Below, one piece after another: positions 1 to 64,000 of a stretch of DNA of 64,000 nt. How positions within the stretch are numbered: the first letter of the stretch is position 1; each line of letters begins with the position of its first letter. The notes beneath the pieces were generated by a model that did not search any database, was not told the origin of the DNA, and saw only the letters and a list, made by a program, of their open reading frames with translations. The position numbers and the translations under genes were made by a program. The stretch is from the NCBI GenBank assembly GCA_016776635.1, contig JADHSZ010000004.1, positions 16,777 through 80,776 on the forward strand, given 5' to 3'. Origin of the DNA: Alphaproteobacteria bacterium. Its GTDB lineage: Bacteria > Pseudomonadota > Alphaproteobacteria > UBA11136.

Positions 1-603
1 GGCCTTGCACCGCAAGCCGCGCAAACCACAGAGACCGCGGAGGCAACGGCCGCACCCGATAACGGGCTCGACATCAGCCCGCCACCGGGCCGCGCCGACA
101 AAGCCGGCGTCCTGAACGAGGCCATGGCCGAGGCGGACTCCGTCACAAGCGAGCCCGCCTCAACACCGGCCTGGCTGGCGCGCAACAAACCGCCCTTCAT
201 CTCGCCGCGTCCCATAGAGGCCTCCGGTGAGGCTCAGGGCGGGGCGGAAGAAGCGACGGCCAATCCCTTCGCCGCCGCGGCCATGGCCAATGGCGGGAGC
301 GAAAAGAAAGAACCGGGCGAGGGCCGCGTCAGTATGTTCAGGAAACTCACCGGTTCCCGCAACAAGGTCAAAGAGGTCAAGGCGGCTGAACCGGCCGAAC
401 CGGTGCAAACGGCCGAACCGGCGCAACCCGCCCCCTCCATCGCTCCGGCTCCGGCTCCGGCCGCGGAGGCAGTGGCGGACTCCAATCCACCCAATCCCCA
501 GCCCAGGCTGGGCGGGATGGACCCCGTGGACCGCACGCCGGCGGCCCAGAGCGATGACGACCTGCTGGAAATCCCGGCCTTCCTGCGCAGGCAGGCCAAC
601 TGA
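1..603 (+). CDS. ftsZ: Cell division protein FtsZ, C-terminal part; 5' end lies outside the window
   Basis: Frame continuous from position 1. Pro/Ala-rich linker followed by the conserved C-terminal peptide DDDLLEIPAFLRRQAN. lpxC follows, as in the dcw cluster. Confidence 0.8.
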   Translation, partial: GLAPQAAQTTETAEATAAPDNGLDISPPPGRADKAGVLNEAMAEADSVTSEPASTPAWLARNKPPFISPRPIEASGEAQGGAEEATANPFAAAAMANGGSEKKEPGEGRVSMFRKLTGSRNKVKEVKAAEPAEPVQTAEPAQPAPSIAPAPAPAAEAVADSNPPNPQPRLGGMDPVDRTPAAQSDDDLLEIPAFLRRQAN

Positions 604-767
604 GACAAAAAGAATCGCAAGGAATCACAACCACTTGCGTTGTAACAATACGTAATAAAGAGTGATTTGAGTGCTCTGGGGGATACTGATACATATCCTC
701 CAGAGCATTTTTTTATGTTCTTAAACAAAGGCTTGGGGAAAATCTTAGATTAGGCTGAATATTCGTA

Positions 768-1766
768 ATGAAAAAAACACTCAATAATAAGAAATCCTCC
801 CAAAAGGCATGCGGCAAACCCGCCCTGCAGCGCACCCTGAAAAGCGCCATTAATTGCAGCGGCACCGCCCTGCACAGCGGCGAGAACGTCTCTCTCACCC
901 TGCACCCCGCCGAACCCGATACCGGCATCGTCTTCCGCCGCAGCGACATCGGCGGCGGCAATGCCCGTATCCCCGCCCATTGGAGCCAGATCTCCGATAC
1001 CCGGCTATGCACCACGCTGAGTGACGGCGGCAACGTCTCGGTGGCCACGGTGGAGCACCTCATGGCGGCGCTGGCGGGCTGTCACATCGACAATCTGGTG
1101 GTGGAAATCCAGGGCGGCGAAGTTCCCGCCATGGACGGCAGCGCCGCGCCTTTCGTGTTTCTCATCGAATGCGCGGGAATCGCCGAACAGAACGTCCCGC
1201 GCCGCGCCATCCGCGTATTGAAGCCGGTTTCCGTATCCCACGGCGAGAGCTTTGCCTCCCTTGCCCCGGCCCCCGATTCGCTGGAGGCCTTTTCCCTCAA
1301 CGTGGAAATCGATTTCGACAGCAACGCCATCTCGCGCCAGAACTATCTCTTCCATGTGGCCGACGATGCCTTTAAATCGGAAATCAGCCGCGCCCGCACC
1401 TTCGGCTTCCTCCACGAGGTGGACGACCTGCGCGCCGCCGGTCTGGCCCTTGGCGGCTCCCTGGATAACGCCGTGGTCATCAGCGGCGACCAAGTTCTCA
1501 ACGAAGGCGGCCTGCGTTACAGGGATGAATTCGTGCGCCACAAGGTTCTCGATTCCCTTGGCGACCTCTATCTTGCGGGCTCTCCGCTGATCGGCCATTT
1601 CCACGGCCTGCGCTCCGGCCACAGCCTCAACCGCGGCCTTCTCGAGGCCCTGTTCGCCGATGACGACGCCTGGTGCCACAGTGAAATCAGCGATGATTTC
1701 CCCTCTTCCGGCCCCGTGGCCGTACCCTCACAGGTCAAGGAACCGGCGCTGGCCGCCACCGCCTGA
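768..1766 (+). CDS. lpxC: UDP-3-O-acyl-N-acetylglucosamine deacetylase
   Basis: 332 aa. N-terminus [38 protein letters not shown] is typical LpxC, and the gene follows ftsZ. Confidence 0.9.
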
Positions 1767-1804
1767 GTCTCTCCTTTGTCACGCGGATCACCGCACCCCC
1801 CAAG

Positions 1805-1848
1805 AAACGGTTCTTTCGCGAGGAGCCGTTTTTTTTCGTCTTTTTTCT
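1805..1848 (+). terminator. Putative rho-independent terminator after lpxC
   Basis: Imperfect hairpin ACGGTTC...GAGCCGT followed by a run of eight T, then a second T-rich stretch. Confidence 0.4.
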
Positions 1849-1958
1849 TCCGCCAGCCCATATGAGGCCGTGCCAGGACGGCGTCCGTGATATATTGTTT
1901 TGACTCGCCACCCCCGTTGATGACCCCCCGTTAATGACCCCCTGTTGACGACGTAAGA

Positions 1959-2876
1959 ATGACGCCACACCCCATACGCCCCTTCACCGCCGTTCTCGCC
2001 CTCATCGCCTGCCTTGGCCTGGGGAGCCTTCTTGGCGCCTGCGAGACCAGCGACGAAATCATCTATGCCGAACAGCCCGCGGAGTCCATCTACAACGAGG
2101 CCATGAGCGAGCTCATGTACGATAATTACCTCACCGCGGCGGGGCTCTTTGACGAGGTCGAGCGCCAGCATCCCTATTCCATCTGGGCCACCAAGGGCCA
2201 GATCATGGCCGCCTTCGCCCGCTACAAGAAAAACGAATATGACGAAGCCATTATCGGCCTCGACCGCTTCATCCAGCTCCATCCCGGCCATGTGGACGCG
2301 CCCTACGCCTATTACCTCAAGGCGCTGTGCTATTACGAGAGGATCACCGACGTTTCGCGCGACCAGAAGAACACGGAACTGGCGTTGGAAGCCTTCGAGG
2401 ATCTGGTGGTGCGCTTTCCCGACAGCAAATACGCCGAAGACGCCATCCCCCGGCTCGATCTCATCCTCGACCATCTCGCCGGCAAGGACATGACCATCGG
2501 CCGCTATTACCTCCAGCGCGAACATTACCTTGCCGCCATCAACCGCTTCCGCTCGGTGATCGAAGACTACGAGAGAACCACCCATATCCCCGAAGCCCTG
2601 CACCGGCTGGTGGAAGGCTATCTCTCCCTGGGCATGGTGAGCGAGGCGCGCAAGACGGCCGCCGTTCTCGGCTACAACTACCCCAACAACCCCTGGTACT
2701 GGGATACCTACGCCCTGCTCGAGGACAACGACCTTCTCGAGAGCCACGAAACCTTCAAGTCGGAGGTGGAGCGCCGCTCCGTGTTCGCCGCCAAAGAAGG
2801 TGGCGAAGGCGGGGAGGAGGGAGAGGACGGGGAAGACAAATCCTATTTTTCCCAGGTCTGGGACTGGATGTTTTAG
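1959..2876 (+). CDS. bamD: Outer membrane protein assembly factor BamD (TPR lipoprotein)
   Basis: Signal peptide with lipobox LLGAC, TPR-like repeats, acidic C-terminal tail. Usual position after lpxC and before recN. Confidence 0.8.
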   Translation: MTPHPIRPFTAVLALIACLGLGSLLGACETSDEIIYAEQPAESIYNEAMSELMYDNYLTAAGLFDEVERQHPYSIWATKGQIMAAFARYKKNEYDEAIIGLDRFIQLHPGHVDAPYAYYLKALCYYERITDVSRDQKNTELALEAFEDLVVRFPDSKYAEDAIPRLDLILDHLAGKDMTIGRYYLQREHYLAAINRFRSVIEDYERTTHIPEALHRLVEGYLSLGMVSEARKTAAVLGYNYPNNPWYWDTYALLEDNDLLESHETFKSEVERRSVFAAKEGGEGGEEGEDGEDKSYFSQVWDWMF

Positions 2877-2882
2877 AAAAAG

Positions 2883-6711
<3,829 letters not shown>

Positions 6712-6724
6712 GGGGTATCTGTTA

Positions 6725-8422
6725 TCAGACATCCGAGAGTTTATGCTGTTTATGGTAGCTGCGCCGGAAGTCCTCGACGAAAAGGTCTACATCATCTTCC
6801 GGGGTGTTGACCTTGGTTAATGCAACACGCGCAAGTTCTATGCTGGCCTCCAACGTTTCCGATACGGTCACATCCGCGCCAAGGATTTTGAGCCTCTCGC
6901 AACGCTTCCTATCATGCCCACGGGCAAGGATGACCAACTCCGGAAAACTCCCGCGCAATGTAGATACAAGTTGTTCTGTAACCTCGCAGTCATCCAGTGC
7001 GACAATTGCTATACGTGCCCATTCGGTTCCCATGGCTTTCAAGACTGCAGGCCTTTCGGCGTCACCGAAAAACACGGGGTGCCCTTGGGCATGTTCTTGT
7101 GCGACAAGGGTAGGGTTATTGTCGATCGCCAAGAACGGCACCTTGGCCAATTCGAGGATACGCCCGATTTTACGCCCCACCCGACCGAAGCCAATTATGA
7201 TGACAGATGTGAGGACAGCTTCTTCGACAGCCGTTTGGTCCGCCGCAACGGCTTGTCCTTTATGATCTGATTTCTCAATTTCTCGCGCCAACCGGGCCAA
7301 AAACGGCGTCACCAGCATGCTGAGAATGACCACCAAAATAAGTTGCTGGAACAAGGCTTCCTCCAAGAGGCCTACCCCGAGCGCCACCGTAAACAAGACA
7401 AGTGCAAATTCCCCACTTTGTGCGAGTAGCAGCGCAACCGTGAGGGTGCTTTTCCCAGGAAGCCCAAACAAGTGTGCCAAGGGCCATATCACAATGGCTT
7501 TCAGGAGAATCAAGGCCGCGACTATACTGAGCAGAAATAAAGGTTGGTGAAGGAGTTGTTCGAGGTCCAGGGTCATGCCCATCGACATGAAGAACAGTCC
7601 AAGCAGCAGCCCACGAAAAGGCTGTGTTTCGGCAATGACCTGATGGCGAAAAGATGAATCGGCGATCAACAATCCAGCCAGAAACGCCCCCATGGCCATC
7701 GACAGCCCGACGTGCTCCATCAATACGGCGGCGCCCAGAACAAGCAACACGGCGGATGTTGTAAACACCTCTGGATTATGTGACTTGGCCACGCGGTGAA
7801 GGATCGGCTGCAGAAGATAGCGACCGGCGAGAATGACCAGAACAATGATAAGAATCGCTTCCCCCAGGGCGAGGATGAGGTCTTCAGCCAAGGTTAGGGC
7901 AGGCATGGCGAGCAGAGACACCATGGCCAACAACGGGATAACAGCCAAATCCTGCAGTAAAAGGATGGCAATAGACGCTCGGCCCGGTTCAGAGGTCAGC
8001 ATCTTATTTTCGGTGAGCAACTGGAGAACGAAGGCCGTGGAGGATAGTGCCAGGGCCGGGCCGATGAGAACTGCGATCCTGAGAGAAACCTCAAAAAGAT
8101 AGTGGACGGCCAGAACGAGGACGGCGCTGGTGCAGACCACTTGAAGAGTGCCCAGACCAAACAACAATCTTCGCATCATCCACAAGCGCTTCGGATTGAG
8201 TTCAATGCCAATGATAAACAGCAACAGAACGATGCCAAGCTCTGCGAGTTGACCAATCTCCTCCACGTTTCCGATTAGCCCTAAGCCGTATGGGCCAACA
8301 ACCACGCCGGCGATTACAAATCCTGGAACAGCCCCCATGCGCATAGATTGGAAAATAGGAACCGCAACGACGGCAGCGGCAAGCAGGATCGCAATGTCCG
8401 TCAGGTAGTTAATTGTGCTCAT
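6725..8422 (-). CDS. Glutathione-regulated K+ efflux / CPA2 cation:proton antiporter with C-terminal RCK (TrkA-N) domain
   Basis: 565 aa. About 12 transmembrane helices typical of KefB/KefC, then a Rossmann-type RCK domain (IIIGFGRVGRKIGRIL). Confidence 0.8.
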   Translation of the reverse strand: MSTINYLTDIAILLAAAVVAVPIFQSMRMGAVPGFVIAGVVVGPYGLGLIGNVEEIGQLAELGIVLLLFIIGIELNPKRLWMMRRLLFGLGTLQVVCTSAVLVLAVHYLFEVSLRIAVLIGPALALSSTAFVLQLLTENKMLTSEPGRASIAILLLQDLAVIPLLAMVSLLAMPALTLAEDLILALGEAILIIVLVILAGRYLLQPILHRVAKSHNPEVFTTSAVLLVLGAAVLMEHVGLSMAMGAFLAGLLIADSSFRHQVIAETQPFRGLLLGLFFMSMGMTLDLEQLLHQPLFLLSIVAALILLKAIVIWPLAHLFGLPGKSTLTVALLLAQSGEFALVLFTVALGVGLLEEALFQQLILVVILSMLVTPFLARLAREIEKSDHKGQAVAADQTAVEEAVLTSVIIIGFGRVGRKIGRILELAKVPFLAIDNNPTLVAQEHAQGHPVFFGDAERPAVLKAMGTEWARIAIVALDDCEVTEQLVSTLRGSFPELVILARGHDRKRCERLKILGADVTVSETLEASIELARVALTKVNTPEDDVDLFVEDFRRSYHKQHKLSDV

Positions 8423-8590
8423 TACGGCTTGAACTCACTGTTAGATCGAATGTTAATCAAAAATCGTTATGAAGTTATATCCCATCAACAACAGGGTGGA
8501 CGTGCCAAATACCAGCACTCCCATTCCGAAAAGTGATTGGACGGCAATTAAGGGGACACCTTATTCAATTACCCCCTGCCCCTGGCCCTT

Positions 8591-8733
8591 TTTTGGAGCC
8601 GACGTAATCTTGGCTTCTTGTTGGGGGCCGACGTACCCTGGCCTTCTTTTTTGGGGGCCGACGTACTCTGGCCCCTGTACCCTGGGCTTTTTGTAGAGCT
8701 TTTTTTTCAGGCCCGACGTACCCTTGGGCCTTG
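8591..8733. repeat. Four direct copies of a roughly 30-bp unit with core GGCCGACGTAC(C/T)CTGG, each followed by a T-run
   Basis: ttttggaGCCGACGTAATCTtgg / ttgggGGCCGACGTACCCTGGcc / ttgggGGCCGACGTACTCTGGcc / caggCCCGACGTACCCTTGGgcc. Lies upstream of the antiporter start and downstream of the membrane protein. Confidence 0.6.
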
Positions 8734-8836
8734 ACTCCCTCCCCCCTTTATGATAGGAATATTATCCTCACACGGATTCTTGCTCTTTGACATTGTGAAG
8801 AAGAATTTTTGCGCCCGCCCGGACCATGGGCACCGC

Positions 8837-9577
8837 TCAGGATCGCTCTCCAGCAATCGTGAACCGCGCCTGGAAACCGCTGTCGCGCCAGGCAAAATAG
8901 GTGATGAAGGTGTGCCCCAACAGCAGCAGCGTGAGCCCCCATTCGAAGGCATCCTCGTAGCGGCGGTACTCGTCGTAAAGCGCCCAGGACAATAGGCTCG
9001 CCACCCCCAGCACGGCGACCGCGCCCAGAACCGCCACCAGGCTGCGGTATCTCGGCGTCGGCACCGTTGCGCCCGGCCGTCCCCGTGTTCCCGCCAGCGG
9101 CGCAATCTGCACCGTCATCAACAGCTGGGCGAGATATGTAAAGACATAGAAAAGGATCACGCCTGCGCGGCGCGGCTGGCTATAGAGATCACCCACCTCG
9201 CCCAGGACGCCGGCATAGATAAACAGACCCAGGGCCGCCGTCACGCCCAGCCATACCATGGCGCGGTTGAGCCGGATCATGGGCGTCCCCAGCGCCTTGA
9301 GCCAGTCTGAACTGAGCCTCCAGTAGATCATCATCAAGACGGCGGCGGGCATCATGGCGGCGCGGAACACCACGCTCTCGGGAGCACGGCGGCCGGCGGC
9401 GCTGATGGAGACGCAGTCCGGGAAATAGGGAAAGCACCACGACACATGGCCGTGATGGGCGGCCATAACATAACACAGGTGAGCGGCGATGGCGGGTAAC
9501 AGGGCCGTCACCAGGGGAATGGTTTTCAGTTTCATCGCTGTCCTTTCGCCCTCTAACCCGCCCCCGCAACCCTTCAA
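8837..9577 (-). CDS. Integral membrane protein of unknown function
   Basis: 246 aa with 6-7 predicted transmembrane helices. No family recognised by eye. Confidence 0.45.
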   Translation of the reverse strand: MKGCGGGLEGERTAMKLKTIPLVTALLPAIAAHLCYVMAAHHGHVSWCFPYFPDCVSISAAGRRAPESVVFRAAMMPAAVLMMIYWRLSSDWLKALGTPMIRLNRAMVWLGVTAALGLFIYAGVLGEVGDLYSQPRRAGVILFYVFTYLAQLLMTVQIAPLAGTRGRPGATVPTPRYRSLVAVLGAVAVLGVASLLSWALYDEYRRYEDAFEWGLTLLLLGHTFITYFAWRDSGFQARFTIAGERS

Positions 9578-9610
9578 TTCTTAACTTAGAATAACCAGTA
9601 TCGGAAGTCC

Positions 9611-10432
9611 GTGATGCCCATCCAGGCCGGGTTCGTCTATAGTCTGGGAAACAACCGCTGTTCCCGGGGCCGCCCCTTGAAACTCCCCTCCCTCAGACTC
9701 TACCGCCATTTCCTCGACGGCGCGCCGTTCTATCTCATCCGTCACTACTGGTGGGCCTATCTGTGGCCTCCCGCCGTCCGCTTTTTCGACCTCCGACCAG
9801 TCATCAACGCCATCCTCTTCGGCCAGTACAAAAAACTGATGGCGGCCACCCTGGCGACCCTGGCGCGGCTGCAATCCGCCCCCAACACAACCAACCGGCG
9901 CGTCCTGCAACTAAGCTGTGTCTATGGCGAACTGACGCCGAAACTGATGCAGACCATCGCGCCGGCGCCGCTCCACATCACCGATGTGGCGGCGATCCAG
10001 CTCAAGCTGGCGCAATCCAAGGCATCCGGCGACACCCTGCTCGCGGCACGCATGAATGCCGAACAGCTGGCCCATAAAGACGACAGCTTTTCCACCGTGG
10101 TGGTGTTTTTCCTGCTCCATGAAATGCCGCCATCGGCCCGCGCCAACGTGCTTTGCGAATGCATGCGGGTGATCCCGGCGGGCGGGGTGCTGCTGGTGAC
10201 CGAATACGCGCCCCTGCCCACGCACCACATGCTCTACCGCTTCCCGCCGAGCCGCTGGCTGCTCACCCGGTTCGACCCCTTTCTCGACGGGTTCTGGCGC
10301 GAGGATATGGCCGCCCTGTTGAACCGGCACGGACACCCCTACGGCAAGAAAGCCGTCACCCGGTCGGACGAAAGAATTTTCGGCGGTTTTTACCGGGTCA
10401 CGGAATTCCGGATCGCCGCCCTCGGGCCCTAG
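9611..10432 (+). CDS. SAM-methyltransferase-fold protein with a degenerate motif I; possibly rhodoquinone biosynthesis RquA-like
   Basis: About 270 aa. Methyltransferase-like core VLQLSCVYGELT...FSTVVVFFLLHEMP...GGVLLVTEY lacks the Gly-rich GxGxG, as reported for RquA. The true start may be internal. Confidence 0.45.
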   Translation: MMPIQAGFVYSLGNNRCSRGRPLKLPSLRLYRHFLDGAPFYLIRHYWWAYLWPPAVRFFDLRPVINAILFGQYKKLMAATLATLARLQSAPNTTNRRVLQLSCVYGELTPKLMQTIAPAPLHITDVAAIQLKLAQSKASGDTLLAARMNAEQLAHKDDSFSTVVVFFLLHEMPPSARANVLCECMRVIPAGGVLLVTEYAPLPTHHMLYRFPPSRWLLTRFDPFLDGFWREDMAALLNRHGHPYGKKAVTRSDERIFGGFYRVTEFRIAALGP

Positions 10433-10516
10433 GCGCGCCAACACTATAAAATAGCGAAAACTCCCCCCATATTATGAAAGAACCCCAGGAACATCACAGA
10501 GCGGAGGGAATGAGCC

Positions 10517-10711
10517 ATGCCACACCGTAGACCGGAACTGCAACGGATCATCAAGGAACTGGAAAACTTCGTTCACACCACCTGCGAATACGATCCCGAG
10601 CATCCCAGACAGCCCCATGATTTCGTCGGCGAAAAATGCACCGACGCCATCCTCATGCTTCAGGAAGCCCATAACCAGTTGGGCGACAAACCGCAGGAAA
10701 AGAAGAAATAA
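10517..10711 (+). CDS. Small hypothetical protein (64 aa)
   Basis: ORF with plausible coding composition, preceded by GGAGGGAATGAGCC. No homology recognised. Confidence 0.3.
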   Translation: MPHRRPELQRIIKELENFVHTTCEYDPEHPRQPHDFVGEKCTDAILMLQEAHNQLGDKPQEKKK

Positions 10712-10728
10712 CCCCCCTGCGCCGCCCT

Positions 10729-10758
10729 GTTAACAAATGACAACAAATGTTAACATGA
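10729..10758. promoter_or_regulatory. Candidate operator: TGTTAACAAATGACAAC motif with embedded TGTTAACA palindromes (first site)
   Basis: TGTTAACAAATGACAACAAATGTTAACATG. A second copy, TGTTAACAAATGTCAAC, lies at 10821-10838. Both are upstream of the CBS-protein gene. Confidence 0.35.
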
Positions 10759-10820
10759 AAAGGCCGGTTTTGGCCCCCCGCGCCCCTCCAAAGCCGCTCT
10801 GAGCCTTGGTCTCCGTCCCA

Positions 10821-10838
10821 TGTTAACAAATGTCAACA
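10821..10838. promoter_or_regulatory. Candidate operator: TGTTAACAAATGTCAAC (second site)
   Basis: Near-identical to the motif at 10729. Confidence 0.35.
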
Positions 10839-10861
10839 TCTCGGGCTTCTTACTGGATTAT

Positions 10862-10941
10862 GGAAAGTATTTTTCGGCGGTTACTGCCGCCACTTTCCTC
10901 AAAGGGCAGCCTCCGCGCGTCCGCGCTATACTGGCCCCATG
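10862..10941 (+). promoter_or_regulatory. Hairpin-promoter module, copy 1 (GGAAAGTatttttcGGCGGttactgCCGCCACTTTCC ... cgcgcTATACTggccccATG)
   Basis: Nested inverted repeat followed by TATACT, then ATG 6 nt downstream, which suggests a leaderless start. A near-identical module is at 11417-11484. Confidence 0.45.
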
Positions 10942-11406
10942 CTGGCTGGGAAATGTTCATCAAATGGAGATTGTTCTATGACAACAGTACGGCAGATACT
11001 CAATGAAAAAGGGCACGATGTCTGGTCCATCCATCCTGACAATTCCGTATTCGAGGCCATCAAGGAATTGGCGGGGAAGAATGTCGGCGCCTTGGCTGTA
11101 GTAGAGGACGACAAACTCGTCGGCATGTTTACCGAACGGGACTATACCCGGAACGTTTTTCTCGAAGGAAAATCATCGCCCAAAACGTCGGTCCGGGAAG
11201 TCATGAAGACGCATATTGTCTGTGCCCGGCCCGAACAAACGGTCGAAGAATGCATGGCCGTCATAACCGAAAAACGCGTGCGGCATCTCCCCGTTTTGGA
11301 TGAACAAAAATTGGTCGGCATCGTCTCGATTGGCGACATGGTCAAAAATATAATCGCCGATCAGAAATTCACCATTGAACAACTCGAACATTACATCCGC
11401 GACTAG
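10939..11406 (+). CDS. CBS-pair domain protein
   Basis: Two CBS motifs. Alternative start at 10978 with a GGAGA RBS; the ATG at 10939 would be leaderless. Confidence 0.8.
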   Translation: MLAGKCSSNGDCSMTTVRQILNEKGHDVWSIHPDNSVFEAIKELAGKNVGALAVVEDDKLVGMFTERDYTRNVFLEGKSSPKTSVREVMKTHIVCARPEQTVEECMAVITEKRVRHLPVLDEQKLVGIVSIGDMVKNIIADQKFTIEQLEHYIRD

Positions 11407-11416
11407 GCGAATTTAG

Positions 11417-11484
11417 GGAAAGTATTTTTCGGCGGTTGCTCCCGCCCCTTTCCTATCCGCCAGCCGCGCTATACTGCCCCCATG
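11417..11484 (+). promoter_or_regulatory. Hairpin-promoter module, copy 2
   Basis: GGGAAAGTATTTTTCGGCGGTTGCTCCCGCCCCTTTCCT...CGCGCTATACTGCCCCCATG is about 85% identical to copy 1. The ATG at 11482 starts the GNAT gene. Confidence 0.45.
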
Positions 11485-12459
11485 CTGACCATCGAAACCA
11501 TCATCACCGGCGACCCCACGGGAAACCCCAACAGCGACCCGCACACCGCCGCGGCGCTGCGCGCCTGCGAGGCCCTCACCTTTCCCGCCTGCCGCTTTCT
11601 GTTGCGCGAACCACAAGGCAAGACCCTGGTGGCGGTGGCCGCGCGCTTCCATGACCAAGAGAACCCACCGGCAACAGACAGCGGCGGCGCGAAATACGAC
11701 CCCATAGGATTCGCCCTGGGCTGGGGCGGGCCGCGCGGCGAGTTCGAACTTATCTCCCTCTATACCGCTCCCCTGCTGCGCGGCATGGGCACGGGCGGCC
11801 GCCTTCTGACAAGCGTGGAGGAAGGCTTCGCGGCGCTCGGCTACAGCCGTGGTTTCCACTTCTATACCGTCCCCGACGACGACCCCGGCTTCACCCGTTT
11901 CCTCACCGGCCGCGGCTGGTCAGCGCCCGTCATCCGCGAGATTATCTGCAAGTCCACCCTGGAGCTCGCCCGGCAGACTCCCTGGCTCATGCGCGCGCGC
12001 CTGCCGGCCGGCTTCACCGTCAAGCCCTGGGCCGAAGTGACCACAGCCGAACGCGCCGCCATCGCCGCCCGCCACGAAACCGAAACCCCCTGGTACTCGG
12101 ACGACCAGGATCCTTTCGTTTTTGAGGAAAACTGCCACCCCGGCACCAGCCTCGCCCTCATGGACGAAGCCCAGGTGGCGGGCTGGGTGCTCACCCATGT
12201 GCCGCAGGACACGAAAGGCTTCCTGCGCTGGACCGTGTCCTTCGTCTCGCCGGAGATTCAGGGCTTCGGGCGCATCCTTCCGCTGTGGCGCGAGGTCGCC
12301 CTGCGCCAGGCGGAATTTCCCGAACTGCAACGTTTTACCTGGGGGGTTCCCGTCACCCATCCGCGCATGACCGCCTTTGCCCGGCGCCGCATGAAACCCT
12401 GGCTGTCCTGGATGGGCTACGCCTGCACGTCATTCAAGGACGTGGCTTCAAAGACGTGA
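11482..12459 (+). CDS. GNAT-family acetyltransferase-like protein
   Basis: 325 aa. Region ELISLYTAPLLRGMGTGGRLLTSVEEGFAALGY resembles the GNAT acetyl-CoA binding motif. Confidence 0.5.
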   Translation: MLTIETIITGDPTGNPNSDPHTAAALRACEALTFPACRFLLREPQGKTLVAVAARFHDQENPPATDSGGAKYDPIGFALGWGGPRGEFELISLYTAPLLRGMGTGGRLLTSVEEGFAALGYSRGFHFYTVPDDDPGFTRFLTGRGWSAPVIREIICKSTLELARQTPWLMRARLPAGFTVKPWAEVTTAERAAIAARHETETPWYSDDQDPFVFEENCHPGTSLALMDEAQVAGWVLTHVPQDTKGFLRWTVSFVSPEIQGFGRILPLWREVALRQAEFPELQRFTWGVPVTHPRMTAFARRRMKPWLSWMGYACTSFKDVASKT

Positions 12460-12495
12460 CGGCGTCACCTTAAACGCCGCCTGAGTGAACTCCGC

Positions 12496-12768
12496 CTACT
12501 CGCCGCCTTCACCGCCCGCCGAATCCGAAGAGTCTCCGCCATCCCCAGACTCGTCCGACGGCTCCAGTTTAAGCAGCGTGATAGCCACGAAGATGGCGAG
12601 GCTCACTCCGCCCCAGAGGAAAAACCCCGCCATGTCCCCGGCGGCGGCATATTGCAGATAGAGCGCCACCACGATACCCGCGAAGACCAGCGTCAACAGC
12701 CAGCCCATGAAGCTGACGGGACGCACGCCCCAACCGATACGTTTTTTGCCGAACCAATAGTCTGACAT
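12496..12768 (-). CDS. Small membrane protein with acidic Gly/Asp/Ser-rich C-terminal tail; last gene of the precursor/radical-SAM operon (possible immunity or accessory protein)
   Basis: Start MSDYWFGKK preceded by AAGGGGGAG. Two transmembrane helices, tail ESGDGGDSSDSAGGEGGE. The same ORF extends to 12915 in the six-frame track. Confidence 0.45.
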   Translation of the reverse strand: MSDYWFGKKRIGWGVRPVSFMGWLLTLVFAGIVVALYLQYAAAGDMAGFFLWGGVSLAIFVAITLLKLEPSDESGDGGDSSDSAGGEGGE

Positions 12769-12802
12769 CTTGCTCCCCCTTGTTCCCTTGTTTTGTCTCC
12801 GC

Positions 12803-14275
12803 TCAGCCGGCGGAAGCGGCCCCTTCGCGTCCCGGATCATCCTCGAGAAGGCCGTTATCGTAAAGGCTCTGCAGGCTCTGTCCCACCAGGAAGATATCCT
12901 CACCGTTTGAGACAAGCTCGCCGATCACATCGCTGGCGGTCATGCGGTTTTCGTGGATGAGGCGGCCCATGCGGCCCATATAGGATATGCCGTTACAACT
13001 GTATTTCATGCCTCCGCCCTGCAGCTCGAAGCCCTCGTCCAGGGCCGAAAATTCCAGATCGTGGCGGAAGGAAACAACCTCGCTCGCCGGCACGCTTTCG
13101 GGCATGAACACGTCGATCATATCCTCCACCGCGGCGCGGAATTCCGCCACCGTCGTAAAGCGCGCCTCGGCGTAGATGCGATAGCCCAGCGGCCAGCGCG
13201 GCGAGGCCCGGGTCGGCGCCACCAGCTGTACCAGCCCCGAGAGCATATTGACCAAAAAGCCGCTGACGCAGGCGATGGTGGTGTGATCGCTCTGGAGTTT
13301 GGAAATCTTGCCTTCCTTGCCCGCGGCCACCAGCTTCTCGCGGCGTTCCTCGGCGCGGCCCGCCTTGGCCTTGGACATGAGCGCGTCCTTGCCCTGCATC
13401 ACCAACTCCACCCCCATCATTTCCTCGGGCGTAAAGGTGTCATACACGCGGTCGAGAATCTTGGTACTGAGGATGGAGAAACGCTGGGTGATGCAACAGT
13501 ATTTTTCATGCAGGGCCATGACTTTGCGCGTGAGGTCCAGGTTCTTCAACGGCGCCGCCGTGGTGGTCTGGGGCAGATGCCCGGTGACGCGGTAATGGTC
13601 CTCGATGAATTTGGGATAGTCGGGATTGTCCGCCGGGTCGGTGGCCCAATAGCAAAACCCGGTCTGGGCGGCATCACCAAACAGGTCCACCATCACCTGC
13701 AGCACGCCCCGCCACAGGGCCGCGTTTTCCGGGGTGTAAGGGTAATTGCCCTGGAACTTTTCCGCCGAGATGCCACAGAACCAACAGCCCACCGAACAGC
13801 CCTGGCTCAGCTCATAGGCGGCCACGGGGTGGACGATGGCCTCCGCGCTCACCCCCAGCTCGCTGGCCGAACGGCGGATCTGACGCTCGCGCCAGGCGTG
13901 AAAACGGGGGTTGGTTTTCTCGGTGCTGCCGGAATCGCGGATCAGGTCACGGTTGGCGATCATCTCCGCCAGATAGTCGTCCCAAGCCTGGGCCTTGGGC
14001 CATCGCGACATTTCATCGGTGAAGCGGTGTTTGGTGTGTTTGGTGTTCCACATGGGCTGCAGATCCTCGGGATCCACATCGATACCGTATTCCTCCGTCA
14101 CAACGGACGGATTCTTTACGTGCTCGCCCAGCTTGGCGCGAAACGTCGCGTCTGCCGAGAGCCGCTCCATGAACCGTTTCACATGGGCCAGCTCGCGCAG
14201 CTCTTCTTCACTGCGCGAGCTAAAGATGCGCTGATACTGTTTTGCCGAATCGCTTGGCTGATGCTGATACTTCAT
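12803..14275 (-). CDS. Radical SAM-like peptide maturase candidate (CSVGCWFCG = CX3CX2C) with an N-terminal Nif11-like domain
   Basis: 490 aa, immediately downstream of the three Nif11-leader precursors on the same strand. Cys triad with an aromatic residue before the third Cys. Residues about 20-75 (RELAHVKRFMERLSADATFRAKLGEH...VTEEYGIDVDPEDL) resemble a Nif11 fold. Confidence 0.6.
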   Translation of the reverse strand: MKYQHQPSDSAKQYQRIFSSRSEEELRELAHVKRFMERLSADATFRAKLGEHVKNPSVVTEEYGIDVDPEDLQPMWNTKHTKHRFTDEMSRWPKAQAWDDYLAEMIANRDLIRDSGSTEKTNPRFHAWRERQIRRSASELGVSAEAIVHPVAAYELSQGCSVGCWFCGISAEKFQGNYPYTPENAALWRGVLQVMVDLFGDAAQTGFCYWATDPADNPDYPKFIEDHYRVTGHLPQTTTAAPLKNLDLTRKVMALHEKYCCITQRFSILSTKILDRVYDTFTPEEMMGVELVMQGKDALMSKAKAGRAEERREKLVAAGKEGKISKLQSDHTTIACVSGFLVNMLSGLVQLVAPTRASPRWPLGYRIYAEARFTTVAEFRAAVEDMIDVFMPESVPASEVVSFRHDLEFSALDEGFELQGGGMKYSCNGISYMGRMGRLIHENRMTASDVIGELVSNGEDIFLVGQSLQSLYDNGLLEDDPGREGAASAG

Positions 14276-14305
14276 GGGCCCGTCATATTCCTCAGGTGGC
14301 GACCC

Positions 14306-14701
14306 TTACGTGAGGACAACGGCACCCTCGGCGACGACGGCCACCGTGGTCGCCACTTCGGCCGCCTCCGCAGCCGTGGTTGCCACTTCCGCGGCTTCGG
14401 CGGCCGTGGTGGCTGCCGCCACAGCCTCGACGGCCTGGGTGGCCACAGCGACCTTGGTGGTCACGGCCACGCTGTGGTGACCCTTGCCGCCGGCGATGCT
14501 GTCCAGCTGGTCGTCGGAAAGCTCTTGCTTGGTCTGTTCCCGGACATAGGCCTTGGCCTCGTCGATGGAAATGTCATAGCCCTTGGCGGCGGCGAACTCC
14601 ACCACCGAGGCGAGCCCGGTGGAGCCGGATTTAAGCTCCCCCAACAGCTCCGCGTTGGATTTCAGATCGGATACGAAACGCTCGATATCTGCCTGACTCA
14701 T
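14306..14701 (-). CDS. RiPP precursor peptide 1: Nif11-type leader with Gly-Gly site, Cys-free Ala/Val/Thr/Glu-rich core
   Basis: Leader MSQADIERFVSDLKSNAELLGELKSGSTGLASVVEFAAAKGYDISIDEAKAY..LSDDQLDSIAGG. Core KGHHSVAVTTKVAVATQAVEAVAAATTAAEAAEVATTAAEAAEVATTVAVVAEGAVVLT. Confidence 0.8.
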   Translation of the reverse strand: MSQADIERFVSDLKSNAELLGELKSGSTGLASVVEFAAAKGYDISIDEAKAYVREQTKQELSDDQLDSIAGGKGHHSVAVTTKVAVATQAVEAVAAATTAAEAAEVATTAAEAAEVATTVAVVAEGAVVLT

Positions 14702-14748
14702 GGTGCTGTCTCCCTCTTTAAAAAATTTCCCGGTAACCCTTATGATCC

Positions 14749-15150
14749 CTACGTAGCGACAACAGCCAACGCGGCCTCAGCCACCACCTCCACCGTGGTC
14801 GCCACATCGGCGGCCTCCACGGTAACGGTTACGGCCTCGGCCGCCGCCGCCGCAGTGGATGCCGCAAAGGCCGCCTCTACCGCGGCCACGGCGACCTTGG
14901 TGCCCATGCTGTGATGATGGTGATGATGGCCCTTGCCGCCGGCGATGCTGTCCAGCTGGTCGTCGGAAAGCTCTTGCTTGGTCTGTTCCTGGATATAGGC
15001 CTTGGCTTCGTCGATGGAAATGTCATAGCCCTTGGCGGCGGCGAATTCCACCACCGAGGCGAGCCCGGTGGAGCTGTCCTTAAGCTCACCCAACAGTTCC
15101 TCGTTGGATTTTAGATCGGCGACGAAGCGTTCCACATCGGCTTGGCTCAT
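14749..15150 (-). CDS. RiPP precursor peptide 2: Nif11-type leader, core starts KGHHHHHH
   Basis: GG at residues 71-72. Core KGHHHHHHSMGTKVAVAAVEAAFAASTAAAAAEAVTVTVEAADVATTVEVVAEAALAVVAT. The leader is about 90% identical to precursor 1. Confidence 0.8.
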   Translation of the reverse strand: MSQADVERFVADLKSNEELLGELKDSSTGLASVVEFAAAKGYDISIDEAKAYIQEQTKQELSDDQLDSIAGGKGHHHHHHSMGTKVAVAAVEAAFAASTAAAAAEAVTVTVEAADVATTVEVVAEAALAVVAT

Positions 15151-15263
15151 GGTGCAATTCCCCTTTTCACATCTTCACAGGAATCCGCCGCCACACCCCC
15201 CATCCCCATCAGGTGGAAACGGCAGCCGCAACGGCGGAACAATCGGAGCAGCGAAGGCGAGCC

Positions 15264-15623
15264 TCAGGTGGCGACGATGACGCCCTCGGCCGCGACGGCC
15301 ACGGTGGTGGCCACTTCGGCGGCTTCCTCGGCCACAGTGGCGACGGTGGTGGCGTTAACGGCGGTTTGATTCGAACTCACATTGGTGGCGTGATGATGAT
15401 GGCCCTTGCCGCCGGCGATACCGTCCAGCTGGTCGTCGGAAAGTTCCTGCTTGGCCTGTTCCTGGATATAGGCCTTGGCCTCGTCGATGGAAATGTCATA
15501 GCCCTTGCCACCGGCGAATTCCACCACCGAAGCCAGCCCGGTGGAGCCGGATTTGAGTTCATCCATCATCCCCGTGTCGGAATTAAGATCGGACACGAAG
15601 CGCTCGATATCTGCCTGGCTCAT
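15264..15623 (-). CDS. RiPP precursor peptide 3: Nif11-type leader, core KGHHHHATNVSSNQTAVNATTVATVAEEAAEVATTVAVAAEGVIVAT
   Basis: Same leader family, ending GIAGG. Shorter core ending IVAT. Confidence 0.8.
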   Translation of the reverse strand: MSQADIERFVSDLNSDTGMMDELKSGSTGLASVVEFAGGKGYDISIDEAKAYIQEQAKQELSDDQLDGIAGGKGHHHHATNVSSNQTAVNATTVATVAEEAAEVATTVAVAAEGVIVAT

Positions 15624-15783
15624 AGAATTATCCCCCCTGTAAGGAATGTGAATAATAATCTTTTTACGTTAGGGGGGGCATCTTCCCCCCTGTTTTTAGC
15701 CTGAGTCAACGTTTATCCTTGCGCGCAGCTCCCTGTCATAGGATTCATTTCAGGTTGTCCCTTCAGCCGGTTCCGCCCATAGT

Positions 15784-17250
15784 GTGCCCTTCGGGGGATT
15801 CAGTAGATTTCGGCCAGTCTCAGCGGATTGCGGGGGAATGTTGTTTCAACGGTTCTTAGTAAGTGTGGGCGCCGGTCTTACCGGGCTGCTGCTGGGAACG
15901 GGCGGTTCCCAGGCGCAGACCCTGGCCGAGGCGCTGACCCAGACCTATCACAATAATCCGGCCATCGCCGCGGCGCGGGCCACGCTTCGCTCCACGGTGG
16001 AAACCCTGCCCGAGGCGCGGGCTGACTTCCTGCCCACCATCTCCTTCGCAGCCAAGGAGGGCCGCACCCGCATACGCCAATCCACCAAGGACGAGTTCGC
16101 CACCACCAACACCGCCTCGCGACTGGTGGAAACCGCCACAGACCGTTCCATTGCGCTGGATGTAACCCTCAACCTCTATGACGGCGGCCAGGTGATCGCC
16201 GCCATCAACAAGGCCGAGGCCAATATCGCGGTGGAAAAATACACCCTCGAAAGCACCGAACAGTCGACTCTGCTTTCGGCGGCCGAAGCCTATGCCGATG
16301 TAATCCTGAAGGAACACCTTCTCGATCTTTCCATCGAAAACGAGAACGACCTCCTGAAGCTCAAAGCCTCCGTGGACGATCTCTACGCCCACCAACAGGT
16401 CACCATCACCGATGTGGCCCAGGTGGACGCCAAGCTCGCCTCCGCCAGGGCGGACAGGGCCCAGGCCCGGGGCAGCCTCCGCGCGGCGCGGGGCCAGTTC
16501 AAATACGTCATCGGCACCGTACCTGCCGGCCTTGAAAAAGAGCCCACCCTGCCGAACCCGCCCCCCACCCTGGAAGAAGCCCTGGCCATCGCCGAAAAGA
16601 GGAGTCCTTCCATTCTCGCCGCCCAATACCAGATCAAGGCCGACGAATTCGATGTCCGCGCCAGAGAGGGAAAACTGCTTCCCAGCGTGGATTTCTATAA
16701 TGACCTGACCCGTGAATGGGACAGCTCCACCTACACTGGCAGCTCCGACTACAAGGAGCACAGCAAGGAGGACAGCTGGGAAATCGGCGTCGATGTCACG
16801 GTGCCCCTCTATAACGGCGGCGCCTACTATGCCGACATCCGCGAGGCCAAACAGACCGTGGCCTATGACAGGAACACCCTGATCGATACCCGCAACCAGA
16901 TCATCGAAGACGTGACCTCGGACTGGGCCACCCTCGAAGCCGACCACGCCAGCCTCAAAAGCAGCGAGGAACAGGTGAAGTCCGCCACCATCGCCGTCAA
17001 GGGATTCGAGCGCCAGTTCAAGAGCGGCACCAGCACCATGCAGGAATTGTTGAACGCCCAGAGCTCGCTCATCAGCGCCTACGAAGCCCAGTACGAAGCC
17101 GTCAACGACGTCTTCACTTCCACCGCGACCCTGCTCAACCATATGGGAACCTTTGGCGCCCGCGAACTGGGCCTGGCCGGTGAATTCTACAATCCCGACG
17201 CCTATCTGGAAAAATCACGCTACAGGTTTTACGGCACCGATATCGACTAA
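15784..17250 (+). CDS. TolC-family outer membrane efflux protein
   Basis: Signal peptide (probable start MLFQRF at 15838). Two repeats of the outer-membrane-efflux-protein helix/strand pattern. Divergent from the precursor operon. Confidence 0.8.
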   Translation: MPFGGFSRFRPVSADCGGMLFQRFLVSVGAGLTGLLLGTGGSQAQTLAEALTQTYHNNPAIAAARATLRSTVETLPEARADFLPTISFAAKEGRTRIRQSTKDEFATTNTASRLVETATDRSIALDVTLNLYDGGQVIAAINKAEANIAVEKYTLESTEQSTLLSAAEAYADVILKEHLLDLSIENENDLLKLKASVDDLYAHQQVTITDVAQVDAKLASARADRAQARGSLRAARGQFKYVIGTVPAGLEKEPTLPNPPPTLEEALAIAEKRSPSILAAQYQIKADEFDVRAREGKLLPSVDFYNDLTREWDSSTYTGSSDYKEHSKEDSWEIGVDVTVPLYNGGAYYADIREAKQTVAYDRNTLIDTRNQIIEDVTSDWATLEADHASLKSSEEQVKSATIAVKGFERQFKSGTSTMQELLNAQSSLISAYEAQYEAVNDVFTSTATLLNHMGTFGARELGLAGEFYNPDAYLEKSRYRFYGTDID

Positions 17251-17317
17251 GGGTGCCGCCAAGCCGGCACCTACCCGGTTCTCAGAACCACTTGAAAACA
17301 ACCATGAGGGGGAGGCC

Positions 17318-19309
17318 ATGGATGTATGTCTGGTAAATATGCCCATTGCCGCCGTGCAACGGCCTTCCCTGGCGCTGGGGCTGCTCGGCGCGATGCTGAA
17401 ACGGGACGGCATTTCAACCAAGATTCTCTATCCCGACCTGTGGTTCGCCGAGTATTTCGGCCTGCGTTTCTATCGCAAGCTCTATCATACCCGGCCCGAG
17501 GACCTGCTCGCCGAATGGCTGTTCGCGGGCACCGCCTTCCCCGATTTTGAGCCCGACCACGACCGCTTCTTCGAGCGTCTGTTCGCGCGCAATGAAAAAA
17601 TATGCCACGAGGAAGGCCCTGAAGCCTTCAAGGCGATGATGCTGGAAAGCCGGGAAAAGGTGCCCGATTTCATCGACTGGGTGATCCGGGAAATACTCGC
17701 CCTCAGCCCCCGCATCGTCGGCTGCACCTCCATGTTCCAACAGCACGTGGCGACGCTGGCCCTGTTCCGCCGCCTCCGCGAAAGTGACCCCTCGGTGGTC
17801 ACCATGATGGGCGGACCCAATTGCGAGACGGTGATGGGCAAGACCACGCACCAGTCCTTTCCCTGGGTCGATTATCTGGTATCCGGCGAGGCCGATGCCT
17901 TCATCGCGCCGCTATGCCGTGAAATTCTCGATAAAGGACACGGGGCCGACCCCAGCCACCTCTCCGACGGCATCTTCACCCCGGCCCACCGCGAAACCGG
18001 CTATCCCGTCTCCGCCCATTCCCTTGACGGCCTGCCACGGGCCACCTCGGCCTCGCTGGGGGACCTGCCGCCGCCTGACTATGACGACTATTTTGAGGAG
18101 CTTTCCGGCAGCCTCTTCAAGAACTGGATCACACCCAATCTTCTGATTGAGGCCTCGCGGGGATGCTGGTGGGGGGAGAAACACCATTGCACCTTTTGCG
18201 GGCTCAACGGCGAGGGCATGGTCTACCGCTCGAAAACGGCCGATCAGGTGCATGAGGAAATCGACACCCTGGCGCGAAAATACAAGGTCACCAATTTCGA
18301 GGCCGTGGATAATATCCTGCGGATGGATTATTTCACCACCTTGCTGCCCCGTCTCGAAGACTTGCCCGAGGACTATCTTTTTTTCTTCGAGACCAAATCG
18401 AACCTCAAGCGCACACAGATCCAGCAATTACGGCGTTCCGGCGCGCGCTATATCCAGCCCGGCATCGAAAGCCTGGACAGCCGCGTCCTGAAACTCATAG
18501 ATAAGGGCGCCCAAGCCTGGCAGAACGTCCAGCTCTTGAAAAACTGCCGCCAAAACGGCATCTGGGTGTCTTGGAGCATGATCGTCGGCTTCCCCGGGGA
18601 GGAAGACGAATGGTACGCGAAGATGGCCGAGTTCATCCCTCTGCTGGCCCATCTCCAGCCCGGCGGCTTCATCGGCCTGCGTTACGATCGCTTCAGCCCC
18701 TACGTCAACGACCCGGAGGCCTTCGGTCTCGAACTCGCCCCATCGGAGCTCTACCCTTACGTCTATCCCCTGACGCAGGAAAAGATCGCCGACCAGGCTT
18801 ATTTCTTCGTCGAAAAGAACAAGCCCAACTTTTTCACCACCCTTGTTCAGACGCCCATACCCGGCCATCCCGGAATCGAGGCCGCCCGCGACGCCTTCCG
18901 CAAATGGCGCAGGGAATGGCCCGGCCCTGAACTCTGCGCCCGCGAGGTGGGGGGGGAGATTCATCTGCGCGACACCCGCCCCTGTGCGGTAACGGAACAG
19001 CACCGCATCACCGGAACCGACCGCCTAGCGCTGGAGGCCTGCGACACCGCCCCCACACAGGCCCGGCTTATGGAAACACTCGCGCAGGACGCTACCCCAC
19101 AAGACATCACCGACGCCCTGGCCCGGCTCATAGCCAATAAATTTATTTTCGAACTCGATGGCCGCCTGATCTCGCTGGTATTGAATGAGCCCATGGAATC
19201 CATGCCTTCCGACAGACTCCCGACCTTTGGCGCGGTGATGGCGCCGCAAGCCGCCCCACGGGATGACCCGAACGAGGATAACGAGGACCAGTCCCGAAAG
19301 GTGGCGTGA
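17318..19309 (+). CDS. B12-binding-domain radical SAM enzyme (RiPP maturation radical-SAM C-methyltransferase-like)
   Basis: Start MDVCLVNMPIAAVQRP after a GAGGGGGAGG RBS. N-terminal cobalamin-binding-like domain, Cys cluster RGCWWGEKHHCTFCG (CX7CX2C), long C-terminal extension. Confidence 0.7.
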   Translation: MDVCLVNMPIAAVQRPSLALGLLGAMLKRDGISTKILYPDLWFAEYFGLRFYRKLYHTRPEDLLAEWLFAGTAFPDFEPDHDRFFERLFARNEKICHEEGPEAFKAMMLESREKVPDFIDWVIREILALSPRIVGCTSMFQQHVATLALFRRLRESDPSVVTMMGGPNCETVMGKTTHQSFPWVDYLVSGEADAFIAPLCREILDKGHGADPSHLSDGIFTPAHRETGYPVSAHSLDGLPRATSASLGDLPPPDYDDYFEELSGSLFKNWITPNLLIEASRGCWWGEKHHCTFCGLNGEGMVYRSKTADQVHEEIDTLARKYKVTNFEAVDNILRMDYFTTLLPRLEDLPEDYLFFFETKSNLKRTQIQQLRRSGARYIQPGIESLDSRVLKLIDKGAQAWQNVQLLKNCRQNGIWVSWSMIVGFPGEEDEWYAKMAEFIPLLAHLQPGGFIGLRYDRFSPYVNDPEAFGLELAPSELYPYVYPLTQEKIADQAYFFVEKNKPNFFTTLVQTPIPGHPGIEAARDAFRKWRREWPGPELCAREVGGEIHLRDTRPCAVTEQHRITGTDRLALEACDTAPTQARLMETLAQDATPQDITDALARLIANKFIFELDGRLISLVLNEPMESMPSDRLPTFGAVMAPQAAPRDDPNEDNEDQSRKVA

Positions 19310-19315
19310 CCGGCA

Positions 19316-20482
19316 ATGATCGTCCATCGGGAAACAGCCCGTTTCGATACGCCTCTGCCCCTTGAATGCGGAAAGTTTCTGCCCGAATTCGAGCTCGCCT
19401 ATGAAAGCTACGGCAAGCTCAACAACAAGCGGGACAACGCCGTCCTCATCTGCCACGGCCTCACGGCCACCCAGAACGCCGCCGGCATTCCCAAGGGCGA
19501 GAACGGAAAAGCCGGAAACGAAAAAGAGGCCAAGCCGGGCTGGTGGGACACCGCCATCGGCCCCGGAAAGCCCATCGATACAAAACGTTTTTACGTGATC
19601 TGCGCTAATGTTCTGGGGAGTTTCGGTGGCTCCACCAGTCCCGCCAGCATCAATCCCGAAACCGGAAAACCCTACGGCATGGCCTTTCCCGTAGTCACCA
19701 TCACCGACATGGTAGACGCCCAGAAACATCTGGCCGACCGGCTCGGCATCGAAAAATTTCATGCCATTGCCGGCGGCTGCATGGGCGGGTTCCAGGTGCT
19801 GGCCTGGATGTCGCGCTACCCCGGCTGTCTTTCAAGAGCCGTGGTCATCAGCACCACGCCCCGGGTCTCGGCCCATACCATCGCCCTGTGGTCGGTGCTG
19901 CGCGAGGCCATCCGTTCGGACCCGGCCTGGAACGGTGGCGATTATTACGGCGGGTCCGCCCCCGACAAGGGCATGGGGCTAGCCGCCGCCTTCGGCGCCC
20001 TGTTCTGGATGAACCGCCAGACCATGGACCGAAAATTCGGCCTCAAGCCGCTCGACCACAGGGAACCGGCTTACGGTTTGGAACCCGAATTCGAGGTGGA
20101 GGCCTTCTTGAGCCAGGTAAACAAGAACGCCGCGGGAAAGATCGACGCCAACGCCCTGATTTATCTCACCCGGGCCATGGATTATTTCAACATGACCCGC
20201 GGCGGTGTGGAACTGGCGTCTCTTTTTGCGGGCGCGCGCTACCGCGCCCTGCTGGTGAGTTATAAATCCGACTGGCGCTATCCGCCACAAGAGGCCGAGG
20301 AAATCCACGAAGCGTTGAAAGCGGCAGACATAGACTCACACCACGAAATTCTTGAGAGCCATTTCGGCCATGGCGCCTTCATCTACGATTTCGAGGGCCT
20401 GGGGCCGGTATTAAAGGAATTTCTCCACAGTCCGGCTCACAGCAAACCCTCCAGCCCAAAGACATCTGCGGGCAAAAAATAA
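19316..20482 (+). CDS. metX: Homoserine O-acetyltransferase MetX
   Basis: MetX alpha/beta-hydrolase signature throughout, with an inserted loop GIPKGENGKAGNEKEAKPGWWDT. Starts 6 nt after the radical-SAM stop. Confidence 0.85.
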   Translation: MIVHRETARFDTPLPLECGKFLPEFELAYESYGKLNNKRDNAVLICHGLTATQNAAGIPKGENGKAGNEKEAKPGWWDTAIGPGKPIDTKRFYVICANVLGSFGGSTSPASINPETGKPYGMAFPVVTITDMVDAQKHLADRLGIEKFHAIAGGCMGGFQVLAWMSRYPGCLSRAVVISTTPRVSAHTIALWSVLREAIRSDPAWNGGDYYGGSAPDKGMGLAAAFGALFWMNRQTMDRKFGLKPLDHREPAYGLEPEFEVEAFLSQVNKNAAGKIDANALIYLTRAMDYFNMTRGGVELASLFAGARYRALLVSYKSDWRYPPQEAEEIHEALKAADIDSHHEILESHFGHGAFIYDFEGLGPVLKEFLHSPAHSKPSSPKTSAGKK

Positions 20483-22026
20483 TCCAGCGACAACAGCGGA
20501 CACCCCACCAGACCGGTGAGGAAATCATGGCTGGAAAGGGCGATGAATCCGGCCTCCCGCGCCAATTCCCGGTACCGCCCAGCCTCCATCAGATTTTGCC
20601 GGGAAAACCCGTGGCTGGCGTCGAGATAGGCCATGAGATGGCTCCCCACATGGGCCGCCGCTGCCTCGGGCGCCACCGTATGGGCCTCAATCACCAGCAT
20701 GCCGTGGCGCCGGGTCCAGGGCAGCCAACTCTGAAAATGCTCCACCAGATTCTGCGCCATATAACCGGGCTCAATCAGATCACCCTCTTCATCCACGAAG
20801 ACGCCCGGCGGACCGGTCTCCCGCGAGCGTGTGGCGGCGACGTCACGAGGTGGTTGATAACGCCGGTTGTGGATCACCGACTTGCTCACATGCAGGGCCT
20901 GGCGGGCGTCAATCCCGTGACCGGCCAGGGCTTCCCCCAGCCCATCGGGATCGCCGATATCCCCGGCCACCACCAGATGGGGAATCCCCGCCGCCTCAAG
21001 GGCCGCCTGGGCGGTCTTCCGCGCCACCGGGTTGTATTCCGCCCCCACCATGACCAGAGGAAACTCCGAGAGCGCCTTGCCGCGCCGGGTTTTAGCGGCG
21101 ATGGCGTGAAACAGTTCCTTCAACAGCGTGCCGTCGCCACAGCCGGTATCGATCACATAACCGGGCTGCGCCGCCAGCGGCTCGCGGTCGAACAGGGGCA
21201 GGGCCAGTTCCATGAAGGGCCCGGCGCAGAGACGCGTGAACACGGCCCCGCTGGCCTCGATATCCAGCGCCCGGTCGAGATGGCTCTCAACGCCGCCTTC
21301 GTCCCTGTCGAGAACAGGCGACATGTCACCGAACAGCATCTCCGGCACACGGGAAAAGGTAGGAAGATAGGAAAGAGGCAGGAAATACTGCGCCGCCATG
21401 CCTGCCGCCATCTCACCTTCGGGGGTGAGAGCATAATCGCCACTCCCTTCCTCGGCCCATCCCTGCGCCGCCAGCGCCTGCCAGCAAAGGTGCGGCAGCG
21501 CCACTTTATCCTGTGGGTCATTGCCCGCGAGCATGCGCAAGGCCACCGCCACCAGCGGACCCGTCACATGCAGCCGCACCCGCTCGCCCATGACGTCGCC
21601 GTTAGCCGGTAGATGGTGGAGCGCCGCCTCCCACGCTTCGCAGGCATCCTCATCCGCAGTTCCAGCAAGCAGGGCCATGGCGGCGGCGAGCAACTCCGGA
21701 AAACCGTCATAGGCGGAGAGAAAAGGCAGCCATGCCCACCCATCTTCGCTCAAGGATACCCGCGCCACCGCGCCGCTGCCGCTTATCCGCACCAACCCCT
21801 GGGAGGCCAACAGCCTGGCGGCAAGATGAAGATAGCCGCGCCGTGCCCCATACCGCGCCGCCAGATCATCCACTGAAAGGGGCGCCCCGGTCCCGGAAAG
21901 CTCCGCCAGGATACCTTTTTCCGCCAGGGCGCAGACCGTGGTTCCCAAGGCTATGCCGTCGATGTTGAAACAGACCTTGCGCCAGACCGCACGCCCCAGC
22001 GCCGCCTTGTCCGTATCCACGGTCAT
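20437..22026 (-). CDS. Large class I SAM-dependent methyltransferase with N-terminal winged-helix/dimerisation-like domain
   Basis: 529 aa. Motif I VIDTGCGDGTLLKEL around residue 280. The N-terminal region resembles O-methyltransferase dimerisation domains. Adjacent to the NHLP export genes. Confidence 0.6.
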   Translation of the reverse strand: MTVDTDKAALGRAVWRKVCFNIDGIALGTTVCALAEKGILAELSGTGAPLSVDDLAARYGARRGYLHLAARLLASQGLVRISGSGAVARVSLSEDGWAWLPFLSAYDGFPELLAAAMALLAGTADEDACEAWEAALHHLPANGDVMGERVRLHVTGPLVAVALRMLAGNDPQDKVALPHLCWQALAAQGWAEEGSGDYALTPEGEMAAGMAAQYFLPLSYLPTFSRVPEMLFGDMSPVLDRDEGGVESHLDRALDIEASGAVFTRLCAGPFMELALPLFDREPLAAQPGYVIDTGCGDGTLLKELFHAIAAKTRRGKALSEFPLVMVGAEYNPVARKTAQAALEAAGIPHLVVAGDIGDPDGLGEALAGHGIDARQALHVSKSVIHNRRYQPPRDVAATRSRETGPPGVFVDEEGDLIEPGYMAQNLVEHFQSWLPWTRRHGMLVIEAHTVAPEAAAAHVGSHLMAYLDASHGFSRQNLMEAGRYRELAREAGFIALSSHDFLTGLVGCPLLSLDYFLPADVFGLEGLL

Positions 22027-22075
22027 CTGCCCTTCCTCTGTTTCGCCGGAACATTCCCGGTGTGGGGACTCCGCC

Positions 22076-25000
22076 TCAGGCCACCTGACGCAGCGCCATC
22101 TCGGAGAAATAACCGCCCTGATCCATCAGTTGCTGATAATTCCCGGCCTCGATGACCCGGCCCTTGTCGATCACATAGATCATGTCGGCGTCGATGATGG
22201 TGCTGAGCCTGTGGGCGATGACAATGCGGGTGCTGTTGAGGGTATTGAGTCCCTGGCGCACGATTTCCTGGGTCTCGTTGTCGAGAGCGCTGGTGGCTTC
22301 GTCGAAAATGAGAATACGCGGCCGATGCACCACCGCGCGGGCGATCATCAAACGCTGGCGCTGACCGCCGGAAAGGGTCGAGGCCCCTTCGCCGAGATAG
22401 GTCTCCATGCCCATGGGCATGGCCTCGATATCCTTGTCGAGTCCAGCCAGCCGCGCCGCTTCCCAGGCATCGTCATGGGAAAGATTGGCGCCGGCGGTAA
22501 TATTGTGGAACACCGAGCCCGACAACAGGCGACCGTTTTGCAGAACCACACCGAAATTGTGGCGCATGGCCCGCTTATCGAGATTGGAAATTTCCTTGTC
22601 GTCAAGAAACACCGAGCCCGCTTCGGGCTCATCGAAGCCAAGGATCAACCGCACCACCGAAGACTTACCCGCCCCCGACGGCCCCACCAGGGCCACGAAC
22701 TGGCCGGGCTTGGCCTCGAAGGTCATGCCGTCGAGAACCAGGGGGCTGTCCTCCTCGTAGCGGAACTGCACATCATGGATCGCCAGCCCCCCCAACACCT
22801 CGCCCGGATCCTCGGAGCCTTCCTCGCTTTCCTGCTTCGCCTCCAGGATCGGCGCCACCCGCTCGTAGAGGGGCTTGATGTTGACAAGCTGGATCAGAAC
22901 GCCGGTGATGCCGAAGACGGCGCCAAGGAACTGCCCAAAGGCCACGTGGAAGGAAACAAATTTCGCGACGGGCATTACCTTTTGCAGCTTTCCGCCGGTG
23001 ATGTCGGCCCAGTCGGTGGGCGCGTGGTAAAACGCCAGCAGCTCATGCCCCTGCCAACCGATGATGAAAATGATCCCGAACACGGCGAAGTAACTAAAGC
23101 CCGACTTGAACACGATGAGCGCGTTGTTCAGGTTCTGCATATAAAAGCTGGTGGACTGGAGTTGGGCATAGGGCATGGCCCATTGGGCAAACGCATTGGG
23201 TTCGCTTCCGGTCACCCGCAGCTTGGACACCGCGCCCAGCAATTGCATGACAATTCCCTGAATCCGTCCGCCCAGGAACAGCATCTCGCGGCTGCGCGAC
23301 AGCACCTTACGGCCAAGGACGTAGGTAATGACGCTGTAAATGGCGCAGATAATCACGGTAATGCCCGCCAGCCGCCAGTTGTAATAGGTCATGAGGCCAA
23401 GACTGAAGAGCCCCACCACGCCGTGCATGAGCGACGTCACCACCGATCCCGACAACAGGCTGCGCATGGCATCCACACCCTGGGCGCGGTTCGCCAGATC
23501 ACCCACCGTATAATCACGGAAGAACGAGGCCGGCAGTTTCAACAGCCGGTCCCATACCGCCGCCTGCACGTCATGGGTCATTCTGCCCTCGATGCGCAGC
23601 ATGGAAAGCGACTGCACCAGCGAGAAGGCCACCATGGAAAATCCGGCAAGAATCAAGGCGCCCACCATGACGGTGAGTTGATCCAACTGCGCCTCGGGAA
23701 TTATGGGGTCCATGATCCAGCCGATGATAATGGGCGTGGCCAGCGATAAAAGACCGGCCACCAGGATCATGGCCACCACCAGGCCCACATCCCGGCCACT
23801 GCCGCGCAGACCAAACATGAGAATATCCGAAGGACGCATCTTTCCGGGCTGGAAGGGACGGTAGAAATAATAAGCGGATTCCGAGAGGGTGGCAGCCAGT
23901 TCGCGTGTCACCTTTGTTCTGGTCCCCGCCACGGGGTCCACAAGTTCGTATTCCCGCGCCGAGACCGGCAACAGGGCGCAGGGTTTCTTGTCCTCGCCGA
24001 CAAAGGCGAGAATAGGCCCCTGGTCCACCCGCCACCATTCCCCTTCCAAAATCACGGTGCGAATAAAGAAACCGGACTGGCGGGCAAGAATCTTCAAGGG
24101 GTCCTTGGCCTTGGCGAGGGGTTGGCTCAATTTCTCCGGCGGCGCCACTTCGATCCCCGCCCTATGGGCCACCGTCTGCGCGGCGGCCACAAGAGGGTCC
24201 GAGGACAGGTCCAGAACCCCCTCCGATCCGGATTCTAGAACCCCGGCCAGCGCCCGCAGGGAACCCGTGAAGCTGCGTTTGGAAAAGATGCGCTTTTGGA
24301 CAAAACGGCTGGCGAAGGATTTTGAGCGGTCCTCAACGGTCTTGGCGAAAACACCGAGGACGCCCGTATGGAGGCAATCCAGATCGCCCATGAGGTTGCC
24401 CTTGCCCAGCCACTGTTCCGTGATGCACGCCTCGAAGCTGCCCTCACCGTCACAGGTCATCCAGGAAGCATTGGTGAGCGGATAAAAGACCTCGCCGTCG
24501 CCGCTCACTGGGCATTTTCCGAATAACGAGAGAGTCCCAGCCGGCGCCGCGACCCAAACCATATTATGGGCGGCCTCGATGCTGGCCCCGGCGGGAACCG
24601 GGGTGGTGGTGTCCGCTGACAACAGAACGGCGTTACCCGGTGGCCGCCCTGGCGCCACACCCTGTAACAGCGGGCCGATCCAGCTTTCCACAAGGGCGGC
24701 TATCTGCGGCTTGGCTTTTTTATCTCCTGCCAGTCCCCGCAGATCATGGCGGGTAGTCTCGGCCAATCTTGCGCCATTGGTGGGTACCGCCACGAGACTA
24801 CCCGGGGTGGAGGTGTCACCAATCCCGAAGACCGCGCCCCCGGCCTCGATCCGCGTTACATGAGTGCGAATGCCGTGAATCCCCTGCGAGGCTTCGGTGG
24901 GACCGTCAACCACATAGAACACGTCCACGCCACCCTGGAGAATCAGCCACAGGCGGTCCGGCCTGGAGAGAAGAAAGGGCGTATTGCTGCCCATGGCCTT

Positions 25001-25147
25001 GGCTTCTCCTTCCACGCCAAGTTTCCCGGCCAGGCCCGCCGCCGGCTCGGCGTTGACGGGTTCCGACTGCGGCTGCGGCTGCGGAGCTTTCGAGGCCGCC
25101 GCCTGCGCCAGCCCGCCCTTGCCAAAAAGATCGTCGAGACCGCTCAT
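22076..25147 (-). CDS. NHLP/Nif11-type bacteriocin export ABC transporter, permease/ATPase subunit (no peptidase domain)
   Basis: 1023 aa. Roughly 470-aa N-terminal soluble region, 6-TM ABC exporter domain, Walker A GPSGAGKS, LSGGQRQR signature, Walker B ILIFDEATSALD. Confidence 0.8.
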   Translation of the reverse strand: MSGLDDLFGKGGLAQAAASKAPQPQPQSEPVNAEPAAGLAGKLGVEGEAKAMGSNTPFLLSRPDRLWLILQGGVDVFYVVDGPTEASQGIHGIRTHVTRIEAGGAVFGIGDTSTPGSLVAVPTNGARLAETTRHDLRGLAGDKKAKPQIAALVESWIGPLLQGVAPGRPPGNAVLLSADTTTPVPAGASIEAAHNMVWVAAPAGTLSLFGKCPVSGDGEVFYPLTNASWMTCDGEGSFEACITEQWLGKGNLMGDLDCLHTGVLGVFAKTVEDRSKSFASRFVQKRIFSKRSFTGSLRALAGVLESGSEGVLDLSSDPLVAAAQTVAHRAGIEVAPPEKLSQPLAKAKDPLKILARQSGFFIRTVILEGEWWRVDQGPILAFVGEDKKPCALLPVSAREYELVDPVAGTRTKVTRELAATLSESAYYFYRPFQPGKMRPSDILMFGLRGSGRDVGLVVAMILVAGLLSLATPIIIGWIMDPIIPEAQLDQLTVMVGALILAGFSMVAFSLVQSLSMLRIEGRMTHDVQAAVWDRLLKLPASFFRDYTVGDLANRAQGVDAMRSLLSGSVVTSLMHGVVGLFSLGLMTYYNWRLAGITVIICAIYSVITYVLGRKVLSRSREMLFLGGRIQGIVMQLLGAVSKLRVTGSEPNAFAQWAMPYAQLQSTSFYMQNLNNALIVFKSGFSYFAVFGIIFIIGWQGHELLAFYHAPTDWADITGGKLQKVMPVAKFVSFHVAFGQFLGAVFGITGVLIQLVNIKPLYERVAPILEAKQESEEGSEDPGEVLGGLAIHDVQFRYEEDSPLVLDGMTFEAKPGQFVALVGPSGAGKSSVVRLILGFDEPEAGSVFLDDKEISNLDKRAMRHNFGVVLQNGRLLSGSVFHNITAGANLSHDDAWEAARLAGLDKDIEAMPMGMETYLGEGASTLSGGQRQRLMIARAVVHRPRILIFDEATSALDNETQEIVRQGLNTLNSTRIVIAHRLSTIIDADMIYVIDKGRVIEAGNYQQLMDQGGYFSEMALRQVA

Positions 25148-27375
25148 TGCATCGCCACCAGTTCTGAATAGCGGCCCTTATTGGCCATCAGCTGATCGTG
25201 GTTCCCGCGCTCGATAATCTTGCCCTGCTCGAGGACGATGATCTCGTCACAGTCGCGGATGGTGCTGAGCCTGTGGGCAACGATGATGCAGGTGCATCCC
25301 CGCCGCCGCAGATTATCGTCGATATGTTTCTCGGTCAGCGGGTCAAGGGCCGAGGTGGCTTCATCAAGAACCAGCACCGACGGCTCCTGAGCCAGGGCGC
25401 GGGCGATTTCAAGCCGCTGTGACTGGCCGCCGCTGAAATTGGCGTTACCTTCGGCGACCCGGCTTTCATAGCCCCCGGCGCGCGAAGCGATGATCTGATG
25501 CACATCGGCATCCATGGCCGCGCGCACGATGATCTCGTTGGGAATGGTGCTGTCCCACATGGTCAGGTTTTCGCGGATAGTGCCCTCGAACAGAAAAATC
25601 TCCTGGTCCACCGCCCCTACCGATGACGTGAAAACGGCGCGAGGCACCTTATTGATAGGCTGCCCGTCGTAAAGGACCTCGCCGCCCGTGGGCTGATAAA
25701 GCCCGAGAATAAGCCTGGAAAGGGTGCTTTTTCCGCTGCCCGACCCTCCCACCAGGGCCACGCGCTGGCCGGGTGCCACATCCAGATTAAAATCTTCGAT
25801 CAACGGAGGGTCCAACGGGTTATATCCGAAGCTCACATCACGCAGTTGCAGCGCGCCGGAAAGTCTGGCGATGGGCGTCTTTTCCCCCTCGCCGTTTTCG
25901 GGAGCCTCGTCATCGGCATCTTCGTCACCGTCATCGCTCTGAAATACGCTGTCCAGTTCGTATCTTTGCACATCGCTCAGCCGGTTGAGGTCGCCGCCAA
26001 TTTCCTGCAGCTGCGATCCGAAGCCCACGAACTGGTGAATGGGTCCGGTGAAATGGACCATCAGGCTCTGGAACGCAATCAGCCCGCCAATGGTGAGCTC
26101 GCCGCCGACGATCAACAAGCCGCCGACGCCGAGAATCAGCCCCGTATTGAGGTGGTTGAGCGCGCCGGGAACGCTGGAGAGCTTCTGCATGGTGACGCCC
26201 AGCTGTTGTTGGGCGTTGATGCCGTTGGTCTGGTAGCCGGACCAGATATTAAAGAAATCACTTTCGGTGCCGGTGGCTTTCAGGGTTTCAATGGCCTGCA
26301 GCCCCGCCATGGAGGCCCCCACCGTCTTGGCCTGCTGGTTGAGAAGATGGCTGTTGGTGTCCTTGATCCGGCGCCGCACCACACCCACCGCCAACAGGTC
26401 GAAGCAGGCCAGCCCCACGGCGATCAGCGTCAGGGGGACGCTGTAGATAGCCATCACGGTGAGGTAAAAGACGATCATCAGGCTGTTGGCGAGCGTGCTC
26501 GACAGCGGCCCCGATAACAGCGCCGCCACGCGATGACAGGACTGCACCCGCGAGGCCACGTCGCCCACGTAACGCTGGGTATAGAACACCACCGGCACCC
26601 GCAGCACATGCCAGAAGAACTGGCCGGCGGAAGATATGGCGAGCTTGATCTGGACCCGCAGCAAATAGCGTTGCTGAAGATAGGTCAGCACCGAACTGAA
26701 TATAGCCGTTAAGGCCAGCCCCACCAGGATCGGCAACAGCCAGTCGTTATCGCCCCGGGTCAGCACATTATCGATGAAGTTCTTAAGGAAGGCCGGCATC
26801 AACAGCCCCGGCACCACCAGCATCAGCGTCACCAGAACCACAAATGCCAGTACTCCCTGGGAACCGTGCAACCGCGAGGCCAGGGCCTTGAACAGGCTTT
26901 GCCGCTCACCGCCTTTCTGGAAATCCGGACCCGGCTCCATTTCCAGCATGATCCCGGTAAAGCCGTCGCTGAATTCCTGGCGGGTGATGCGGCGCGGCCC
27001 GGAGGCCGGGTCATTAACACACACATGCGTCTTGTCGGCGCCTTCCACCACCAGGAAGTGATTGAAATTCCAGAAAACGATAAAAGGAGTCTGGCTGGCC
27101 AGGGCCTCATCGGCTTCGGCCTTGGACCCCTTGGCGTCGAGGCCATAACCGCGGGCCGCCTTGACCACGTTGCCGGCCTTGGCCCCGTCGCGGGAGACGC
27201 CAGTGGCCACGCGCAGCTCTTCCAGCGGCACCCAGCGCCCGTAATAGGCCAACATAATGGCCAGCGCCGCAGCACCGCACTCCACGGCCTCCATCTGCAG
27301 GACCGTGGGCGTGTGCACCCGTTTCATGGGGCCGGACCAGGCCGCCTTCTCCCCTGTCTTCCCCCCTGGCGCCAC
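25144..27375 (-). CDS. NHLP/Nif11-type bacteriocin export ABC transporter with N-terminal C39 peptidase domain (Gly-Gly leader cleaving)
   Basis: 743 aa. C39 motif QMEAVECGAAALAIMLAYYG, transmembrane domain, Walker A GGSGSGKST, LSGGQSQR, LVLDEATSALD. Overlaps the upstream ABC gene by 4 nt. Confidence 0.85.
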   Translation of the reverse strand: MAPGGKTGEKAAWSGPMKRVHTPTVLQMEAVECGAAALAIMLAYYGRWVPLEELRVATGVSRDGAKAGNVVKAARGYGLDAKGSKAEADEALASQTPFIVFWNFNHFLVVEGADKTHVCVNDPASGPRRITRQEFSDGFTGIMLEMEPGPDFQKGGERQSLFKALASRLHGSQGVLAFVVLVTLMLVVPGLLMPAFLKNFIDNVLTRGDNDWLLPILVGLALTAIFSSVLTYLQQRYLLRVQIKLAISSAGQFFWHVLRVPVVFYTQRYVGDVASRVQSCHRVAALLSGPLSSTLANSLMIVFYLTVMAIYSVPLTLIAVGLACFDLLAVGVVRRRIKDTNSHLLNQQAKTVGASMAGLQAIETLKATGTESDFFNIWSGYQTNGINAQQQLGVTMQKLSSVPGALNHLNTGLILGVGGLLIVGGELTIGGLIAFQSLMVHFTGPIHQFVGFGSQLQEIGGDLNRLSDVQRYELDSVFQSDDGDEDADDEAPENGEGEKTPIARLSGALQLRDVSFGYNPLDPPLIEDFNLDVAPGQRVALVGGSGSGKSTLSRLILGLYQPTGGEVLYDGQPINKVPRAVFTSSVGAVDQEIFLFEGTIRENLTMWDSTIPNEIIVRAAMDADVHQIIASRAGGYESRVAEGNANFSGGQSQRLEIARALAQEPSVLVLDEATSALDPLTEKHIDDNLRRRGCTCIIVAHRLSTIRDCDEIIVLEQGKIIERGNHDQLMANKGRYSELVAMQ

Positions 27376-27378
27376 CGG

Positions 27379-28632
27379 TCAGCCTCCCGTGACCCAGGTC
27401 TTGAATATGGGAACCACAAGATTTATGGGACGTTCCTCGCGCACCGTCACCGAGGCAAAGGCCGTATCGCCGGTGGTAACCTTCAGAGGCGGACCCTTGG
27501 AAGACGACCATTTAAGCCCGCTGAAGGTCTTGGGATCCTTCTTCAGCGAGATCACCACCTTGATGGGGGCCCCGGCGCCCATCATTTTCTCCACCAGCGC
27601 CTCGTTACCCAAAACCGCCATCAGCCCGGCCTGGGTTTCCGGCAGGTCGCTCACCGTATCCACCTTGCCCCTGATGCTGCCGTAAAGGTCACGCTCTATG
27701 GAGGAGGGCGCCACCTCGGCGGACATGCCGGGATGGATTTTCTTGCCCTTGCCGATCTCAAAATAGGTGACCAGCTCCAAGTCTTTGCCGGACTTCTCGA
27801 TGACGGCCACTTGGCCATCGGTCTTCACAAGCGCGCCGAGCTTGACGTCGATCTCGGTGACGCGGCCGTCCACGGGGCTGAAGATTTCCTTTTCCGTCTC
27901 CAGGGAGGTCTTGACCTCCTCAAGACTGTTTTCGGCGGTGATGACCTGTTGTTCCAGTTCGGACAGGGTGCGGCGCTGTTGGTTCTCGAATTCCACCTGG
28001 GCGGAGCGCGCCTCGGCGATTTTGTTGCGGCTGTCGCGGATGGACTGTTCGGTGGCAAAGATATCGCTGCGCGTCTGCTCCAGCTGTTTGCGGGTGATAT
28101 ATCCTTTTGCCAGCTCCTCCTGCTGGGCTTCGTAGAGCGGCTGCAGGAAATCCAGGTGATTCTTATCGGCCGTGATCTTGGCATTGAGGGCTGTGATGGT
28201 ATCCCGCATATTGGCCTTGCGGCTGCTCACATCCTTCACCGAGAACGCCGACTGGCGGTCATACTGGCCCTGCAAATTATTCAGGGTGCGGTGGGCATCC
28301 CGCAGCTGGGCCTCGCGGCTGGGCAGGGACAACACCGCGAGGCGGGCGCCCTTCTTCACCATCTGGCCCACCTTCACGTCGACTGAATCGATACGCCCGG
28401 CGGCGGGCGCAATCACACTGTAGACGACCCCGCCACGGTCGAGAATAACACCCATGCCCTTGACCTGGACCGGCACGCTCCCCACCACGCCCCAGACGGT
28501 GACGATAGCAACGATGACGAACATCACGGTAAGGCTGAGCCAGCCAATGGGTGAGGTAAGCCTGAGCGCCGTATCCAGCTGCTCCGGACTGCGGAGCTTC
28601 CTGATCGCTTCGTCGCGGAAAAGGTCCGACAT
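27379..28632 (-). CDS. HlyD-family secretion (membrane fusion) protein of the NHLP export system
   Basis: 417 aa. N-terminal transmembrane anchor, long coiled coil, beta-barrel/lipoyl-like domains. Confidence 0.8.
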   Translation of the reverse strand: MSDLFRDEAIRKLRSPEQLDTALRLTSPIGWLSLTVMFVIVAIVTVWGVVGSVPVQVKGMGVILDRGGVVYSVIAPAAGRIDSVDVKVGQMVKKGARLAVLSLPSREAQLRDAHRTLNNLQGQYDRQSAFSVKDVSSRKANMRDTITALNAKITADKNHLDFLQPLYEAQQEELAKGYITRKQLEQTRSDIFATEQSIRDSRNKIAEARSAQVEFENQQRRTLSELEQQVITAENSLEEVKTSLETEKEIFSPVDGRVTEIDVKLGALVKTDGQVAVIEKSGKDLELVTYFEIGKGKKIHPGMSAEVAPSSIERDLYGSIRGKVDTVSDLPETQAGLMAVLGNEALVEKMMGAGAPIKVVISLKKDPKTFSGLKWSSSKGPPLKVTTGDTAFASVTVREERPINLVVPIFKTWVTGG

Positions 28633-28765
28633 CTCTCCCCCCTGTGGGCCTCCTTAATTACCTCACTCTGAAGGCCTGACCGGGCATCCTACAATCTTGT
28701 GTGCCACAGGGAAACGGGGAGGTGTATTCCGCCTTCCCGCGCCACAGAGGATTATCAGGCTGCCG

Positions 28766-29929
28766 TCAGGGGATTTCCTTGCCGTCGGGTCCGTACCATC
28801 CCTTGTAGATTTCGCCACAGCCATAATAGTCGATATTGGGCGGCACGTAATCAGCCCCTTCATCATCCCGGTGAAGAAGGCGGAGTTCGAAACTGATGCG
28901 AGTGGTGTCGCCGCTATGAACGGCACTGGCGTGAAGATGGTGGGTAGCAAAACAGAACACGTCTCCCACCTCCAGGGGCGGGGCCACCACGCGGTCCCGG
29001 TTCACCGTCTCGCGGATGGCGGGCGCCAGCCCCAGCCCCACATATTGCCGCCAGATATCGTAGCCGAGCGTAGCGTTTTCGATGCTTTTGAGGTAGTAGC
29101 GGGGAAACACCTGCAGCGTGGCATCGGCGGCAATGGGCCAGACCGGCCCCCATAAATTGATCTGGTGCTGGGGCGAGCCGTACCAGGTGTCGCGGTGGGC
29201 CGGCAGAAAGCCCGAAACGGTGGTTCGATAAAACCCCGGCGCTGGGCTTCCCTCGGGAAAGACCAGTCGGAATCCCGGCCATTCATAGATCACCCGCGCC
29301 GGATCCATTCCCATCTGCTCCACGAGGGTGGTCATAATGGGATGAATTCGCTCGTCTTCAAGAAACGCCTCATAGGTTTCCTTCACGATCCGGGTATAGG
29401 TTTCGAGGTCCAGCTTGCCGTGGGCCTCGCGGGGGGCATGGGGATAGAAAGCGCGGACCAGAACCTCCCGGATTACCGCCACCAGGTCAGCAATGGCGGG
29501 AACCTGGCGTGCCGCAATGCTCTCGCCCTCCAGGATTCCCCGTCGGTCCAGCGTAAAGCCGTCCTCGTAATCCAGAACCTGCCCTCCCGCGGCGCAGTCC
29601 CGGTCCATGGGCACCGGCATCGGGATATCGCCGCGGTCCCGGCGTTCCAAAAGCTCCCGGCGATGGCGCAGATCGCGCTCGCTGAGATCGTTCTCGATTT
29701 TCCGTTCCAGATAGTCGCTCAACTCGGCGCCGGTGAAATGAAAGCCATGGGCGTTGGCGAAGGCGGCGATGGCATCGGTGGCATTGGGGGAAAAGTCAAT
29801 CTGGGACAATTCATCCATGAGGGTAGGCGTGGTCATGACAGCGCCAGTAAAGGACTCGATGCTCCCCCTGCTGATCCAGGCCAGAAAGTCCCGGCCCTGT
29901 TCAAGGTCGTTTGCATTGGTTGATTCCAT
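28766..29929 (-). CDS. Nif11-like N-terminal domain fused to a putative Fe(II)/2-oxoglutarate-dependent oxygenase-like (PhyH/cupin-like) domain
   Basis: N-terminus DFLAWISRG..TLMDEL..PNATDAIAAFANAHGFHFTGAELSDY matches the Nif11 pattern. C-terminal half carries an HxD...H arrangement (LPAHRDTWYG ... CFATHHLHASAVH). Confidence 0.45.
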   Translation of the reverse strand: MESTNANDLEQGRDFLAWISRGSIESFTGAVMTTPTLMDELSQIDFSPNATDAIAAFANAHGFHFTGAELSDYLERKIENDLSERDLRHRRELLERRDRGDIPMPVPMDRDCAAGGQVLDYEDGFTLDRRGILEGESIAARQVPAIADLVAVIREVLVRAFYPHAPREAHGKLDLETYTRIVKETYEAFLEDERIHPIMTTLVEQMGMDPARVIYEWPGFRLVFPEGSPAPGFYRTTVSGFLPAHRDTWYGSPQHQINLWGPVWPIAADATLQVFPRYYLKSIENATLGYDIWRQYVGLGLAPAIRETVNRDRVVAPPLEVGDVFCFATHHLHASAVHSGDTTRISFELRLLHRDDEGADYVPPNIDYYGCGEIYKGWYGPDGKEIP

Positions 29930-30082
29930 GCTGGCCTCCGATTGAAAAACACATTCACGGCCTGATGTTCACATAACGGGAATGAACTGGCTACTCCCTT
30001 TGGAAACCCCTCCCCTGTCCGCGGCCACGGGCGGCCTTATGTTGACCCTTCGGGAAATGTGCATTAAGTCACGGTCTCCCTG

Positions 30083-31339
30083 ATGACTACGAGAACCATG
30101 CCCGATCTTCCTCACACCCCCTTTCAAGCTCAGTTGTTGCGCCTGTCTTCCTTGGCGGCGGCGCTGGGCACCGGGCTTGCCGTGCCTCTTGTGGCCTTGG
30201 GGCCGGCAACCATGGCCGGGGCCATGACAATTCTTGTGGTGTCTCTTGTGGTGGCCGCGAGCTGTGACCGTGGCGCCTTGATCAAAAACACGGTGGGACA
30301 CGCCTTTACGCTTGTGGGCGGAGCGGTTTTATTGGTTTTCGCCTGTTGGCTCATAAGCGCCCTGGGCTCGTTCGAACCCGAGCGCTCTTTGGAAAAATGG
30401 GGCCGCACGTTGGTTTTTATCCCCGTGGCGGTGATGCTGTGCCGTCATTTATCCAGCGACAGAAAGGCCCTGGAACTCGGTCTTCGCACACTTTTAATTG
30501 CCACCCTGCTGTGCGGTATCTTCGTGCTGTTGTGCCGGTATTACGAACCGGAAACCCCCGACTTCCTGAAATACAGCTTCGCCGGAGACCTCTTTAAAAT
30601 CCTCAAGGGCTATGGCTCCGTTGCCGCCTGTCTCATTCCGGTGACCCTGGTTGCCGGAATTTCACAGGGGGGTCTCTGGCGCTGGCTGGGATTTGCCTGT
30701 GTGCCGGTATTGGTGGGTGTTATTTACGTGGTAGAGAGCCGTGCCGGATTTCTTGGCCTTGGCGGGGGGGCTTTTCTTCTCTTCGTCTGGTGGCTGGTCC
30801 GCAACCTTCCCCACCGGCTAGCCTGGGGCGCGGTCGTCCTGATTATGGCGTCGTCCTCATGGTCGATCATCGACCGGCTGCCGGCGCCGCCTATCACCAA
30901 TGATACCAGCTTTGAAATTCCTTTCGGCCTGATTGACAAGCACCGGCAGATCATCTGGGGCTTTACCCTGGAAAAGGCGAAGGATGCGCCCTGGTTCGGC
31001 CATGGCCCCGACCTTATCAACCGGCTTCCCGGCGCCAATATAAAGATTCCCAATTTTAATCAGCAATATATCCCGGCCCATCCCCACAACTGGGCGATTG
31101 AGATCTTTGCCGAAACCGGCGGAGTAGGCATGGCGGCTTTGTTGGCGGCGCTGTTTTTGTTTTTGCGCGAACTCCTGCGCAGGCCGCCAAACTACCTGAT
31201 CGGCGGGGTCTTGGCGTTGAACGGAATATATTGGATGTCGGGCCTGGCCAATGTCTCGTTTTGGTCCGCATGGTGGCAGGGAAGCTATCTCCTGCTCTCG
31301 GCATTGCTGTTTGCCGTCATGAGGCTGGACGAAGCCTAG
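30083..31339 (+). CDS. O-antigen ligase / Wzy_C-family polytopic membrane protein
   Basis: About 10 transmembrane helices. Periplasmic loop HNWAIEIFAETGGVGMAALL is typical of the O-antigen ligase domain. Confidence 0.55.
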   Translation: MTTRTMPDLPHTPFQAQLLRLSSLAAALGTGLAVPLVALGPATMAGAMTILVVSLVVAASCDRGALIKNTVGHAFTLVGGAVLLVFACWLISALGSFEPERSLEKWGRTLVFIPVAVMLCRHLSSDRKALELGLRTLLIATLLCGIFVLLCRYYEPETPDFLKYSFAGDLFKILKGYGSVAACLIPVTLVAGISQGGLWRWLGFACVPVLVGVIYVVESRAGFLGLGGGAFLLFVWWLVRNLPHRLAWGAVVLIMASSSWSIIDRLPAPPITNDTSFEIPFGLIDKHRQIIWGFTLEKAKDAPWFGHGPDLINRLPGANIKIPNFNQQYIPAHPHNWAIEIFAETGGVGMAALLAALFLFLRELLRRPPNYLIGGVLALNGIYWMSGLANVSFWSAWWQGSYLLLSALLFAVMRLDEA

Positions 31340-31345
31340 AGCGGT

Positions 31346-32122
31346 TCAGCCCTGTTTCTGGAACAGCATTTTGAGCCCGGCGCCGCGATCGGGAACACGG
31401 CGCAGAGAAACAAAGCCATAGCGCCGGAATAACCGGACAAGCGTCTCCTCGGAAAAGAACTGGATATGGATGGGTGGCGAGAACACATCCCATTCCAGAG
31501 GATTCTCGGCCCCGCCCTTCCATTCGATATCGGGAGTGGTAATGAACACAACGCCATCGGGACGCATGAGGGAAGACAGAAAATCCATATAGTCCTCCAC
31601 GTCGTTGACGTGTTCGATTACTTCCGATGAATAGATAAAATCAAACTCCCCGATTTTCCCCCTGAAGCTCCCAAACGAACCCAGGTGGAACTGACATTTC
31701 GGGAACCGCCGCCGGGCATAGGCGATGGCATGGCCATTAACATCGAGACCGTGGCTGTCGCCCCCCATCAGGCGGGCCGCATCAACAAAAAAGCCACCCC
31801 CACAACCCAGGTCCAGAGCTCGCCTGCCCCGGATATAGCGCCGTAATTTCAAAGCGTTGAAAAAGGCGCGGCGTCTGCGCGACGAGGCTTTGGGAAAAAA
31901 ATGTTCGTCAACGGCGCCTTCCCCGTCACCGCCCTTATACATTTCGTTCAATTGTTCCTGGGCCGGGCGGGGATGACAGAAAATATAATCGCAGGAAGCG
32001 CATTGAATGACGGAACAACCGTTTTTTTCGCCATAGGACGAGAAAACGGAAGACAGGCACACCGGGCAATGGGATGGCGCGCCCCCGGATTCAGGGCCGT
32101 TGTCTGATACGGATGAGGTCAT
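31346..32122 (-). CDS. Class I SAM-dependent methyltransferase with N-terminal Cys4 zinc ribbon
   Basis: CPVCLS...CASCDYIFC ribbon, then motif I LDLGCGGGFFV and motif II IYSSEVIEHV. Confidence 0.6.
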   Translation of the reverse strand: MTSSVSDNGPESGGAPSHCPVCLSSVFSSYGEKNGCSVIQCASCDYIFCHPRPAQEQLNEMYKGGDGEGAVDEHFFPKASSRRRRAFFNALKLRRYIRGRRALDLGCGGGFFVDAARLMGGDSHGLDVNGHAIAYARRRFPKCQFHLGSFGSFRGKIGEFDFIYSSEVIEHVNDVEDYMDFLSSLMRPDGVVFITTPDIEWKGGAENPLEWDVFSPPIHIQFFSEETLVRLFRRYGFVSLRRVPDRGAGLKMLFQKQG

Positions 32123-32246
32123 AACACCCTCGGGGGCTTGTGTGTTTTTTTGACCATATGACTTTCTACGATAGCTCTCCCCCGTCCGCCACGATACTTT
32201 CTATAACCGTTTCCAGACCACTCCGCGGCGAGAGAGACTCAAAGAC

Positions 32247-33836
32247 GTGAACAACTCCATCGATGATACGAGCCTAACAACCAAAAAATGGCCCCTGGAC
32301 GCCAGCGGATCGGGCTTCGTCTTTTTGGCATTGTGTTATGTGTCCTTCTTCTTTGCCCTGCGGCTGATTCTGTCCTCCACCGTCGGTACCGATGATGTGG
32401 AACAGGTTGTTTTCGCGCAAGCCTGGGCGCTGAGCTATAACCCCAGCCAGCCGCCTTTCTATACCTGGCTTCTTTACGGCCTCTTCAAGATCTTCGGCCC
32501 CGGCCTTCCGGCTTTGGGCCTATTGCGCTATGGCCTCATGTTCACGGCGCTGGTTTTTTCCTTTTTCTGCGCGCGCCGCCTGATCCCCGATCCGCGACTC
32601 GCCACCGTTACCGCCTTTTCCCCTCTTCTCATCTATTACGTGGGATGGGGATGGCATCAGGGGTTTACCCATACCTCTTTGTTGATTCCCGCCTGTTTTG
32701 CCACCTTTCACGCCCTTCTCATGGTTTTGGACACAGGCCGCGCCCGCGACTATCTGTGGCTCGGCTGTGCCCTCGCGCTGGGTTTGAACGCCAAATACGG
32801 ATTTGCCCTGTTCGCCGTGGCGCTCATTCTTGCCGCCCTCATGGAAGAACACTCCCGGAAACGGATTCTCACTCCCCTCATGGGCCTTTCTCTCCTCGTG
32901 GCCACAGCTCTCGCCCTGCCTTCGGTGGCCGGAATGATGGTGTCGCCGGATTCCTACAGCGATGTCTATCACCGCACCATGGAGATGGAATCTCCCGACG
33001 GATATCTTGGACAAGTAGCCGTGGGCCTTGGCCGTCTCGCCCTCTCCACGGTGTCTTTTCTGTCCCCCTTGTGGATTTTCTGCCTGATCTTCTTCCCCCA
33101 GGGCCTCCGCCGCAGAGCCGCGCCAGAGACCACCGAAGAACGCCGGCGCCAGGTTTCGGGACGGGTTCTGGGGCGTTTCCTGATCATCATTTTCGGGCTG
33201 GCCGTGCTTGGCGTTTTCGTCATGGGTATCAGTTATTTCAAGGCCCGCTGGATGCCGCCCATCCTCATTCTCGCGCCGCTCTATTATTTCTGGCGCGTCA
33301 ACCTGGCCCCTGAAAATGGGGAACATCTGCAAAAATCCATCCGCCGTTTTGCCATCACCCTGGCCATTGTTCCGCTCCTTGTCACCGCCTTCTGGACCGC
33401 CCAGAGAACCCTCGGCGATCCCTTGTGTAACAAATGCAGACTCAGCGATCCCTATGCAGCAATAGCCGAAGACATCGCCGCCGCCGGTTTTGTTGGCGGC
33501 TCCATCCTCGCCCAGGATGAACATATTGGCGGCAATCTGCGCATGCGCTTTACCGATTCCCGCGTCGTCAATCTGCGCTACGGTTATTACATTCCGCCCT
33601 TAAGGGAAGGCAAAAACGATACCCCTACAGCGGAGCAATGCCTGATGGTCTGGAGAGCCGAAAATCCTTCCGACCCCTCCCCGCCAGCCGAGCTGGTAGA
33701 TTTCCTCAACCAGCGCCTCGGCCATGACGGTCAGACCGACCGGACACCAAGCCTTGTGGAGAAAATCAACGCCGCCTCGGGACGCACGTTACGTATCGGT
33801 TTTGTGATCCTCGAAGGGGCGGGAATGTGCCGTTAA
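32247..33836 (+). CDS. GT-C-fold (family 39 / ArnT-PMT-like) membrane glycosyltransferase
   Basis: 529 aa. About 11 transmembrane helices with an N-terminal DD-containing loop (STVGTDDVEQ) and a C-terminal periplasmic domain. Confidence 0.5.
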   Translation: MNNSIDDTSLTTKKWPLDASGSGFVFLALCYVSFFFALRLILSSTVGTDDVEQVVFAQAWALSYNPSQPPFYTWLLYGLFKIFGPGLPALGLLRYGLMFTALVFSFFCARRLIPDPRLATVTAFSPLLIYYVGWGWHQGFTHTSLLIPACFATFHALLMVLDTGRARDYLWLGCALALGLNAKYGFALFAVALILAALMEEHSRKRILTPLMGLSLLVATALALPSVAGMMVSPDSYSDVYHRTMEMESPDGYLGQVAVGLGRLALSTVSFLSPLWIFCLIFFPQGLRRRAAPETTEERRRQVSGRVLGRFLIIIFGLAVLGVFVMGISYFKARWMPPILILAPLYYFWRVNLAPENGEHLQKSIRRFAITLAIVPLLVTAFWTAQRTLGDPLCNKCRLSDPYAAIAEDIAAAGFVGGSILAQDEHIGGNLRMRFTDSRVVNLRYGYYIPPLREGKNDTPTAEQCLMVWRAENPSDPSPPAELVDFLNQRLGHDGQTDRTPSLVEKINAASGRTLRIGFVILEGAGMCR

Positions 33837-33971
33837 TAGCGGTAATGTGCGGAAAAGATTGGCGTCCCCTAGGGGAGGGGATGTCAAAACCATAAAAACC
33901 GCAGAAAACTGCGATTCTCTCCGAAGCTCCATAAGCAATTGCTACGGAATTGCTACAGTATGGAGCCACCA

Positions 33972-35603
33972 ATGTCTCATATCCAGAACCTCCAAAAACG
34001 TCCTCATGGTATCTACTATCTGAGAGTCACAATCCCTGCAGACCTCGTTGAGAGATTTGGCTGCAAAGAAATTACACGTAGTCTGGAGACAAAACGTCTC
34101 AGCCGTGCTCAAAGACTGGCGACACTCATCAAGGTCGAAACGTGGAAGGTTTTCTCTATGGCCAGGAATGATACGAAGCTGACTCAGGATGAACTGAAGG
34201 CTGTTGCCAGGCGATTTTTTGAAAAAACCCTCGCCCAGGCTGAGGCTGACCGGTTGAGCCAATCCCTTAAAAAGAATGAGGCACAACATATCCTCGACCA
34301 TATAGCTGAAATGGAATCAAATCTTGATCGGTGGATTGGACAAAATCAGTTAAGCCAGGCTTCCGAACAAATAGATGAAATCTCCCAGACCGAGGGAATC
34401 TCGCTAGATCAGGACAGCGAAGAGTATCGACAACTCGCACACTATGTTCTCCGTGCCCTGAAGGACATTCAGACCATCCTTTATGATCGAACAGCGGGTG
34501 ATTTTGATTCAGGACCGAGAGATTCTCTGTTCCAGGAAGAGCCGTTATCCGCTCCTCCACCCAAAAATCATCCCTCAGGCACCTCTATCTGCCTTGATGA
34601 GCTTATCAAACGATTCCTCAATGAGCATAAGGACGTCTGGAAACCGAAGACACTGGAAAAATACACGGCCAATCTGGATTTTGCTCGCCAGACCCTTAAT
34701 GGACAGATTCCCGTTGCATCGATCGAGCGTTCTCACATACGGGAAGTTAAAGAAATTCTGCAAAAACTCCCCGCTGATTGGGCCAAGAAATACCCTGACA
34801 TGAGTAGTCATGAGGCAGCTTCTCGCTCCGAAAGAGCCGGTGAAAACCCCATGAAGCCCGGCTCTGCCAATGCCTATCTTGGAACCTTATCCAGCTTGTT
34901 CTCCTGGGCGGATAAACAGGGCTTTTACGAAGGAAATCCTGCCTCAGGCCTTAGAGTTCCTGATCCCGTCCGGGCAGAAGACAAGCGTCATCCTTTTCAG
35001 ATCGACCATCTCCAGACCATCTTTCATGCCCCTATCTATACAGGCATGAAATCTGAACGTTTATGGGACCAATCCGGCGAAACCATCGTAAAAAACTACC
35101 GCTACTGGTTGCCTCTGGTCGCCCTCTTCACTGGGATGCGCTTAGGAGAGATAACGGGCCTCAAACCTCAACACATCAAGGAAACTTCGGATTCACATGT
35201 TATTGAGGTCGTAGCGGCCAAGACCAAGGCGGGTATAAGGATCGTTCCTATTCACCCTATCCTTCTCGATTGTGGGTTCCTGGCACATATTGCAGCCATG
35301 GAGGGCAAGGAAGACGTATTCGAGGGCGCGTCACCAAAACCATTCAGCAAACATTTCCGCCGTTTCCTGAACAGCCTAAAAATTTCCGATCCCCATCTTG
35401 TATTTCATTCTTTCCGTCATACATTTACTGATGAGTTGAGAGCCGCAAGGATTGAAGAGCCTGTGGCAAAAGCTTTGTTAGGACATTCGGACGGATCGGT
35501 AACCAGTCAATATGGTAGGGGTTACCCTGTTGAGGTTCTCTCCGAGGCTGTAGCAAAAATCCGTTATGATGGGCTGGATTTGGCCCATCTAATGAAGCCT
35601 TAA
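33972..35603 (+). CDS. int: Tyrosine-type site-specific integrase (P4-like)
   Basis: C-terminal catalytic region HSFRHTFTDELRAARIEEPVAKALLGHSDGSVTSQY with the R..HxxR..Y signature. Confidence 0.85.
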   Translation: MSHIQNLQKRPHGIYYLRVTIPADLVERFGCKEITRSLETKRLSRAQRLATLIKVETWKVFSMARNDTKLTQDELKAVARRFFEKTLAQAEADRLSQSLKKNEAQHILDHIAEMESNLDRWIGQNQLSQASEQIDEISQTEGISLDQDSEEYRQLAHYVLRALKDIQTILYDRTAGDFDSGPRDSLFQEEPLSAPPPKNHPSGTSICLDELIKRFLNEHKDVWKPKTLEKYTANLDFARQTLNGQIPVASIERSHIREVKEILQKLPADWAKKYPDMSSHEAASRSERAGENPMKPGSANAYLGTLSSLFSWADKQGFYEGNPASGLRVPDPVRAEDKRHPFQIDHLQTIFHAPIYTGMKSERLWDQSGETIVKNYRYWLPLVALFTGMRLGEITGLKPQHIKETSDSHVIEVVAAKTKAGIRIVPIHPILLDCGFLAHIAAMEGKEDVFEGASPKPFSKHFRRFLNSLKISDPHLVFHSFRHTFTDELRAARIEEPVAKALLGHSDGSVTSQYGRGYPVEVLSEAVAKIRYDGLDLAHLMKP

Positions 35604-35708
35604 CATATTGATATTTTTTCTGGTTTGGAGGGAGGCCTTTTTTGGCCATCTATTCCTTCAGACCCACAGTTCGATAAACCAAAATTGATTTTTCAAAATG
35701 GATAACAA

Positions 35709-37037
35709 ATGCCATATGACGATGACTATTCAGAACCAAACATAGAAGATTCCCTCAGCGAACAGCAGCATGAAAGAGGCCAAGAGCTAGACTTCTCCGA
35801 ACCTCTGGATATTCATCTCACAACCACCTCACCTCAGTTTTTAGGGGCCGTTGAGCTATTGCTCAGCCAGCTTCGTCAGACTGAGGCCGCAAGGATAGGT
35901 AACCTGGGTAAGATGCGACAGGCTCTGACCATGGTGCTGGCCAACTTGTATCACAATCATGCTCTGCATCCGGATCGCTACACCGCTTATGCCAGAAGCC
36001 CTTCTCGCTATTCCGTAATCCCTCGCTATAACAGGCTCGATATCAAATGGACGCCTGTAAGACGTGTTGCCGATGGGCTTGGGGAGTTAGAGTATGCAGA
36101 ACTTGTCCCGGGTTTCTTCAATCACGATTGGGGGAGAGGGAAACTATCACGCATAAAGGCAACCCAACCGCTCATTAACTTCCTCGAACAGCAAGCCATC
36201 ACTTTCGACATGATCAGGCCTGCTCCGGATGAAGAGGTCATCATCCTCAGGGACCAGGACAAGAAAGACATCGACTACAAGGACACACCTGAAATCAGGC
36301 GAATGAGGGAATCACTGCTTGCCTATAATTCCCACATCGAAGAGGCGGAGATTTTCCTCTCACCAGATTGCGAAGCTCAAATGGCTTCGGCTTCGATATT
36401 CATAAATTACAACAAGAAAAGATCGCGCAGAATCTTTAATCGGGAATCTTTCGATCAAGGAGGCCTTTTCTATGGCCCATGGTGGCAAAACATACCGAAA
36501 CATCTTCGCAAACACATCCTCATCAATGGCAACCCCACTGTGGAACGTGATTACAGCGCGATGCACATTCATCTCCTCTATGGAATGGAGGGGCTAAATT
36601 ATTGGGATTTTTTTGAGGAAAACGATGACCCTTACTTTCTGCCAAATCAGCCTGCAGGTGTAAGAGATTTCATGAAGAAGGTTTTCTGGACTGCTGTTAA
36701 TACCGAAAGCTCTACTAAGGCTAAGCTATCTCTGTTTGACAAGTATGGTCTGAACGAAGCTTACAGGGGTATGGATATCTATGGCCTCATAGATGCTTTC
36801 AAAGAGAAACATAGCCGTATCAGCCATAATCTCTTCACGTGCATTAGCCGCGAACTACAAAACAAGGGGTCTGGAATTTCTGAATTTGTAATGATGTCTC
36901 TGATGGACGAGGGCATTATCGCTCTCAACATACATGACAGCTTCATCGTGGAAACGAACCACAAAGAGATTTTAGATCAAAGGATGCATGAAGCTTTTTT
37001 GAATTTAGAGCTTCCTTCAATCCCAAATATTCATTGA
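35709..37037 (+). CDS. Island hypothetical protein, possible HUH-type rolling-circle replication initiator
   Basis: 442 aa, AT-rich codon usage. SAMHIHLLYG contains a His-hydrophobic-His motif; Tyr-rich segment downstream (KYGLNEAYRGMDIYGL). Inference only. Confidence 0.35.
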   Translation: MPYDDDYSEPNIEDSLSEQQHERGQELDFSEPLDIHLTTTSPQFLGAVELLLSQLRQTEAARIGNLGKMRQALTMVLANLYHNHALHPDRYTAYARSPSRYSVIPRYNRLDIKWTPVRRVADGLGELEYAELVPGFFNHDWGRGKLSRIKATQPLINFLEQQAITFDMIRPAPDEEVIILRDQDKKDIDYKDTPEIRRMRESLLAYNSHIEEAEIFLSPDCEAQMASASIFINYNKKRSRRIFNRESFDQGGLFYGPWWQNIPKHLRKHILINGNPTVERDYSAMHIHLLYGMEGLNYWDFFEENDDPYFLPNQPAGVRDFMKKVFWTAVNTESSTKAKLSLFDKYGLNEAYRGMDIYGLIDAFKEKHSRISHNLFTCISRELQNKGSGISEFVMMSLMDEGIIALNIHDSFIVETNHKEILDQRMHEAFLNLELPSIPNIH

Positions 37038-37340
37038 TTTCAATATATTAAGATTATTTATGTAAAAACCAAGTAAACCTTGATGCCCTACATTATATAA
37101 TACATACCCTGTTACTAGAACATTTTTTACTTATTAAGTGTTTCACCAGTGTTTATAAGCATCATCAGAATAGAGATTTGTCGTATTGCAAATACGATTT
37201 TCCTAGGAAAACTTGGGTTATCAGGCCTACCCTTTTTAAAGGAAAAAGTATGATCTAAGACCAGATAATACGGTTATGACATGGGAACAGTCATGCTCCA
37301 ATGGCGCAGCAATAATCGTAAATTCTGAGGGATAATAATT

Positions 37341-37928
37341 ATGCAACTCAACATAGACGAAAACAAATTGGGGATTGTCGCGGGAATATTATTCTGGATT
37401 ATTGTTGCCCCCATGGCATGGGACAGTGTCTCGCCAAGCTATGAATGTCCCCAAAATCCTCCCTGTCAATCATACGAGATGGTAGAGGTAGAGGATACGG
37501 GCAGCAAAATTACAGTAGTATTATTTACTACAGCCGCAGCTTTCGGAATATATGAGATGTTCCCGCTGGTGTTTTTTCAATCGATTGGCTGGGTCTTTTC
37601 GATGTTTTCTTCCCGACCTCCAGATGACATGACCCCTGGCTTTGGTGATTGTTATTATGATCCCACTATCGCCTCTGAATTGTTGGGTTTTAAGGAACCT
37701 GCTTTGATTAAACTTTTAGAGAAGGGAACACTCCGCGGCAGAAAAGACAGTTCCGGCAACTGGGAAGTTGATTTGGTTGAGGGCACATCCAATGTTGCAA
37801 TCGCCGCATACAAAATGGATCAAAGTGAGTCTGCCATTTATGAAAAATTGGAGTCTGGAGATTTACAGGGATATAAATTACCAAATGGAAAATGGCGAAT
37901 TATAAATAATTCCAATCCCAAATTATGA
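37341..37928 (+). CDS. Island hypothetical membrane-anchored protein with C-terminal excisionase/MerR-like HTH
   Basis: N-terminal transmembrane helix. C-terminal ASELLGFKEPALIKLLEKGTLRGRK...GYKLPNGKWRI resembles excisionase-family DNA-binding domains. Confidence 0.4.
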   Translation: MQLNIDENKLGIVAGILFWIIVAPMAWDSVSPSYECPQNPPCQSYEMVEVEDTGSKITVVLFTTAAAFGIYEMFPLVFFQSIGWVFSMFSSRPPDDMTPGFGDCYYDPTIASELLGFKEPALIKLLEKGTLRGRKDSSGNWEVDLVEGTSNVAIAAYKMDQSESAIYEKLESGDLQGYKLPNGKWRIINNSNPKL

Positions 37929-38242
37929 CAAACCAAGCATTAGGAAAGAATAGACCCATAAAATGCCTCCAGGATGCCCCCAGATTGATGGCATCTATTC
38001 TTATGGGGCATAGCAGTCTAGGCCTTCTGATGCGAGTCCTCGGCGCTCTGACAGCGATGCGCCCCTATTCAAGGTCAGAGCTAGGACATATCTATATCTG
38101 CTGTTGACCATAAGCGAACATTGAGGGCGGTTTGAGTAGCCCTTAACAAGATTTTCACCTCAAAGAACTTGCCTTTATTTCTGGATAAATCATCCGAAAT
38201 CCGTCTTAAAATGAACCGCCGGTAAGACGAGGAGGAAAATCA

Positions 38243-39526
38243 ATGCTTTTTCGCATCATAATACTTTCAATTTTTTTTCTACCCCCCTTTTGGGGATCAA
38301 ATGTTTTAGCCGCTGACACAGAAAAAATTTTTGAAGAGGCCGCCAATTACACGGTGAAAATCAATGCAAGAATACAGGATGCTTTTATCGAGGATGAGCC
38401 AGGCTCAACCGAAGGAGCAGGGTTTGTTGTCGATATAGACCGTGGGTGGATCATCACAAACGCCCACATAGTTGGATGGTCCCCCTCTAAAGTAACAGTA
38501 ACTTTCATTGATGGATCAACGGCAAAAGCAAGAAAAATTTATGTTGATCCCTCTACACACAGAGACATAGCCGTATTAGCCATAAACAAAAACTCTGCCC
38601 CTGACGATTTGGTTGCAGCACCATTGGACTGTGATCAATGGCCAGCTACAGGACATCCTGTTGGGGCCTATGGCCATCCGTATGGATTTGAATACACGGG
38701 AACCCAGGGAATCATTTCAGGGATATCAGAAGAAGACTCAAGCTTATTGGTGGATGCTGCCATTAATCCTGGTAATTCAGGAGGCCCACTTCTCAGTTTA
38801 GATACAGGAAAAGTAGTCGGAATTAACACCTCATCTGTCGATGATGAATATGATCAAAATACAAATTTTTCTGATCCAATATTTTTTTCCTGTGACATCC
38901 TCGATCTCCTAAGGGACGGCATTGACCCTTCACCACCAAAATTTCCCGTAATGTTCCTGGGACAGTCCCTGATCGTAGCCAAAAACAATCTCTCAAAGGA
39001 GGCATTGGACCTGAAACCTGACGATGAAATCATGGGGGTAAAAGGGTATGACGGCTCAATATATAATTTGTCTGATTTGTTCTATGCCCTTCGTGGCAAC
39101 TATGAAAATTTCACCCTGATAATCAGAAGAGGAGACAATGAAATAGAAATTCCTGGCCATCTTCAGCCGGAACCCCTTGTTATCGATCGCAAGGGGATAA
39201 AATTTTCAGGAATACTCATTGGTAGAGGGCCAATCTTCGACAACTCGGAAATCATTAAAGCAGAAAAATTACCGGTCATACACAAGGTTGCTCCGGGTTC
39301 TCTGGCTGAAGAGAATGGCTTCCAAGCCGACAATATCATCTTAGCTGTTGATGGCAGACAATATACGAACCTTCAAATTTTGTATGATTATCTAGATAAA
39401 AGGCTTAAAGAAAAACAGTCTGTAACATTTAAAATGGTAACTAAATCATCGTCAGATTGGGCCTTTTTTGACTATGGTAAAAGTGAATTGGAGATTGAAA
39501 ATCTAGAAATGATTTCAGCCAGGTAA
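38243..39526 (+). CDS. Secreted trypsin-like (S1/DegP-like) serine protease
   Basis: Signal peptide. Catalytic triad context TNAHIV, RDIAVL, GNSGGPLL. C-terminal PDZ-like region. Confidence 0.7.
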   Translation: MLFRIIILSIFFLPPFWGSNVLAADTEKIFEEAANYTVKINARIQDAFIEDEPGSTEGAGFVVDIDRGWIITNAHIVGWSPSKVTVTFIDGSTAKARKIYVDPSTHRDIAVLAINKNSAPDDLVAAPLDCDQWPATGHPVGAYGHPYGFEYTGTQGIISGISEEDSSLLVDAAINPGNSGGPLLSLDTGKVVGINTSSVDDEYDQNTNFSDPIFFSCDILDLLRDGIDPSPPKFPVMFLGQSLIVAKNNLSKEALDLKPDDEIMGVKGYDGSIYNLSDLFYALRGNYENFTLIIRRGDNEIEIPGHLQPEPLVIDRKGIKFSGILIGRGPIFDNSEIIKAEKLPVIHKVAPGSLAEENGFQADNIILAVDGRQYTNLQILYDYLDKRLKEKQSVTFKMVTKSSSDWAFFDYGKSELEIENLEMISAR

Positions 39527-39545
39527 GGAAGTTCATTGAAAACCG

Positions 39546-40193
39546 TTACTTTGAACCCTTCTTCTTGGTTGGACGTGATTTTGGCTTGGCCTTTCTAACC
39601 TTCTGAGGCTTGGCCTTTTTCGTAGTCGTTTTTCCTTTGTCCGCTGATTTAGTGCCTTCTTTTTGTTTAGTCCTTTTACCCTTACCGGCTGATTTCGTGC
39701 CAACCTTTTTCTTTATTTTTTTACCTTTTTCGCTCGCTTTCCCGGAAGTTTTTTTCCTGGTCTGTTTGCCTTTTTTTGGCACCGGTTTTTGTTTTCTGGT
39801 GGCTATGATTTCAGGTTCCTGTTCAGGTGAACCTGTATCCGGACCTGGAAGAAACATCATTTCCGTCGGCATGCTTATGCCTGAACTAAATAAATACGCT
39901 AATTCCTGATATTCAACACTAGATTTGTCCGCATGTCTTGGTTGCAGCTCTTCCTTTAGCTGCCTCAGCCAGGCCTTTCCGTTCATTTTAACGAGAAGAT
40001 TAAACCCATCACTTAAGTCCATCGCATAGCTCGTCTCCATCCGTTTTTGAGGGACGGACGCTTTCATTAATTCCCGTTGGGTGGCCATTGACATGATTAC
40101 ATGAAAGCCCTGTGGGGCAGCGCTTGGTTCACTCTCAACAAAAATATTAGCCATTATCAAATCTTTAAAAAAAATGCCCCCACCGCCACCCAT
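39546..40193 (-). CDS. Island hypothetical protein with histone-H1-like Lys-rich C-terminal tail
   Basis: 215 aa. The last roughly 80 residues are KKGKQTRKKTSGK...KKAKPQKVRKAKPKSRPTKKKGSK. Confidence 0.4.
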   Translation of the reverse strand: MGGGGGIFFKDLIMANIFVESEPSAAPQGFHVIMSMATQRELMKASVPQKRMETSYAMDLSDGFNLLVKMNGKAWLRQLKEELQPRHADKSSVEYQELAYLFSSGISMPTEMMFLPGPDTGSPEQEPEIIATRKQKPVPKKGKQTRKKTSGKASEKGKKIKKKVGTKSAGKGKRTKQKEGTKSADKGKTTTKKAKPQKVRKAKPKSRPTKKKGSK

Positions 40194-40532
40194 TCAACAT
40201 ATCTGATGTCAGAAAATGGAAGGAGGAGACTTCCACTTGAGCATTTAAAAAAAATTATATTTCTGACAATTCGATGATCTAACCCCGGCACAGGAGGAGA
40301 CTGAAGGCATGTTCCATCAGTTGATATGAGAAAAAGGTAATAATTCTTATCAATGTTCATTGCAGGTTGTTCCTATGGGCTGGACATTTTGTATTCTTGG
40401 CTTTGCTGATCTAGAGATATTTATCCAATCCGGTGTAGCAAACTCAGCAATTCGGCCTGCTTTGTTCTGGCTTGATCTCTTTGTGTTTTATGGCCCACCA
40501 CCATAAGATGAATATCCTCTGGGAGGAAAGCA

Positions 40533-40766
40533 ATGGAAGCAATTAAGGATTTTTTTGGATACCTGTTTGGGTCAGCAGTAGGCTTAGCACTAATGGGTTC
40601 GATGTCTCTTGGGATGGCTTATTGGGTCTGGATGGCCATTCAATTAGGCAGCTTTCTCATGTTCGCAGCACTGTTTTTCCCACCCACGATGATCATCGCA
40701 GCACCCACAGGATTATACTCTTTTATATTTGGAGCGCCTGAGTGGGTGATAAATATGTTCGGTTGA
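40533..40766 (+). CDS. Small hydrophobic protein (77 aa, two transmembrane helices)
   Basis: ORF preceded by GGGAGGAAAG. Hydrophobic throughout. Confidence 0.25.
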   Translation: MEAIKDFFGYLFGSAVGLALMGSMSLGMAYWVWMAIQLGSFLMFAALFFPPTMIIAAPTGLYSFIFGAPEWVINMFG

Positions 40767-41048
40767 TACCACTAGACTCAGCGACTAGACCCTAGACCGA
40801 GCAGCAAACGCCTACCTCAAAATTTATTATAGAAATTTCTGAGCCACCTTTCCTTCTCATAAAGAGGCCACCCCTGCCCCCCTGGTGCCCCCTTCTTCGG
40901 CTTATCCCTGTGAAAAAACTTCCATAGCAAAGAGGCCCCCCGCACCGTTAAGAAATTACTACAGAATTGCTACGGTAAGGTGTAATATAGGGGTGCTTTT
41001 GGGCTTCGGAAAGCCGCAGAAAACTGCATAAAACAGCCGTTTTAGTAG

Positions 41049-41124
41049 TGGCGTCCCCTAGGGGATTCGAACCCCTGTTGCCGGCGTGAGAGGCCGGTGT
41101 CCTAGGCCTCTAGACGAAGGGGAC
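41049..41124 (-). tRNA. tRNA-Glu (anticodon CUC)
   Basis: Reverse complement GTCCCCTTCGTCTAGAGGCCTAGGACACCGGCCTCTCACGCCGGCAACAGGGGTTCGAATCCCCTAGGGGACGCCA folds as a cloverleaf and is nearly identical to E. coli tRNA-Glu apart from the anticodon loop (CTCTCAC). CCA is encoded. Confidence 0.85.
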
Positions 41125-41223
41125 GTAAAAGGCCAGCGCGGGTGAAAAGTCTTACCCCATTGCCCCATCGCCCGCAAGACGGCACCTCTCCGGCCTTGTC
41201 TCAATCCCTCCTTCAATGCCCCA

Positions 41224-41562
41224 TCATTTGCCGGCGCAATCAATACAGACGGCGGCGGCCGGATCATGGTCGAGACGGCGGGGATCAATCTCCTCGCCGC
41301 AGGCCACGCAAACGCCGTATTCATCCTCTTCCATGCGCGCCAAGGCCGCCTCGATGCGCACCAGTTCCCGCCTGCGGCGGCTTTCCGTCTCCACCTGCAT
41401 GGCCTGGCCCTGGAGAGCGTCCATGCGCGACACCCGGCCCACCGCCTGTTGGTCCAGTGTCACCGGCTTACGCGTCTCCGCCGTGGCCCGCGACAGAGCC
41501 TCCAACTCGGCCTTCATGGCCCCCAATCGATCCCGGAACTTCTTCATAGCGCGCTTGTCCAT
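41224..41562 (-). CDS. DksA/TraR-family C4 zinc-finger protein
   Basis: 112 aa. Coiled-coil N-terminus and CVACGEEI...CIDCAGK zinc finger. Confidence 0.8.
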   Translation of the reverse strand: MDKRAMKKFRDRLGAMKAELEALSRATAETRKPVTLDQQAVGRVSRMDALQGQAMQVETESRRRRELVRIEAALARMEEDEYGVCVACGEEIDPRRLDHDPAAAVCIDCAGK

Positions 41563-41581
41563 TACAGCCCCACAACCACCT

Positions 41582-42133
41582 TTAGAAGGAGGGCGGCGAA
41601 CAGGCGCTCACCAACTCGCATACCTCGCCACCGGTGTTACGAAAGCGGTGGGGAATGTTGCTGTTGAAGTAATAGGCCTCGCCGGGGCCAAGGGTTCTGG
41701 TTTCCTTTCCCACCGTGACCTCAAGACGGCCGCGCAAAACGACGGCCCCTTCCTCGCCTTCGTGGGTCAACAACACGCGACCGGAATCGGCCCCCGGCTG
41801 GTAATGCTCATGGAGTATCTGCACCGCCTTGCCGGGGCGCGACGCCGCCACCAGCCGGTAGGAGACCGGCCCCTTGCCAATCTCCACCAAGTCCTCGGCT
41901 CGGTAAAAGGCGCTTCCCGAACCGGTAAGCTCGAAACTGAAGAACGTGCCCAGGTCCATGGGAATCCCGGCCAGCACCCGCTTCAAGGCGCCCACCGAGG
42001 GATTGGTCTTGCCCGATTCAATGAGCGAGATGGTGGCGTTGGCGACGCCGGAACGGCGCGCCAGCTCCCGTTGCGATAATCCGTGGGCGCGGCGCACCTC
42101 ACGCAGCCTCTCCATCACATCATCATTCATCAC
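41582..42133 (-). CDS. XRE-family HTH transcriptional regulator with C-terminal cupin domain
   Basis: HTH LSQRELARRSGVANATISLIESGKTNPS, then a cupin barrel (GAVVLRGRLEVTVG...HRFRNTG). Confidence 0.8.
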   Translation of the reverse strand: MMNDDVMERLREVRRAHGLSQRELARRSGVANATISLIESGKTNPSVGALKRVLAGIPMDLGTFFSFELTGSGSAFYRAEDLVEIGKGPVSYRLVAASRPGKAVQILHEHYQPGADSGRVLLTHEGEEGAVVLRGRLEVTVGKETRTLGPGEAYYFNSNIPHRFRNTGGEVCELVSACSPPSF

Positions 42134-42289
42134 ATGCCGTTTCAGCTGTTAAATATAGTTAACATTTAAATATATTAATACATATTTTTCAATGGTTTAT
42201 TTATTAAAAGAAAGCGTCTTGATATGAATTAGTAAACAGCGTACATGAATCGCCATTCTGGAAAGACCTAACAGGTAAGGAAAAGGCAC

Positions 42290-42655
42290 ATGCCGTTCGT
42301 CAATATATCCATCCTCAAAGGCAAGCCGCCCGAATACGTCAAGGCGGTCGCCGATGGCGTAAACTCCGCCGTTATCGAAACCATGGGATTTCCCGATGAC
42401 GACCGCTATCAGGTGATCCACGAAGTAGCGTCCCACTGTCTCGAATTTCAGGGGCGCGAGGGGGACCGGGTGATGATGTTTCTCATCATGCGCGGCGGGC
42501 GGGCTCCCGAGAAAAAGAAAGCCTTCTATAAAAAGGTGGTGGAGAATCTGAGCCGTGATCCCGGCATCGATCCTGCCAACGTGCTCATCACCATCGCCGA
42601 GAACAGTGATGTGGACTGGTCCTTCCGCGACGGCGTGGCCCAGTTCGCGCCCTGA
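42290..42655 (+). CDS. Tautomerase-family protein (4-oxalocrotonate tautomerase-like, long form)
   Basis: Starts MPFVNISIL (Pro1 after Met removal), 121 aa. Divergent from the XRE regulator. Confidence 0.65.
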   Translation: MPFVNISILKGKPPEYVKAVADGVNSAVIETMGFPDDDRYQVIHEVASHCLEFQGREGDRVMMFLIMRGGRAPEKKKAFYKKVVENLSRDPGIDPANVLITIAENSDVDWSFRDGVAQFAP

Positions 42656-42739
42656 GTTATCCCTGCCGAACTTTGAAAAGTATGACCGGCGGGGCTATCC
42701 CCATCGACCATATTCATAAACCCCATAAAAGGATAAGAC

Positions 42740-43174
42740 ATGATCAAGACTTTAATCACCGCATTTTCCTTCATCGTCCTTGTCGGCTCTTCGAGTATCG
42801 CCGCGGAAAGCCCTTAAAGGACTGTTGGCGGGCTCAACGAACAGTGGAACGCCGCCTTTAATTCCGGTGACGCAGAAACGCTGGCCAACCTCTATGCCAA
42901 TAACGGTCAGGTTGTGCCCTCCGGCAGCAATGCCGTCAACGGCAGCGAACAAATCCGCGCCTTTTTCCAGGCGGGGATAGATAAGGGACTGCACGATCAT
43001 CAAATCAGGATTCTACAAGTGCGGCGCGAAGGGAATCTGCTGATCCAGACCTCGCTCTGGTCAGCCAAAGCCCTAGCGGACGGAGAGACCAAGGTCTTCT
43101 CGGGCAATCTGGTCGCCATCCATAAACTCGGCGACGACGGAACATGGCGCATGATTCAGCACACCTGGAACTGA
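42740..43174 (+). pseudogene. SnoaL-like/DUF4440 (NTF2-fold) protein with signal peptide, interrupted by an in-frame TAA at 42815-42817
   Basis: MIKTLITAFSFIVLVGSSSIAAESP-stop-RTVGGLNEQWNAAFNSGDAETLANLYANNGQVV... continues in the same frame to 43174. Confidence 0.5.
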
Positions 43175-43218
43175 ATGCCGACAACAGGCCGATAGTGTGA
43201 AGAGAGCCGCCCCCACCC

Positions 43219-44607
43219 TTAAGGCGCGGAGCCGAGCACGAATTCCCCTATGGAGGTTTCGGTCCAGGGGCTGATGCCGGTGGCCTCGGCGAAGAGACGG
43301 GAATCCCCGGTGCCGGTGCCGCAGGGCGCGAGCCCCATATCGGCGGCCACCAGATACAACACCTCGGTCACCACCCCGGCATTGGTGAGGGTGGTACGAT
43401 AGGCCATGCCCTGGTATTTCCAGGCGAAGCGCGGCATACGGGTGGTAATCACGATTATCATGTCGGGGAACGGCCCCTCGGCCATACCCATGGCGGCTGA
43501 CGCGCGCCTGACGATTTTATCCACCACCTTTTCCGTCCCCTCCAGAGCCACCAGGGCATGGGCGAGACCGTCATAATGATAGAAAAGGGGTTCCATATCC
43601 GCCACCCGGCGCACCGCAATATAAAACTCCAACTCGTTGATAGAGCCGCCCGCGGGATAGGGCCGGGACAAAACATCCTGCAGAGAGCTTTCCTTCACCT
43701 CCTTGATCCGCGCCACGCGATAGAGAAATTCCCCAAGGGTTTCCAAATTCATGGGTTCGGGGCCGGATTCGCGCACCGACTTGCGGTTCTCCATGACGGA
43801 AAGCAGCGGATGGCTGTCGATGCTGCCGTCCTCGAGGTTGGGCTTGGGCAGGTCTATCACCGTCCCCGGCATGGTGGGTTTGAGTGCCGGGGCCGAGGGA
43901 AACGCATCCTTGAAACGGTAGGTGCCGCCGACAATGTCGGTTTCCGTATTGTTGCGGCTCCATTCATGAATCAGCCGGTCCTGAAATTCCCAACAGCGCC
44001 GGTCCAGGTCTTCTTCCTCCTCCGCCGGCTCCAGGAACCCCGCATAAAAGAGCAGTTCCCCCGGCCCACCGGCGGAAACGGGCTTTCCGGCCTCACCACC
44101 GCCATCGAAAAGAAATCCCGAGAAAGCCTTCGCCGCCCCAGGAAGAACCGTGATGCGGCAGGGGGTTTCGCCCGATTGCAGGACCATGTCTTCCCCGTCG
44201 CGGCGCAGATAGGCGAAGCGGGAAAAGCGCCATGCGTCTTTGGGAAGTCCTCCTGAATAAAAGGCGAAGGAATTGGAGGGGCTGACGGCCACCGCCAGGT
44301 CCTTGCCGTCGCGGCGCAGGACCAGTTCCAGCAGGCGCGGACGGCACATACGTTCGAGATAATAGGACAGTGCCTTTGCGGATTCCTCTCCGCCATCACC
44401 ATCTCCGGCGGCGAGTTTCCTTAAATGCTCAAGGGTTGCGCCATCACCGAACAGAGCCAGCAACGCCTCGGCAATACCTTCGGACTCGGGCTTGAAGCGC
44501 AGGGTTTTCCAGTCCGGAACCGTAATGGCGATATGATCGCCATCGCGCGCCACGGAGTCCACCTCCGCGCAGAACCGCCAGATAACTTCCGTTTTGGCCG
44601 ATGCCAT
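43219..44607 (-). CDS. SagB/ThcOx-type dehydrogenase (nitroreductase fold) with long N-terminal extension
   Basis: C-terminal approximately 200 aa: MENRKSVRES...PYPAGGSINELEFYIAVRRV...APCGTGTGDS fits the FMN-dependent SagB-type dehydrogenase pattern. Confidence 0.65.
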   Translation of the reverse strand: MASAKTEVIWRFCAEVDSVARDGDHIAITVPDWKTLRFKPESEGIAEALLALFGDGATLEHLRKLAAGDGDGGEESAKALSYYLERMCRPRLLELVLRRDGKDLAVAVSPSNSFAFYSGGLPKDAWRFSRFAYLRRDGEDMVLQSGETPCRITVLPGAAKAFSGFLFDGGGEAGKPVSAGGPGELLFYAGFLEPAEEEEDLDRRCWEFQDRLIHEWSRNNTETDIVGGTYRFKDAFPSAPALKPTMPGTVIDLPKPNLEDGSIDSHPLLSVMENRKSVRESGPEPMNLETLGEFLYRVARIKEVKESSLQDVLSRPYPAGGSINELEFYIAVRRVADMEPLFYHYDGLAHALVALEGTEKVVDKIVRRASAAMGMAEGPFPDMIIVITTRMPRFAWKYQGMAYRTTLTNAGVVTEVLYLVAADMGLAPCGTGTGDSRLFAEATGISPWTETSIGEFVLGSAP

Positions 44608-44625
44608 GCCGTCACCTCATCACTT

Positions 44626-45681
44626 TTAAAGAAAGAAGGGGATAGGATTGAGTTCGGATTCCTTGTTCGGCTTGTCGAGCCAGCCCATCTTCACCGGCAC
44701 GTCGTAAAGACGGCCCGGCGCGAACCGCGCCCAGAAATGCCGTATGCCGGGCACCACCACCCGGGCGCAGGAAAAATCAACTTCCGGCCGGGAGTGATCG
44801 AACACCAGCATTTCGAGTCCCTGTTCCTCGAATTTCCCGCGCGCGTAGTCCACATCATCGGCCAGGGTCGCGCCGTTAAAACTGGGCATATCCCCGAGGG
44901 CCACGGCGGGAAGCGCATCGGGCTTGAGATAAGTCTGGTTCTCCAGCGTGGCGGTGCGGAACCAGTCGGCAATGGCCCCCTCGGGCTCGGTATCCCCTTC
45001 CTCGGCTTCGAGGAATCCGGTTTCCAGTTCCAGCATCTGGTTCAATTCACTGTAAGCCCGGTTCAAGGCCACCAGGGGGTCGAGATGGGCGCCCAGCCCG
45101 AACATAATGCTCTTCCCGTCACGATGGCCCACGGCGATAATCACCGGAATGCCGAAATCCTGGGTCAGGTCGAGGGCGTAAAAGGCAAGCCCCAACTCTC
45201 CGTAATGGCGCTCCATGCGCCGCAGGAACGGCAACTCCACCGAAGAGGCGTCCTCGGTGAGCACCGGGCGTTCGCGGATTTCCAGTTCACTGGTGACCTC
45301 CCAGCGGTTGCCGGGCAGCGGGCGGGCGGCGAACTGGCGGGTGAAGCGGGCCTCGTGGGTGACCAAGCCGAGGCCGCCCAGGAGGTCGATCCCGAACCAC
45401 TCGCCGCCTTCCTTGGCGTGCCAGCGGTACCAGGCCTCGAACAGGGCGAACTGATCTCTGCGCAACACCCAGCGCACGGAAATCCGGCTCGGCACGCTCG
45501 TGAACCGACGCCGCTGCCGCGCCGGTCCCGCTTCCATCTCGGTGCGCAGAATGGCCTCGCCGGGATGGACGCCGTAGCCCTCGATGGAGGGCAACGGCAG
45601 GGTGGCGGGCCAGGAGATAGACACGGGGGATCCTTGTATTCCATGGACATCAATCCATATATGAGCTACAATGTAGCCCAT
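44626..45681 (-). CDS. Chimeric ORF: gpM-like phage minor tail protein (N-terminal approximately 140 aa) fused in frame to the C-terminal half of a YcaO-domain protein (truncated YcaO)
   Basis: N-terminus WPATLPLP...AKEGGEWFGIDLL...RWEVTSELEIRE is shared with repeats at 46235-46540 and 47151-47385. C-terminus has YcaO-like DLTQDFGIPVIIAV, GLGAHLDPLVALNRAYSELNQ, ARVVVPGIRHFWARF and terminal NPIPFF. Confidence 0.5.
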   Translation of the reverse strand: MGYIVAHIWIDVHGIQGSPVSISWPATLPLPSIEGYGVHPGEAILRTEMEAGPARQRRRFTSVPSRISVRWVLRRDQFALFEAWYRWHAKEGGEWFGIDLLGGLGLVTHEARFTRQFAARPLPGNRWEVTSELEIRERPVLTEDASSVELPFLRRMERHYGELGLAFYALDLTQDFGIPVIIAVGHRDGKSIMFGLGAHLDPLVALNRAYSELNQMLELETGFLEAEEGDTEPEGAIADWFRTATLENQTYLKPDALPAVALGDMPSFNGATLADDVDYARGKFEEQGLEMLVFDHSRPEVDFSCARVVVPGIRHFWARFAPGRLYDVPVKMGWLDKPNKESELNPIPFFL

Positions 45682-45683
45682 AT

Positions 45684-45956
45684 ATGGAGGTTCAAATCAT
45701 GAGCACCGTTGTTCGCGCACGCATCGACGAGAAGGTGAAGGACGATGCCGCCGCCGTGCTGGCTTCGATCGGGCTCACCGTTTCCGACGCCTTCAGGTTG
45801 ATGATGGTGCGCATCGCCACCGAAAAGCGGCTGCCTTTCGAACCGCTGGTACCCAATGCTGAAACCATCGAGGCCATGAAGGCGGCGCGGCGCGGCGACG
45901 TGATCACCGTCGGCGACGTAGAAGACCTGATGGCCGACCTGCATGCGGACGATTAG
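45684..45956 (+). CDS. RelB/DinJ-family antitoxin
   Basis: About 85 aa. RARIDEKVKDDAAAVLASIGLTVSDAFRLMMVRIATEKRLPF is typical of DinJ. Confidence 0.75.
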   Translation: MEVQIMSTVVRARIDEKVKDDAAAVLASIGLTVSDAFRLMMVRIATEKRLPFEPLVPNAETIEAMKAARRGDVITVGDVEDLMADLHADD

Positions 45957-46224
45957 ACGCACCGGAGCCTTCAAGCGCGACTATAAGCGCGAGAATAAGG
46001 GCCGGCACGGCAAGACGCTCGACGCTGGCCTGTCGAAGGTAGTGGCCATGCTGGTTGCCGATGAGCCGCTGCCAAAGCGTTACCACGACCATTCTCTGGC
46101 CGGGGAATGGAAGGACCACCGGGACTGCCATATTAGGCCCGACTTGGTGCTGATCTACCGCAAGCCGGACGCCGAAAACCTCGATCTGGTACGCCTCGGC
46201 TCACACGGCGAACTTGGCCTATGA
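45943..46224 (+). CDS. YafQ/RelE-family toxin (mRNA interferase)
   Basis: 93 aa. FKRDYKRENKG...LAGEWKDHRDCHIRPDLVLIYR. Overlaps the antitoxin stop. Confidence 0.75.
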   Translation: MRTIRRTGAFKRDYKRENKGRHGKTLDAGLSKVVAMLVADEPLPKRYHDHSLAGEWKDHRDCHIRPDLVLIYRKPDAENLDLVRLGSHGELGL

Positions 46225-46240
46225 CCTTTTCTCGCTACCG

Positions 46241-46540
46241 ATACGCCCCCGCCGCCGGGTTAAGACCGTAGCGGCGCTCCAGGGTCAGCACCAAGCCCTC
46301 GCCGCCTTCCTTGGCGCGCCAGCGGCGCCAGGCCTCGAACAGGGCGAACTGGTCCTGGCGCAACACCCAGCGCACGGAGATGCGGCTCGGCACCTGGGTA
46401 TAGCGTCTGCGCTGCCGCGCCGGCCCGGCTTCCATCTCGGTGCGCGGAATGGCCTCGCCGGGATAGACGCCGTAGCCGTCGATGGTGGGCAGCGGCAAGG
46501 TGGCGGGCCAGGTGATGGGCGTGGGATTGTTCAACTCCAT
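46241..46540 (-). repeat. Junction repeat B: gpM 5' part fused to tape-measure 3' end (...AKEGGEGLVLTLERRYGLNPAAGAYR*)
   Basis: About 85-90% DNA identity to 45401-45640 and 47155-47385. Ends with the same about 45 bp as the tape-measure 3' end (47991-48050). Confidence 0.7.
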
Positions 46541-46605
46541 CCCTCTAGATCATATACGGCAATGCCGTATGTTTTTCTTGTGATGTATCCGGCAATGCCG
46601 TATGA

Positions 46606-46887
46606 TTGCGTATGCAGATCGAATTTGACCTCGACAAGGACGCGGCCAACCAAGCCAAGCACCAGGTTTCACTTTCCTTTGGCGCTCGAGTGCTGGCGGA
46701 TACCAACCGGTTGGATGTTCTTGATGTGCGGTTTGACTATGCCGAAGAACGCTTCGTTTCCTATGGCATGGTCGATAAGCGGATTTGGGTCTGTGTATTC
46801 ACCCCGCGCGGCGACATGTACCGCGTTATCAGTGTGAGGAAAGCCAATGACCGCGAAACACAAAGATACCACGACACCCCCCGGTGA
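46606..46887 (+). CDS. BrnT-family toxin (DUF497)
   Basis: 93 aa. FDLDKDAANQAKHQVSLSFGARVLAD...RFVSYGMVDKRIWVCVFTPRGDMYRVISVRKANDRE. Confidence 0.7.
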   Translation: MRMQIEFDLDKDAANQAKHQVSLSFGARVLADTNRLDVLDVRFDYAEERFVSYGMVDKRIWVCVFTPRGDMYRVISVRKANDRETQRYHDTPR

Positions 46888-47137
46888 ACCGGATGCCGAC
46901 GCGCCGCTCACTGACGACGAATTCCAGCGGGGATACACCGCAATGCTGGCCCGTCGAACTCGTGCTGAAACCGGCCTTTCACAGCGGGCTTTTGCCGAGC
47001 GCTACGGCATTCCAGTGGCCTCTTTAAGAGACTGGGAACAGGGCCGCCGGACGCCCGACAATGCCACGCAAAGCTACCTGCGAGTTATCGCCAAAATGCC
47101 TGACGATGTGGCAAAGGTTCTGCACGACGCAGCCTGA
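46847..47137 (+). CDS. BrnA-family antitoxin (HTH)
   Basis: 96 aa. LSQRAFAERYGIPVASLRDWEQGRRTPDNATQSYLRVIAKMPD. Overlaps the BrnT 3' end. Confidence 0.7.
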   Translation: MTAKHKDTTTPPGEPDADAPLTDDEFQRGYTAMLARRTRAETGLSQRAFAERYGIPVASLRDWEQGRRTPDNATQSYLRVIAKMPDDVAKVLHDAA

Positions 47138-47154
47138 CGTTTCTTAATGCTCAA

Positions 47155-47385
47155 TCAATAACTCCCCGCCGCCGGGTTGAGACCGTAGCGGCGCTCCAGG
47201 GTGGGAGCCAGTCCCTCGCCGCCTTCCTTGGCGCGCCAGCGGCGCCAGGCCTCGAACAAGGCGAACTGGTCCCGGCGCAGGACCCAGCGCGCGGAGATGC
47301 GGCTCGGCGCCTGGGTGTAGCGCCGTCGATGGTGGGCAGCGGCAGGGTGGCGGGCCAGGAGATGGTCATGGGATTGCTAAATCCA
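47155..47385 (-). repeat. Junction repeat C: gpM 5' part with internal roughly 75-bp deletion/frameshift plus tape-measure-3'-end-like terminus
   Basis: caataactccccgccgccgggttgagaccgtagcggcgctccagggtgggagccag... is the same start as the tape-measure end at 47991. Encodes MTISWPATLPLPTIDG... out of frame. Confidence 0.65.
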
Positions 47386-47442
47386 AGGGAAAATGGCATT
47401 CTTTGCCAAATTATGCCATAACCACCAAGACTGGAGGCGCCT

Positions 47443-47676
47443 ATGGCCACGATGAATGTTTCTCTGCCAGATCCCATGCGGGAATGGGTGGAAAGCCAGA
47501 TAAAGGGCGGCAAATACGCCAATGCCAGCGATTATATTCGTGATCTCATCCGTCACGATCAGCGTCGCCTTCATGATTTAACGGCAGCGATTACCGAGGG
47601 CATGGAGAGCGGGCGCAGCCCGCGCAAGGCGGAGGACGTCATGAAGGCAGCCAAGACCCGGCTGCAAAATGGCTGA
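47443..47676 (+). CDS. ParD/CopG-family (RHH) antitoxin
   Basis: 77 aa. MATMNVSLPDPMREWVESQIKGGKYANASDYIRDLIR. Confidence 0.75.
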   Translation: MATMNVSLPDPMREWVESQIKGGKYANASDYIRDLIRHDQRRLHDLTAAITEGMESGRSPRKAEDVMKAAKTRLQNG

Positions 47677-47983
47677 CTACGTCCTTTCCAACAAAGCCGA
47701 TGCCGATCTTGACGGGATCTATGTCTATTCGTACCGGACCTTCGGCGAGGCCAAGGCCGATGTCTATTTTCTTGGCCTATGCGACGGCCTGAAAAGGCTG
47801 GCGGCCAACCCTCGCCATGGCCGTTCCCTTGACCATGTCTGGCCAGGGTTGTTCTGTGATCGTTGCGCTCGCCACATCATCTTCTACACGATCGAAGAGG
47901 ACGGCATATTCGTTGTGCGTATTTTGCACGATTCCATGGACGCCTCGCGCCACATTGATTTGGAAGAAATGGACAGTAACTGA
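47669..47983 (+). CDS. ParE/RelE-family toxin
   Basis: 104 aa. Overlaps the ParD stop. Typical ParE length and RelE/ParE-fold context. Confidence 0.7.
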   Translation: MADYVLSNKADADLDGIYVYSYRTFGEAKADVYFLGLCDGLKRLAANPRHGRSLDHVWPGLFCDRCARHIIFYTIEEDGIFVVRILHDSMDASRHIDLEEMDSN

Positions 47984-47989
47984 TCGTCA

Positions 47990-50899
47990 TCAATAACTCC
48001 CCGCCGCCGGGTTGAGGCCGTAGCGGCGCTCCAGGGTGGGAGCCAGCCCCTCGCCACGCCCGATGTTGCGGGAAAGCCGTCCCTCCACCTTCTCAACCAC
48101 GATGTCCAGGCCGAGGTTGCCGTTGCCGTCCCGGCGTGTTTGAACCTTGGCTTCCGTTCCCGGCGCCCGGTTGTCCACGTTGACGGTAACCTTGACCTCT
48201 GGTTTTTCCCCCAGTCCCGCGCCCAGCACCCGCATCTGGCCGGGCGTGAACACGGTCTCGCCGCGCGTGGCGATGATGGGGACCTCGGAACCGATGACAC
48301 CGCCGGAATGAAACCGGGGGGCGGAATCGAACACCGCCGGATCAACGGAACGGGCGGCAAGATGGTCGCTCCCAATGACGCCGCCGGCATGGGCGATCTG
48401 TACCGGCCCGCCGCCGGCGTCTTGAATGGTCCCGCTACCCCCGAACAGACTACTGCCGATGGAGCCGAACACGTTCTCCAGGAGGCCGCTGAAGGGCTTG
48501 ATGACGGCCATGCGGTAAGCGGCGCGCAGCGCCTCCTCGGCGATGGTGTTGAACAGGTCGGCGGCGCTGAACTTGCCGGTGGCCGCCCATTGGACGAAGG
48601 CGTCCTCGCCGGCCTTCAACGACCGGGTCGTGACCTGTTCGAACTGCTTGGCGGCATTGGACGCCTCGTCGGCGTAATCGCGCAGGGCCCGGATCACGCC
48701 CGCCGACCATTCCCGGCTGGCCCGCAGCATGCGGTCATGGGCGTTCTCGGAGGCCCGTGCGAAGGTCTCCTGGGCAATCGCTCCCTCGTCCAGCAGCCGG
48801 TTTAAATCCGCGATCTCGGCCTTGTAGGCTTCCTCCGCGGTGCGGAGGCTTTCCGTGAGGGCGCGGCCCTTCTCCTTGAGCTTGGCGGCATCGGTCTCGG
48901 CTTTGTTGCGGGCCTCCATGGCCTGTTGCTCGTCGAACAGGGCGCCGGCCAGTTCCCGCACCTGGCTCCGCTCGGCATCGGCCGCCTCCGCCGAGAGTCT
49001 CCGTAATGCCTGGGAGACGAACCGCTGCCGGTCGGTCATGGCGAGCGCGTCATGCTCGGCTCGAAGCCCTTCGATGATCTTGCGGTTGGCTTCCGTGATC
49101 CGCTCAGTTGTCTCCTGTTCCCTTGCCGCCAATCTCGCCAGCTTGGCGTCGCGGACCGCCGCCGCTTGGGTTCTCAGGGCATCCACTTGGGCTTGGTTGC
49201 TTTCGTCCGGGGCCAGCAACGCCTCCACGTCCTTGGCCAGCCGTTCGTACTCGGCCCGGATGCGGTCGGCCCCATCATGGGTCAGGGTGAACAGTTGCCG
49301 CTGCAAGTCCTTCTCAATTTGCGCGACCCGCTTGGCCCGGTCCTGAGCCGCCTTGATGTCCACTTCGACGGAACCGGAGGGGCCGCTGGGCTTGATCGCC
49401 GGGCCAGGCTTGCCTTCCTTGTCCCTCTGCATCCACGCCAGCTTTGCCGCCCATTGCCGGTAGACGGTTGTCTTTTCCTCCAGCTGGCGTTCCAGGGCCA
49501 CCTTGCGGCCCCAATCGAGTGCGTCGTCCAGGAACCCGACGTCGCCCAGTTCCTTCAGTTCATGGGCGATCTCCCGGAGCTCGGCGCGGCGTTCCTCGAC
49601 GATTGCCCGGGTGCTCCCGAGGCTCAAACCTTCGAAGTCGTAATCCCCTCCGGCCAGGAGCTTGAGTTGTTCGTAGGCGACGCCGGCCTGGCCGGCGAGT
49701 CCGGCAAGATCCTTGACCGCGGCGGCGACGCCGGGCGCCAGGTCCTCGCCGATGGACCGCGCGAGGGATTTGATGTTGTTCCACATCAATTCCGTCTGGT
49801 TGTTCAGGCTTTCGAAGGCTTTCGCCGCTTCCTCGTTCAATGCGGTGGCGTTTTGGGTCTCGCGGTTGGCAAGCTCGAGAGCTTGGGCCAGCAGGTCGGC
49901 GCGGTTCGCCAACACCGGGATGGTCTTGAGCAGACGCTGGTCAGCCAGGCCCAATGCCGCCATGGCGTCCGCCGTCGAACCGCCGGCGTCGCTGACCCGC
50001 TTCAGCCCCTCGATGAACAGGACAAAAGCCGCCGTGGAATCCTTTTGGAATAAATCCTTGATCTCTTCGCCGGTCCTGCCGGTGATCTTCGTGAGGATGT
50101 CCAGATGCTCCCCTCCGCTACGGACGGCGGCGTCCATCATGCGCATAACCCGTCCGATGGAGGTGCCCGCCACCTCCGACTTGACGCCGACGGCGGCCAG
50201 CGCAGCGGCCAGAGCCGTGGCCTGGGCGGAACTCACCCCGAAGACGGCGGCGCCGCGGGCGATCTCCGTGGCCATGTCGGCGATCTGTCTTTCCGTGGCG
50301 GCGAAGTTGTTGCCCAGCGCGACGATCACCGAGCCCAGCACATCGACCTTGCCCATGGCCTCGCCGGTGATATTGAGAATGCGCGCCAAGGCCATGGCCG
50401 CGTCATTGCCGCTGAGGTCCGTCGCCGTGCCCAGCTTGGCGACGGTCTCGGTAAACTTCAGGATGTTGGACGCCCCCTTCACCCCGAGCTGACCGGCGCT
50501 CTGGGCGATGGCCAGCAACTCGTCGGTGGCCACGGGCAAGCGTTTGGAAAGGGCGTCGATGTCCTTACCGAGGGACGCCAGTTCGCTCCCGGACAGGTTC
50601 GCGGTCTTGCCGACGCCGATCAGCCCGGCCTCGAAATCGGCGTACAGCTTCACCATCTCGTGCAAGCCGCGGACGGCCCCGCCGGCGGCGATCACCCCGT
50701 AAAGGAGCTTCATGCGCCGGCCCAGGGATTGAGCGCGGTCGGAGAGCCTGGAGAGCCCCCGGGACGCTTTGCCTCCCGCCGTCTCGATCTTCTTGAGGGA
50801 CCTGTCGCCGGTCCGGCCCACATCCTTGAGCTCGGCCTTGACCTTGCCGCCGCCGTCTACCGTGAGGCGGATGGCGTAGGTGTGTTTGGCCCTGGCCAT
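47990..50899 (-). CDS. Phage tail tape measure protein
   Basis: 969 aa, Ala/Glu-rich coiled-coil throughout. Lies downstream of the G/GT chaperones. C-terminus ...GEGLAPTLERRYGLNPAAGSY is shared with the junction repeats. Confidence 0.85.
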   Translation of the reverse strand: MARAKHTYAIRLTVDGGGKVKAELKDVGRTGDRSLKKIETAGGKASRGLSRLSDRAQSLGRRMKLLYGVIAAGGAVRGLHEMVKLYADFEAGLIGVGKTANLSGSELASLGKDIDALSKRLPVATDELLAIAQSAGQLGVKGASNILKFTETVAKLGTATDLSGNDAAMALARILNITGEAMGKVDVLGSVIVALGNNFAATERQIADMATEIARGAAVFGVSSAQATALAAALAAVGVKSEVAGTSIGRVMRMMDAAVRSGGEHLDILTKITGRTGEEIKDLFQKDSTAAFVLFIEGLKRVSDAGGSTADAMAALGLADQRLLKTIPVLANRADLLAQALELANRETQNATALNEEAAKAFESLNNQTELMWNNIKSLARSIGEDLAPGVAAAVKDLAGLAGQAGVAYEQLKLLAGGDYDFEGLSLGSTRAIVEERRAELREIAHELKELGDVGFLDDALDWGRKVALERQLEEKTTVYRQWAAKLAWMQRDKEGKPGPAIKPSGPSGSVEVDIKAAQDRAKRVAQIEKDLQRQLFTLTHDGADRIRAEYERLAKDVEALLAPDESNQAQVDALRTQAAAVRDAKLARLAAREQETTERITEANRKIIEGLRAEHDALAMTDRQRFVSQALRRLSAEAADAERSQVRELAGALFDEQQAMEARNKAETDAAKLKEKGRALTESLRTAEEAYKAEIADLNRLLDEGAIAQETFARASENAHDRMLRASREWSAGVIRALRDYADEASNAAKQFEQVTTRSLKAGEDAFVQWAATGKFSAADLFNTIAEEALRAAYRMAVIKPFSGLLENVFGSIGSSLFGGSGTIQDAGGGPVQIAHAGGVIGSDHLAARSVDPAVFDSAPRFHSGGVIGSEVPIIATRGETVFTPGQMRVLGAGLGEKPEVKVTVNVDNRAPGTEAKVQTRRDGNGNLGLDIVVEKVEGRLSRNIGRGEGLAPTLERRYGLNPAAGSY

Positions 50900-50902
50900 C
50901 GG

Positions 50903-51307
50903 TCAGTCCGTGTCCATTGTTTTTGTCCCTGTCGTGCCTTCGGCACTCCTCGCCTCTTGGTCATTCATCGCCTCGACCAGCCCGTTCTCCGCCGCCTGCA
51001 GGAGTTCCGAGACCACGGCCAGGTCCAGACCTCGCGCCTCGGCGATTCTCAAGGCGGCGGTCATGTTGATGCCCACCACGAGGCCCGACGGCGCCAGGCG
51101 CAACTGCCCGAGGCAGGCCATGAGCACGTCCCAGGCCTGGTGTTCTTCCGGTGTCCGAAGTGCATGTTCACGGTAGGGGCAGCGTTCACCGCTTGCGCCT
51201 ATCCCGCCTTGCGCGCAGGCCGCGCTTTCGTCCCGGCATCCTTGGCAGTATCCGGGCCCTCCGCCTGGCTTGAAGTGCCAGAGGCAGAGAGCCCTGATGC
51301 GTTTTTT
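50903..51307 (-). CDS. -1 frame extension giving a gpGT-like fusion chaperone (programmed translational frameshift)
   Basis: Slippery heptamer A AAA AAC at 51307-51301 (minus strand) in the zero frame of the G gene. The -1 frame is open to 50903 (KKRIRALCLWHFKPGGG...GTKTMDTD), ending 4 nt before the tape-measure start. Confidence 0.6.
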   Translation of the reverse strand, partial: KKRIRALCLWHFKPGGGPGYCQGCRDESAACAQGGIGASGERCPYREHALRTPEEHQAWDVLMACLGQLRLAPSGLVVGINMTAALRIAEARGLDLAVVSELLQAAENGLVEAMNDQEARSAEGTTGTKTMDTD

Positions 51308-51702
51308 GCGGCGTTGAGCAGCATCTGCTGGAGGGTTAGCTTCTGCAGGAACTGCTCGCCCACGGGATACAGGTCCATCACGGCGATGATGTTGTCGCGG
51401 TTGACCGGGGGATCGTCCTCGATGCCGGTCCAGGCGGTGACATGCCGCGCCGCCAGTTCGTAGACGACCTGGCATTGCAGGAACCCGTCCCGCTCTCCTT
51501 CGTTATCCAAGTCTGGAAGGCCGTCCAGCGGCAGGCCGGATTCCTTGCGGTCGCGGGCCTGGGATTCAACGGCCTCGACCCGCCGCCGCGCCGCCGCTTG
51601 GGCCGCCGCCATGCTTGCCGTGGTCAGCGGCTTGACCGTCACCGTGACGCCATAGGGCAGATCGATGTCGTAGGGTTTTGTCTGTTGCTTGAGGGAGATC
51701 AT
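51199..51702 (-). CDS. Phage tail assembly chaperone (lambda gpG analogue)
   Basis: 167 aa, immediately upstream of the tape measure. Contains slippery A_AAA_AAC at codons 132-134. Confidence 0.65.
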   Translation of the reverse strand: MISLKQQTKPYDIDLPYGVTVTVKPLTTASMAAAQAAARRRVEAVESQARDRKESGLPLDGLPDLDNEGERDGFLQCQVVYELAARHVTAWTGIEDDPPVNRDNIIAVMDLYPVGEQFLQKLTLQQMLLNAAKNASGLSASGTSSQAEGPDTAKDAGTKARPARKAG

Positions 51703-52970
51703 AGATACACCGTCCCGTCTAGGTCGTTGGTTAACGTCACCGTGAGCATCCTCCCGGCGGCATCGTTTTTTGCGCCCTGGAAGTCGAAGCTGGCCTGGAT
51801 GCCGCCCGGCCCGTCGACGGCCAGCTTGGGCTTGGGCAGGTAGACCTCGTGGGCGGTGAACAGGACCTTCGAGGAGCCTATGGTGTAGCCGAACTCCAGA
51901 TCCACCGGCGTGCCGCCGGCGGCGGCGTCGATCAGGCTGGTGTCAGCGAAGCGTACGTCGATGCGCCCCGTCAGCGCCGCCACGGTCGGATCGGCGCCCT
52001 CGATCAGCCCGTCGGAGCGGATGGTCTCGATCTTCTCCAGGTTGTTGGAATAGGTGAGCGAGCCGGAGGTCAGGTTGCCGACCGGCTGTCCGGCCTTGGT
52101 GATAGAGCCCTGGAACTGGCTGATGCGCGAGAACGCCAACGTCGTCGGCGTCCCGCCCTGGGTCGTAGCATTGCGGGTTTCGCCCTGGGCGATGGCATTA
52201 ATGGTCGCTGCCGCCGCGCCGGAGCGCTGGAACTCCAAGGTGATGGAATTGAGCACCACGCCGGCATGCATGAAGAAGGCCGGCACTTGGGCCATGCCGA
52301 CCTCGATGGAATAGCTGGGCAGAACGTCGATGCCGGAAACAAAGACATGGGATGATCCGCCGCCGGTAAGCGCAGGACCGCCGGCCATGGCCGCCGACGC
52401 CGCGAGGGTGAAGGCGTTGCCGGATACGCCCGCCGTGTCGTGTGTCAGCAGCAGCCGCTGGGTGCTGGCCGGACGGCTGTAGGTGGCGTCATCGATGTTG
52501 ACGTCAACCGAACCGTTGAGGTCGGTGATCAGTTGATCGATGGTCTGGGTCGCCGTCGTCTGGATCTGCGTCTCGTTGCCCGACGGGACACCGGATACGA
52601 ACGTCCAGGTCGTGCCGCCTACCGTAATCGTGTCGCCGTCCGACGGGTTCGTTGCGAAGTCGATATATCCGCTCGCCGCAACTGCATTCGAAGTAGGATC
52701 GCCGAGCAGCCCGGTCAGCCAGAAACCGAGATAGCGGGGATCGACGGGGACGACGATGTCGCCCTCGTCGTTGATCACGTCCTGCAAGGGGGCCAGGGGA
52801 TCACGCCCCTGGCCAAGGACGGGATCGTCGATCAGGCCTTGCTCACTGCCCAGGGAACAGCTGTTGAAGGGTATGCGCACGTAGTCGCCGGACGCCTGGC
52901 CGCCATAGGCGCTCTCGCGCTTCATGAGCAGCGTGGCGCTCGAACCATAGGCTCGGGCCATGATGTTCAC
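51699..52970 (-). CDS. Phage major tail (tube) protein
   Basis: 423 aa, Thr/Ser/Gly-rich beta-rich protein, positioned between the tail terminator-like gene and G/GT. Confidence 0.55.
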   Translation of the reverse strand: MNIMARAYGSSATLLMKRESAYGGQASGDYVRIPFNSCSLGSEQGLIDDPVLGQGRDPLAPLQDVINDEGDIVVPVDPRYLGFWLTGLLGDPTSNAVAASGYIDFATNPSDGDTITVGGTTWTFVSGVPSGNETQIQTTATQTIDQLITDLNGSVDVNIDDATYSRPASTQRLLLTHDTAGVSGNAFTLAASAAMAGGPALTGGGSSHVFVSGIDVLPSYSIEVGMAQVPAFFMHAGVVLNSITLEFQRSGAAAATINAIAQGETRNATTQGGTPTTLAFSRISQFQGSITKAGQPVGNLTSGSLTYSNNLEKIETIRSDGLIEGADPTVAALTGRIDVRFADTSLIDAAAGGTPVDLEFGYTIGSSKVLFTAHEVYLPKPKLAVDGPGGIQASFDFQGAKNDAAGRMLTVTLTNDLDGTVYL

Positions 52971-52990
52971 TCCTTAAAGTTTGATGATGT

Positions 52991-53425
52991 TCAGCCGAGT
53001 GGGCTGTCGGTCTCGTACTCGACGGTCATCGCGAGGATGCCGTGCTTGATGGCGGACGCGCCGATGACCGTCTCGGTGTCGATCTCCGGACGGCCGTAGG
53101 TCATGCCGAAGGCGATCCCGCCGAGGGTCGGATCGGACTCCAATGCGGCCCCCACCGCCTGCACCAAGGTATCGAAAGCGGCATCACGGGCCATGGCGTC
53201 ACCCTCTTCGACATAGAGTTCGATCTCTACGTCGTGGCTGTAATAGGCGCCGCCGAAACCGCCCAAGGCCGTGTCCGGCTCTCCAGGATTGCCATCGCGC
53301 AACACGATCAGGCCGCCGGTGGGGATTTTCTCGGGCACCGCCGTGTTGCGCTCGATCTTGGCGTTGGGCACGGCCTCAAGGCGCGCCTTGATTACCTGAA
53401 GAATCTGTTCGGGCTTGCTTGTCAT
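52991..53425 (-). CDS. Phage tail terminator/completion-like protein (gpU-position)
   Basis: 144 aa. Assigned by gene-order synteny with lambda-like tails only. Confidence 0.35.
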   Translation of the reverse strand: MTSKPEQILQVIKARLEAVPNAKIERNTAVPEKIPTGGLIVLRDGNPGEPDTALGGFGGAYYSHDVEIELYVEEGDAMARDAAFDTLVQAVGAALESDPTLGGIAFGMTYGRPEIDTETVIGASAIKHGILAMTVEYETDSPLG

Positions 53426-53563
53426 TTTGGGAAATGCTCGCGTTCGGGAAATCGTCCTTGACGAGGAGCCACCCCCGTCCTAACTTCCTCATATACACCC
53501 CTTGTGGTTTCGACCGCAGGGCGCGGGGCCTCTTCGGAGGCCCTTGCTTTTTGAGGAGCTTGA

Positions 53564-54187
53564 ATGCGAACCTACGTCTACATCGATGGGTTCAATCTTT
53601 ACTATCGTGCGCTGAAGGGAACTCCGTGAAAATGGCTCGACCTGATGGCTCTCTTCAGGGCTGTCCTGCAGGGCCATCACAGGATCGAGTGCATCAAGTA
53701 CTTCACGGCGCGGGTAACAGCCACGCCCGACGATCCCTCGAAGCCCCAGCGACAGGATGTCTATCTCCGGGCCCTGCGGAACCATGTTCCCGAGTTCGAA
53801 GTCCATTTTGGCCATTTCCTTACTCACCGTGTTCGCGCGCCTCTCGCCAAACCAACAGAAGGGAAGCGATTCGTAGAGATCATCAAGACCGAGGAGAAGG
53901 GTTCCGACGTCAATCTCGCCGTGCATCTGTTGAACGACGCTTGGCTTGACCGATACGACTGCGCCATCATTGTTTCCAACGACAGCGACCTCGCGGAATC
54001 CATGCGGCTCGTCAAGGAACATGGCGGCAAGACCATCGGTTTGATCACACCAGGCAAAAGTCATCCGTCTCGACAACTTCTCAAACACTCGGATTTTGCG
54101 CGGCATATCCGTGCATCGGCGCTACGAAGCTGCCAACTGCCGAGTCCCATCCCCGGCACGAACATCCGTAAACCGGACCACTGGTGA
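53564..54187 (+). pseudogene. NYN (PIN-like) domain protein, moron on the opposite strand within the prophage, with in-frame TGA at 53627-53629
   Basis: GAGGAG RBS, MRTYVYIDGFNLYYRALKGTP-TGA-KWLDLMALFRAV...DCAIIVSNDSDL. Conserved NYN motifs lie on both sides of the stop. Confidence 0.55.
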
Positions 54188-54200
54188 TCATAACGGTTCA

Positions 54201-54845
54201 TCAGTTGCCCAAATGCCGGCCGATCAATCCCGGCAACCGTCTCTCCCAGCGCTTGACCTCTCGCTTCACATCCAGCCGTTTTTTGAGCCGCACCTGCGGC
54301 ACCATGATGAACATGACCACAGTAGTCATGCCCTGTTTCATGCGCCCGGTCTTGGTGAAGGCGCCGCCCTTGGCGCGGCGGCCCGTCCGTCCGGACTTGT
54401 TGACGCGGACCCCGTCCACCACCAGGAGCGACGGACGCCCGCGGCGATAAACGAACCGTAGCGGGCCGTAGCGATGCTCCGGGAAGTTGGACGGGTTGAT
54501 CCGTTTCCCTCCGACCCCGCGCTTAGGCGCCGATGGCGTCGGAATGGCCAGCCAGAACCCGGACTTGCTTTTGATCACCGCCCCCTCGTCGAAGGTGCGG
54601 ATGATCTGGGGCGCTTTGGACCAGACCATGGCGGCGGCGTTGTATCCTTTGTTGGGATAGGTGCGGTCCCGCCAAGTGCGAGACAAACGCATGCCGAGGC
54701 CCGCCGAAACCACTTGCTTGCGCAGATCGCCTTTGAGCCCACGCCCGGCTTCCTTGATTCCGGCGGTCACGGCCTTGGAAATAGTCCGCATTTCCGTTTC
54801 CATTCCGGCCATGATGGAACCGGTGACGGTGGCGGCGAGCTTCAT
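54201..54845 (-). CDS. Phage structural/morphogenesis hypothetical protein
   Basis: 214 aa, basic. Between head-tail joining and tail genes. Confidence 0.4.
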   Translation of the reverse strand: MKLAATVTGSIMAGMETEMRTISKAVTAGIKEAGRGLKGDLRKQVVSAGLGMRLSRTWRDRTYPNKGYNAAAMVWSKAPQIIRTFDEGAVIKSKSGFWLAIPTPSAPKRGVGGKRINPSNFPEHRYGPLRFVYRRGRPSLLVVDGVRVNKSGRTGRRAKGGAFTKTGRMKQGMTTVVMFIMVPQVRLKKRLDVKREVKRWERRLPGLIGRHLGN

Positions 54846-55150
54846 GCCGGTCTCACATCCAGGGTCCAGATCAACCGATCCGGATCGCGGCGTTCCGGTT
54901 CTCCCTGGATGACGTAGTCGGCGCCATCCACCGTCAATCGATCACCAGGAAGCGGTGTCGCGACCTCGGATGACCTAACCTCGAACAAGGCGGTTTCGGT
55001 GAGGACGCGGGTATCGCCGAAGCCGACGATCTCGTCGGGACGCCTAGCGATCACCCGGACGTTTACCGTCCCGCCACCGTCGGGAGTGTAGCCGGCGTCC
55101 ACGCCGAAGCAGGCGAACACCGTGTCGACGGCGGCGGAGAAGGCGTTCAC
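54842..55150 (-). CDS. Phage head-tail joining / head completion protein
   Basis: 102 aa. Position and size match head-tail adaptor families. Confidence 0.45.
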   Translation of the reverse strand: MNAFSAAVDTVFACFGVDAGYTPDGGGTVNVRVIARRPDEIVGFGDTRVLTETALFEVRSSEVATPLPGDRLTVDGADYVIQGEPERRDPDRLIWTLDVRPA

Positions 55151-55160
55151 CCGCGATCCC

Positions 55161-55484
55161 CTACACGTTTAGCCGCACGATGACCGTCGCGTCTCCGGAC
55201 ACCGCCGCGACAGTGGCGGCGCCGATCAGGGTGTTGGCGGTGGCCGTGGTGGTGACGTTCTTGTTCGTATTGTCCCAGTAGACCTTGGCGCCCTGCGCAA
55301 TAGCGCCGGTGGCCTTGGGCAGTTCGAAGACGCCGGTGGTCTGGACTTCGACATTATCGTTCTCCGCCGCGTCGCCGGCGGCGATCCCGAACAGGCTGCC
55401 GACCAGGACGCCATCGCCGCTGGCAACGCCCCCGGTGGGCGCGGTCAGGGTCAGGGTATCGCCTTTTTGGATAAAGTTCTTCAT
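55161..55484 (-). CDS. DUF2190-like phage protein (head-associated, follows the capsid-protease fusion)
   Basis: 107 aa. KGDTLTLTAPTGGVASGDGVLVG...GAKVYWDNTNK pattern. Typical partner of protease-capsid fusion genes. Confidence 0.55.
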   Translation of the reverse strand: MKNFIQKGDTLTLTAPTGGVASGDGVLVGSLFGIAAGDAAENDNVEVQTTGVFELPKATGAIAQGAKVYWDNTNKNVTTTATANTLIGAATVAAVSGDATVIVRLNV

Positions 55485-55521
55485 GGGGTTGTTCTCCTCG
55501 TAATCAGGTTATGGGACCGAG

Positions 55522-57672
55522 TTAGACACCCGGATTCTTGTGCATACCGCGCCAGTCGATAGCCTTGGCCCCGAAGTCGAGGCGGGCCTTGACCTCGACG
55601 CCGTCCACGTCGAAGCCCATGCGGGTCTCGATGTAGACGCCCTCCTGGCCTTCGAGATAGGCGTATTCGATGGTGTCGATTTGGGCCGGGCTGGCGAACA
55701 GGTACCAGGGCACGGCGCCTGACGCCGGGTCGAGCCGGGGCTCGGCGATCACCGCCAGGGAGCGGATGGATTGCGGCACCACGTCGCCGCTCTTGGCCGG
55801 GACCAGGTTCTGGGCGATGATCTGTTCGGCGGTTAGCTCCAACGTCGAGGGCACCACCAGGTAAGCGGGCCGGATGTTGAGGATGGTCTTGCCGTCCAGC
55901 CCCACCTGCTTGGCCATGGCGGCGCGGGCGACGCCCAGGTTGGCGACGTCGAGGACTGCGCCGGCGGCGGCCAAGTTCTTGTGGCTGGCGTGGAACAGGG
56001 CCTTGGTGTCGCCCATGGCCGGGTTGGCGGTGATGATCCCCCAGACCACGTCGCTCTCCAGGGTGGCGGCGGAAGTCCCGAACAGCGAGGGCACACGGGT
56101 GAAGGCGTCGAGGTCGTCGTTGATGATCACTTGGCGGGTGATGCCGATGACCTTTCCGTAGGTCTCGACCCTGTAGCTTTCCTTGCCCTCGCCCATGGTG
56201 CCGCGCTTGAACTCGCCGTTCTCGGCCACCTTCTCCAGCTGTGGGGCCTCGCCCAGTTGCAGACGGCGAATATCCTTGAAGTCGCTGGCGGACGCCCTCC
56301 GGGCGATGGCCGGAAAAGTCCGCGGCGCCGCCTGATAGGCGTCCCGCAAGGTCTTGTTGGTAACGGCGGCGAGGATCTCCGGGAAGTCGCTGGTCGAATG
56401 CAGCGCCCGCGTCGCGATCTCGTCGCGGCTGAGCCCGCGCACCCGCGTCCCGTCGGTCTCAAGGAAGGCGCGGGCCAGTTCGAGCAGGGAATAGCCCCGC
56501 CATTCACGCGCCGGCTCGGGCAGGTCGAAACGGCTGGGATCGAAGCGATGCAGCAACGCCGCCTCCACCGCGTCCCGCCGGGTCTGGCGTTCATCCATGC
56601 CACCCATGGTGATCTGGGATCGGGTCTCGGTCTGCTCGTCGCGCTCGGCGACGGCGTCGATCAGGGTCTTGCGGGCCTCGTCCAATGGCGCGCCGCGCTC
56701 GACCAGTCCCTCGGCGACGCTGTGCTCGACCCCCAGCTTGCGGGCGGTCTCGTAGATGCCGGCGGCGCGGCCGCGTTCCTCGGCGACGGCGCACTGGGCT
56801 TCCGCTCTCGCCTCGATGTTGGCCTCCGCCTTCGGCTCGGCATCGGCCTGAGTGACCGCCTTCTTGCCGGCGGCAGCATCCACAGCCGCGCGCTGCTCGG
56901 GCTCCATCTCGGCGGCGGTCTCCGAGCGTTGGTCCAGAACGGGAGCTTCTTCGGAAACGGCATCGGTATCGGCAACGGAACCCGACCGCTTCTCTTCGAG
57001 GGGCAGTTCGGCTTCCGGGGTGTCTTGAGGTTCCATGGTGTTTTCTCCTTCAAGGGATAAAGATTCGGGGTTTTGCGATCTGGTGATCAGGCGGCAGGGT
57101 TGTGGGTCCAAAGCGGCGGAGCGGAAACCGGCGTCCGGATCGGCGCCGATGGGAACGGCGGAGAGTTCCGCCGGGGTCCAGTCGATGGCCCGCCAGACCG
57201 GGACCTTGCCTTCCTCTTGCGCGATTTCGTAGGCGCGAACGCTGTAGCCGACCGAGACGTTGCGGATGATCCCGGCACGCACGTCCCGCCATACCGGCTC
57301 CACGTCGTCGCGCTCGCTGAAGCGCACGAGAGCCTTGCCGACCGGAAAATCACCTTCCTCGACCCAGGCCCGCTCGACGACGCCGATGACGCCGTCCAGA
57401 GACCAGGCGCCGTGGGTGTCGAGCAATGGCGCGCCGCCGTTGAGGCGCGACAGGTCCACATGCTCGGGGTCCAGGGACAGGAACTCCTCGTAGGCCTCGC
57501 CGGTCATGCGGTCCCGGCGCGGGACACGGGCCCCGGACGACCAGACAACCTCGACGGTGCGCGCCTCCTCGTCCACGCTTTCCGGCAGCATGCTGGCCAT
57601 CCGAGTCTGCATGGGCAGGCTCACTTGGTTACGTTCGGGGCTCCGCTCAGGAGCCGTCGCTGTTTGGGCCAT
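55522..57672 (-). CDS. Prohead protease (HK97/S78-like), scaffold-like linker and major capsid protein fusion
   Basis: 716 aa. N-terminal protease-like region, Ala/Glu-rich middle, C-terminal approximately 300 aa with capsid-like features. Confidence 0.65.
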   Translation of the reverse strand: MAQTATAPERSPERNQVSLPMQTRMASMLPESVDEEARTVEVVWSSGARVPRRDRMTGEAYEEFLSLDPEHVDLSRLNGGAPLLDTHGAWSLDGVIGVVERAWVEEGDFPVGKALVRFSERDDVEPVWRDVRAGIIRNVSVGYSVRAYEIAQEEGKVPVWRAIDWTPAELSAVPIGADPDAGFRSAALDPQPCRLITRSQNPESLSLEGENTMEPQDTPEAELPLEEKRSGSVADTDAVSEEAPVLDQRSETAAEMEPEQRAAVDAAAGKKAVTQADAEPKAEANIEARAEAQCAVAEERGRAAGIYETARKLGVEHSVAEGLVERGAPLDEARKTLIDAVAERDEQTETRSQITMGGMDERQTRRDAVEAALLHRFDPSRFDLPEPAREWRGYSLLELARAFLETDGTRVRGLSRDEIATRALHSTSDFPEILAAVTNKTLRDAYQAAPRTFPAIARRASASDFKDIRRLQLGEAPQLEKVAENGEFKRGTMGEGKESYRVETYGKVIGITRQVIINDDLDAFTRVPSLFGTSAATLESDVVWGIITANPAMGDTKALFHASHKNLAAAGAVLDVANLGVARAAMAKQVGLDGKTILNIRPAYLVVPSTLELTAEQIIAQNLVPAKSGDVVPQSIRSLAVIAEPRLDPASGAVPWYLFASPAQIDTIEYAYLEGQEGVYIETRMGFDVDGVEVKARLDFGAKAIDWRGMHKNPGV

Positions 57673-59146
57673 TCTCTTCTCCTTCCTGATAGATTTTCGC
57701 CGCGCCCGTCTGGGTCGCCCGGCGCGGATCGCTGTCGAGCACCAGGCCCAACTCGTCGAGCCTGGCGTTGGTGTCGGCGATCTCGGCCAGCACGTCGGAC
57801 GGGTCGTAGCCGTTGCGCGCGATGGCTTCCTTCAGGGTCATGAAGCCGGAGCGCACGGACATGACGTCGGCCTTGGCGTCCTTGAGCGGGTCCACCGCCT
57901 CGAACCGGGGCGCCGTCCACTCGACGCCGAAGTCGCCGGCGGGCAGCCCGTCCACGGCCTGGGCCACCTCCACGAAGCGCCGCCACACCGGGTTGCAGAG
58001 ACCGGGGATCAGCACCTGTCCCTGCAGGGCCTCCATGCGGCGGCGGAACTCGATCAGCCCGGCCCGGATGCTGGAATAGTTGACCTGGCTGAGATCGCCG
58101 GTAAGCAGTTCGTAGGTGAGCCCCAGCCCCGAGGCGATGGCGTGGAGCTGGAAGCGCATGTATTCCGGATAGCCGCCGCTGGCCGCCGGGGCGGCGAAGC
58201 GCACGTCCTTGCCCGCCGGCAGGTATTCGATCATGCCGGGCTCGAAAGTCTCGACCCGGCGGCCGGCCTCGTCCTCGCCGACCTCGCCCAGGGTCTCGCC
58301 GTCGTCGGCGTCGAGCACGAAGGCGGCGAAGCAGGCCTCGATTTTCTTGCGCACCAGTTCGGCATCATCGTATTCGTCCAGATCCCGCATCTTGATGATG
58401 ACCGGGGCGAACCAGGGAACGCCGCGCTCCTGACCGGGGCGCAGGCGCTCGAACACATGGCAGACGTCGGCGGCAGGCACCCTCTTGCTTTGCAAAGAGC
58501 CCCGGCGGAACGCAGCGACCTCGCCGGGATGGACCGGGTACAGCCAGTACGCCACGCGGCGCCCCAGCCGGTCGAACTCGATCCCCTGGTGAATAAAGCC
58601 GCTTCCCTTGGCCTCGCCGGAGCGCAGGGTATCGAGATGGTCGGCCTCCAGCACCTGGAGTTGCAGAGGCACCGCCAGCCCGTCAATGGCGCGGCGGGGC
58701 CGCATTCTGACCAGACACTCGCCGCTTTCCACCATGGCCCGGGAAACCAGCGCCTGCAGGCCATGGAAGTCAGTGCGCCCGTCGGCGTCGCATTGTGCCG
58801 TGAACCGGGTCCACAGCTTGTCGGCCGCATCGTTAAGGGCGGCGTCGCCGGATCGGGCGCGGGCCTTGAGGCCGCTGCCCACCAGGTTGCCGACCAGGGC
58901 GTTCACCCCCTTGGCGGCATAGGGGTTGTTTCGCACCAGGTCCCGCGAGCGGTCCCGGAGCCGGGGCAGTGCGGCGGCGATCTCGGCGCATGCGCCGCTG
59001 CCGGGCGTCCTCCAGCCTTCGGTCCGCCGGCCTAGCTTGGCCCCCTCGTAGCCCCGGCGCAGGATATTCATCGCCACGCGGGCGCGGGCGCGGCGAAGGC
59101 CGGCGCGGGGCGAGAAGAACCCCACCGTCTGGTCAAGCCAATTCAT
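57647..59146 (-). CDS. Phage portal protein (lambda gpB family)
   Basis: Start MNWLDQTVGFF with AAGGGG RBS. Follows gpW as in lambda. Confidence 0.8.
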   Translation of the reverse strand: MNWLDQTVGFFSPRAGLRRARARVAMNILRRGYEGAKLGRRTEGWRTPGSGACAEIAAALPRLRDRSRDLVRNNPYAAKGVNALVGNLVGSGLKARARSGDAALNDAADKLWTRFTAQCDADGRTDFHGLQALVSRAMVESGECLVRMRPRRAIDGLAVPLQLQVLEADHLDTLRSGEAKGSGFIHQGIEFDRLGRRVAYWLYPVHPGEVAAFRRGSLQSKRVPAADVCHVFERLRPGQERGVPWFAPVIIKMRDLDEYDDAELVRKKIEACFAAFVLDADDGETLGEVGEDEAGRRVETFEPGMIEYLPAGKDVRFAAPAASGGYPEYMRFQLHAIASGLGLTYELLTGDLSQVNYSSIRAGLIEFRRRMEALQGQVLIPGLCNPVWRRFVEVAQAVDGLPAGDFGVEWTAPRFEAVDPLKDAKADVMSVRSGFMTLKEAIARNGYDPSDVLAEIADTNARLDELGLVLDSDPRRATQTGAAKIYQEGEENGPNSDGS

Positions 59147-59151
59147 CGGAT

Positions 59152-59355
59152 TCACCCCTTGCGGAACGACGCCAGGCTGCTCGACGGCCGGGGCTTGCCG
59201 ATTGCTGTGGCGATCCCGCGTTCGACCACCCGGATACGCCGGATCAGGTCGGCTTCCGAGCCGTATTCCACCGTCCGTCCGTCGTAGGAGACACGGAGCG
59301 TGCCGGAGGCATAGGCCGCTTTCAGGGCGTCGAGTTCCGTTTGCGTCCAAGTCAT
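59152..59355 (-). CDS. Head-to-tail joining protein gpW-like
   Basis: 67 aa. MTWTQTELDALKAAYASGTLRVSYDGRTVEYGSEADLIRRI. Located between terminase and portal. Confidence 0.6.
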   Translation of the reverse strand: MTWTQTELDALKAAYASGTLRVSYDGRTVEYGSEADLIRRIRVVERGIATAIGKPRPSSSLASFRKG

Positions 59356-59395
59356 TTTTTGTCCCTGTCCGGGCTCCGCTCGTCCTCGCCTCTTG

Positions 59396-62300
59396 TCATT
59401 TGAGCCAGTTTCCTCTGCGGTTGCCGAGCCAGTCGCCGCGATGTCCTGACGCCGGGCGCGAGGGGCGCGTCTTCGACCCGGATGGGCGTTGTTGCTTGGT
59501 CTTGGGTGCCGGATCGCCGCCCAGGGAATCCACGAACTTGCGCCAGTGGCGTTCCTCGAAACGATCCAGGCCGACCACGGCCACCGCCGCCCGGGCGTAG
59601 ACGTAGCAATCCAGCGCCTCGTTGCGTTCGCGCAGCTTGCGCCATTCGCGAACGGCATAGCCGCGCCTGTTCTTGGTGGTCACCAGTTGCTCGGAGCACA
59701 GTTGTTTGCAGTACTCGCCATCGACCTTGGGCAGGTGGACATAACCGGCTGGATAAATCTCACCGGCTTTCAATTCTTCGTCGGTCGGGCGTTCCTTGCG
59801 CAGGTTGTTGAATAATTCCAACTTAGCGATGCCGCCGGCCACCGGGCGCACCTTGACGCCGCGCCGGAGCCGCTTGCCTCCCGCCGTGATGTCGACGGCG
59901 GTCGGCATGCCGACCAGGGCGGCGCCCCGTTCCACGCCCTTGATGGCCATGACCAGTCCAGCGTGTTGGCGGCGCGCCCAGCTATAGACCTCCTGGGTTG
60001 CGTAACCGGAATCGACGGCCAAACGCTTGAGCGGCATCTGGACGCCGGAGGCATGGCTCCAGGTCTCCGACAGCATCTCTGTCAGTTCTTTCCAGACCTC
60101 CTCGCGAGATGTGTCGCCGTCGATCACCCGGTGCTCAATTAGCCACGACTCCTTGTCTCTTCCCCAGGCCCAGATGGAAACCTCGATACGGTCTTTCTGA
60201 ATATCGACGCCGGCGGTGAGAAGCAGGCCGCCCTCGGGCACCGTGCCCTCACGGTAATCCTCGCGGCGGTCATAAAGGCGCTGCCAGTCGGGCGCCTCTC
60301 CGACTTCTTCCCAGGTCTCGCCCAGGTCCGTGTTCTTCACCGACTTGACCGCCGCGTCGGAACCCTGCGCCGCCAGCCAGGCCCCGGCGATCTGCTTCCA
60401 CGACCGCCAACCCACCGGGCTGTACAGGCTGGATAGATGGAACCCCGCTGTCTTGCCGTTGTCGTTCTCCGGTTTGGCCGTCGCCCGCCACTCGCCGTTC
60501 TCCAGCATCCAGGTCTTGTGATGCTCCTCGATGCGGGCCTGGCAGTGTTCGCATTCGTAAGATGCGGTTTCCGGCTTGCCCTTCTCCCATTTCAACTGCT
60601 CGAACTTGAGCCACTGGTGTTTACGGCAGACCGGACAGGGCACGAAGTAACGGCGCTGGTCGGACGCCTCGTACTCGCGCTCGATCCGGGACGCCCCACG
60701 GATGGTCGGCGTCGAGACGATCAGGATTTTGCGCCGCGAGAACGTTCGGGTCCTGGCCTCGGCCAGGGCGACGGGATCGCCTTCGCCGTCAATGTCGCCG
60801 GGATAGCCGTCCACTTCGTCCAAAAACAGGTAGCGCACCGGCATGGAACGCAAACCGACGGCCGAGTTGGCGCCGGTCATCACCAGGACGCCTCCGGGGA
60901 ACTCCTTGGCCAGCACCGTGTTGCCCGCGTCCCTGGAACGCGCCGGCTTGACGAGCTTGCGCAACGCCGCGCTCTCCTCGATCAGCGGGTCGATCCGCTG
61001 CTTGGAGTTGCGCTTGGCCATCTCGACCGTGGGCAGCACCGCCAGCATGGGCCCCGGCGCGTGATGGATGACGTATCCAATCCAGTTGTTGCCGGCTTCG
61101 GTGTTATGGGTCGGTATCCAGCCTTTTCCGCAAAGGTAAAGGTGATTTGGCGAGTCGACCGAGATGCAGCGAACCGGAACACTCTTTACGGGTCTGATGG
61201 CGACTATCCGGCGACGACGGCTTCTGGAAGGACGTCCAGCCCGGATCAAACGCATACGCTCGACCTTTCGGGACAGCTTGAACATGGGTTCTTCCTGGTA
61301 GGCCGTCCAGGTAACCCGCCAGCCGGCCAGTGTCTCGCATATCTTATTGCCGCCCGGGAACATTCTTCGTTTTGACGGAGTCCGGTGAACGCTCGGCTTG
61401 TAACCAAGGCTGCGAAGCAATTCCGCCATGGAGTCGGCTAGGCCAGCATTCGTGTTGCCGAATTCACACCGCTTGCCATCCGAGGAAATAAATCCATCGG
61501 AATCCATCAACCCACGGACAAGCTCAAGCCTTTGCTCTCTGCTTGCCCGCATGTATTGGGGAGGAACATGTTTGTTATCGAGCAAATCGAGCATGAGAAG
61601 CCGAACGGTGAATCTGGATCGCCCCTTGGGCGTCACCGGTCGATTGGGGTTTTGATCCAACCTGTAAGTTGGATCGATAATGATGTTGGCGCATTTCCCC
61701 TTGCGCCACTTCGGCAGCCTAAATTCGGCAACAACCCCACAGGAGCGGAGATGCTCGGCGGCTTCCGTGTCGTCCTCATGGACACTGATGTGGTTCATGA
61801 TGGCGTTTCCGTCCCCGAGCCAAAACCCGAGAACATAGGGATGGATGATCAGGTCCTGCTCGGGTAAATCCAAGGGGTCGCAACAATCCACGGCATATCG
61901 ATAGCGTTTGCTTTTTCCGATACGGACGCGCCAGATCATCTCCTCGGTCCGGAGTACCTTCGCGACGGGCTTGTCGTTGGTGAAATCCATCACCGGCCAG
62001 CGGTGTGCGCCATCGCAAACAACCCGTTCTCCATCATCGAAGGTGATTTCAAAGCATTGCCGCCCGGTCATCACCTCGGACACGCTGGTCACTCTGCAGA
62101 ATCGCCCCTTTTCGTCAAAAAGCGTATCGCCGACCATGAGCGTCCCCATGGTTTTCCAGCCAACCGCCGTAGGAATTGGCGTGTCGACGGCCAGCGGACC
62201 GCCGATCTGGGCGCCCTTCATCAGGACCACCCGCTCGACCTTCGAGGCCGGCGCGAGACAGTCCATGATCTCCTTGAGATACGGCGTGCGGCCGGTGCGC

Positions 62301-62431
62301 CACGGCCCCGGCTCCGAGGCCGCGCGGCCCGACAGCCGCCGGTGCCGGTCGGCCCACTCGGAGACCGTCAGCGTTGGGTCCGGGCGCAGGCCCTGATCGA
62401 AGGCCTCGCCGTAGATCTCAGCCGCCCTCAT
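59396..62431 (-). CDS. Terminase large subunit (lambda gpA family) interrupted by an intein
   Basis: 1011 aa. The N-terminal P-loop VVLMKGAQIGG is immediately followed by Hint block LAVDTPIPT...CDGAHRW, LAGLIDADG motifs LGFWLGDGN and LVRGLMDSDGFI, and ends ...IPTHN/T. The C-terminal roughly 560 aa is the gpA nuclease/ATPase with CPVC..CEHC zinc finger. Confidence 0.8.
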   Translation of the reverse strand: MRAAEIYGEAFDQGLRPDPTLTVSEWADRHRRLSGRAASEPGPWRTGRTPYLKEIMDCLAPASKVERVVLMKGAQIGGPLAVDTPIPTAVGWKTMGTLMVGDTLFDEKGRFCRVTSVSEVMTGRQCFEITFDDGERVVCDGAHRWPVMDFTNDKPVAKVLRTEEMIWRVRIGKSKRYRYAVDCCDPLDLPEQDLIIHPYVLGFWLGDGNAIMNHISVHEDDTEAAEHLRSCGVVAEFRLPKWRKGKCANIIIDPTYRLDQNPNRPVTPKGRSRFTVRLLMLDLLDNKHVPPQYMRASREQRLELVRGLMDSDGFISSDGKRCEFGNTNAGLADSMAELLRSLGYKPSVHRTPSKRRMFPGGNKICETLAGWRVTWTAYQEEPMFKLSRKVERMRLIRAGRPSRSRRRRIVAIRPVKSVPVRCISVDSPNHLYLCGKGWIPTHNTEAGNNWIGYVIHHAPGPMLAVLPTVEMAKRNSKQRIDPLIEESAALRKLVKPARSRDAGNTVLAKEFPGGVLVMTGANSAVGLRSMPVRYLFLDEVDGYPGDIDGEGDPVALAEARTRTFSRRKILIVSTPTIRGASRIEREYEASDQRRYFVPCPVCRKHQWLKFEQLKWEKGKPETASYECEHCQARIEEHHKTWMLENGEWRATAKPENDNGKTAGFHLSSLYSPVGWRSWKQIAGAWLAAQGSDAAVKSVKNTDLGETWEEVGEAPDWQRLYDRREDYREGTVPEGGLLLTAGVDIQKDRIEVSIWAWGRDKESWLIEHRVIDGDTSREEVWKELTEMLSETWSHASGVQMPLKRLAVDSGYATQEVYSWARRQHAGLVMAIKGVERGAALVGMPTAVDITAGGKRLRRGVKVRPVAGGIAKLELFNNLRKERPTDEELKAGEIYPAGYVHLPKVDGEYCKQLCSEQLVTTKNRRGYAVREWRKLRERNEALDCYVYARAAVAVVGLDRFEERHWRKFVDSLGGDPAPKTKQQRPSGSKTRPSRPASGHRGDWLGNRRGNWLK
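61103..62197 (-). mobile_element. Intein with LAGLIDADG homing endonuclease inside the terminase large subunit (about residues 79-443, boundaries approximate)
   Basis: Hint N-terminal block A/B after the Walker A motif. Two LAGLIDADG motifs. Terminal His-Asn followed by Thr. Confidence 0.7.
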
Positions 62432-62985
62432 GGTGAGCCTGTCGAACCACCGGAATCACCTGACAGTTCCTCCAGCGCCATCCGGATCTCGGTGGCCAGC
62501 AATTCGTGGACCCTTGCCGGATCGTTTTCGGTGGCCAGCATGGCGGCGAGGCGCTCAGGGATATTCAACAACGCATCCCGGACCACTCGCGCCTTGTTGA
62601 ACGCGGCGACCTTTACGTCGTCGGCGTCTACGTATTTACCGGCCTCGACCTTGGCCTTGATCTCAAGAAGCTTCGCCCTCTCGACCTCGCTCTTGATGCG
62701 GGTCTTAAGCAGCAGGGTCGGCAGGTCGCCCCCCGCCCGCGGCAGCACCGGAACGTCCGGAACCGCGGCGGGCGCCTCGCCCCGCCTCTCGGGCCGGACC
62801 GGCTCTCTGATCGCCGCCAGGGCGGCGTCGGCCTGATCCGTATCCACCTTGCGGTCCGTGAGCTTGATGACGCCCTTGGCCACCATCTGGCCGACGTACT
62901 GGCGGGACACCCCGCGAAGACGTGCGTATTCGGCCTGACTGACGAGCATTCCTGTTACGCGTTCCCATGGTCGGACCGCCCTCAA
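62428..62985 (-). CDS. Terminase small subunit (HTH DNA-binding)
   Basis: Probable start MLVSQAEYARLRGVSRQYVGQMVAKG (HTH). Overlaps the terminase large start by 4 nt. Confidence 0.55.
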   Translation of the reverse strand: MRAVRPWERVTGMLVSQAEYARLRGVSRQYVGQMVAKGVIKLTDRKVDTDQADAALAAIREPVRPERRGEAPAAVPDVPVLPRAGGDLPTLLLKTRIKSEVERAKLLEIKAKVEAGKYVDADDVKVAAFNKARVVRDALLNIPERLAAMLATENDPARVHELLATEIRMALEELSGDSGGSTGSP

Positions 62986-63036
62986 AAAGCACTGAAATTA
63001 CAATCGATTAGACTTGATAAGCGCCGTGATTGAAGC

Positions 63037-63312
63037 GTGTATGCGGTCAACGAAACGCTTGGCCTAGGAGGCGCGAAAATGACCACCACCCACACCCCCG
63101 ACGAACTCGAAACGATCTTCGCCAAGGTTTGCGACCCAGACGATTGGAAGGCGCCAATCGAGGTCTGCTGCCGGGGCGAGGCGGTGCTGCCCATTTGCGA
63201 CGCGATCCGCTTTTTCACCGCAACCGAGCCCAGGGTCGAATTGAACACCCGGACTATGCGCTACCTGATCACCTCCGAGGGCTACCGCGCCGGACCGGCG
63301 GGCGATCACTGA
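63037..63312 (+). CDS. Hypothetical protein (prophage early region)
   Basis: 91 aa ORF, alternative start MTTTH at 63079 with GGAGG RBS. Confidence 0.3.
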   Translation: MYAVNETLGLGGAKMTTTHTPDELETIFAKVCDPDDWKAPIEVCCRGEAVLPICDAIRFFTATEPRVELNTRTMRYLITSEGYRAGPAGDH

Positions 63313-63343
63313 GCGCCGGAACACAAGGAAAGGAATCACGACC

Positions 63344-63580
63344 ATGGCCACCAACCAAACCGCGCTGGACGCCTTCTTGCGCCACAAGACCGAGATCGAC
63401 GAAATGCTCGCCCGGATACAGGGCTTAAGCGACGCCCACTTCAACGTCCACCCCGACGACGTCCATTGGGGCCACGTCGGCGATCTTGCCCACCACGCCG
63501 AACAACTGCGCCGCATAACGGACGCCGCCTTCCACGAGGGCGAACACGCCGGACCACAGGGAACGCGGAGCGGACAATAA
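63344..63580 (+). CDS. Hypothetical protein
   Basis: 78 aa ORF with AAGGAAAGGAAT RBS. Confidence 0.3.
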   Translation: MATNQTALDAFLRHKTEIDEMLARIQGLSDAHFNVHPDDVHWGHVGDLAHHAEQLRRITDAAFHEGEHAGPQGTRSGQ

Positions 63581-63600
63581 CCAACCTCACCCCCAACCAA

Positions 63601-64000
63601 GGAGACCGAACATGGAACTCAAGGACCTGAAAGTCAGCCAACTCGCCACGGCCTGTGGCGCCATCACCGGCAAGCCGGTCACAGCCAAGAGCTTCAACTA
63701 CAAGGCCAAGGCCATCGAGCGCGTCGAAGCGCTGATGAAGGAACACGACCTCACCATGACCGACGTGCTCAAGGCCGCCGGAATCACCATGGTCGACGGC
63801 TCCGAACCCGAGACCCCGAAACAGGCCAAGGCCCAACGCCGCAAGCGGGCGACCAAACAAGCCATGCTGATCGGCATGCTCAAACGCGACGAGGGCGCGT
63901 CCATCGGCCAGATCGTCGAGGCCACCGGATGGCAGCCCCATACGGTGCGCGGCGCCATCAGCGGGGCGCTCAAAAAGAAACTCGGCCTCGCCGTCACCTC
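63601..64000 (+). CDS. DUF3489-family protein (3' end outside window)
   Basis: ...KQAMLIGMLKRDEGASIGQIVEATGWQPHTVRGAISGALKKKLGL matches the conserved DUF3489 core common in alphaproteobacterial prophage regions. Confidence 0.55.

Follow-up and report, generated by a model that had tools for sequence, protein, structure and literature searches.

An in-frame chimera of a phage tail gene and a YcaO gene beside an intact SagB gene: a probable deletion scar in a grounded prophage

The DNA analysed here (the window) is a stretch of 64,000 nt from an alphaproteobacterial contig of the UBA11136 lineage (JADHSZ010000004.1). A prophage tail module on the minus strand gives way to an ORF of mixed phage and YcaO origin, followed by a SagB-type dehydrogenase gene, and three toxin-antitoxin cassettes on the plus strand separate that ORF from the tape measure gene. 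The features, in coordinates of the window, are as follows.

43219-44607 (-): SagB/ThcOx-type FMN dehydrogenase, intact, 462 aa (TIGR03605, above cut-off)
44626-45624 (-): chimeric ORF, 332 aa from the native GTG; the mechanical ORF runs to 45681
44626-45246 (-): YcaO-derived part, the final 206 codons of a gene for a fused TOMM cyclodehydratase; C-terminus NPIPFFL
45244-45252 (-): proposed deletion junction, ...LTED-A/SS-VELPF, with the crossover within or beside GAC GCC
45247-45624 (-): phage-derived part (phrog_384), the first 126 codons of a gene for a ~159-aa tail protein, located where lambda has gpM
45684-46224 (+): RelB/YafQ toxin-antitoxin cassette (Pfam; hotspot allele C), antisense to the phage genes
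46235-46540 (-): chimeric repeat copy 2, a 101-aa ORF
46606-47137 (+): BrnT/BrnA-like (HTH) toxin-antitoxin cassette (Pfam; hotspot allele B)
47154-47381 (-): chimeric repeat copy 3, which shares the junction of copy 2 between the 159-aa and tape measure genes but is frameshifted by the internal loss of 70 nt
47443-47983 (+): ParD/ParE toxin-antitoxin cassette (Pfam; hotspot allele A)
47990-50899 (-): tape measure protein, 969 aa (PHROGs), the last intact gene of the prophage tail module

The chimeric ORF and its SagB neighbour

The native start of the ORF is placed at the GTG at 45624, because the 19 codons upstream of it are not part of the phage gene. The 332-aa product is 100% identical to a database protein of the same length (P0001), and the NCBI label of the ORF is "YcaO-like family protein". 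Residues 1-126 are the first 126 of the ~159 residues of a conserved phage protein, and residues 127-332 form the C-terminal end (206 residues) of a TOMM-type cyclodehydratase of ~765 aa in which leader-binding and YcaO domains are fused. An earlier note on this DNA had proposed that a gpM-like phage gene is fused in frame to the 3' half of a YcaO gene, and both halves do match their own models and homologues. Full-length homologues in unrelated genomes would have spoken against a chimera, and a search of 1.84 billion representative proteins returned no other protein that matches both halves. One candidate second fusion of similar size (P0392) proved to be a plain partial YcaO. The 332-aa architecture is confined to one lineage, in which all copies are 100% identical, and the two homologue sets are separate: the YcaO-type matches are proteins of 700-800 aa that align at their C-terminal end only, and the phage-type matches are standalone proteins, nearly all of 157-165 aa (639 clusters, 80 viral loci).

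In the phage-derived part, residues 21-150 of the mechanical ORF match phrog_384 ("virion structural protein" in PHROGs) with an E-value of 2e-39, and the part is 85% identical to a viral homologue (L010:3340-3816) over 131 aa. In 66 of ~78 viral relatives, the 159-aa gene lies within ~50 nt of the end of the tape measure gene; in the remaining 12, a cargo cassette alone intervenes.

The description of this part as gpM-like holds for gene position and, weakly, for fold, but not for sequence. As with lambda gpM and its T1 homologue, the gene directly follows the tape measure gene, and DUF1833 and NlpC/P60 genes further downstream in the phage relatives correspond to the lambda L and K positions. 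However, lambda gpM has 109 aa rather than 159 and shows no sequence similarity: the phage minor tail M model (Phage_min_tail, PF05939) gives no sequence match, neither the ORF nor 37 intact homologues give a Pfam hit of this kind even at E<=10, a PDB profile search for gpM likeness was negative, and hhalign gives a probability of 0.2%. An AlphaFold model, of only moderate confidence (pLDDT 71), is matched by Foldseek to the lambda Tail tip protein M (8iyk, 109 aa) with E 0.019 and TM-scores of 0.35 and 0.48, the latter by target length. The best fold match is the 163-aa chain C of the Sf11 phage tail (E 2e-5, TM 0.60), and the T1 structure 9l9p_H is also matched.

The C-terminal part matches both YcaO models, as the earlier note had anticipated. 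Residues 148-314 of the mechanical ORF align with positions 160-325 of the 325 in the Pfam YcaO profile PF02624 (E 1e-29, 104 bits against a cut-off of 25.7 bits), and TIGR03604 is matched at positions 159-376 of 377 (E 3e-25, 88.9 bits), with a score below the full-length cut-off of 219, as expected since the remnant is a fragment. Positions 1-158 of TIGR03604 are absent, and the conserved motifs AGKG...ERYS and ELVERD in the N-terminal part of homologues have no counterpart in the chimera. The N-terminal ATP/Mg-binding half is missing, as was proposed, but the loss is larger: the piece covers half of the YcaO domain and just the C-terminal 27% of an ancestral protein that has ~765 aa in relatives, so that ~555 N-terminal residues are lost, including the fused leader-peptide-binding domain (TIGR03882), and probably an AurF-like neighbour as well. 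What remains is 48% identical to residues 549-765 of a 765-aa relative (L090) and departs at only two strongly conserved columns. A tblastn search of the window with the full-length protein of a relative gives no further match, and no leader-binding partner, fused or separate, was found.

The adjacent SagB gene is intact, again as the earlier note had it. The protein scores 138 bits against TIGR03605 (cut-off 78.4), aligns over 97-99% with homologues of 450-461 aa, and keeps 55 of 58 strongly conserved columns, which is within the range of other members.

At the junction, phage homology extends through LTEDA and YcaO homology begins at (D)A-SSVELPF. GC content and GC3 are 69.8% and 88.9% on the phage side versus 60.4% and 75.4% on the YcaO side; the GC3 of the phage part (0.89) is like that of the tape measure and capsid genes, and that of the YcaO part (0.75) is close to that of SagB (0.72). 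Together with the phrog_384 and YcaO matches, this step supports the proposal that phage DNA and host DNA meet here inside a biosynthetic gene.

Relatives on either side of the junction

No intact or prophage-free allele from this lineage was present in the databases, and three distant loci (L090, with its near-duplicate L091, L093 and L094) were therefore used as stand-ins; the ancestral arrangement given below is a reconstruction from these distant relatives. A search of genome contigs with the SagB protein found no prophage-free relative, and the nearest YcaO and SagB sequences in the protein databases, apart from the locus itself, are only 46-51% identical, with no match above 47% for SagB or above 51% for YcaO. 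In L090 and L093, a YcaO gene encoding 762-765 aa lies directly upstream of SagB, accompanied by a divergent AurF-like gene, and the YcaO proteins score above cut-off for both TIGR03882 and TIGR03604. The genes are rearranged in L094. The locus in the window resembles these TOMM clusters with a fused cyclodehydratase in that its C-terminal 206 residues match YcaO/SagD models to the conserved C-terminus and SagB is directly downstream, with a gap of 18 nt as compared to 7-8 nt in L090 and L093. It differs in the missing ~555 N-terminal residues and in the AurF-like diiron oxygenase gene, which is found beside the YcaO-SagB pair in all three loci examined but is absent from the window. Neither the locus nor the relatives yielded a precursor gene. 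Conserved ORFs of 57-59 aa near SagB in the relatives are no obvious precursor candidates: they are hydrophobic and membrane-like, and are absent from the window.

On the phage side, the tape measure protein is 88% identical to that of L010 over all 969 aa, and the head, tail tube and tape measure genes of the prophage still look intact. In intact phage relatives, the 159-aa gene is followed by DUF4376, DUF1833 (minor tail) and NlpC/P60 genes, none of which is detected in the window by tblastn. The prophage thus resembles grounded or cryptic prophages that decay by deletion (PMC6379469) in that its right end and tail-tip genes are lost, its toxin-antitoxin cargo is kept, and the deletion probably reaches a flanking host gene. 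The in-frame phage-host chimeric ORF and the intact appearance of the head, tail tube and tape measure genes set it apart.

Stacked toxin-antitoxin cassettes at a cargo hotspot

The three stacked type II toxin-antitoxin cassettes are a more unusual feature of the locus than the fusion, which is ordinary genome decay. The ParE, BrnT and YafQ toxins and the RelB antitoxin cover nearly their full Pfam profiles, ParD matches positions 7-63 of 81, and the partner of BrnT matches general HTH models only, all above cut-off. The RelB/YafQ and ParD/ParE cassettes are colinear with the single-cassette phage loci L038 and L021, respectively. These and other relatives define a fixed site in the gap that separates the tape measure gene from the 159-aa gene. 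It holds differing antisense cargo in 12 of ~78 relatives, including ParDE, RelB/YafQ, Bflower and HEPN/RES-like genes. Several of the cargo genes have no family assignment, and PADLOC returned no matches for them. The alphaproteobacterial siphophages that use this site at the tape measure/gpM position as a cargo hotspot form a widespread family. Accessory-gene (moron or defence) hotspots such as those of P2-like phages (PMC9122126) are similar in their fixed site and varied cargo, but here three alleles stand in tandem, split by two identical chimeric junctions.

Copy 2 starts with ~75 codons from the 5' end of the 159-aa gene and continues in frame into the final 66 nt of the tape measure gene (21 codons and the stop). 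Both repeat copies have an identical junction, at nt 224 in the 159-aa gene and nt -66 in the tape measure gene. A pattern scan for this junction gave no matches in viral contigs, and the sole match in metagenome contigs (L092) is the same element. Hotspot alleles can thus stack in tandem via short microhomology.

Origin of the fusion

With a probability of roughly 85%, the ORF has no function and is the scar of a deletion in a defective ("grounded") prophage of the lambda type. In the ancestral prophage, the tape measure gene would have been followed by toxin-antitoxin cargo, the 159-aa gene at the gpM position, the tail-tip genes and the right end, and the host DNA beyond it would have carried a TOMM-type RiPP locus with an AurF-like gene, the ~765-aa fused leader-binding/YcaO cyclodehydratase and SagB. 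One illegitimate recombination, with microhomology of at most a few bases around GACGCC, would then have fused the 159-aa gene, at codon 126, to the YcaO gene at a position ~206 codons from its 3' end, and removed everything between: the tail-tip module, the right end of the prophage, the 5' three quarters of the YcaO gene and probably the AurF-like partner gene. The join would be in frame by luck (a 1 in 3 chance), giving the 332-aa chimeric ORF. A single event is the favoured reading, though several rearrangements in some other order may lie behind the locus. The event may have been recent, as the YcaO remnant and SagB show little decay.

Both the prophage and the RiPP locus are probably disabled. 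The prophage would be unable to build a tail tip. As judged from sequence, a fragment that lacks its leader-binding domain, and of its ATP-binding domain the N-terminal half, should make no azoline, which would leave the intact SagB without a substrate; the earlier view of this RiPP system as disabled is consistent with these losses. The in-frame join and the well-conserved state of the two remnants would, on the other hand, also be compatible with a function that has been kept. The locus would then be a clean case of prophage grounding by a deletion that also destroys a neighbouring RiPP biosynthetic gene. Genome mining by co-occurrence of YcaO and SagB would count it as a TOMM cluster, though it is predicted not to work.

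The same junction bears on the earlier proposal that the YcaO gene was truncated by the prophage itself, which implies that an insertion split it. Phage DNA does directly abut a truncated host gene, and the region is prone to integration, with a tRNA-Glu gene 2 kb away and a separate island flanked by 17-nt direct repeats. However, the phage sequence breaks off at codon 126 of a conserved structural gene and not at a phage end, the DUF4376, DUF1833 and NlpC/P60 genes that lie downstream in the close relative L010 are all missing from the window, the junction has neither an att-like repeat nor an integrase, and the other part of the YcaO gene is nowhere in the window. Insertion is therefore very unlikely; because the junction lies within a structural gene and the distal tail genes are absent, a deletion that cut the prophage and the YcaO gene together is the better explanation.

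Similarly improbable is an origin of YcaO and SagB as phage cargo, in which the fusion arose within a phage genome. The region after the 159-aa gene is variable and can hold enzymes, as in L012, which has two radical-SAM genes there, and in P0006 the domain is fused to RCC1 repeats. However, neither YcaO nor SagB occurs in any of the 80 related viral loci, no phage genes are found beyond SagB, the neighbours of the YcaO-SagB homologues examined are not phage genes (AurF-like, DUF697 and ABC-ATPase genes), and the GC3 of the pair is unlike that of the phage genes and nearer that of flanking non-phage genes.

It is also conceivable, at long odds, that the chimera and the two shorter tail-protein fragments upstream of it are kept for some benefit, for example as dominant-negative versions of the tail-tip protein that would stop related superinfecting phages from assembling tails. 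The fusion is in frame with conserved residues kept in both parts, the N-terminal part of the tail protein is still present in three copies next to the three toxin-antitoxin cassettes, and other, unrelated proteins are documented to provide defence by interfering with tail assembly (PMC11364771). However, the architecture occurs in one lineage only, copy 3 is frameshifted, and a promoter scan detected no promoter-like site on the strand of the fusion gene; across the scanned region, promoter-like and terminator-like sites do not exceed their counts in shuffled sequence. There is an equally slim chance that the stacked locus as a whole is a domesticated anti-phage module. Its three toxin-antitoxin cassettes alternate with three N-terminal pieces of the gpM-position tail-tip protein, of which two run into the tape measure C-terminus and the third into the YcaO fragment; these pieces could serve as dominant-negative decoys and poison the tail assembly of related superinfecting phages. 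On this reading, the recurrent GGCGAG junction could serve to accumulate hotspot alleles.

Finally, although the source is a metagenome assembly, an artefactual join of a phage contig to a host contig is extremely unlikely, because the identical junction recurs in at least seven independent assemblies, comprising six separately assembled ENA samples (coverage up to 73x) and one Logan assembly made with a different assembler. The upstream toxin-antitoxin array is also present in a GenBank WGS contig.

A phage gene joined to a YcaO gene

Two adjoining ORFs make up the remnant:
44626-45681, minus strand: chimeric ORF, 351 aa as a mechanical ORF, with a phage tail-gene front and a YcaO 3' part
43219-44607, minus strand: SagB ORF adjoining the chimera, 462 aa

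Both ORFs, their neighborhood and their phage and YcaO matches had been proposed in an earlier note, and are confirmed by Pfam, NCBIfam and PHROGs. The HMM check suggested there for the C-terminal part gave matches to both YcaO models: chimera residues 148-314 match positions 160-325 of 325 in the YcaO model (Pfam, E 1e-29), and residues 151-349 match positions 159-376 of 377 in the SagD model for thiazole/oxazole-modified microcins (TOMMs; NCBIfam), where the score is far under the full-length cut-off, in keeping with a fragment. Residues 21-150 match phrog_384, "virion structural protein" (PHROGs, E 2e-39). The GTG at 45624 is the start position of intact phage homologues, the database copy of the chimera (P0001) is a 332-aa version, and the 19 codons 5' of this GTG lie outside the phage gene. 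The window's counterpart is a 136.8-kb metagenome contig that carries the annotation of an alphaproteobacterial MAG, and the junction is spanned in contigs of six separately assembled ENA samples and one Logan assembly; a GenBank WGS contig has the upstream array, where the compared ORFs differ by two amino acids. The junction is not an artefact.

Each half has a set of homologues of its own. The first 126 residues matched 639 clusters; nearly all of the 120 clusters listed are 157-160 aa, with a few up to 183 aa, and the best among those listed is 90% identical. An IMG/VR scan with the phage part gave 80 loci (65-88% identity), in all but two of which the 159-aa gene comes after the end of the tape measure gene; in the two exceptions the tape measure gene is off the contig. 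The intact gene stops after 157-171 codons in relatives, mostly 159, and the chimera retains 126 of these ~159 (...EIRERPVLTEDA in the window versus ...EIRERPVLTEDALNIAL in L010, a related viral locus). Matches to the YcaO part are all TOMM-type proteins of ~700-800 aa, aligned at the C-terminal end only, with 40-51% identity. In the 765-aa protein of L090, a relative YcaO-SagB locus, residues 549-765 align to the YcaO part (48% identity), residues 180-347 contain the TOMM leader-peptide-binding domain TIGR03882, and residues 388-763 contain a complete TIGR03604, above cut-off. Because homology begins at residue 549 of 765, the window keeps only ~27% of the ancestral YcaO protein; the leader-binding domain is lost, along with the N-terminal YcaO motifs AGKG...ERYS and NGNAAGNT.EEA..QG..ELVERD, defined as conserved in an alignment of YcaO homologues. 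GC and GC3 (third-codon-position GC) also step down at the join. The phage side, at 69.8% and 88.9%, resembles the tape measure gene (66% and 84%), and the YcaO side, at 60.4% and 75.4%, resembles SagB (60.8% and 71.7%). The homologue sets and this step uphold the earlier description of a phage tail gene fused to a YcaO C-terminal part without its N-terminal half. HMMER was run exhaustively against 1.84 billion representatives and gave 4172 matches; no protein covering both halves, and so no full-length homologue in unrelated genomes, is among them. A look-alike database protein, P0392, is an ordinary partial YcaO.

The label "gpM-like" holds by position, the 159-aa gene lying directly after the tape measure gene as M does after H in lambda. 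It fails by sequence: neither the chimeric ORF nor 37 intact homologues match a tail Pfam family even at E<=10, a profile search against PDB sequences gave no match, and hhalign against lambda gpM gave 0.2% probability. By fold the likeness is suggestive, as judged from a 158-aa homologue modelled with AlphaFold (pLDDT 71). The best match of this model is in the Sf11 phage tail, to a chain of 163 aa (E 2e-5, TM 0.60). Others are a lambda tail tip chain of 109 aa (E 0.019), "Tail tip protein M" being the only 109-aa sequence in that structure entry, and chain H of the T1 tail tip, which is a sequence homologue of gpM. The phage part is treated here as a functional analogue of gpM and not a family member, and is possibly a distant structural relative.

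The 159-aa domain is also found in a natural fusion with RCC1 repeats (P0006) and embedded in a 1932-aa protein with non-contractile tail sheath domains (P0455). The viral locus L007 has two tandem tape measure and 159-aa gene sets ~9 kb apart (8469-10597, 17687-19896). The region 3' of the gene is variable in relatives too, and in the viral locus L012 (8493-12982) it has two radical-SAM genes.

A probable deletion affecting both parents

The join lies at 45244-45252, where the codons GAC GCC (D-A) are assignable to either parent; as only these are, microhomology amounts to a few bases at most. On the phage side it falls in the interior of a structural gene. L010, with a tape measure protein 88% identical to that of the window over all 969 residues, continues after the 159-aa gene with a 734-aa gene and genes for DUF4376 tail-fibre-like, DUF1833 minor tail and NlpC/P60 proteins; tblastn detected neither these nor their L012 equivalents in the window. 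Beyond SagB are a 5'-truncated DUF4440 ORF, a tautomerase, an HTH-cupin regulator, a DksA/TraR zinc-finger protein and tRNA-Glu, with no tail-like gene among them. The host side was compared with three relative loci (L090, L093 and L094; L091 duplicates L090). L090 and L093 have a 762-765-aa YcaO directly upstream of SagB and a divergent AurF-like diiron oxygenase gene, and L094 has its genes rearranged. The AurF-like gene is absent from the window.

The join is no attachment site and is most probably a deletion scar. It is most simply explained by a single illegitimate recombination, which would have taken out the tail-tip module, the prophage right end and any host DNA between, together with the AurF-like gene and the first ~555 YcaO codons; that this was a single event we infer. 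The in-frame outcome, having a one in three chance, needs no special explanation. The earlier view of a RiPP locus truncated by the prophage is thus right as to the truncated YcaO and should be corrected as to cause, since the join is inside a phage structural gene and the distal tail genes are absent; the wording should be that prophage and RiPP gene were truncated together by a deletion. Apart from this, the earlier description of the locus is largely right.

SagB is intact, as had been proposed. It matches the SagB family dehydrogenase model above cut-off (NCBIfam) and has a weak ThcOx-type match at its N-terminus. It can be aligned over its whole length with homologues of 450-461 aa, and differs at 3 of 58 strongly conserved columns (leave-one-out), within the 0-8 of other divergent members. 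The retained YcaO part differs at only two such columns. Among the phage genes, those for tape measure, tail tube, capsid, portal and terminase retain their full length. The copies available show 100% identity to one another. The intact state of the survivors fits a recent deletion, and may also be compatible with continued selection on them. The chimera has neither a complete YcaO domain nor a leader-binding partner, two defining features of a functional cyclodehydratase, and should for that reason be annotated as a pseudogene fragment.

The DUF4440/SnoaL-like ORF (42914-43174, plus strand) matches only model positions 37-107 of 107; it appears 5'-truncated, and would be a second damaged gene beside SagB. 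The nearest intact YcaO-SagB pairs (L090 4583-9374; L093 2644-7389; L094 1-7374) are 46-51% identical and all adjoin an AurF-like gene, with a DUF697 protein and an ABC-type ATPase also nearby in L090 and L093. No recognisable precursor gene was found at these three loci, and their TOMM subfamily appears uncharacterised. The window's other peptide-export or RiPP-like locus (20437-29929) encodes a protein combining an AprA-like N-terminal domain with a methyltransferase, two ABC transporters, one of which has a C39 peptidase domain, and a membrane-fusion adaptor. Nothing evident ties this locus to the YcaO/SagB remnant.

A stacked toxin-antitoxin array at a cargo hotspot

Three type II toxin-antitoxin cassettes (Pfam) separate the chimera from the tape measure stop at 47990, and are set apart from one another by two copies of one chimeric element:
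47443-47983, antisense to phage genes: ParD/ParE cassette (block A)
47154-47381: element copy 3, with a 70-nt internal deletion
46606-47137, antisense to phage genes: BrnT and HTH antitoxin cassette
46235-46540: element copy 2, with an in-frame 101-aa ORF
45684-46224, antisense to phage genes: RelB/YafQ cassette (block C)

In the element, the 159-aa gene contributes its first 224 nt and the tape measure gene its last 66 nt, with a common GGCGAG at the join. Both junctions are at the identical position, and copies 2 and 3 have common substitutions missing from copy 1, the piece of the gene inside the chimera; the junction therefore probably had a single origin followed by duplication, with cassettes probably swapped via flanking homology. 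Degenerate pattern scans found this junction in no other viral contig and in one metagenome contig, which carries the same element. Two near-identical 22-nt palindromic repeats (TATACGGCAATGCCGTATGTTT and TATCCGGCAATGCCGTATGATT, 46553-46607) just 5' of BrnT overlap a promoter-like site and are probably the operator of that cassette.

A single 0.2-0.95-kb insert occupies the tape measure/159-aa-gene site in 12 of ~78 viral relatives, with an antisense ORF in 11 of the 12; the hotspot loci named beside window 45684-47983 are L011, L014, L016, L021, L026, L034, L036, L037, L038 and L041. Cargo includes ParDE (L021, L041), RelB/YafQ (L038), Bflower and HEPN/RES-like genes, and several ORFs (134-267 aa) without family assignment. 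Block A is colinear with L021, and block C with L038. The site is therefore a hotspot for cargo in this family of phages, and the window carries three of its alleles in tandem. The YcaO-chimera deletion begins 375 nt past the last cassette. Toxin-antitoxin genes may have been retained by addiction, which could explain why decay halted there.

The locus is a grounded prophage, of the kind known to decay by deletion (PMC6379469), with a truncated version of a TOMM YcaO-SagB pair and an accessory-gene hotspot comparable to that of P2-like phages (PMC9122126); none of these is new in kind. A role of the surviving tail-protein pieces as decoys that poison assembly, a reading drawn by analogy with tail assembly interference systems (PMC11364771), is highly improbable.

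Other insertions in the prophage and its flank

The terminase large subunit (gpA; 59396-62431, minus strand) has 1011 aa versus 646 aa in a relative, with an insertion of ~363 aa that has a LAGLIDADG domain, splits the ATPase domain between AQIGG and TEAGNN, and ends ...THN followed by T; it looks like an intein carrying a homing endonuclease. A NYN-domain (predicted RNase) gene (53645-54187, plus strand), antisense in the head-tail module between the DUF6441 and tail tube genes, is probably further cargo (a moron). Finally, the 7.2-kb low-GC island at 33860-41124 (39-49% GC) is bounded by a perfect 17-nt direct repeat, TGGCGTCCCCTAGGGGA, at 33860-33876 and 41049-41065, the second copy being the 3' end of tRNA-Glu(CTC). 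The island encodes a DUF6538/tyrosine integrase (33939-35603) and a trypsin-like protease, along with several unassigned ORFs; it is an integrative element in its own right, 2 kb away from SagB.

Follow-up and report, generated by a model that had tools for sequence, protein, structure and literature searches.

A stacked array of three toxin-antitoxin operons as a probable recombination scar at a phage moron hotspot in Alphaproteobacteria

Results

Three different toxin-antitoxin (TA) pairs, ParD-ParE, BrnT with a helix-turn-helix (HTH) antitoxin, and RelB-YafQ, lie between the tape-measure protein (TMP) gene and a gpM/Dit-fold gene in the window (the whole 64-kb stretch of DNA analysed). We suspect that this array is a recombination scar at a moron hotspot in a lambda-like siphovirus family of Alphaproteobacteria, a reading that we regard as probable. 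The array consists of three units, each comprising a TMP 3' end, a TA operon and a gpM 5' end, concatenated head to tail, and all six TA genes are on the plus strand, antisense to the phage genes as the preliminary description had stated. A repeat search recovered three-copy families of 168 nt (72-89% identity) and 67 nt (82-97%) at a spacing of about 900 nt. Four-way alignment of the repeat copies makes the chimeric joints visible, and a degenerate joint-specific pattern matched twice in the window versus zero matches expected (100 shuffles). The repeat families, the alignment and the Pfam matches bear out the three-cassette array with chimeric junctions described earlier. The hexamer GGCGAG occurs at 45400-45405, 46298-46303, 47215-47220 and 48050-48055.

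The TMP gene (47990-50899, minus strand; 969 aa) matches Pfam PhageMin_Tail and Tape_meas_lam_C and the PHROG tape-measure families. Its last 19 codons (47990-48049), downstream of the fourth hexamer, are duplicated in two joints, J3 and J2. At the opposite edge, copy 1 of the gpM/Dit-fold gene (45247-45624, minus strand) runs from a GTG at 45624 past the first hexamer to about codon 126. The gpM-like flank of the preliminary description is present, but it is not an intact gene: it breaks off there and continues in frame into the C-terminal half of a YcaO cyclodehydratase gene (44626-45246, minus strand; Pfam YcaO, 104.3 bits). The fusion point, GAGGACGCC followed by TCTTCGG, falls at 45247/45246, and residues 148-314 of the resulting open reading frame (44626-45681) match positions 160-325 of the YcaO profile. 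The fusion marks the deletion edge of a prophage remnant, and since the terminal gpM gene is truncated and fused to YcaO, the prophage is defective.

Cassette A (47443-47983, plus strand) encodes a ParD antitoxin (47443-47676) and a ParE toxin (47669-47983), whose genes overlap by 8 nt. It converges with the TMP gene, the stop codons being 6 nt apart. ParD (25.5 bits) and ParE (51.3 bits) both exceed the Pfam cut-off, and TIGR02606 matches at 62.8 bits. The region upstream of ParD (47382-47442, plus strand) is a putative operator/promoter with inverted repeats read from the sequence (ATGGCAT...ATGCCAT and TGGCA-N5-TGCCA); the promoter scan called no consensus promoter there. Cassette B (46606-47137, plus strand; Pfam and NCBIfam) consists of a BrnT toxin (46606-46887; 76.9 bits, above the Pfam cut-off) and an XRE/MqsA-like HTH antitoxin (46847-47137; HTH_3/HTH_31), so that of the names given earlier BrnT stands, but BrnA, an RHH protein, does not. 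Upstream of BrnT, a putative operator (46553-46607, plus strand; direct repeat family D6) carries two copies of the palindrome ATACGGCAATGCCGTAT, which overlap a promoter-like site found by the promoter scan (46578-46606) and are conserved in the relatives L171 and L183.

Cassette C (45684-46224, plus strand; Pfam and TIGR) encodes a RelB/DinJ antitoxin (45684-45956; 64.8 bits) and a YafQ/RelE toxin (45943-46224; 102.8 bits), both above the Pfam cut-offs and also matched by TIGR02384 and TIGR02385. The region upstream of RelB (45637-45683, plus strand) holds a promoter-like site (45644-45672) and the palindrome CCATATATGAGCTACA/TGTAGCCCATATATGG. Compared with single-cassette relatives, dN/dS is 0.07-0.22 for cassette A and 0.11-0.13 for cassette C. 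With full-length HMM matches, dN/dS of 0.07-0.22, and upstream palindromes and promoter-like sites, the TA genes look functional, and we predict that the three operons are ordinary, intact, autoregulated type II TA modules. PADLOC returned no match for the TA proteins.

In each joint, the first 75 codons of gpM run into the final 19 of TMP at the common GGCGAG. The gpM/TMP chimera reported earlier is correct in kind, but its parts are 75 and 19 codons rather than roughly 90 and 15. J2 (46235-46522, minus strand) joins the gpM part (46298-46522) to a diverged TMP 3' copy (46235-46297; 78-80% identity to the other two copies) at 46298-46303. Its native ATG has become ACG, Leu26 has become Pro and Tyr66 has become Arg. 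J3 (47155-47369, minus strand) joins a gpM 5' fragment (47215-47369) to a TMP 3' copy (47155-47214) that is 96.7% identical to the resident TMP end, with the joint at 47215-47220 and a frameshifting internal deletion of 70 nt between 47323 and 47322. Only J2 retains an intact open reading frame (101 aa, 46235-46540). Of the gpM fold the joint retains two of the seven strands and one helix; with invariant residues altered as well, it appears to be a non-functional pseudogene. Counting against our main explanation, dN/dS in the gpM part of J2 is 0.18-0.28, only slightly above the 0.11-0.19 of true gpM genes.

J2 and J3 share the change from TAC to CGC that replaces Tyr66 with Arg; 162 of 163 relatives have Tyr at this residue. 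Over gpM nt 118-222 their mutual identity is 93.3%, against no more than 88.6% with any other sequence. Shared k-mers comprise 36 6-mers (GGCGAG is one), 14 7-mers and three 8-mers. Since both copies have the Tyr66 change and many other microhomologies would have served as well as GGCGAG, a single origin of the joint is probable, with later duplication by homologous exchange. Against this simple history, identity between J2 and J3 is only 80% in the TMP-derived halves, which requires one or more further exchanges in the immediate neighbourhood of the joint; in-situ gene conversion between J2 and J3 could also mimic common descent.

Uninterrupted TMP-gpM junctions, which the preliminary description had proposed to look for, are the usual state among about 156 related phage loci: the spacer is 2-52 nt in 118, and a single insert of 215-1805 nt, mostly antisense, occupies it in the other 38. 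Cargos include ParDE, RelBE, BrnT, DUF4238, an NDT-like protein and a HEPN/RES-NTD protein, and these comparisons indicate that the junction is an insertion hotspot. No second gpM 5' or TMP 3' fragment and no duplicated joint was found in these loci, including the 38 occupied ones. All three units match, flanks included, relatives that carry only that cassette, with best matches of 87-93% identity. Unit A aligns with L087 at 90% over 535 nt and with L004 at 73% over 797 nt, from the TMP 3' end through ParED into the gpM 5' end (L096 and L189 are further ParDE single-cassette relatives). Unit B aligns with L170 and L171 at 93% over 924 nt, from right after one joint to the next, and the BrnT single-cassette relatives L170-L175, with 93% identity over that length, have a full TMP and a full gpM gene on either side. 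Unit C aligns with L184 at 86.7% over 979 nt and with L042 and L048 at 76% over 1054 nt; L108 is another relative with this cassette alone. The single inserts and the end-to-end alignments are in keeping with the earlier claim of serial accretion of different TA cassettes at one phage hotspot.

The same array was recovered in at least seven independent assemblies (the NCBI MAG, at least six ENA SPAdes assemblies from different samples, a JGI contig and a Logan contig), and it differs between assemblies at one site only. The TMP gene is mosaic between them: L001 has 144 differences within 48600-49999, and L002 and L003 have about 55 within 48190-48583, a pattern that suggests ongoing homologous exchange at the locus. 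The joint had no match in IMG/VR and one match in JGI metagenomes, from the same population; it was not found among 160 related loci or by protein search with the consensus joint peptide. In all data searched, the joint was found only in one lineage.

Discussion

TMP and gpM/Dit usually lie next to each other in this family; about a quarter of relatives hold a single cargo gene or operon between them, antisense and self-transcribed. On our reading, each of the three segments would derive from a relative with a different single cassette. We propose that one illegitimate unequal crossover at GGCGAG joined gpM codon 75 of one genome copy to the nineteenth-last TMP codon of another, the partners being co-infecting phages, a concatemer, tandem prophages, or a prophage and a superinfecting phage. 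This would have yielded a viable two-cassette phage with intact TMP and gpM genes plus a chimeric, non-functional joint. That joint, along with the TMP 3' and gpM 5' flanks, could then have served as portable homology, and ordinary homologous unequal exchange would have duplicated it and added or swapped cassettes, giving three. This step rests on two copies of the joint, because the joint was found in one lineage only. The joints would then have decayed through loss of the start codon, Leu26Pro, Tyr66Arg and the 70-nt deletion, and a later deletion would have taken the rest of the tail module and fused gpM to a chromosomal YcaO gene.

The closest competitor, which we consider unlikely, is that one unit was duplicated and triplicated in situ by slippage at GGCGAG and that double homologous crossovers later exchanged individual cargos for those of incoming phages with different cassettes at this hotspot. 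In its favour, tandem duplication typically yields a head-to-tail layout with a microhomology joint, J2 and J3 have a common ancestry, a single-cassette donor is known for every cargo, and the TMP mosaicism attests to homologous exchange at the locus. However, this route needs more events, its left homology arm inside the joint would be only about 60 nt, and the units align across cargo and both flanks, which whole-unit joining explains equally well or better. It is really a variant of our model rather than a different mechanism; from sequence alone, unequal crossover between phages, deletion between tandem prophages, and in-situ duplication with cargo replacement look alike. Less probable still are two independent illegitimate events that both used GGCGAG, the earlier proposal of repeated recombination at microhomology. 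The identical 6-nt joint, the 20% difference between the TMP-derived halves and a low-coverage contig (L183) that breaks gpM 6 nt upstream of the GGCGAG site would suit such events, but J2 and J3 share a derived two-nucleotide change at Tyr66 and are mutual nearest relatives on the gpM side. Chance reuse of GGCGAG is unlikely because so many other 6-, 7- and 8-mers are shared, and the microhomology is not conserved, the BrnT-type relative L170 having GGCGAC at the TMP site. The pattern points to one illegitimate event followed by homologous spread.

Site-specific, integron-like capture, in which a recombinase would insert circular TA cassettes at repeats acting as recombination sites, is very improbable; the preliminary description had called the accretion integron-like. 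Same-orientation cassettes with a repeated element between them do recall an integron, and TA cassettes are common in chromosomal integrons, but the 64-kb window holds no IntI-type integrase; its sole tyrosine recombinase, a DUF6538 integrase of 554 aa, lies about 10 kb away on a distinct low-GC tRNA-Glu island. The joints, chimeras of coding sequence, show neither paired attC-like core sites nor excess single-strand structure (z = -0.65 to +0.14), every cassette has its own predicted promoter-like and operator region, and the 38 occupied hotspots of relatives lack any repeat. We therefore rejected the integron-like label. As to an assembly artefact, also raised earlier, metagenomes do hold single-cassette variants that an assembler could have chained, and the TMP differences between assemblies could reflect mixed populations. 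Yet a 6-nt microhomology cannot make a false join in k-mer assemblers, no true gpM or TMP gene shows the private mutations or the 70-nt deletion seen in J2 and J3, and recovery of the identical array in the independent assemblies excludes it for practical purposes.

Integron arrays consist of small cassettes in one orientation with a repeated element between them, and TA cassettes occur in chromosomal superintegrons. Our array is similar in its linear, one-orientation cassettes, repeated separator and TA cargo, which may stabilise it, but it has no IntI, attI, Pc or attC, its repeats are coding fragments, its cassettes have their own putative promoters, and its spread would be through general rather than site-specific recombination. 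Orphan modules at cdiA/rhs loci each retain part of the conserved gene next to them, and this part supplies the homology for later exchanges. There a single gene contributes the fragments, and each module belongs to a polymorphic toxin that is delivered. As in those arrays, toxin/antidote modules here would have been gained successively in tandem with neighbour-gene fragments, but the fragments stem from both flanking phage genes and are fused, and the TA operons are self-contained type II systems. Tandem arrays of orphan toxin-immunity modules have been mentioned downstream of cdiA/rhs (PMC4927057). In T4-type phages, PeSLs are functional promoter-terminator elements, many per genome, that mediate cassette insertion, deletion and replacement, possibly with mini-circle formation (Arbiol et al. 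2010, PMC2839356). They too are short repeats flanking non-essential genes and acting as portable homology, but the repeat here is a non-functional gene chimera in two copies.

The nearest parallel is with the morons of HK97/HK022 and the hotspots of P2/P4, where independent, often antisense units lie between late genes that abut in related phages, and the cargo at a fixed position is highly variable and includes TA and defence-type genes (PMC9122126; moron review PMC3594210). The TMP-gpM site resembles these in its variable cargo and its occupancy in 38 of about 156 relatives. Hotspots described previously carry alternative cargos, or more than one with no duplicated flanks; here, in contrast, three are stacked with chimeric core-gene duplicates between them, and the stacked array is a one-off variant of known moron/hotspot accretion. 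The role of the TA operons would most likely be addiction, by which this DNA segment resists loss, and abortive-infection defence may be an added role. The chimeric duplicates of both flanking core genes record the mechanism by which the cassettes were joined.

Chimeric joints in a defective prophage

Repeat finding and a four-way alignment reveal two chimeric joints in the array, J3 (47155-47369) and J2 (46235-46522), each made of codons 1-75 of the gpM-like gene joined to the last 19 codons and stop of the tape-measure gene (TMP), its usual neighbour in related phages. In both, gpM codon 75 passes into TMP codon -19 at GGCGAG, a hexamer that the genuine gpM copy has at 45400-45405 and the genuine TMP at 48050-48055; this fits the scar of an unequal or illegitimate crossover. 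A degenerate pattern drawn across the joint has two matches in the window where zero are expected, and the duplicated chimeric junctions of the preliminary description are thus real, with minor corrections to its numbers.

A deletion of 70 nt shifts the reading frame of J3. J2 can be read as an intact ORF of 101 aa, in which Leu26Pro and Tyr66Arg fall at positions invariant in 44 homologues and the native ATG is now ACG. That J2 serves as a functional decoy protein is unlikely, because 75 of 158 gpM residues are kept (in the predicted fold, two strands and one helix), two invariant residues are mutated, the native start is lost and the sister copy J3 is frameshifted. The dN/dS of the gpM part of J2 (0.18-0.28) lies slightly above that of the true gene (0.11-0.19), too small a difference to weigh either way. 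For annotation, the 99-101-aa 'hypothetical protein' ORF (J2) is a gene-fragment chimera rather than a gene. A 25-nt similarity (76%, repeat family D10) between the TMP tail and a stretch of YcaO was taken as chance.

The minus strand from 44.6 to 64 kb of the window is a lambda-like siphovirus structural module, with genes for terminase gpA, a lambda-family portal, a fused protease-capsid protein, a DUF6441 protein, a tail tube and chaperone-like proteins, as well as the 969-aa TMP (47990-50899). Full-length homologues of the gpM-like protein are 157-159 aa long, very frequent in Alphaproteobacteria and assigned to PHROG 384; none matched a family in Pfam or NCBIfam. An AlphaFold model (pLDDT 78.5) was matched to Sf11 gp17 (score 13.8), lambda tail-tip protein M (8iyk_M; 10.1), the T1 minor tail protein (8.4), a chain of the RcGTA virion labelled 'uncharacterized protein' (6tba_6B; 8.2) and T5 Dit (7.0). 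The predicted tail-tube-like fold and the site directly after TMP are both those of lambda gpM and distal tail proteins, and since fold and position agree, the name 'gpM-like' is justified.

The terminal gpM copy (45247-45624) breaks off after about codon 126 and reads on in frame into the C-terminal half of YcaO, forming an intact 351-aa ORF (44626-45681, minus strand) that is followed by a SagB-type dehydrogenase (43219-44607, minus strand). Apparently, one deletion removed the phage tail-tip genes together with the 5' half of a TOMM-type YcaO gene. In a complete relative, gpM is followed by a 629-aa protein, DUF4376, DUF1833 and NlpC/P60 proteins and a GpJ-like protein; all are absent from the window, and the prophage is therefore defective. 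Elsewhere in the module, the large terminase gpA (59396-62431, minus strand, 1011 aa) has a LAGLIDADG_3 domain (residues 299-353) that precedes its ATPase and nuclease domains and probably marks an intein or an inserted homing endonuclease. A 180-aa antisense ORF among the head-tail genes (53645-54187, plus strand), annotated in the identical locus L176 as a PF01936 NYN (PIN-like RNase) domain protein, is probably a further moron of the same remnant.

The hotspot in related phages and the origin of the array

An uninterrupted TMP-gpM junction, which the preliminary description had looked to related prophages to provide, is found in 118 of about 156 loci encoding both the TMP end and gpM (from one-per-species genomes and IMG/VR), where the two genes are 2-52 nt apart. 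Each of the other 38 has one insert, 215-1805 nt long and in almost all cases antisense. No second gpM 5' or TMP 3' fragment occurs among the ~156-160 related loci or in six extra BrnT contigs. The cargos include ParDE (L004, L087, L096 and L189), RelB-YafQ (L042, L048, L108 and L184), a DUF4238 protein, a nucleoside-deoxyribosyltransferase-like protein, a HEPN/RES-NTD protein and unknowns. Six additional metagenome contigs, reached through the protein database only, contain single-cassette BrnT loci flanked by complete TMP and gpM genes; IMG/VR yielded no BrnT relatives. The TMP-gpM junction is a classic moron or accessory hotspot, with insertion between genes that are adjacent in relatives.

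Two observations concern the wider phage family. RelB/YafQ-like pairs, 31-44% identical to the pair in the window, lie ~5-6 kb upstream of gpM in six loci (L010, L095, L121, L020, L022 and L113), which suggests a second hotspot bearing toxin-antitoxin (TA) genes at a different position. The long-read alphaproteobacterial MAG CBDFKJ01 has at least nine loci with the TMP-gpM module (L031-L037, L052 and L060), six of them with identical match statistics, pointing to a single prophage, or a GTA-like element, present in many copies.

Each unit of the array, from TMP 3' end through the TA pair to gpM 5' end, resembles one of these single-cassette loci. Unit A (ParDE) best matches L087 (90% over 535 nt) and also L004 (73% over 797 nt). 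Unit B (BrnT and its HTH partner), starting directly behind one joint and extending to the following one, matches L170/L171 at 93% over 924 nt, and unit C (RelB-YafQ) best matches L184 (86.7% over 979 nt) and also L042/L048 (76% over 1054 nt). Given that every unit's alignment with a single-cassette relative is contiguous and takes in the flanks, the array consists of three segments from different relatives placed head to tail. Simple recent tandem duplication is rejected, as the cargos are unrelated TA families and the flanks share 72-97% identity.

Among eight further assemblies of this population, one site differs within the 3.4-kb array. Within TMP itself, tracts of ~10-15% divergence occur at 48600-49999 in L001 and L084 and at 48190-48583 in L002 and L003. 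This mosaicism suggests either that the remnant swaps TMP segments with related phages or that TMP alleles coexist in the population.

How the joints arose

The possibility of an assembly artefact, raised in the preliminary description, does not survive the recovery of the same array, with private mutations in the joints, from an NCBI MAG, several ENA SPAdes assemblies, a JGI contig and a Logan contig. Nor does the label 'integron-like' that it gave to the array. A motif scan of the 64-kb window found no IntI-type integrase with attI and Pc beside the array, the joints have no paired GTTRRRY/RYYYAAC attC cores, and their single-strand DNA folding z-scores (-0.65 to +0.14) indicate no excess folding; the repeats are gene fragments. 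The sole tyrosine recombinase in the window is a 554-aa DUF6538 and Phage_integrase protein (33939-35603), ~10 kb from the array. It belongs to a low-GC island (33939-41124; GC 0.39-0.49 compared with ~0.6 in the flanks) whose end is tRNA-Glu(ctc) (41049-41124) and in which a trypsin-PDZ protease and an HTH_17-like gene are also found.

The preliminary description further proposed repeated recombination at a microhomology, and this is made unlikely by a change that J2 and J3 have in common. Tyr66, encoded by TAC, is replaced by CGC in both joints; 162 of 163 relatives have Tyr here, as do 113 of 114 retrieved proteins, where the sole exception is the J2 ORF itself. Over nt 118-222 of the gpM side, the joints share 93.3% identity, and neither exceeds 88.6% with any other sequence. 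GGCGAG is no privileged microhomology: it is one of 36 6-mers that the gpM 5' and TMP 3' regions have in common (with 14 7-mers and three 8-mers), and the TMP site of a BrnT-type relative reads GGCGAC instead. The most economical reading of these sequences is that a single illegitimate crossover may have made the joint, which homologous unequal exchange would then have duplicated. The TMP-derived halves differ, the resident TMP end being matched at 96.7% by that of J3 and at 78-80% by that of J2, and further homologous exchange near the joint is therefore indicated. Gene conversion between J2 and J3 may also have taken place; segment identities did not place crossover points in J3, the segments being too short (47-105 nt).

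In a separate BrnT-type single-cassette contig (L183; 574 nt, coverage 0.65), gpM breaks off at position 478, following ...GCCAGGGAA and 6 nt short of where the joint lies, and gives way to unrelated, AT-rich DNA. Either a chimeric read or another breakpoint close to the joint site could account for this.

The toxin-antitoxin operons

All three TA pairs lie on the plus strand downstream of TMP as small overlapping genes, one operon each: ParD/ParE (47443-47983; 8-nt overlap), BrnT with an XRE/MqsA-like HTH antitoxin (46606-47137; 41-nt overlap) and RelB/YafQ (45684-46224; 14-nt overlap). The toxins score well beyond the curated family cut-offs (YafQ 102.8 against 30, ParE 51.3 against 23 and BrnT 76.9 against 34.5 bits), as do the antitoxins RelB (64.8 against 22.4 bits) and, less widely, ParD (25.5 against 21 bits; TIGR02606, 62.8 against 46.2). 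The earlier identification of ParDE, DinJ(RelB)-YafQ and the BrnT toxin holds, whereas the supposed BrnA partner is an HTH_3/HTH_31 protein with a weak MqsA-like match and not an RHH BrnA.

Palindromes precede all three operons, and promoter-like hexamers two of them, as putative operators. The two promoter-like sites are not above the expectation from shuffles (0.9 +/- 1.3), and the operons are antisense to the phage genes. Compared with single-cassette relatives, dN/dS is 0.07-0.22 for the TA genes, BrnT being uninformative. From these comparisons, the three operons look intact and under purifying selection. PADLOC, applied to the TA proteins and J2, returned no defence-family match beyond a weak HTH match. 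By analogy with type II TA systems in general, the three operons probably serve for addiction or stabilisation, and possibly for abortive-infection defence.

The deletion that truncated the prophage stops 390 nt from the array, on its RelB side. A different ParDE pair, found in at least five metagenome samples (L185-L188; e.g., L185 412-1430), has for flanks only 44 aa of the TMP C-terminus and 16 aa of the gpM N-terminus, in non-phage surroundings beside a Hint-domain gene and a PemK-type TA pair, and looks like a cassette that outlasted its prophage. Both observations, though anecdotal, are consistent with TA modules resisting loss during prophage decay.

Implications

The joint was found in this lineage only. 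Its degenerate DNA pattern gave no match in IMG/VR and one in JGI metagenomes, belonging to the same population, and a protein search with the consensus peptide of the joint yielded nothing but fragments of the TMP C-terminus. A search of the literature gave no description of this architecture; the nearest concepts are morons, P2/P4 hotspots, PeSL-mediated shuffling in T4-type phages and orphan CDI arrays. The array is a single instance in a defective prophage, and a mechanistically informative one.

A much broader role for the joint can be imagined, to which we give little credence. The joint would be a portable homology with which RecA or phage recombinases capture TA and defence cassettes, excise them as circles and reshuffle them among related phages, a recombinase-independent, homology-driven analogue of an integron at the TMP-gpM hotspot, with the TA modules guarding the array from deletion so that units outlive the prophage. 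The stranded TMP 3'-ParDE-gpM 5' scraps fit this picture.

Accessory and defence hotspots are well known in phages, and the side-by-side stacking of several cargos is rarely readable in sequence. Here, the joints preserve the stacking event itself. Unequal crossover between relatives with different cargos would leave a chimeric fragment of both flanking core genes, and this fragment would in turn offer homology for further stacking. This is a concrete, testable route by which 'one moron per hotspot' may grow into a small defence or addiction island inside a phage.

Follow-up and report, generated by a model that had tools for sequence, protein, structure and literature searches.

The terminase large subunit gene of a lambda-like alphaproteobacterial prophage is interrupted by an in-frame insert in the Walker A loop of this gpA-type terminase. 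The insert is very probably a class 3 intein that is still intact and contains a homing endonuclease with two LAGLIDADG motifs. This assignment draws on homology and on a predicted structure, and the intein is probably also active and mobile. The prophage lies in the window analysed here, that is, the whole 64,000-nucleotide stretch of DNA, and the genes relevant to the host protein are the following:

57647-59350, minus strand, portal gene (PHROG 21, 3.3e-111), downstream of the terminase.
59152-59358, minus strand, gpW-like head-tail adaptor (PHROG 2545, 2.9e-21), downstream.
59396..62431, minus strand, precursor gene of the gpA-type terminase large subunit (ORF call and Pfam; 1011 aa plus stop).
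62428..62985, minus strand, terminase small subunit gene (PHROG 57, 5.5e-36), directly upstream.

The precursor matched both GpA domains in Pfam (GpA_ATPase, 3.7e-97, in two stretches; GpA_nuclease, 1.3e-96), which together with the small terminase, the gpW-like adaptor and the lambda-type portal as neighbours identifies the host protein as a gpA-type (lambda-like) terminase. The stop of the small subunit gene overlaps the start of the large subunit gene, and the packaging, head and tail module around the terminase is complete; the neighbourhood was also viewed on a near-identical contig (P0254). An identical protein is present at NCBI (MBL6934114.1), deposited as "phage terminase large subunit family protein".

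The precursor is divided as follows:

62198..62431, minus strand, N-extein (aa 1-78), ending with the first half of a deviant Walker A motif, KGAQIGG (aa 72-78; 62198-62218).
61103..62197, minus strand, intein of 365 aa, Pro1 to Asn365 (exact gap against intein-free homologues, phmmer search of the PDB, AF2/Foldseek).
59396..61102, minus strand, C-extein (aa 444-1011 plus stop), whose first residue is Thr+1 (61100-61102).

The first-pass annotation had placed a LAGLIDADG intein at 61103-62197, with no strand given, following KGAQIGG and ending in HN|T, and had proposed that intein-free gpA homologues would fix the boundaries. They did so to the base. Alignment with 11 intein-free gpA homologues (68-93% identical) showed a single gap of exactly aa 79-443, and across the site these homologues read MKGAQ[ITV]G[GLCA]|[TS]E[AC]GNNW. 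The gap corresponds to 365 in-frame codons with no stop (PLAVDTPIPT...GWIPTHN) between KGAQIGG and TEAGNNW, so that Pro1 of the intein is Pro79 of the terminase (62195-62197), Asn365 is Asn443 (61103-61105) and follows His364, and Thr+1 is Thr444. Since the two ends of the intein share no residue, the boundary cannot slide. Gly78 belongs to the extein in this alignment, and an intein starting at Gly78 was rejected; the earlier description of the first residue as neither Cys nor Ser was correct, and of the two residues it offered, Gly or Pro, Pro was the right one. The predicted spliced terminase has 646 aa, with the ligated-extein junction peptide ...MKGAQIGGTEAGNNWIGY..., the freed intein would be of 41 kDa, and in an intein-less allele (L001, at about nt 6220) the empty site reads ...ATGAAGGGGGCTCAGATCGGCGGC|ACCGAATGCGGCAACAACTGG....

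That the insert interrupts Walker A, as had been suggested, was borne out by two comparisons. The N-terminal 250 aa of the terminase are 30% identical to lambda gpA (E 9e-26); in this alignment KGAQIGG falls on lambda K76-Y82 and the insertion site on Y82|S83, within K76-S83 (KSARVGYS), which we take to be the lambda Walker A motif. We found no paper for this assignment (K76, KSARVGYS) in our literature searches, and it is supported by the lambda gpA alignment itself and by the canonical GPARTGK|T in the gpA of Acidovorax phage ACF1. In the Pfam comparison, the second stretch of the GpA_ATPase match resumes at terminase aa 443 and profile position 40, and the insertion occupies the same GpA_ATPase position as that in the canonical GPARTGK|..|T of ACF1 gpA. 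In the P-loop the intein separates Gly78 from the Walker A Thr, one residue before Ser/Thr, and Thr+1 doubles as the predicted last splicing nucleophile and the Walker A Ser/Thr residue.

Within the intein, the splicing (HINT) domain comes in two parts:

61883..62197, minus strand, N-terminal part (intein aa 1-105; homology to class 3 DnaB-1 inteins).
62159-62197, minus strand, block A, PLAVDTPIPTAVG, in the N-terminal part.
61991-62032, minus strand, block B, GERVVCDGAHRWPV, with Asp62, His65 (62003-62005) and Trp67 (61997-61999).
61103..61216, minus strand, C-terminal part (intein aa 328-365).
61136-61189, minus strand, block F, VKSVPVRCISVDSPNHLY, with the predicted class 3 nucleophile Cys344 (61166-61168) within VPVRCISVD.
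61103-61111, minus strand, block G, Thr363-His364-Asn365, within PTHN.

Cys48 is also located in the N-terminal HINT part, and the intein retains both Cys344 and Cys48.

By phmmer search of the PDB, the ends of the intein matched the class 3 DnaB-1 mini-inteins 6RIX, 6RIY and 6BS8 with E-values from 2.5e-28 to 3e-27, a sequence similarity far beyond chance, whereas the class 1 intein gp41-1 matched at 1.5e-4 only. Ranked by similarity, the three best solved relatives are all class 3, in agreement with a place among the class 3 inteins. In the alignments, residues 2-70 pair with the same numbers in the Mch and Msm DnaB-1 inteins, and residues 331-365 with 111-145 of MchDnaB-1. Cys344 falls on the cysteine of the class 3 triplet (Cys124 of MchDnaB-1, Cys118 of Msm DnaBi1), and His65 and Trp67 of GAHRW on AAHQW of MchDnaB-1 and on His65/Trp67 of Msm DnaBi1, for which Asp62, His65, Trp67, Cys118, Thr137, His138 and Asn139 have been described (PMC6195587). 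Conservation followed the same residues: in a set of 91 complete homologous inteins, D62, H65, W67, C344 and N365 are each invariant (91/91), T363, H364 and C48 are each present in 90/91, and the +1 residue is Ser or Thr in all 91. Position 1 is far more variable, with Ala in 76, Pro in 6, Gly in 5, Cys in 2, and Arg and Ser in one each.

Class 3 inteins, defined in 2009/2010 (Tori et al. 2010), combine a non-nucleophilic residue 1 with a Trp(B:12)-Cys(F:4)-Thr(G:5) triplet and Ser/Thr at +1 (PMC2807308, PMC3196547). They have been reported to be monophyletic, and large subunits of phage terminases are among their hosts, with insertion mostly at P-loops (PMC2807308, PMC3196547). The intein described here has Pro1, His at B:10, Trp at B:12, Cys at F:4, Thr at G:5 and Thr+1, which gives the "non-canonical class" of the first-pass annotation its name, class 3, with the same triplet, Pro1 and Thr+1 as the prototype. 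An exact in-frame insertion, blocks A, B, F and G on a HINT fold, and His-Asn followed by Thr+1 mark the insert as an intein in the first place.

Support from curated profiles, whose absence the earlier proposal had named as a refutation, was uneven. The endonuclease was recognised (Pfam LAGLIDADG_3, 1.2e-7, 32.4 bits against a cut-off of 22.5), but no Hint or intein model in Pfam matched at E<=10, either with the whole protein or with the insert alone, and the NCBIfam model intein_Cterm reached 13.6 bits, under its cut-off of 15.6. Because these libraries respond poorly to the splicing domains of class 3, we do not take the missing matches as evidence against an intein, and its identity stands on direct homology to solved class 3 inteins and on the fold prediction. 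An intein-family HMM run against all six frames found no second intein in the window.

The AF2 model of the intein was of high confidence (pLDDT 94.7, pTM 0.92). Its best Foldseek match was PI-SceI, a class 1 intein (E 1.5e-19, TM 0.70); 6BS8, entitled "class 3 DnaB intein", was found with a target TM of 0.80-0.89, and I-DmoI, PI-PfuI, gp41-1, Prp8 inteins and hedgehog Hh-C were among the further matches. Between the two splicing parts lies the predicted endonuclease:

61217..61882, minus strand, LAGLIDADG homing-endonuclease domain (intein aa ~106-327; Pfam LAGLIDADG_3, PI-SceI match).
61808-61837, minus strand, LAGLIDADG motif 1, YVLGFWLGDG, with Asp129.
61493-61522, minus strand, LAGLIDADG motif 2, LVRGLMDSDG, with Asp234.

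The middle of the intein also matches PI-SceI by sequence (E 4e-6 to 1.2e-5), with the catalytic Asp129 and Asp234 opposite chain positions 218 and 326 of that protein; among the homologous inteins they are kept in 89/91 and 91/91, respectively. Both motifs, both acidic residues and the alpha-beta-beta-alpha-beta-beta-alpha fold of a two-motif LAGLIDADG endonuclease were found, in agreement with the two motifs noted in the first reading.

Splicing itself, the block F intermediate and endonuclease cleavage we infer by analogy, and the steps that follow are drawn by homology to experimentally dissected class 3 inteins. The precursor would be translated with its ATP-binding loop split, and because of this it should be inactive in packaging. 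Cys344 (F:4) would attack the Gly78-Pro79 bond, helped by Asp62, His65 and Trp67, to give a thioester branched intermediate, from which the N-extein would be transferred to the side chain of Thr444 (+1). Cyclisation of Asn443 would then free the intein, and an O-to-N acyl shift would yield KGAQIGG-TEAGNNW with the P-loop restored. The endonuclease, in turn, would cleave terminase alleles that lack the intein, at the conserved ...CAGATCGGCGG|ACCGAA..., and repair from an intein-bearing copy would insert the element (homing), during co-infection or in encounters between phage and prophage.

Even where alleles are near-identical, the intein is present in some and absent from others. Within the 90%-identity cluster of the terminase there are both 648-aa intein-free and 1011-aa intein-bearing alleles, and two further independent assemblies contain the same intein. 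Identities of intein and extein are discordant: the closest exteins (86-93% identical) lack the intein, and exteins that are only 57-76% identical host the closest inteins (at most 70% identical). The composition of the intein is foreign relative to the exteins, with 56.1% GC (GC3 65.5%) against 64-72% GC (GC3 81.5-92%). We compared the DNA of the spliced gene with the intein-free allele L001 in 60-nt windows and saw no co-conversion tract beside the insertion site, where identity was 0.90-0.92, compared with 0.90 overall. A scan of genome contigs with a 7-sequence intein alignment as query identified a Pro1 intein at the same gpA site (MKGAQxG[GA]|PLA...THN|TE.GNNW) in about 40 species-representative genomes; we found no description of this Pro1/Gly-1 clade in the literature searched. 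The wider intein family comprises about 18,000 cluster representatives.

We considered three other readings of the insert. The intein could be class 3 by descent and by now a splicing- or homing-dead relic in a decaying prophage, with a non-functional terminase. Several related copies are indeed decayed, with the reading frame shifted or stopped within the intein or shortly after it (P0001, P0003, P0004, P0006, P0009, L019, L033, L060), for which reason an intact intein sequence is not proof of activity, and there is a published case of a class 3-like intein, Arth_1007, that is inactive and lies in the remnant of a prophage (PMC3196547). The copy in the window, however, has no stop or frameshift, keeps all catalytic residues of the splicing and endonuclease domains, recurs identically in the two further assemblies and is flanked by the complete packaging, head and tail module, so that we regard a relic as improbable. 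A different splicing route appears considerably less probable still, be it that of class 1, with the N-terminal boundary set wrongly, or that of class 2 (KlbA-like, in which the +1 residue attacks the N-terminal junction directly). Position 1 alone cannot separate class 2 from class 3, and a few relatives in the family, as well as the ACF1 gpA intein, do start with Cys or Ser. Against class 1, which has Cys, Ser or Thr at position 1, stand a boundary fixed by the intein-free homologues with Pro as residue 1, and nearest solved relatives that are class 3 (~1e-28) and not class 1 (gp41-1, 1.5e-4). Class 2 inteins have been reported in KlbA only and lack the triplet (PMC3196547), whereas here the host is a terminase and the Trp-Cys-Thr triplet is complete and invariant in the family (Thr in 90/91).

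Least credible of all, and given next to no weight, is a permanent, non-splicing terminase domain, for instance a domesticated nuclease or DNA-binding module. Such a domain would agree with the silence of the curated Hint profiles and with the presence of the insert in many terminases. It is difficult to reconcile with an insert that breaks the P-loop by parting Gly78 from the Walker A Thr, and which orthologues as much as 93% identical do without while remaining functional. A structural insert would have no need of splicing residues such as the terminal Asn and the +1 Thr, yet these are conserved, and homologous inteins occur in unrelated hosts (DnaB, dCTP deaminase, PD-(D/E)XK nucleases and other terminase families). 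The reading we retain is that of a class 3 intein, intact and with its endonuclease.

A more speculative idea concerns regulation. In Msm DnaBi1, Cys48 and the catalytic Cys form a reversible disulfide under H2O2, which pauses splicing. By analogy, splicing of the gpA intein might act as a conditional, redox-gated switch on DNA packaging, which we consider unlikely. If it were so, the packaging ATPase would be assembled only in reducing conditions, and the Pro1/Gly-1 gpA clade would be a widespread post-translational regulator of phage maturation and not purely selfish.

The intein belongs to a well-described and very common kind; publications from 2010-2016 onwards cover its class, its mechanism, its association with phages and its preference for P-loops of terminases. 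Its value lies mainly in annotation and as a resource, and it opens no new biological question. Since curated intein profiles miss class 3 splicing domains, terminases of this kind appear to have 365 residues too many, or gene callers break them up. The present case is a clean, intact example of a Pro1 class 3 lineage that is widespread at this site in gpA, with matched intein-free alleles more than 90% identical. It could be of use for studying how inteins home among prophages in nature, or as a further class 3 scaffold for protein engineering.

Finally, we compared the intein with known systems. VMA1-derived PI-SceI shares the two-domain architecture and both aligned catalytic Asp residues, but its host is a eukaryotic V-ATPase (entry 9cop) and its sequence is only ~15% identical. 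The closest solved relatives, Msm DnaBi1 (6BS8) and MchDnaB-1 (6RIX/6RIY; DnaB-b site), are colinear with it over 2-70 and 331-365, number Cys48, Asp62, His65 and Trp67 identically, and are also inserted in a P-loop directly before Ser/Thr; unlike it, they are mini-inteins without an endonuclease, with Ala1, Ser+1 and a cellular helicase as host.

Among phages, actinobacteriophage terminase inteins likewise occupy ATPase-domain/P-loop sites (TerL1-a/b), the "classic" one being between Lys and Thr of Walker A. For terminase P-loop inteins, both splicing and endonuclease cleavage of alleles that lack the intein have been demonstrated (PMC5050341). Class 3 members are known at the terminase sites TerL1-c/-e, for example in Gaia gp2, some with LAGLIDADG endonucleases (Kelley et al. 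2016, PMC5050341; Gosselin et al. 2025 preprint); the Gaia gp2 intein is 35.8% identical to ours over the full length. The actinobacteriophage exteins, however, are Terminase_1 or Terminase_6, the only terminase families with inteins in a mycobacteriophage survey (PMC5050341), whereas the present extein, of the gpA (lambda) family, has Gly at -1 and a deviant form of Walker A (KGAQIGG|T). The ACF1 gpA intein (MZ547449.1) shares the extein family and the GpA_ATPase position (40/41), but is ~35% identical, starts with Cys1 and follows the canonical GPARTGK. Much closer are the Pro1 inteins at the gpA site in genomes, which share PLA(L/V)DTP...PTHN|TE.GNNW and are 44-70% identical; carriers include Caldovatus, Rubritepida flocculans, Gemmobacter nectariphilus, Ramlibacter aurantiacus and Endozoicomonas. 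In the records seen, the intein is annotated neither in ACF1 nor in these genomes, and the gene is called "terminase large subunit" or "phage terminase large subunit family protein". The class 3 prototype, the DnaB intein of mycobacteriophage Bethlehem (MP-Be DnaB), splices (PMC2807308) and resembles the gpA intein in Pro1, Thr+1, the triplet, the C-terminal His-Asn, its phage origin and its size (341 aa, compared with 365 aa here; PMC2807308). Compared by description, the two differ in their host, DnaB helicase for the prototype and gpA terminase here, and in the -1 residue, Gln in the former and Gly in the latter.

The first-pass annotation had placed about 365 extra residues at 61103–62197, after KGAQIGG in a gpA-type terminase and ending HN|T. 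The landmarks of this gene are the following:

59396–62431, minus strand: ORF of the terminase large subunit precursor (1011 aa), the sole long ORF across the flagged interval
residues 72–78 of the precursor, minus strand: KGAQIGG
62195–62197, minus strand: codon of Pro79
61103–61105, minus strand: codon of Asn443
61100–61102, minus strand: codon of Thr444

The interval comprises 365 codons (PLAVDTPIPT...GWIPTHN) with zero stops. Pfam searches of the precursor returned GpA_ATPase (3.7e-97) and GpA_nuclease (1.3e-96), the former in two stretches, of which the second restarts at residue 443 (profile position 40), with a LAGLIDADG_3 match between them. When the conceptually spliced 646-aa extein was used as a query, thousands of ~650-aa gpA terminases were retrieved, the top ones being 86–91% identical over their full length and devoid of the insert. 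In agreement with the proposed interval, alignment of the precursor and two other intein-bearing alleles with 11 intein-free homologues, which read MKGAQ[ITV]G[GLCA]|[TS]E[AC]GNNW across the site, placed the gap precisely at residues 79–443, and the junction cannot slide because Gly78 differs from Asn443 and Pro79 from Thr444. Of the two starting residues suggested earlier (G or P), the alignment fixes Pro as residue 1 and assigns Gly78 to the extein; the non-Cys/Ser, non-nucleophilic start is retained. The precursor is identical to NCBI MBL6934114.1 (exact sequence look-up; MAG, Alphaproteobacteria bacterium), named in its record just 'phage terminase large subunit family protein', and its 90%-identity cluster mixes 1011-aa and 648-aa alleles. 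In an independent assembly (L003, a 136.8-kb contig), the terminase gene differs from that of the window at just 5 nt, all within 29 nt of the N-extein (window 62255–62283, codons 50–59), and the 1095-nt intein is identical.

The suspected position in the Walker A region was also confirmed. The spliced N-terminal region aligned with lambda gpA (30% identity, E 9e-26), and KGAQIGG|T fell on K76-SARVGY82|S83, which we take to be lambda's deviant Walker A. Independent support came from more distant gpA homologues, in which a canonical motif precedes a homologous intein located at this column: one reads KSAAQVGK|A...THN|S, and the gpA of the isolated Acidovorax phage ACF1 reads GPARTGK|C...THN|T, its Pfam GpA_ATPase match restarting at profile position 41. 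The site is the 'classic' P-loop insertion known from the TerL1-a (PMC5050341) and DnaB-b (PMC6195587) inteins, directly ahead of the Ser/Thr of Walker A.

As for the nature of the insert, its top three matches among all PDB sequences (phmmer, E 2.5e-28 to 3e-27) were mycobacterial DnaB-1 mini-inteins from M. chimaera (6RIX, 6RIY) and M. smegmatis (6BS8), all class 3 according to the structures' authors and each matching in two colinear pieces (intein residues 2–70 and ~330–365). In the same search, residues 120–285 matched the PI-SceI endonuclease domain. An AlphaFold2 model built from a 46-sequence alignment (mean pLDDT 94.7, pTM 0.92) retrieved from the PDB with Foldseek PI-SceI (E 1.5e-19, TM 0.70), the TliVMA and PI-PfuI inteins, the 'class 3 DnaB intein from Mycobacterium smegmatis' (target TM 0.80–0.89), gp41-1, I-DmoI and hedgehog Hh-C. 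These sequence and fold matches therefore show that the insert consists of a splicing (HINT) domain interrupted by a LAGLIDADG endonuclease with two motifs. The LAGLIDADG aspartates of the insert, Asp129 and Asp234, correspond in alignment to positions 218 and 326 of the PI-SceI chain, the catalytic aspartates of that enzyme.

Absence of profile support for the Hint and LAGLIDADG blocks had been named as grounds for rejecting an intein. LAGLIDADG was supported (Pfam LAGLIDADG_3); Hint was not, as neither a Hint nor an intein model came up in Pfam at E<=10 and NCBIfam intein_Cterm scored 13.6 bits (cut-off 15.6). Curated profile libraries detect this splicing domain poorly, and its rejection on these grounds would be a false negative.

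Some relatives are broken. In Endozoicomonas sp. Mp262 (CP092490.1; L004, 7300–7440), loss of 1 nt in ACCCCAGCCCCATG breaks the gene, leaving ORFs of 461 and 522 aa. Two homologous proteins (P0004, P0009) break within ~10–20 codons after the intein, in C/G-run-rich HAPGP codons; further broken copies were noted among proteins (P0001, P0006) and loci (L019, L033, L060). These breaks could be homopolymer sequencing errors or reflect decaying prophages, and they lead gene callers to report truncated 'terminases'. A Pro1 relative in Streptosporangium sp. CA-135522 (L081, 3001–4014) ends ...PTHN|YPLH, with Tyr rather than Ser/Thr at +1 and flanks that do not appear terminase-like; this copy may have decayed or be unable to splice.

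In base composition, the window intein (GC 56.1%, GC3 65.5%) is foreign to its N-extein (72%/92%) and C-extein (64%/81.5%). The nearest exteins lack it, and the nearest inteins (<=70% identity) reside in exteins just 57–76% identical, with discordant intein/extein identities of 63/57 (L024) and 59/76 (L032). Scanning one genome per species yielded 515 loci that encode relatives; of the 80 loci retained, ~40 had a Pro1 intein at precisely MKGAQxG[GA]|PLA..THN|TE.GNNW, in Alpha-, Beta- and Gammaproteobacteria, Bryobacteraceae, Nitrospira, Gemmataceae and Leptospirillia, including cultured Caldovatus, Rubritepida, Gemmobacter, Ruegeria and Ramlibacter. Ramlibacter aurantiacus (NZ_JAEQNA010000008.1) carries two such inteins ~118 kb apart (L030, L058; 58–59% identical to the window intein), and therefore two intein-bearing prophages. 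A phage collection yielded 728 records with relatives (<60% identity), chiefly in terminase genes. Stenotrophomonas phage SOVA965 has a Pro1 member after GKGNGK in a TerL_ATPase-type terminase. When 1.84 billion cluster representatives were searched exhaustively, 17,975 matched at E<=1e-3, and 3,853 at the stricter E<=1e-30. Hosts in the first protein search included gpA and other terminase families, DnaB, dCTP deaminase and PD-(D/E)XK nucleases. Among the closest full-length relatives (P0042–P0120; 36–40% identity), dCTP deaminases, at RLEGK|A...THN|SSLGRL, make up a large share, beside PD-(D/E)XK nucleases (Gly1), DnaB and other terminases. Some library proteins show 3–6 matching stretches, suggesting multi-intein hosts; a search covering the whole window found no second intein there. 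This kind of element is already known and very common, and its copies are unannotated in the records seen.

The gene order (small terminase, intein-bearing terminase, gpW-like adaptor, portal, protease-capsid fusion, then others as far as the tape measure) forms a lambda-like packaging/head module and fits a prophage carried by an alphaproteobacterial MAG. Upstream of their small terminase, related prophages (L003, 288–8253; L001, an intein-free allele, 2220–5315) encode toxin-antitoxin pairs (AbiEi/AbiEii, HigB and RelE) together with as many as three DNA methyltransferases, of which one is fused to ParB_N. Other features of the window are:

33939–35603, plus strand: DUF6538 and tyrosine-integrase ORF, at the start of a low-GC island
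41049–41124, minus strand: tRNA-Glu(CTC), near which the island ends
43219–44607, minus strand: nitroreductase/ThcOx-like oxidase
44626–45681, minus strand: YcaO cyclodehydratase (Pfam 1e-29)

The island (33939–41124; 42–48% GC between window positions ~34 and ~40 kb vs ~60% in the remaining window) looks like a second integrated element beside the prophage. The YcaO and ThcOx-like genes, adjacent to each other and located between the tape-measure gene and tRNA-Glu, are a RiPP-type (thiazole/oxazole-modifying) pair, for which no precursor peptide was identified (43219–45681).

Class 3 inteins have a non-nucleophilic residue 1, a non-contiguous Trp(B:12)-Cys(F:4)-Thr(G:5) triplet, His B:10 and Ser/Thr at +1 (PMC2807308, PMC3196547). 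All these features were found here: Pro1, Asp62-x-x-His65-x-Trp67, Cys344 in VPVRCISVD, Thr363-His364-Asn365 and Thr+1. Among 91 complete homologous inteins from the first protein search, the Trp, Cys, His65 and Asn are invariant (91/91 each) and the Thr nearly so (90/91); +1 is Ser in 56 and Thr in 35, -1 is the P-loop Lys in 81, and position 1 is Ala (76), Pro (6), Gly (5), Cys (2), Arg (1) or Ser (1). By homology, the precursor would be translated with a split P-loop, and Cys344, assisted by Asp62, His65 and Trp67, would attack the Gly78-Pro79 bond to form a block F thioester branch. The N-extein would pass to Thr444, Asn443 would cyclise and an acyl shift would rebuild KGAQIGGTEAGNNW; the endonuclease would target the conserved intein-less site, resulting in homing.

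Taken together, sequence and structural model identify the element as a class 3 intein, intact and bearing a LAGLIDADG endonuclease, in the P-loop of a gpA terminase, so that the first-pass observation and its reading both hold. Given the full feature set and the Pro1 prototype, the 'non-canonical class' suspected earlier is thus the known class 3. That prototype and founding Pro1 example, the mycobacteriophage Bethlehem DnaB intein, shares Pro1 with the window intein, is followed by Thr+1 and splices (PMC2807308). Asp62, His65 and Trp67 are numbered identically in Msm DnaBi1, and Cys344 aligns with the triplet cysteines of MchDnaB-1 (residue 124) and Msm DnaBi1 (Cys118). The Cys48/Cys344 pair is also conserved; its equivalent is a redox toggle in Msm DnaBi1 (PMC6195587), and by analogy one may speculate that it gates terminase maturation.
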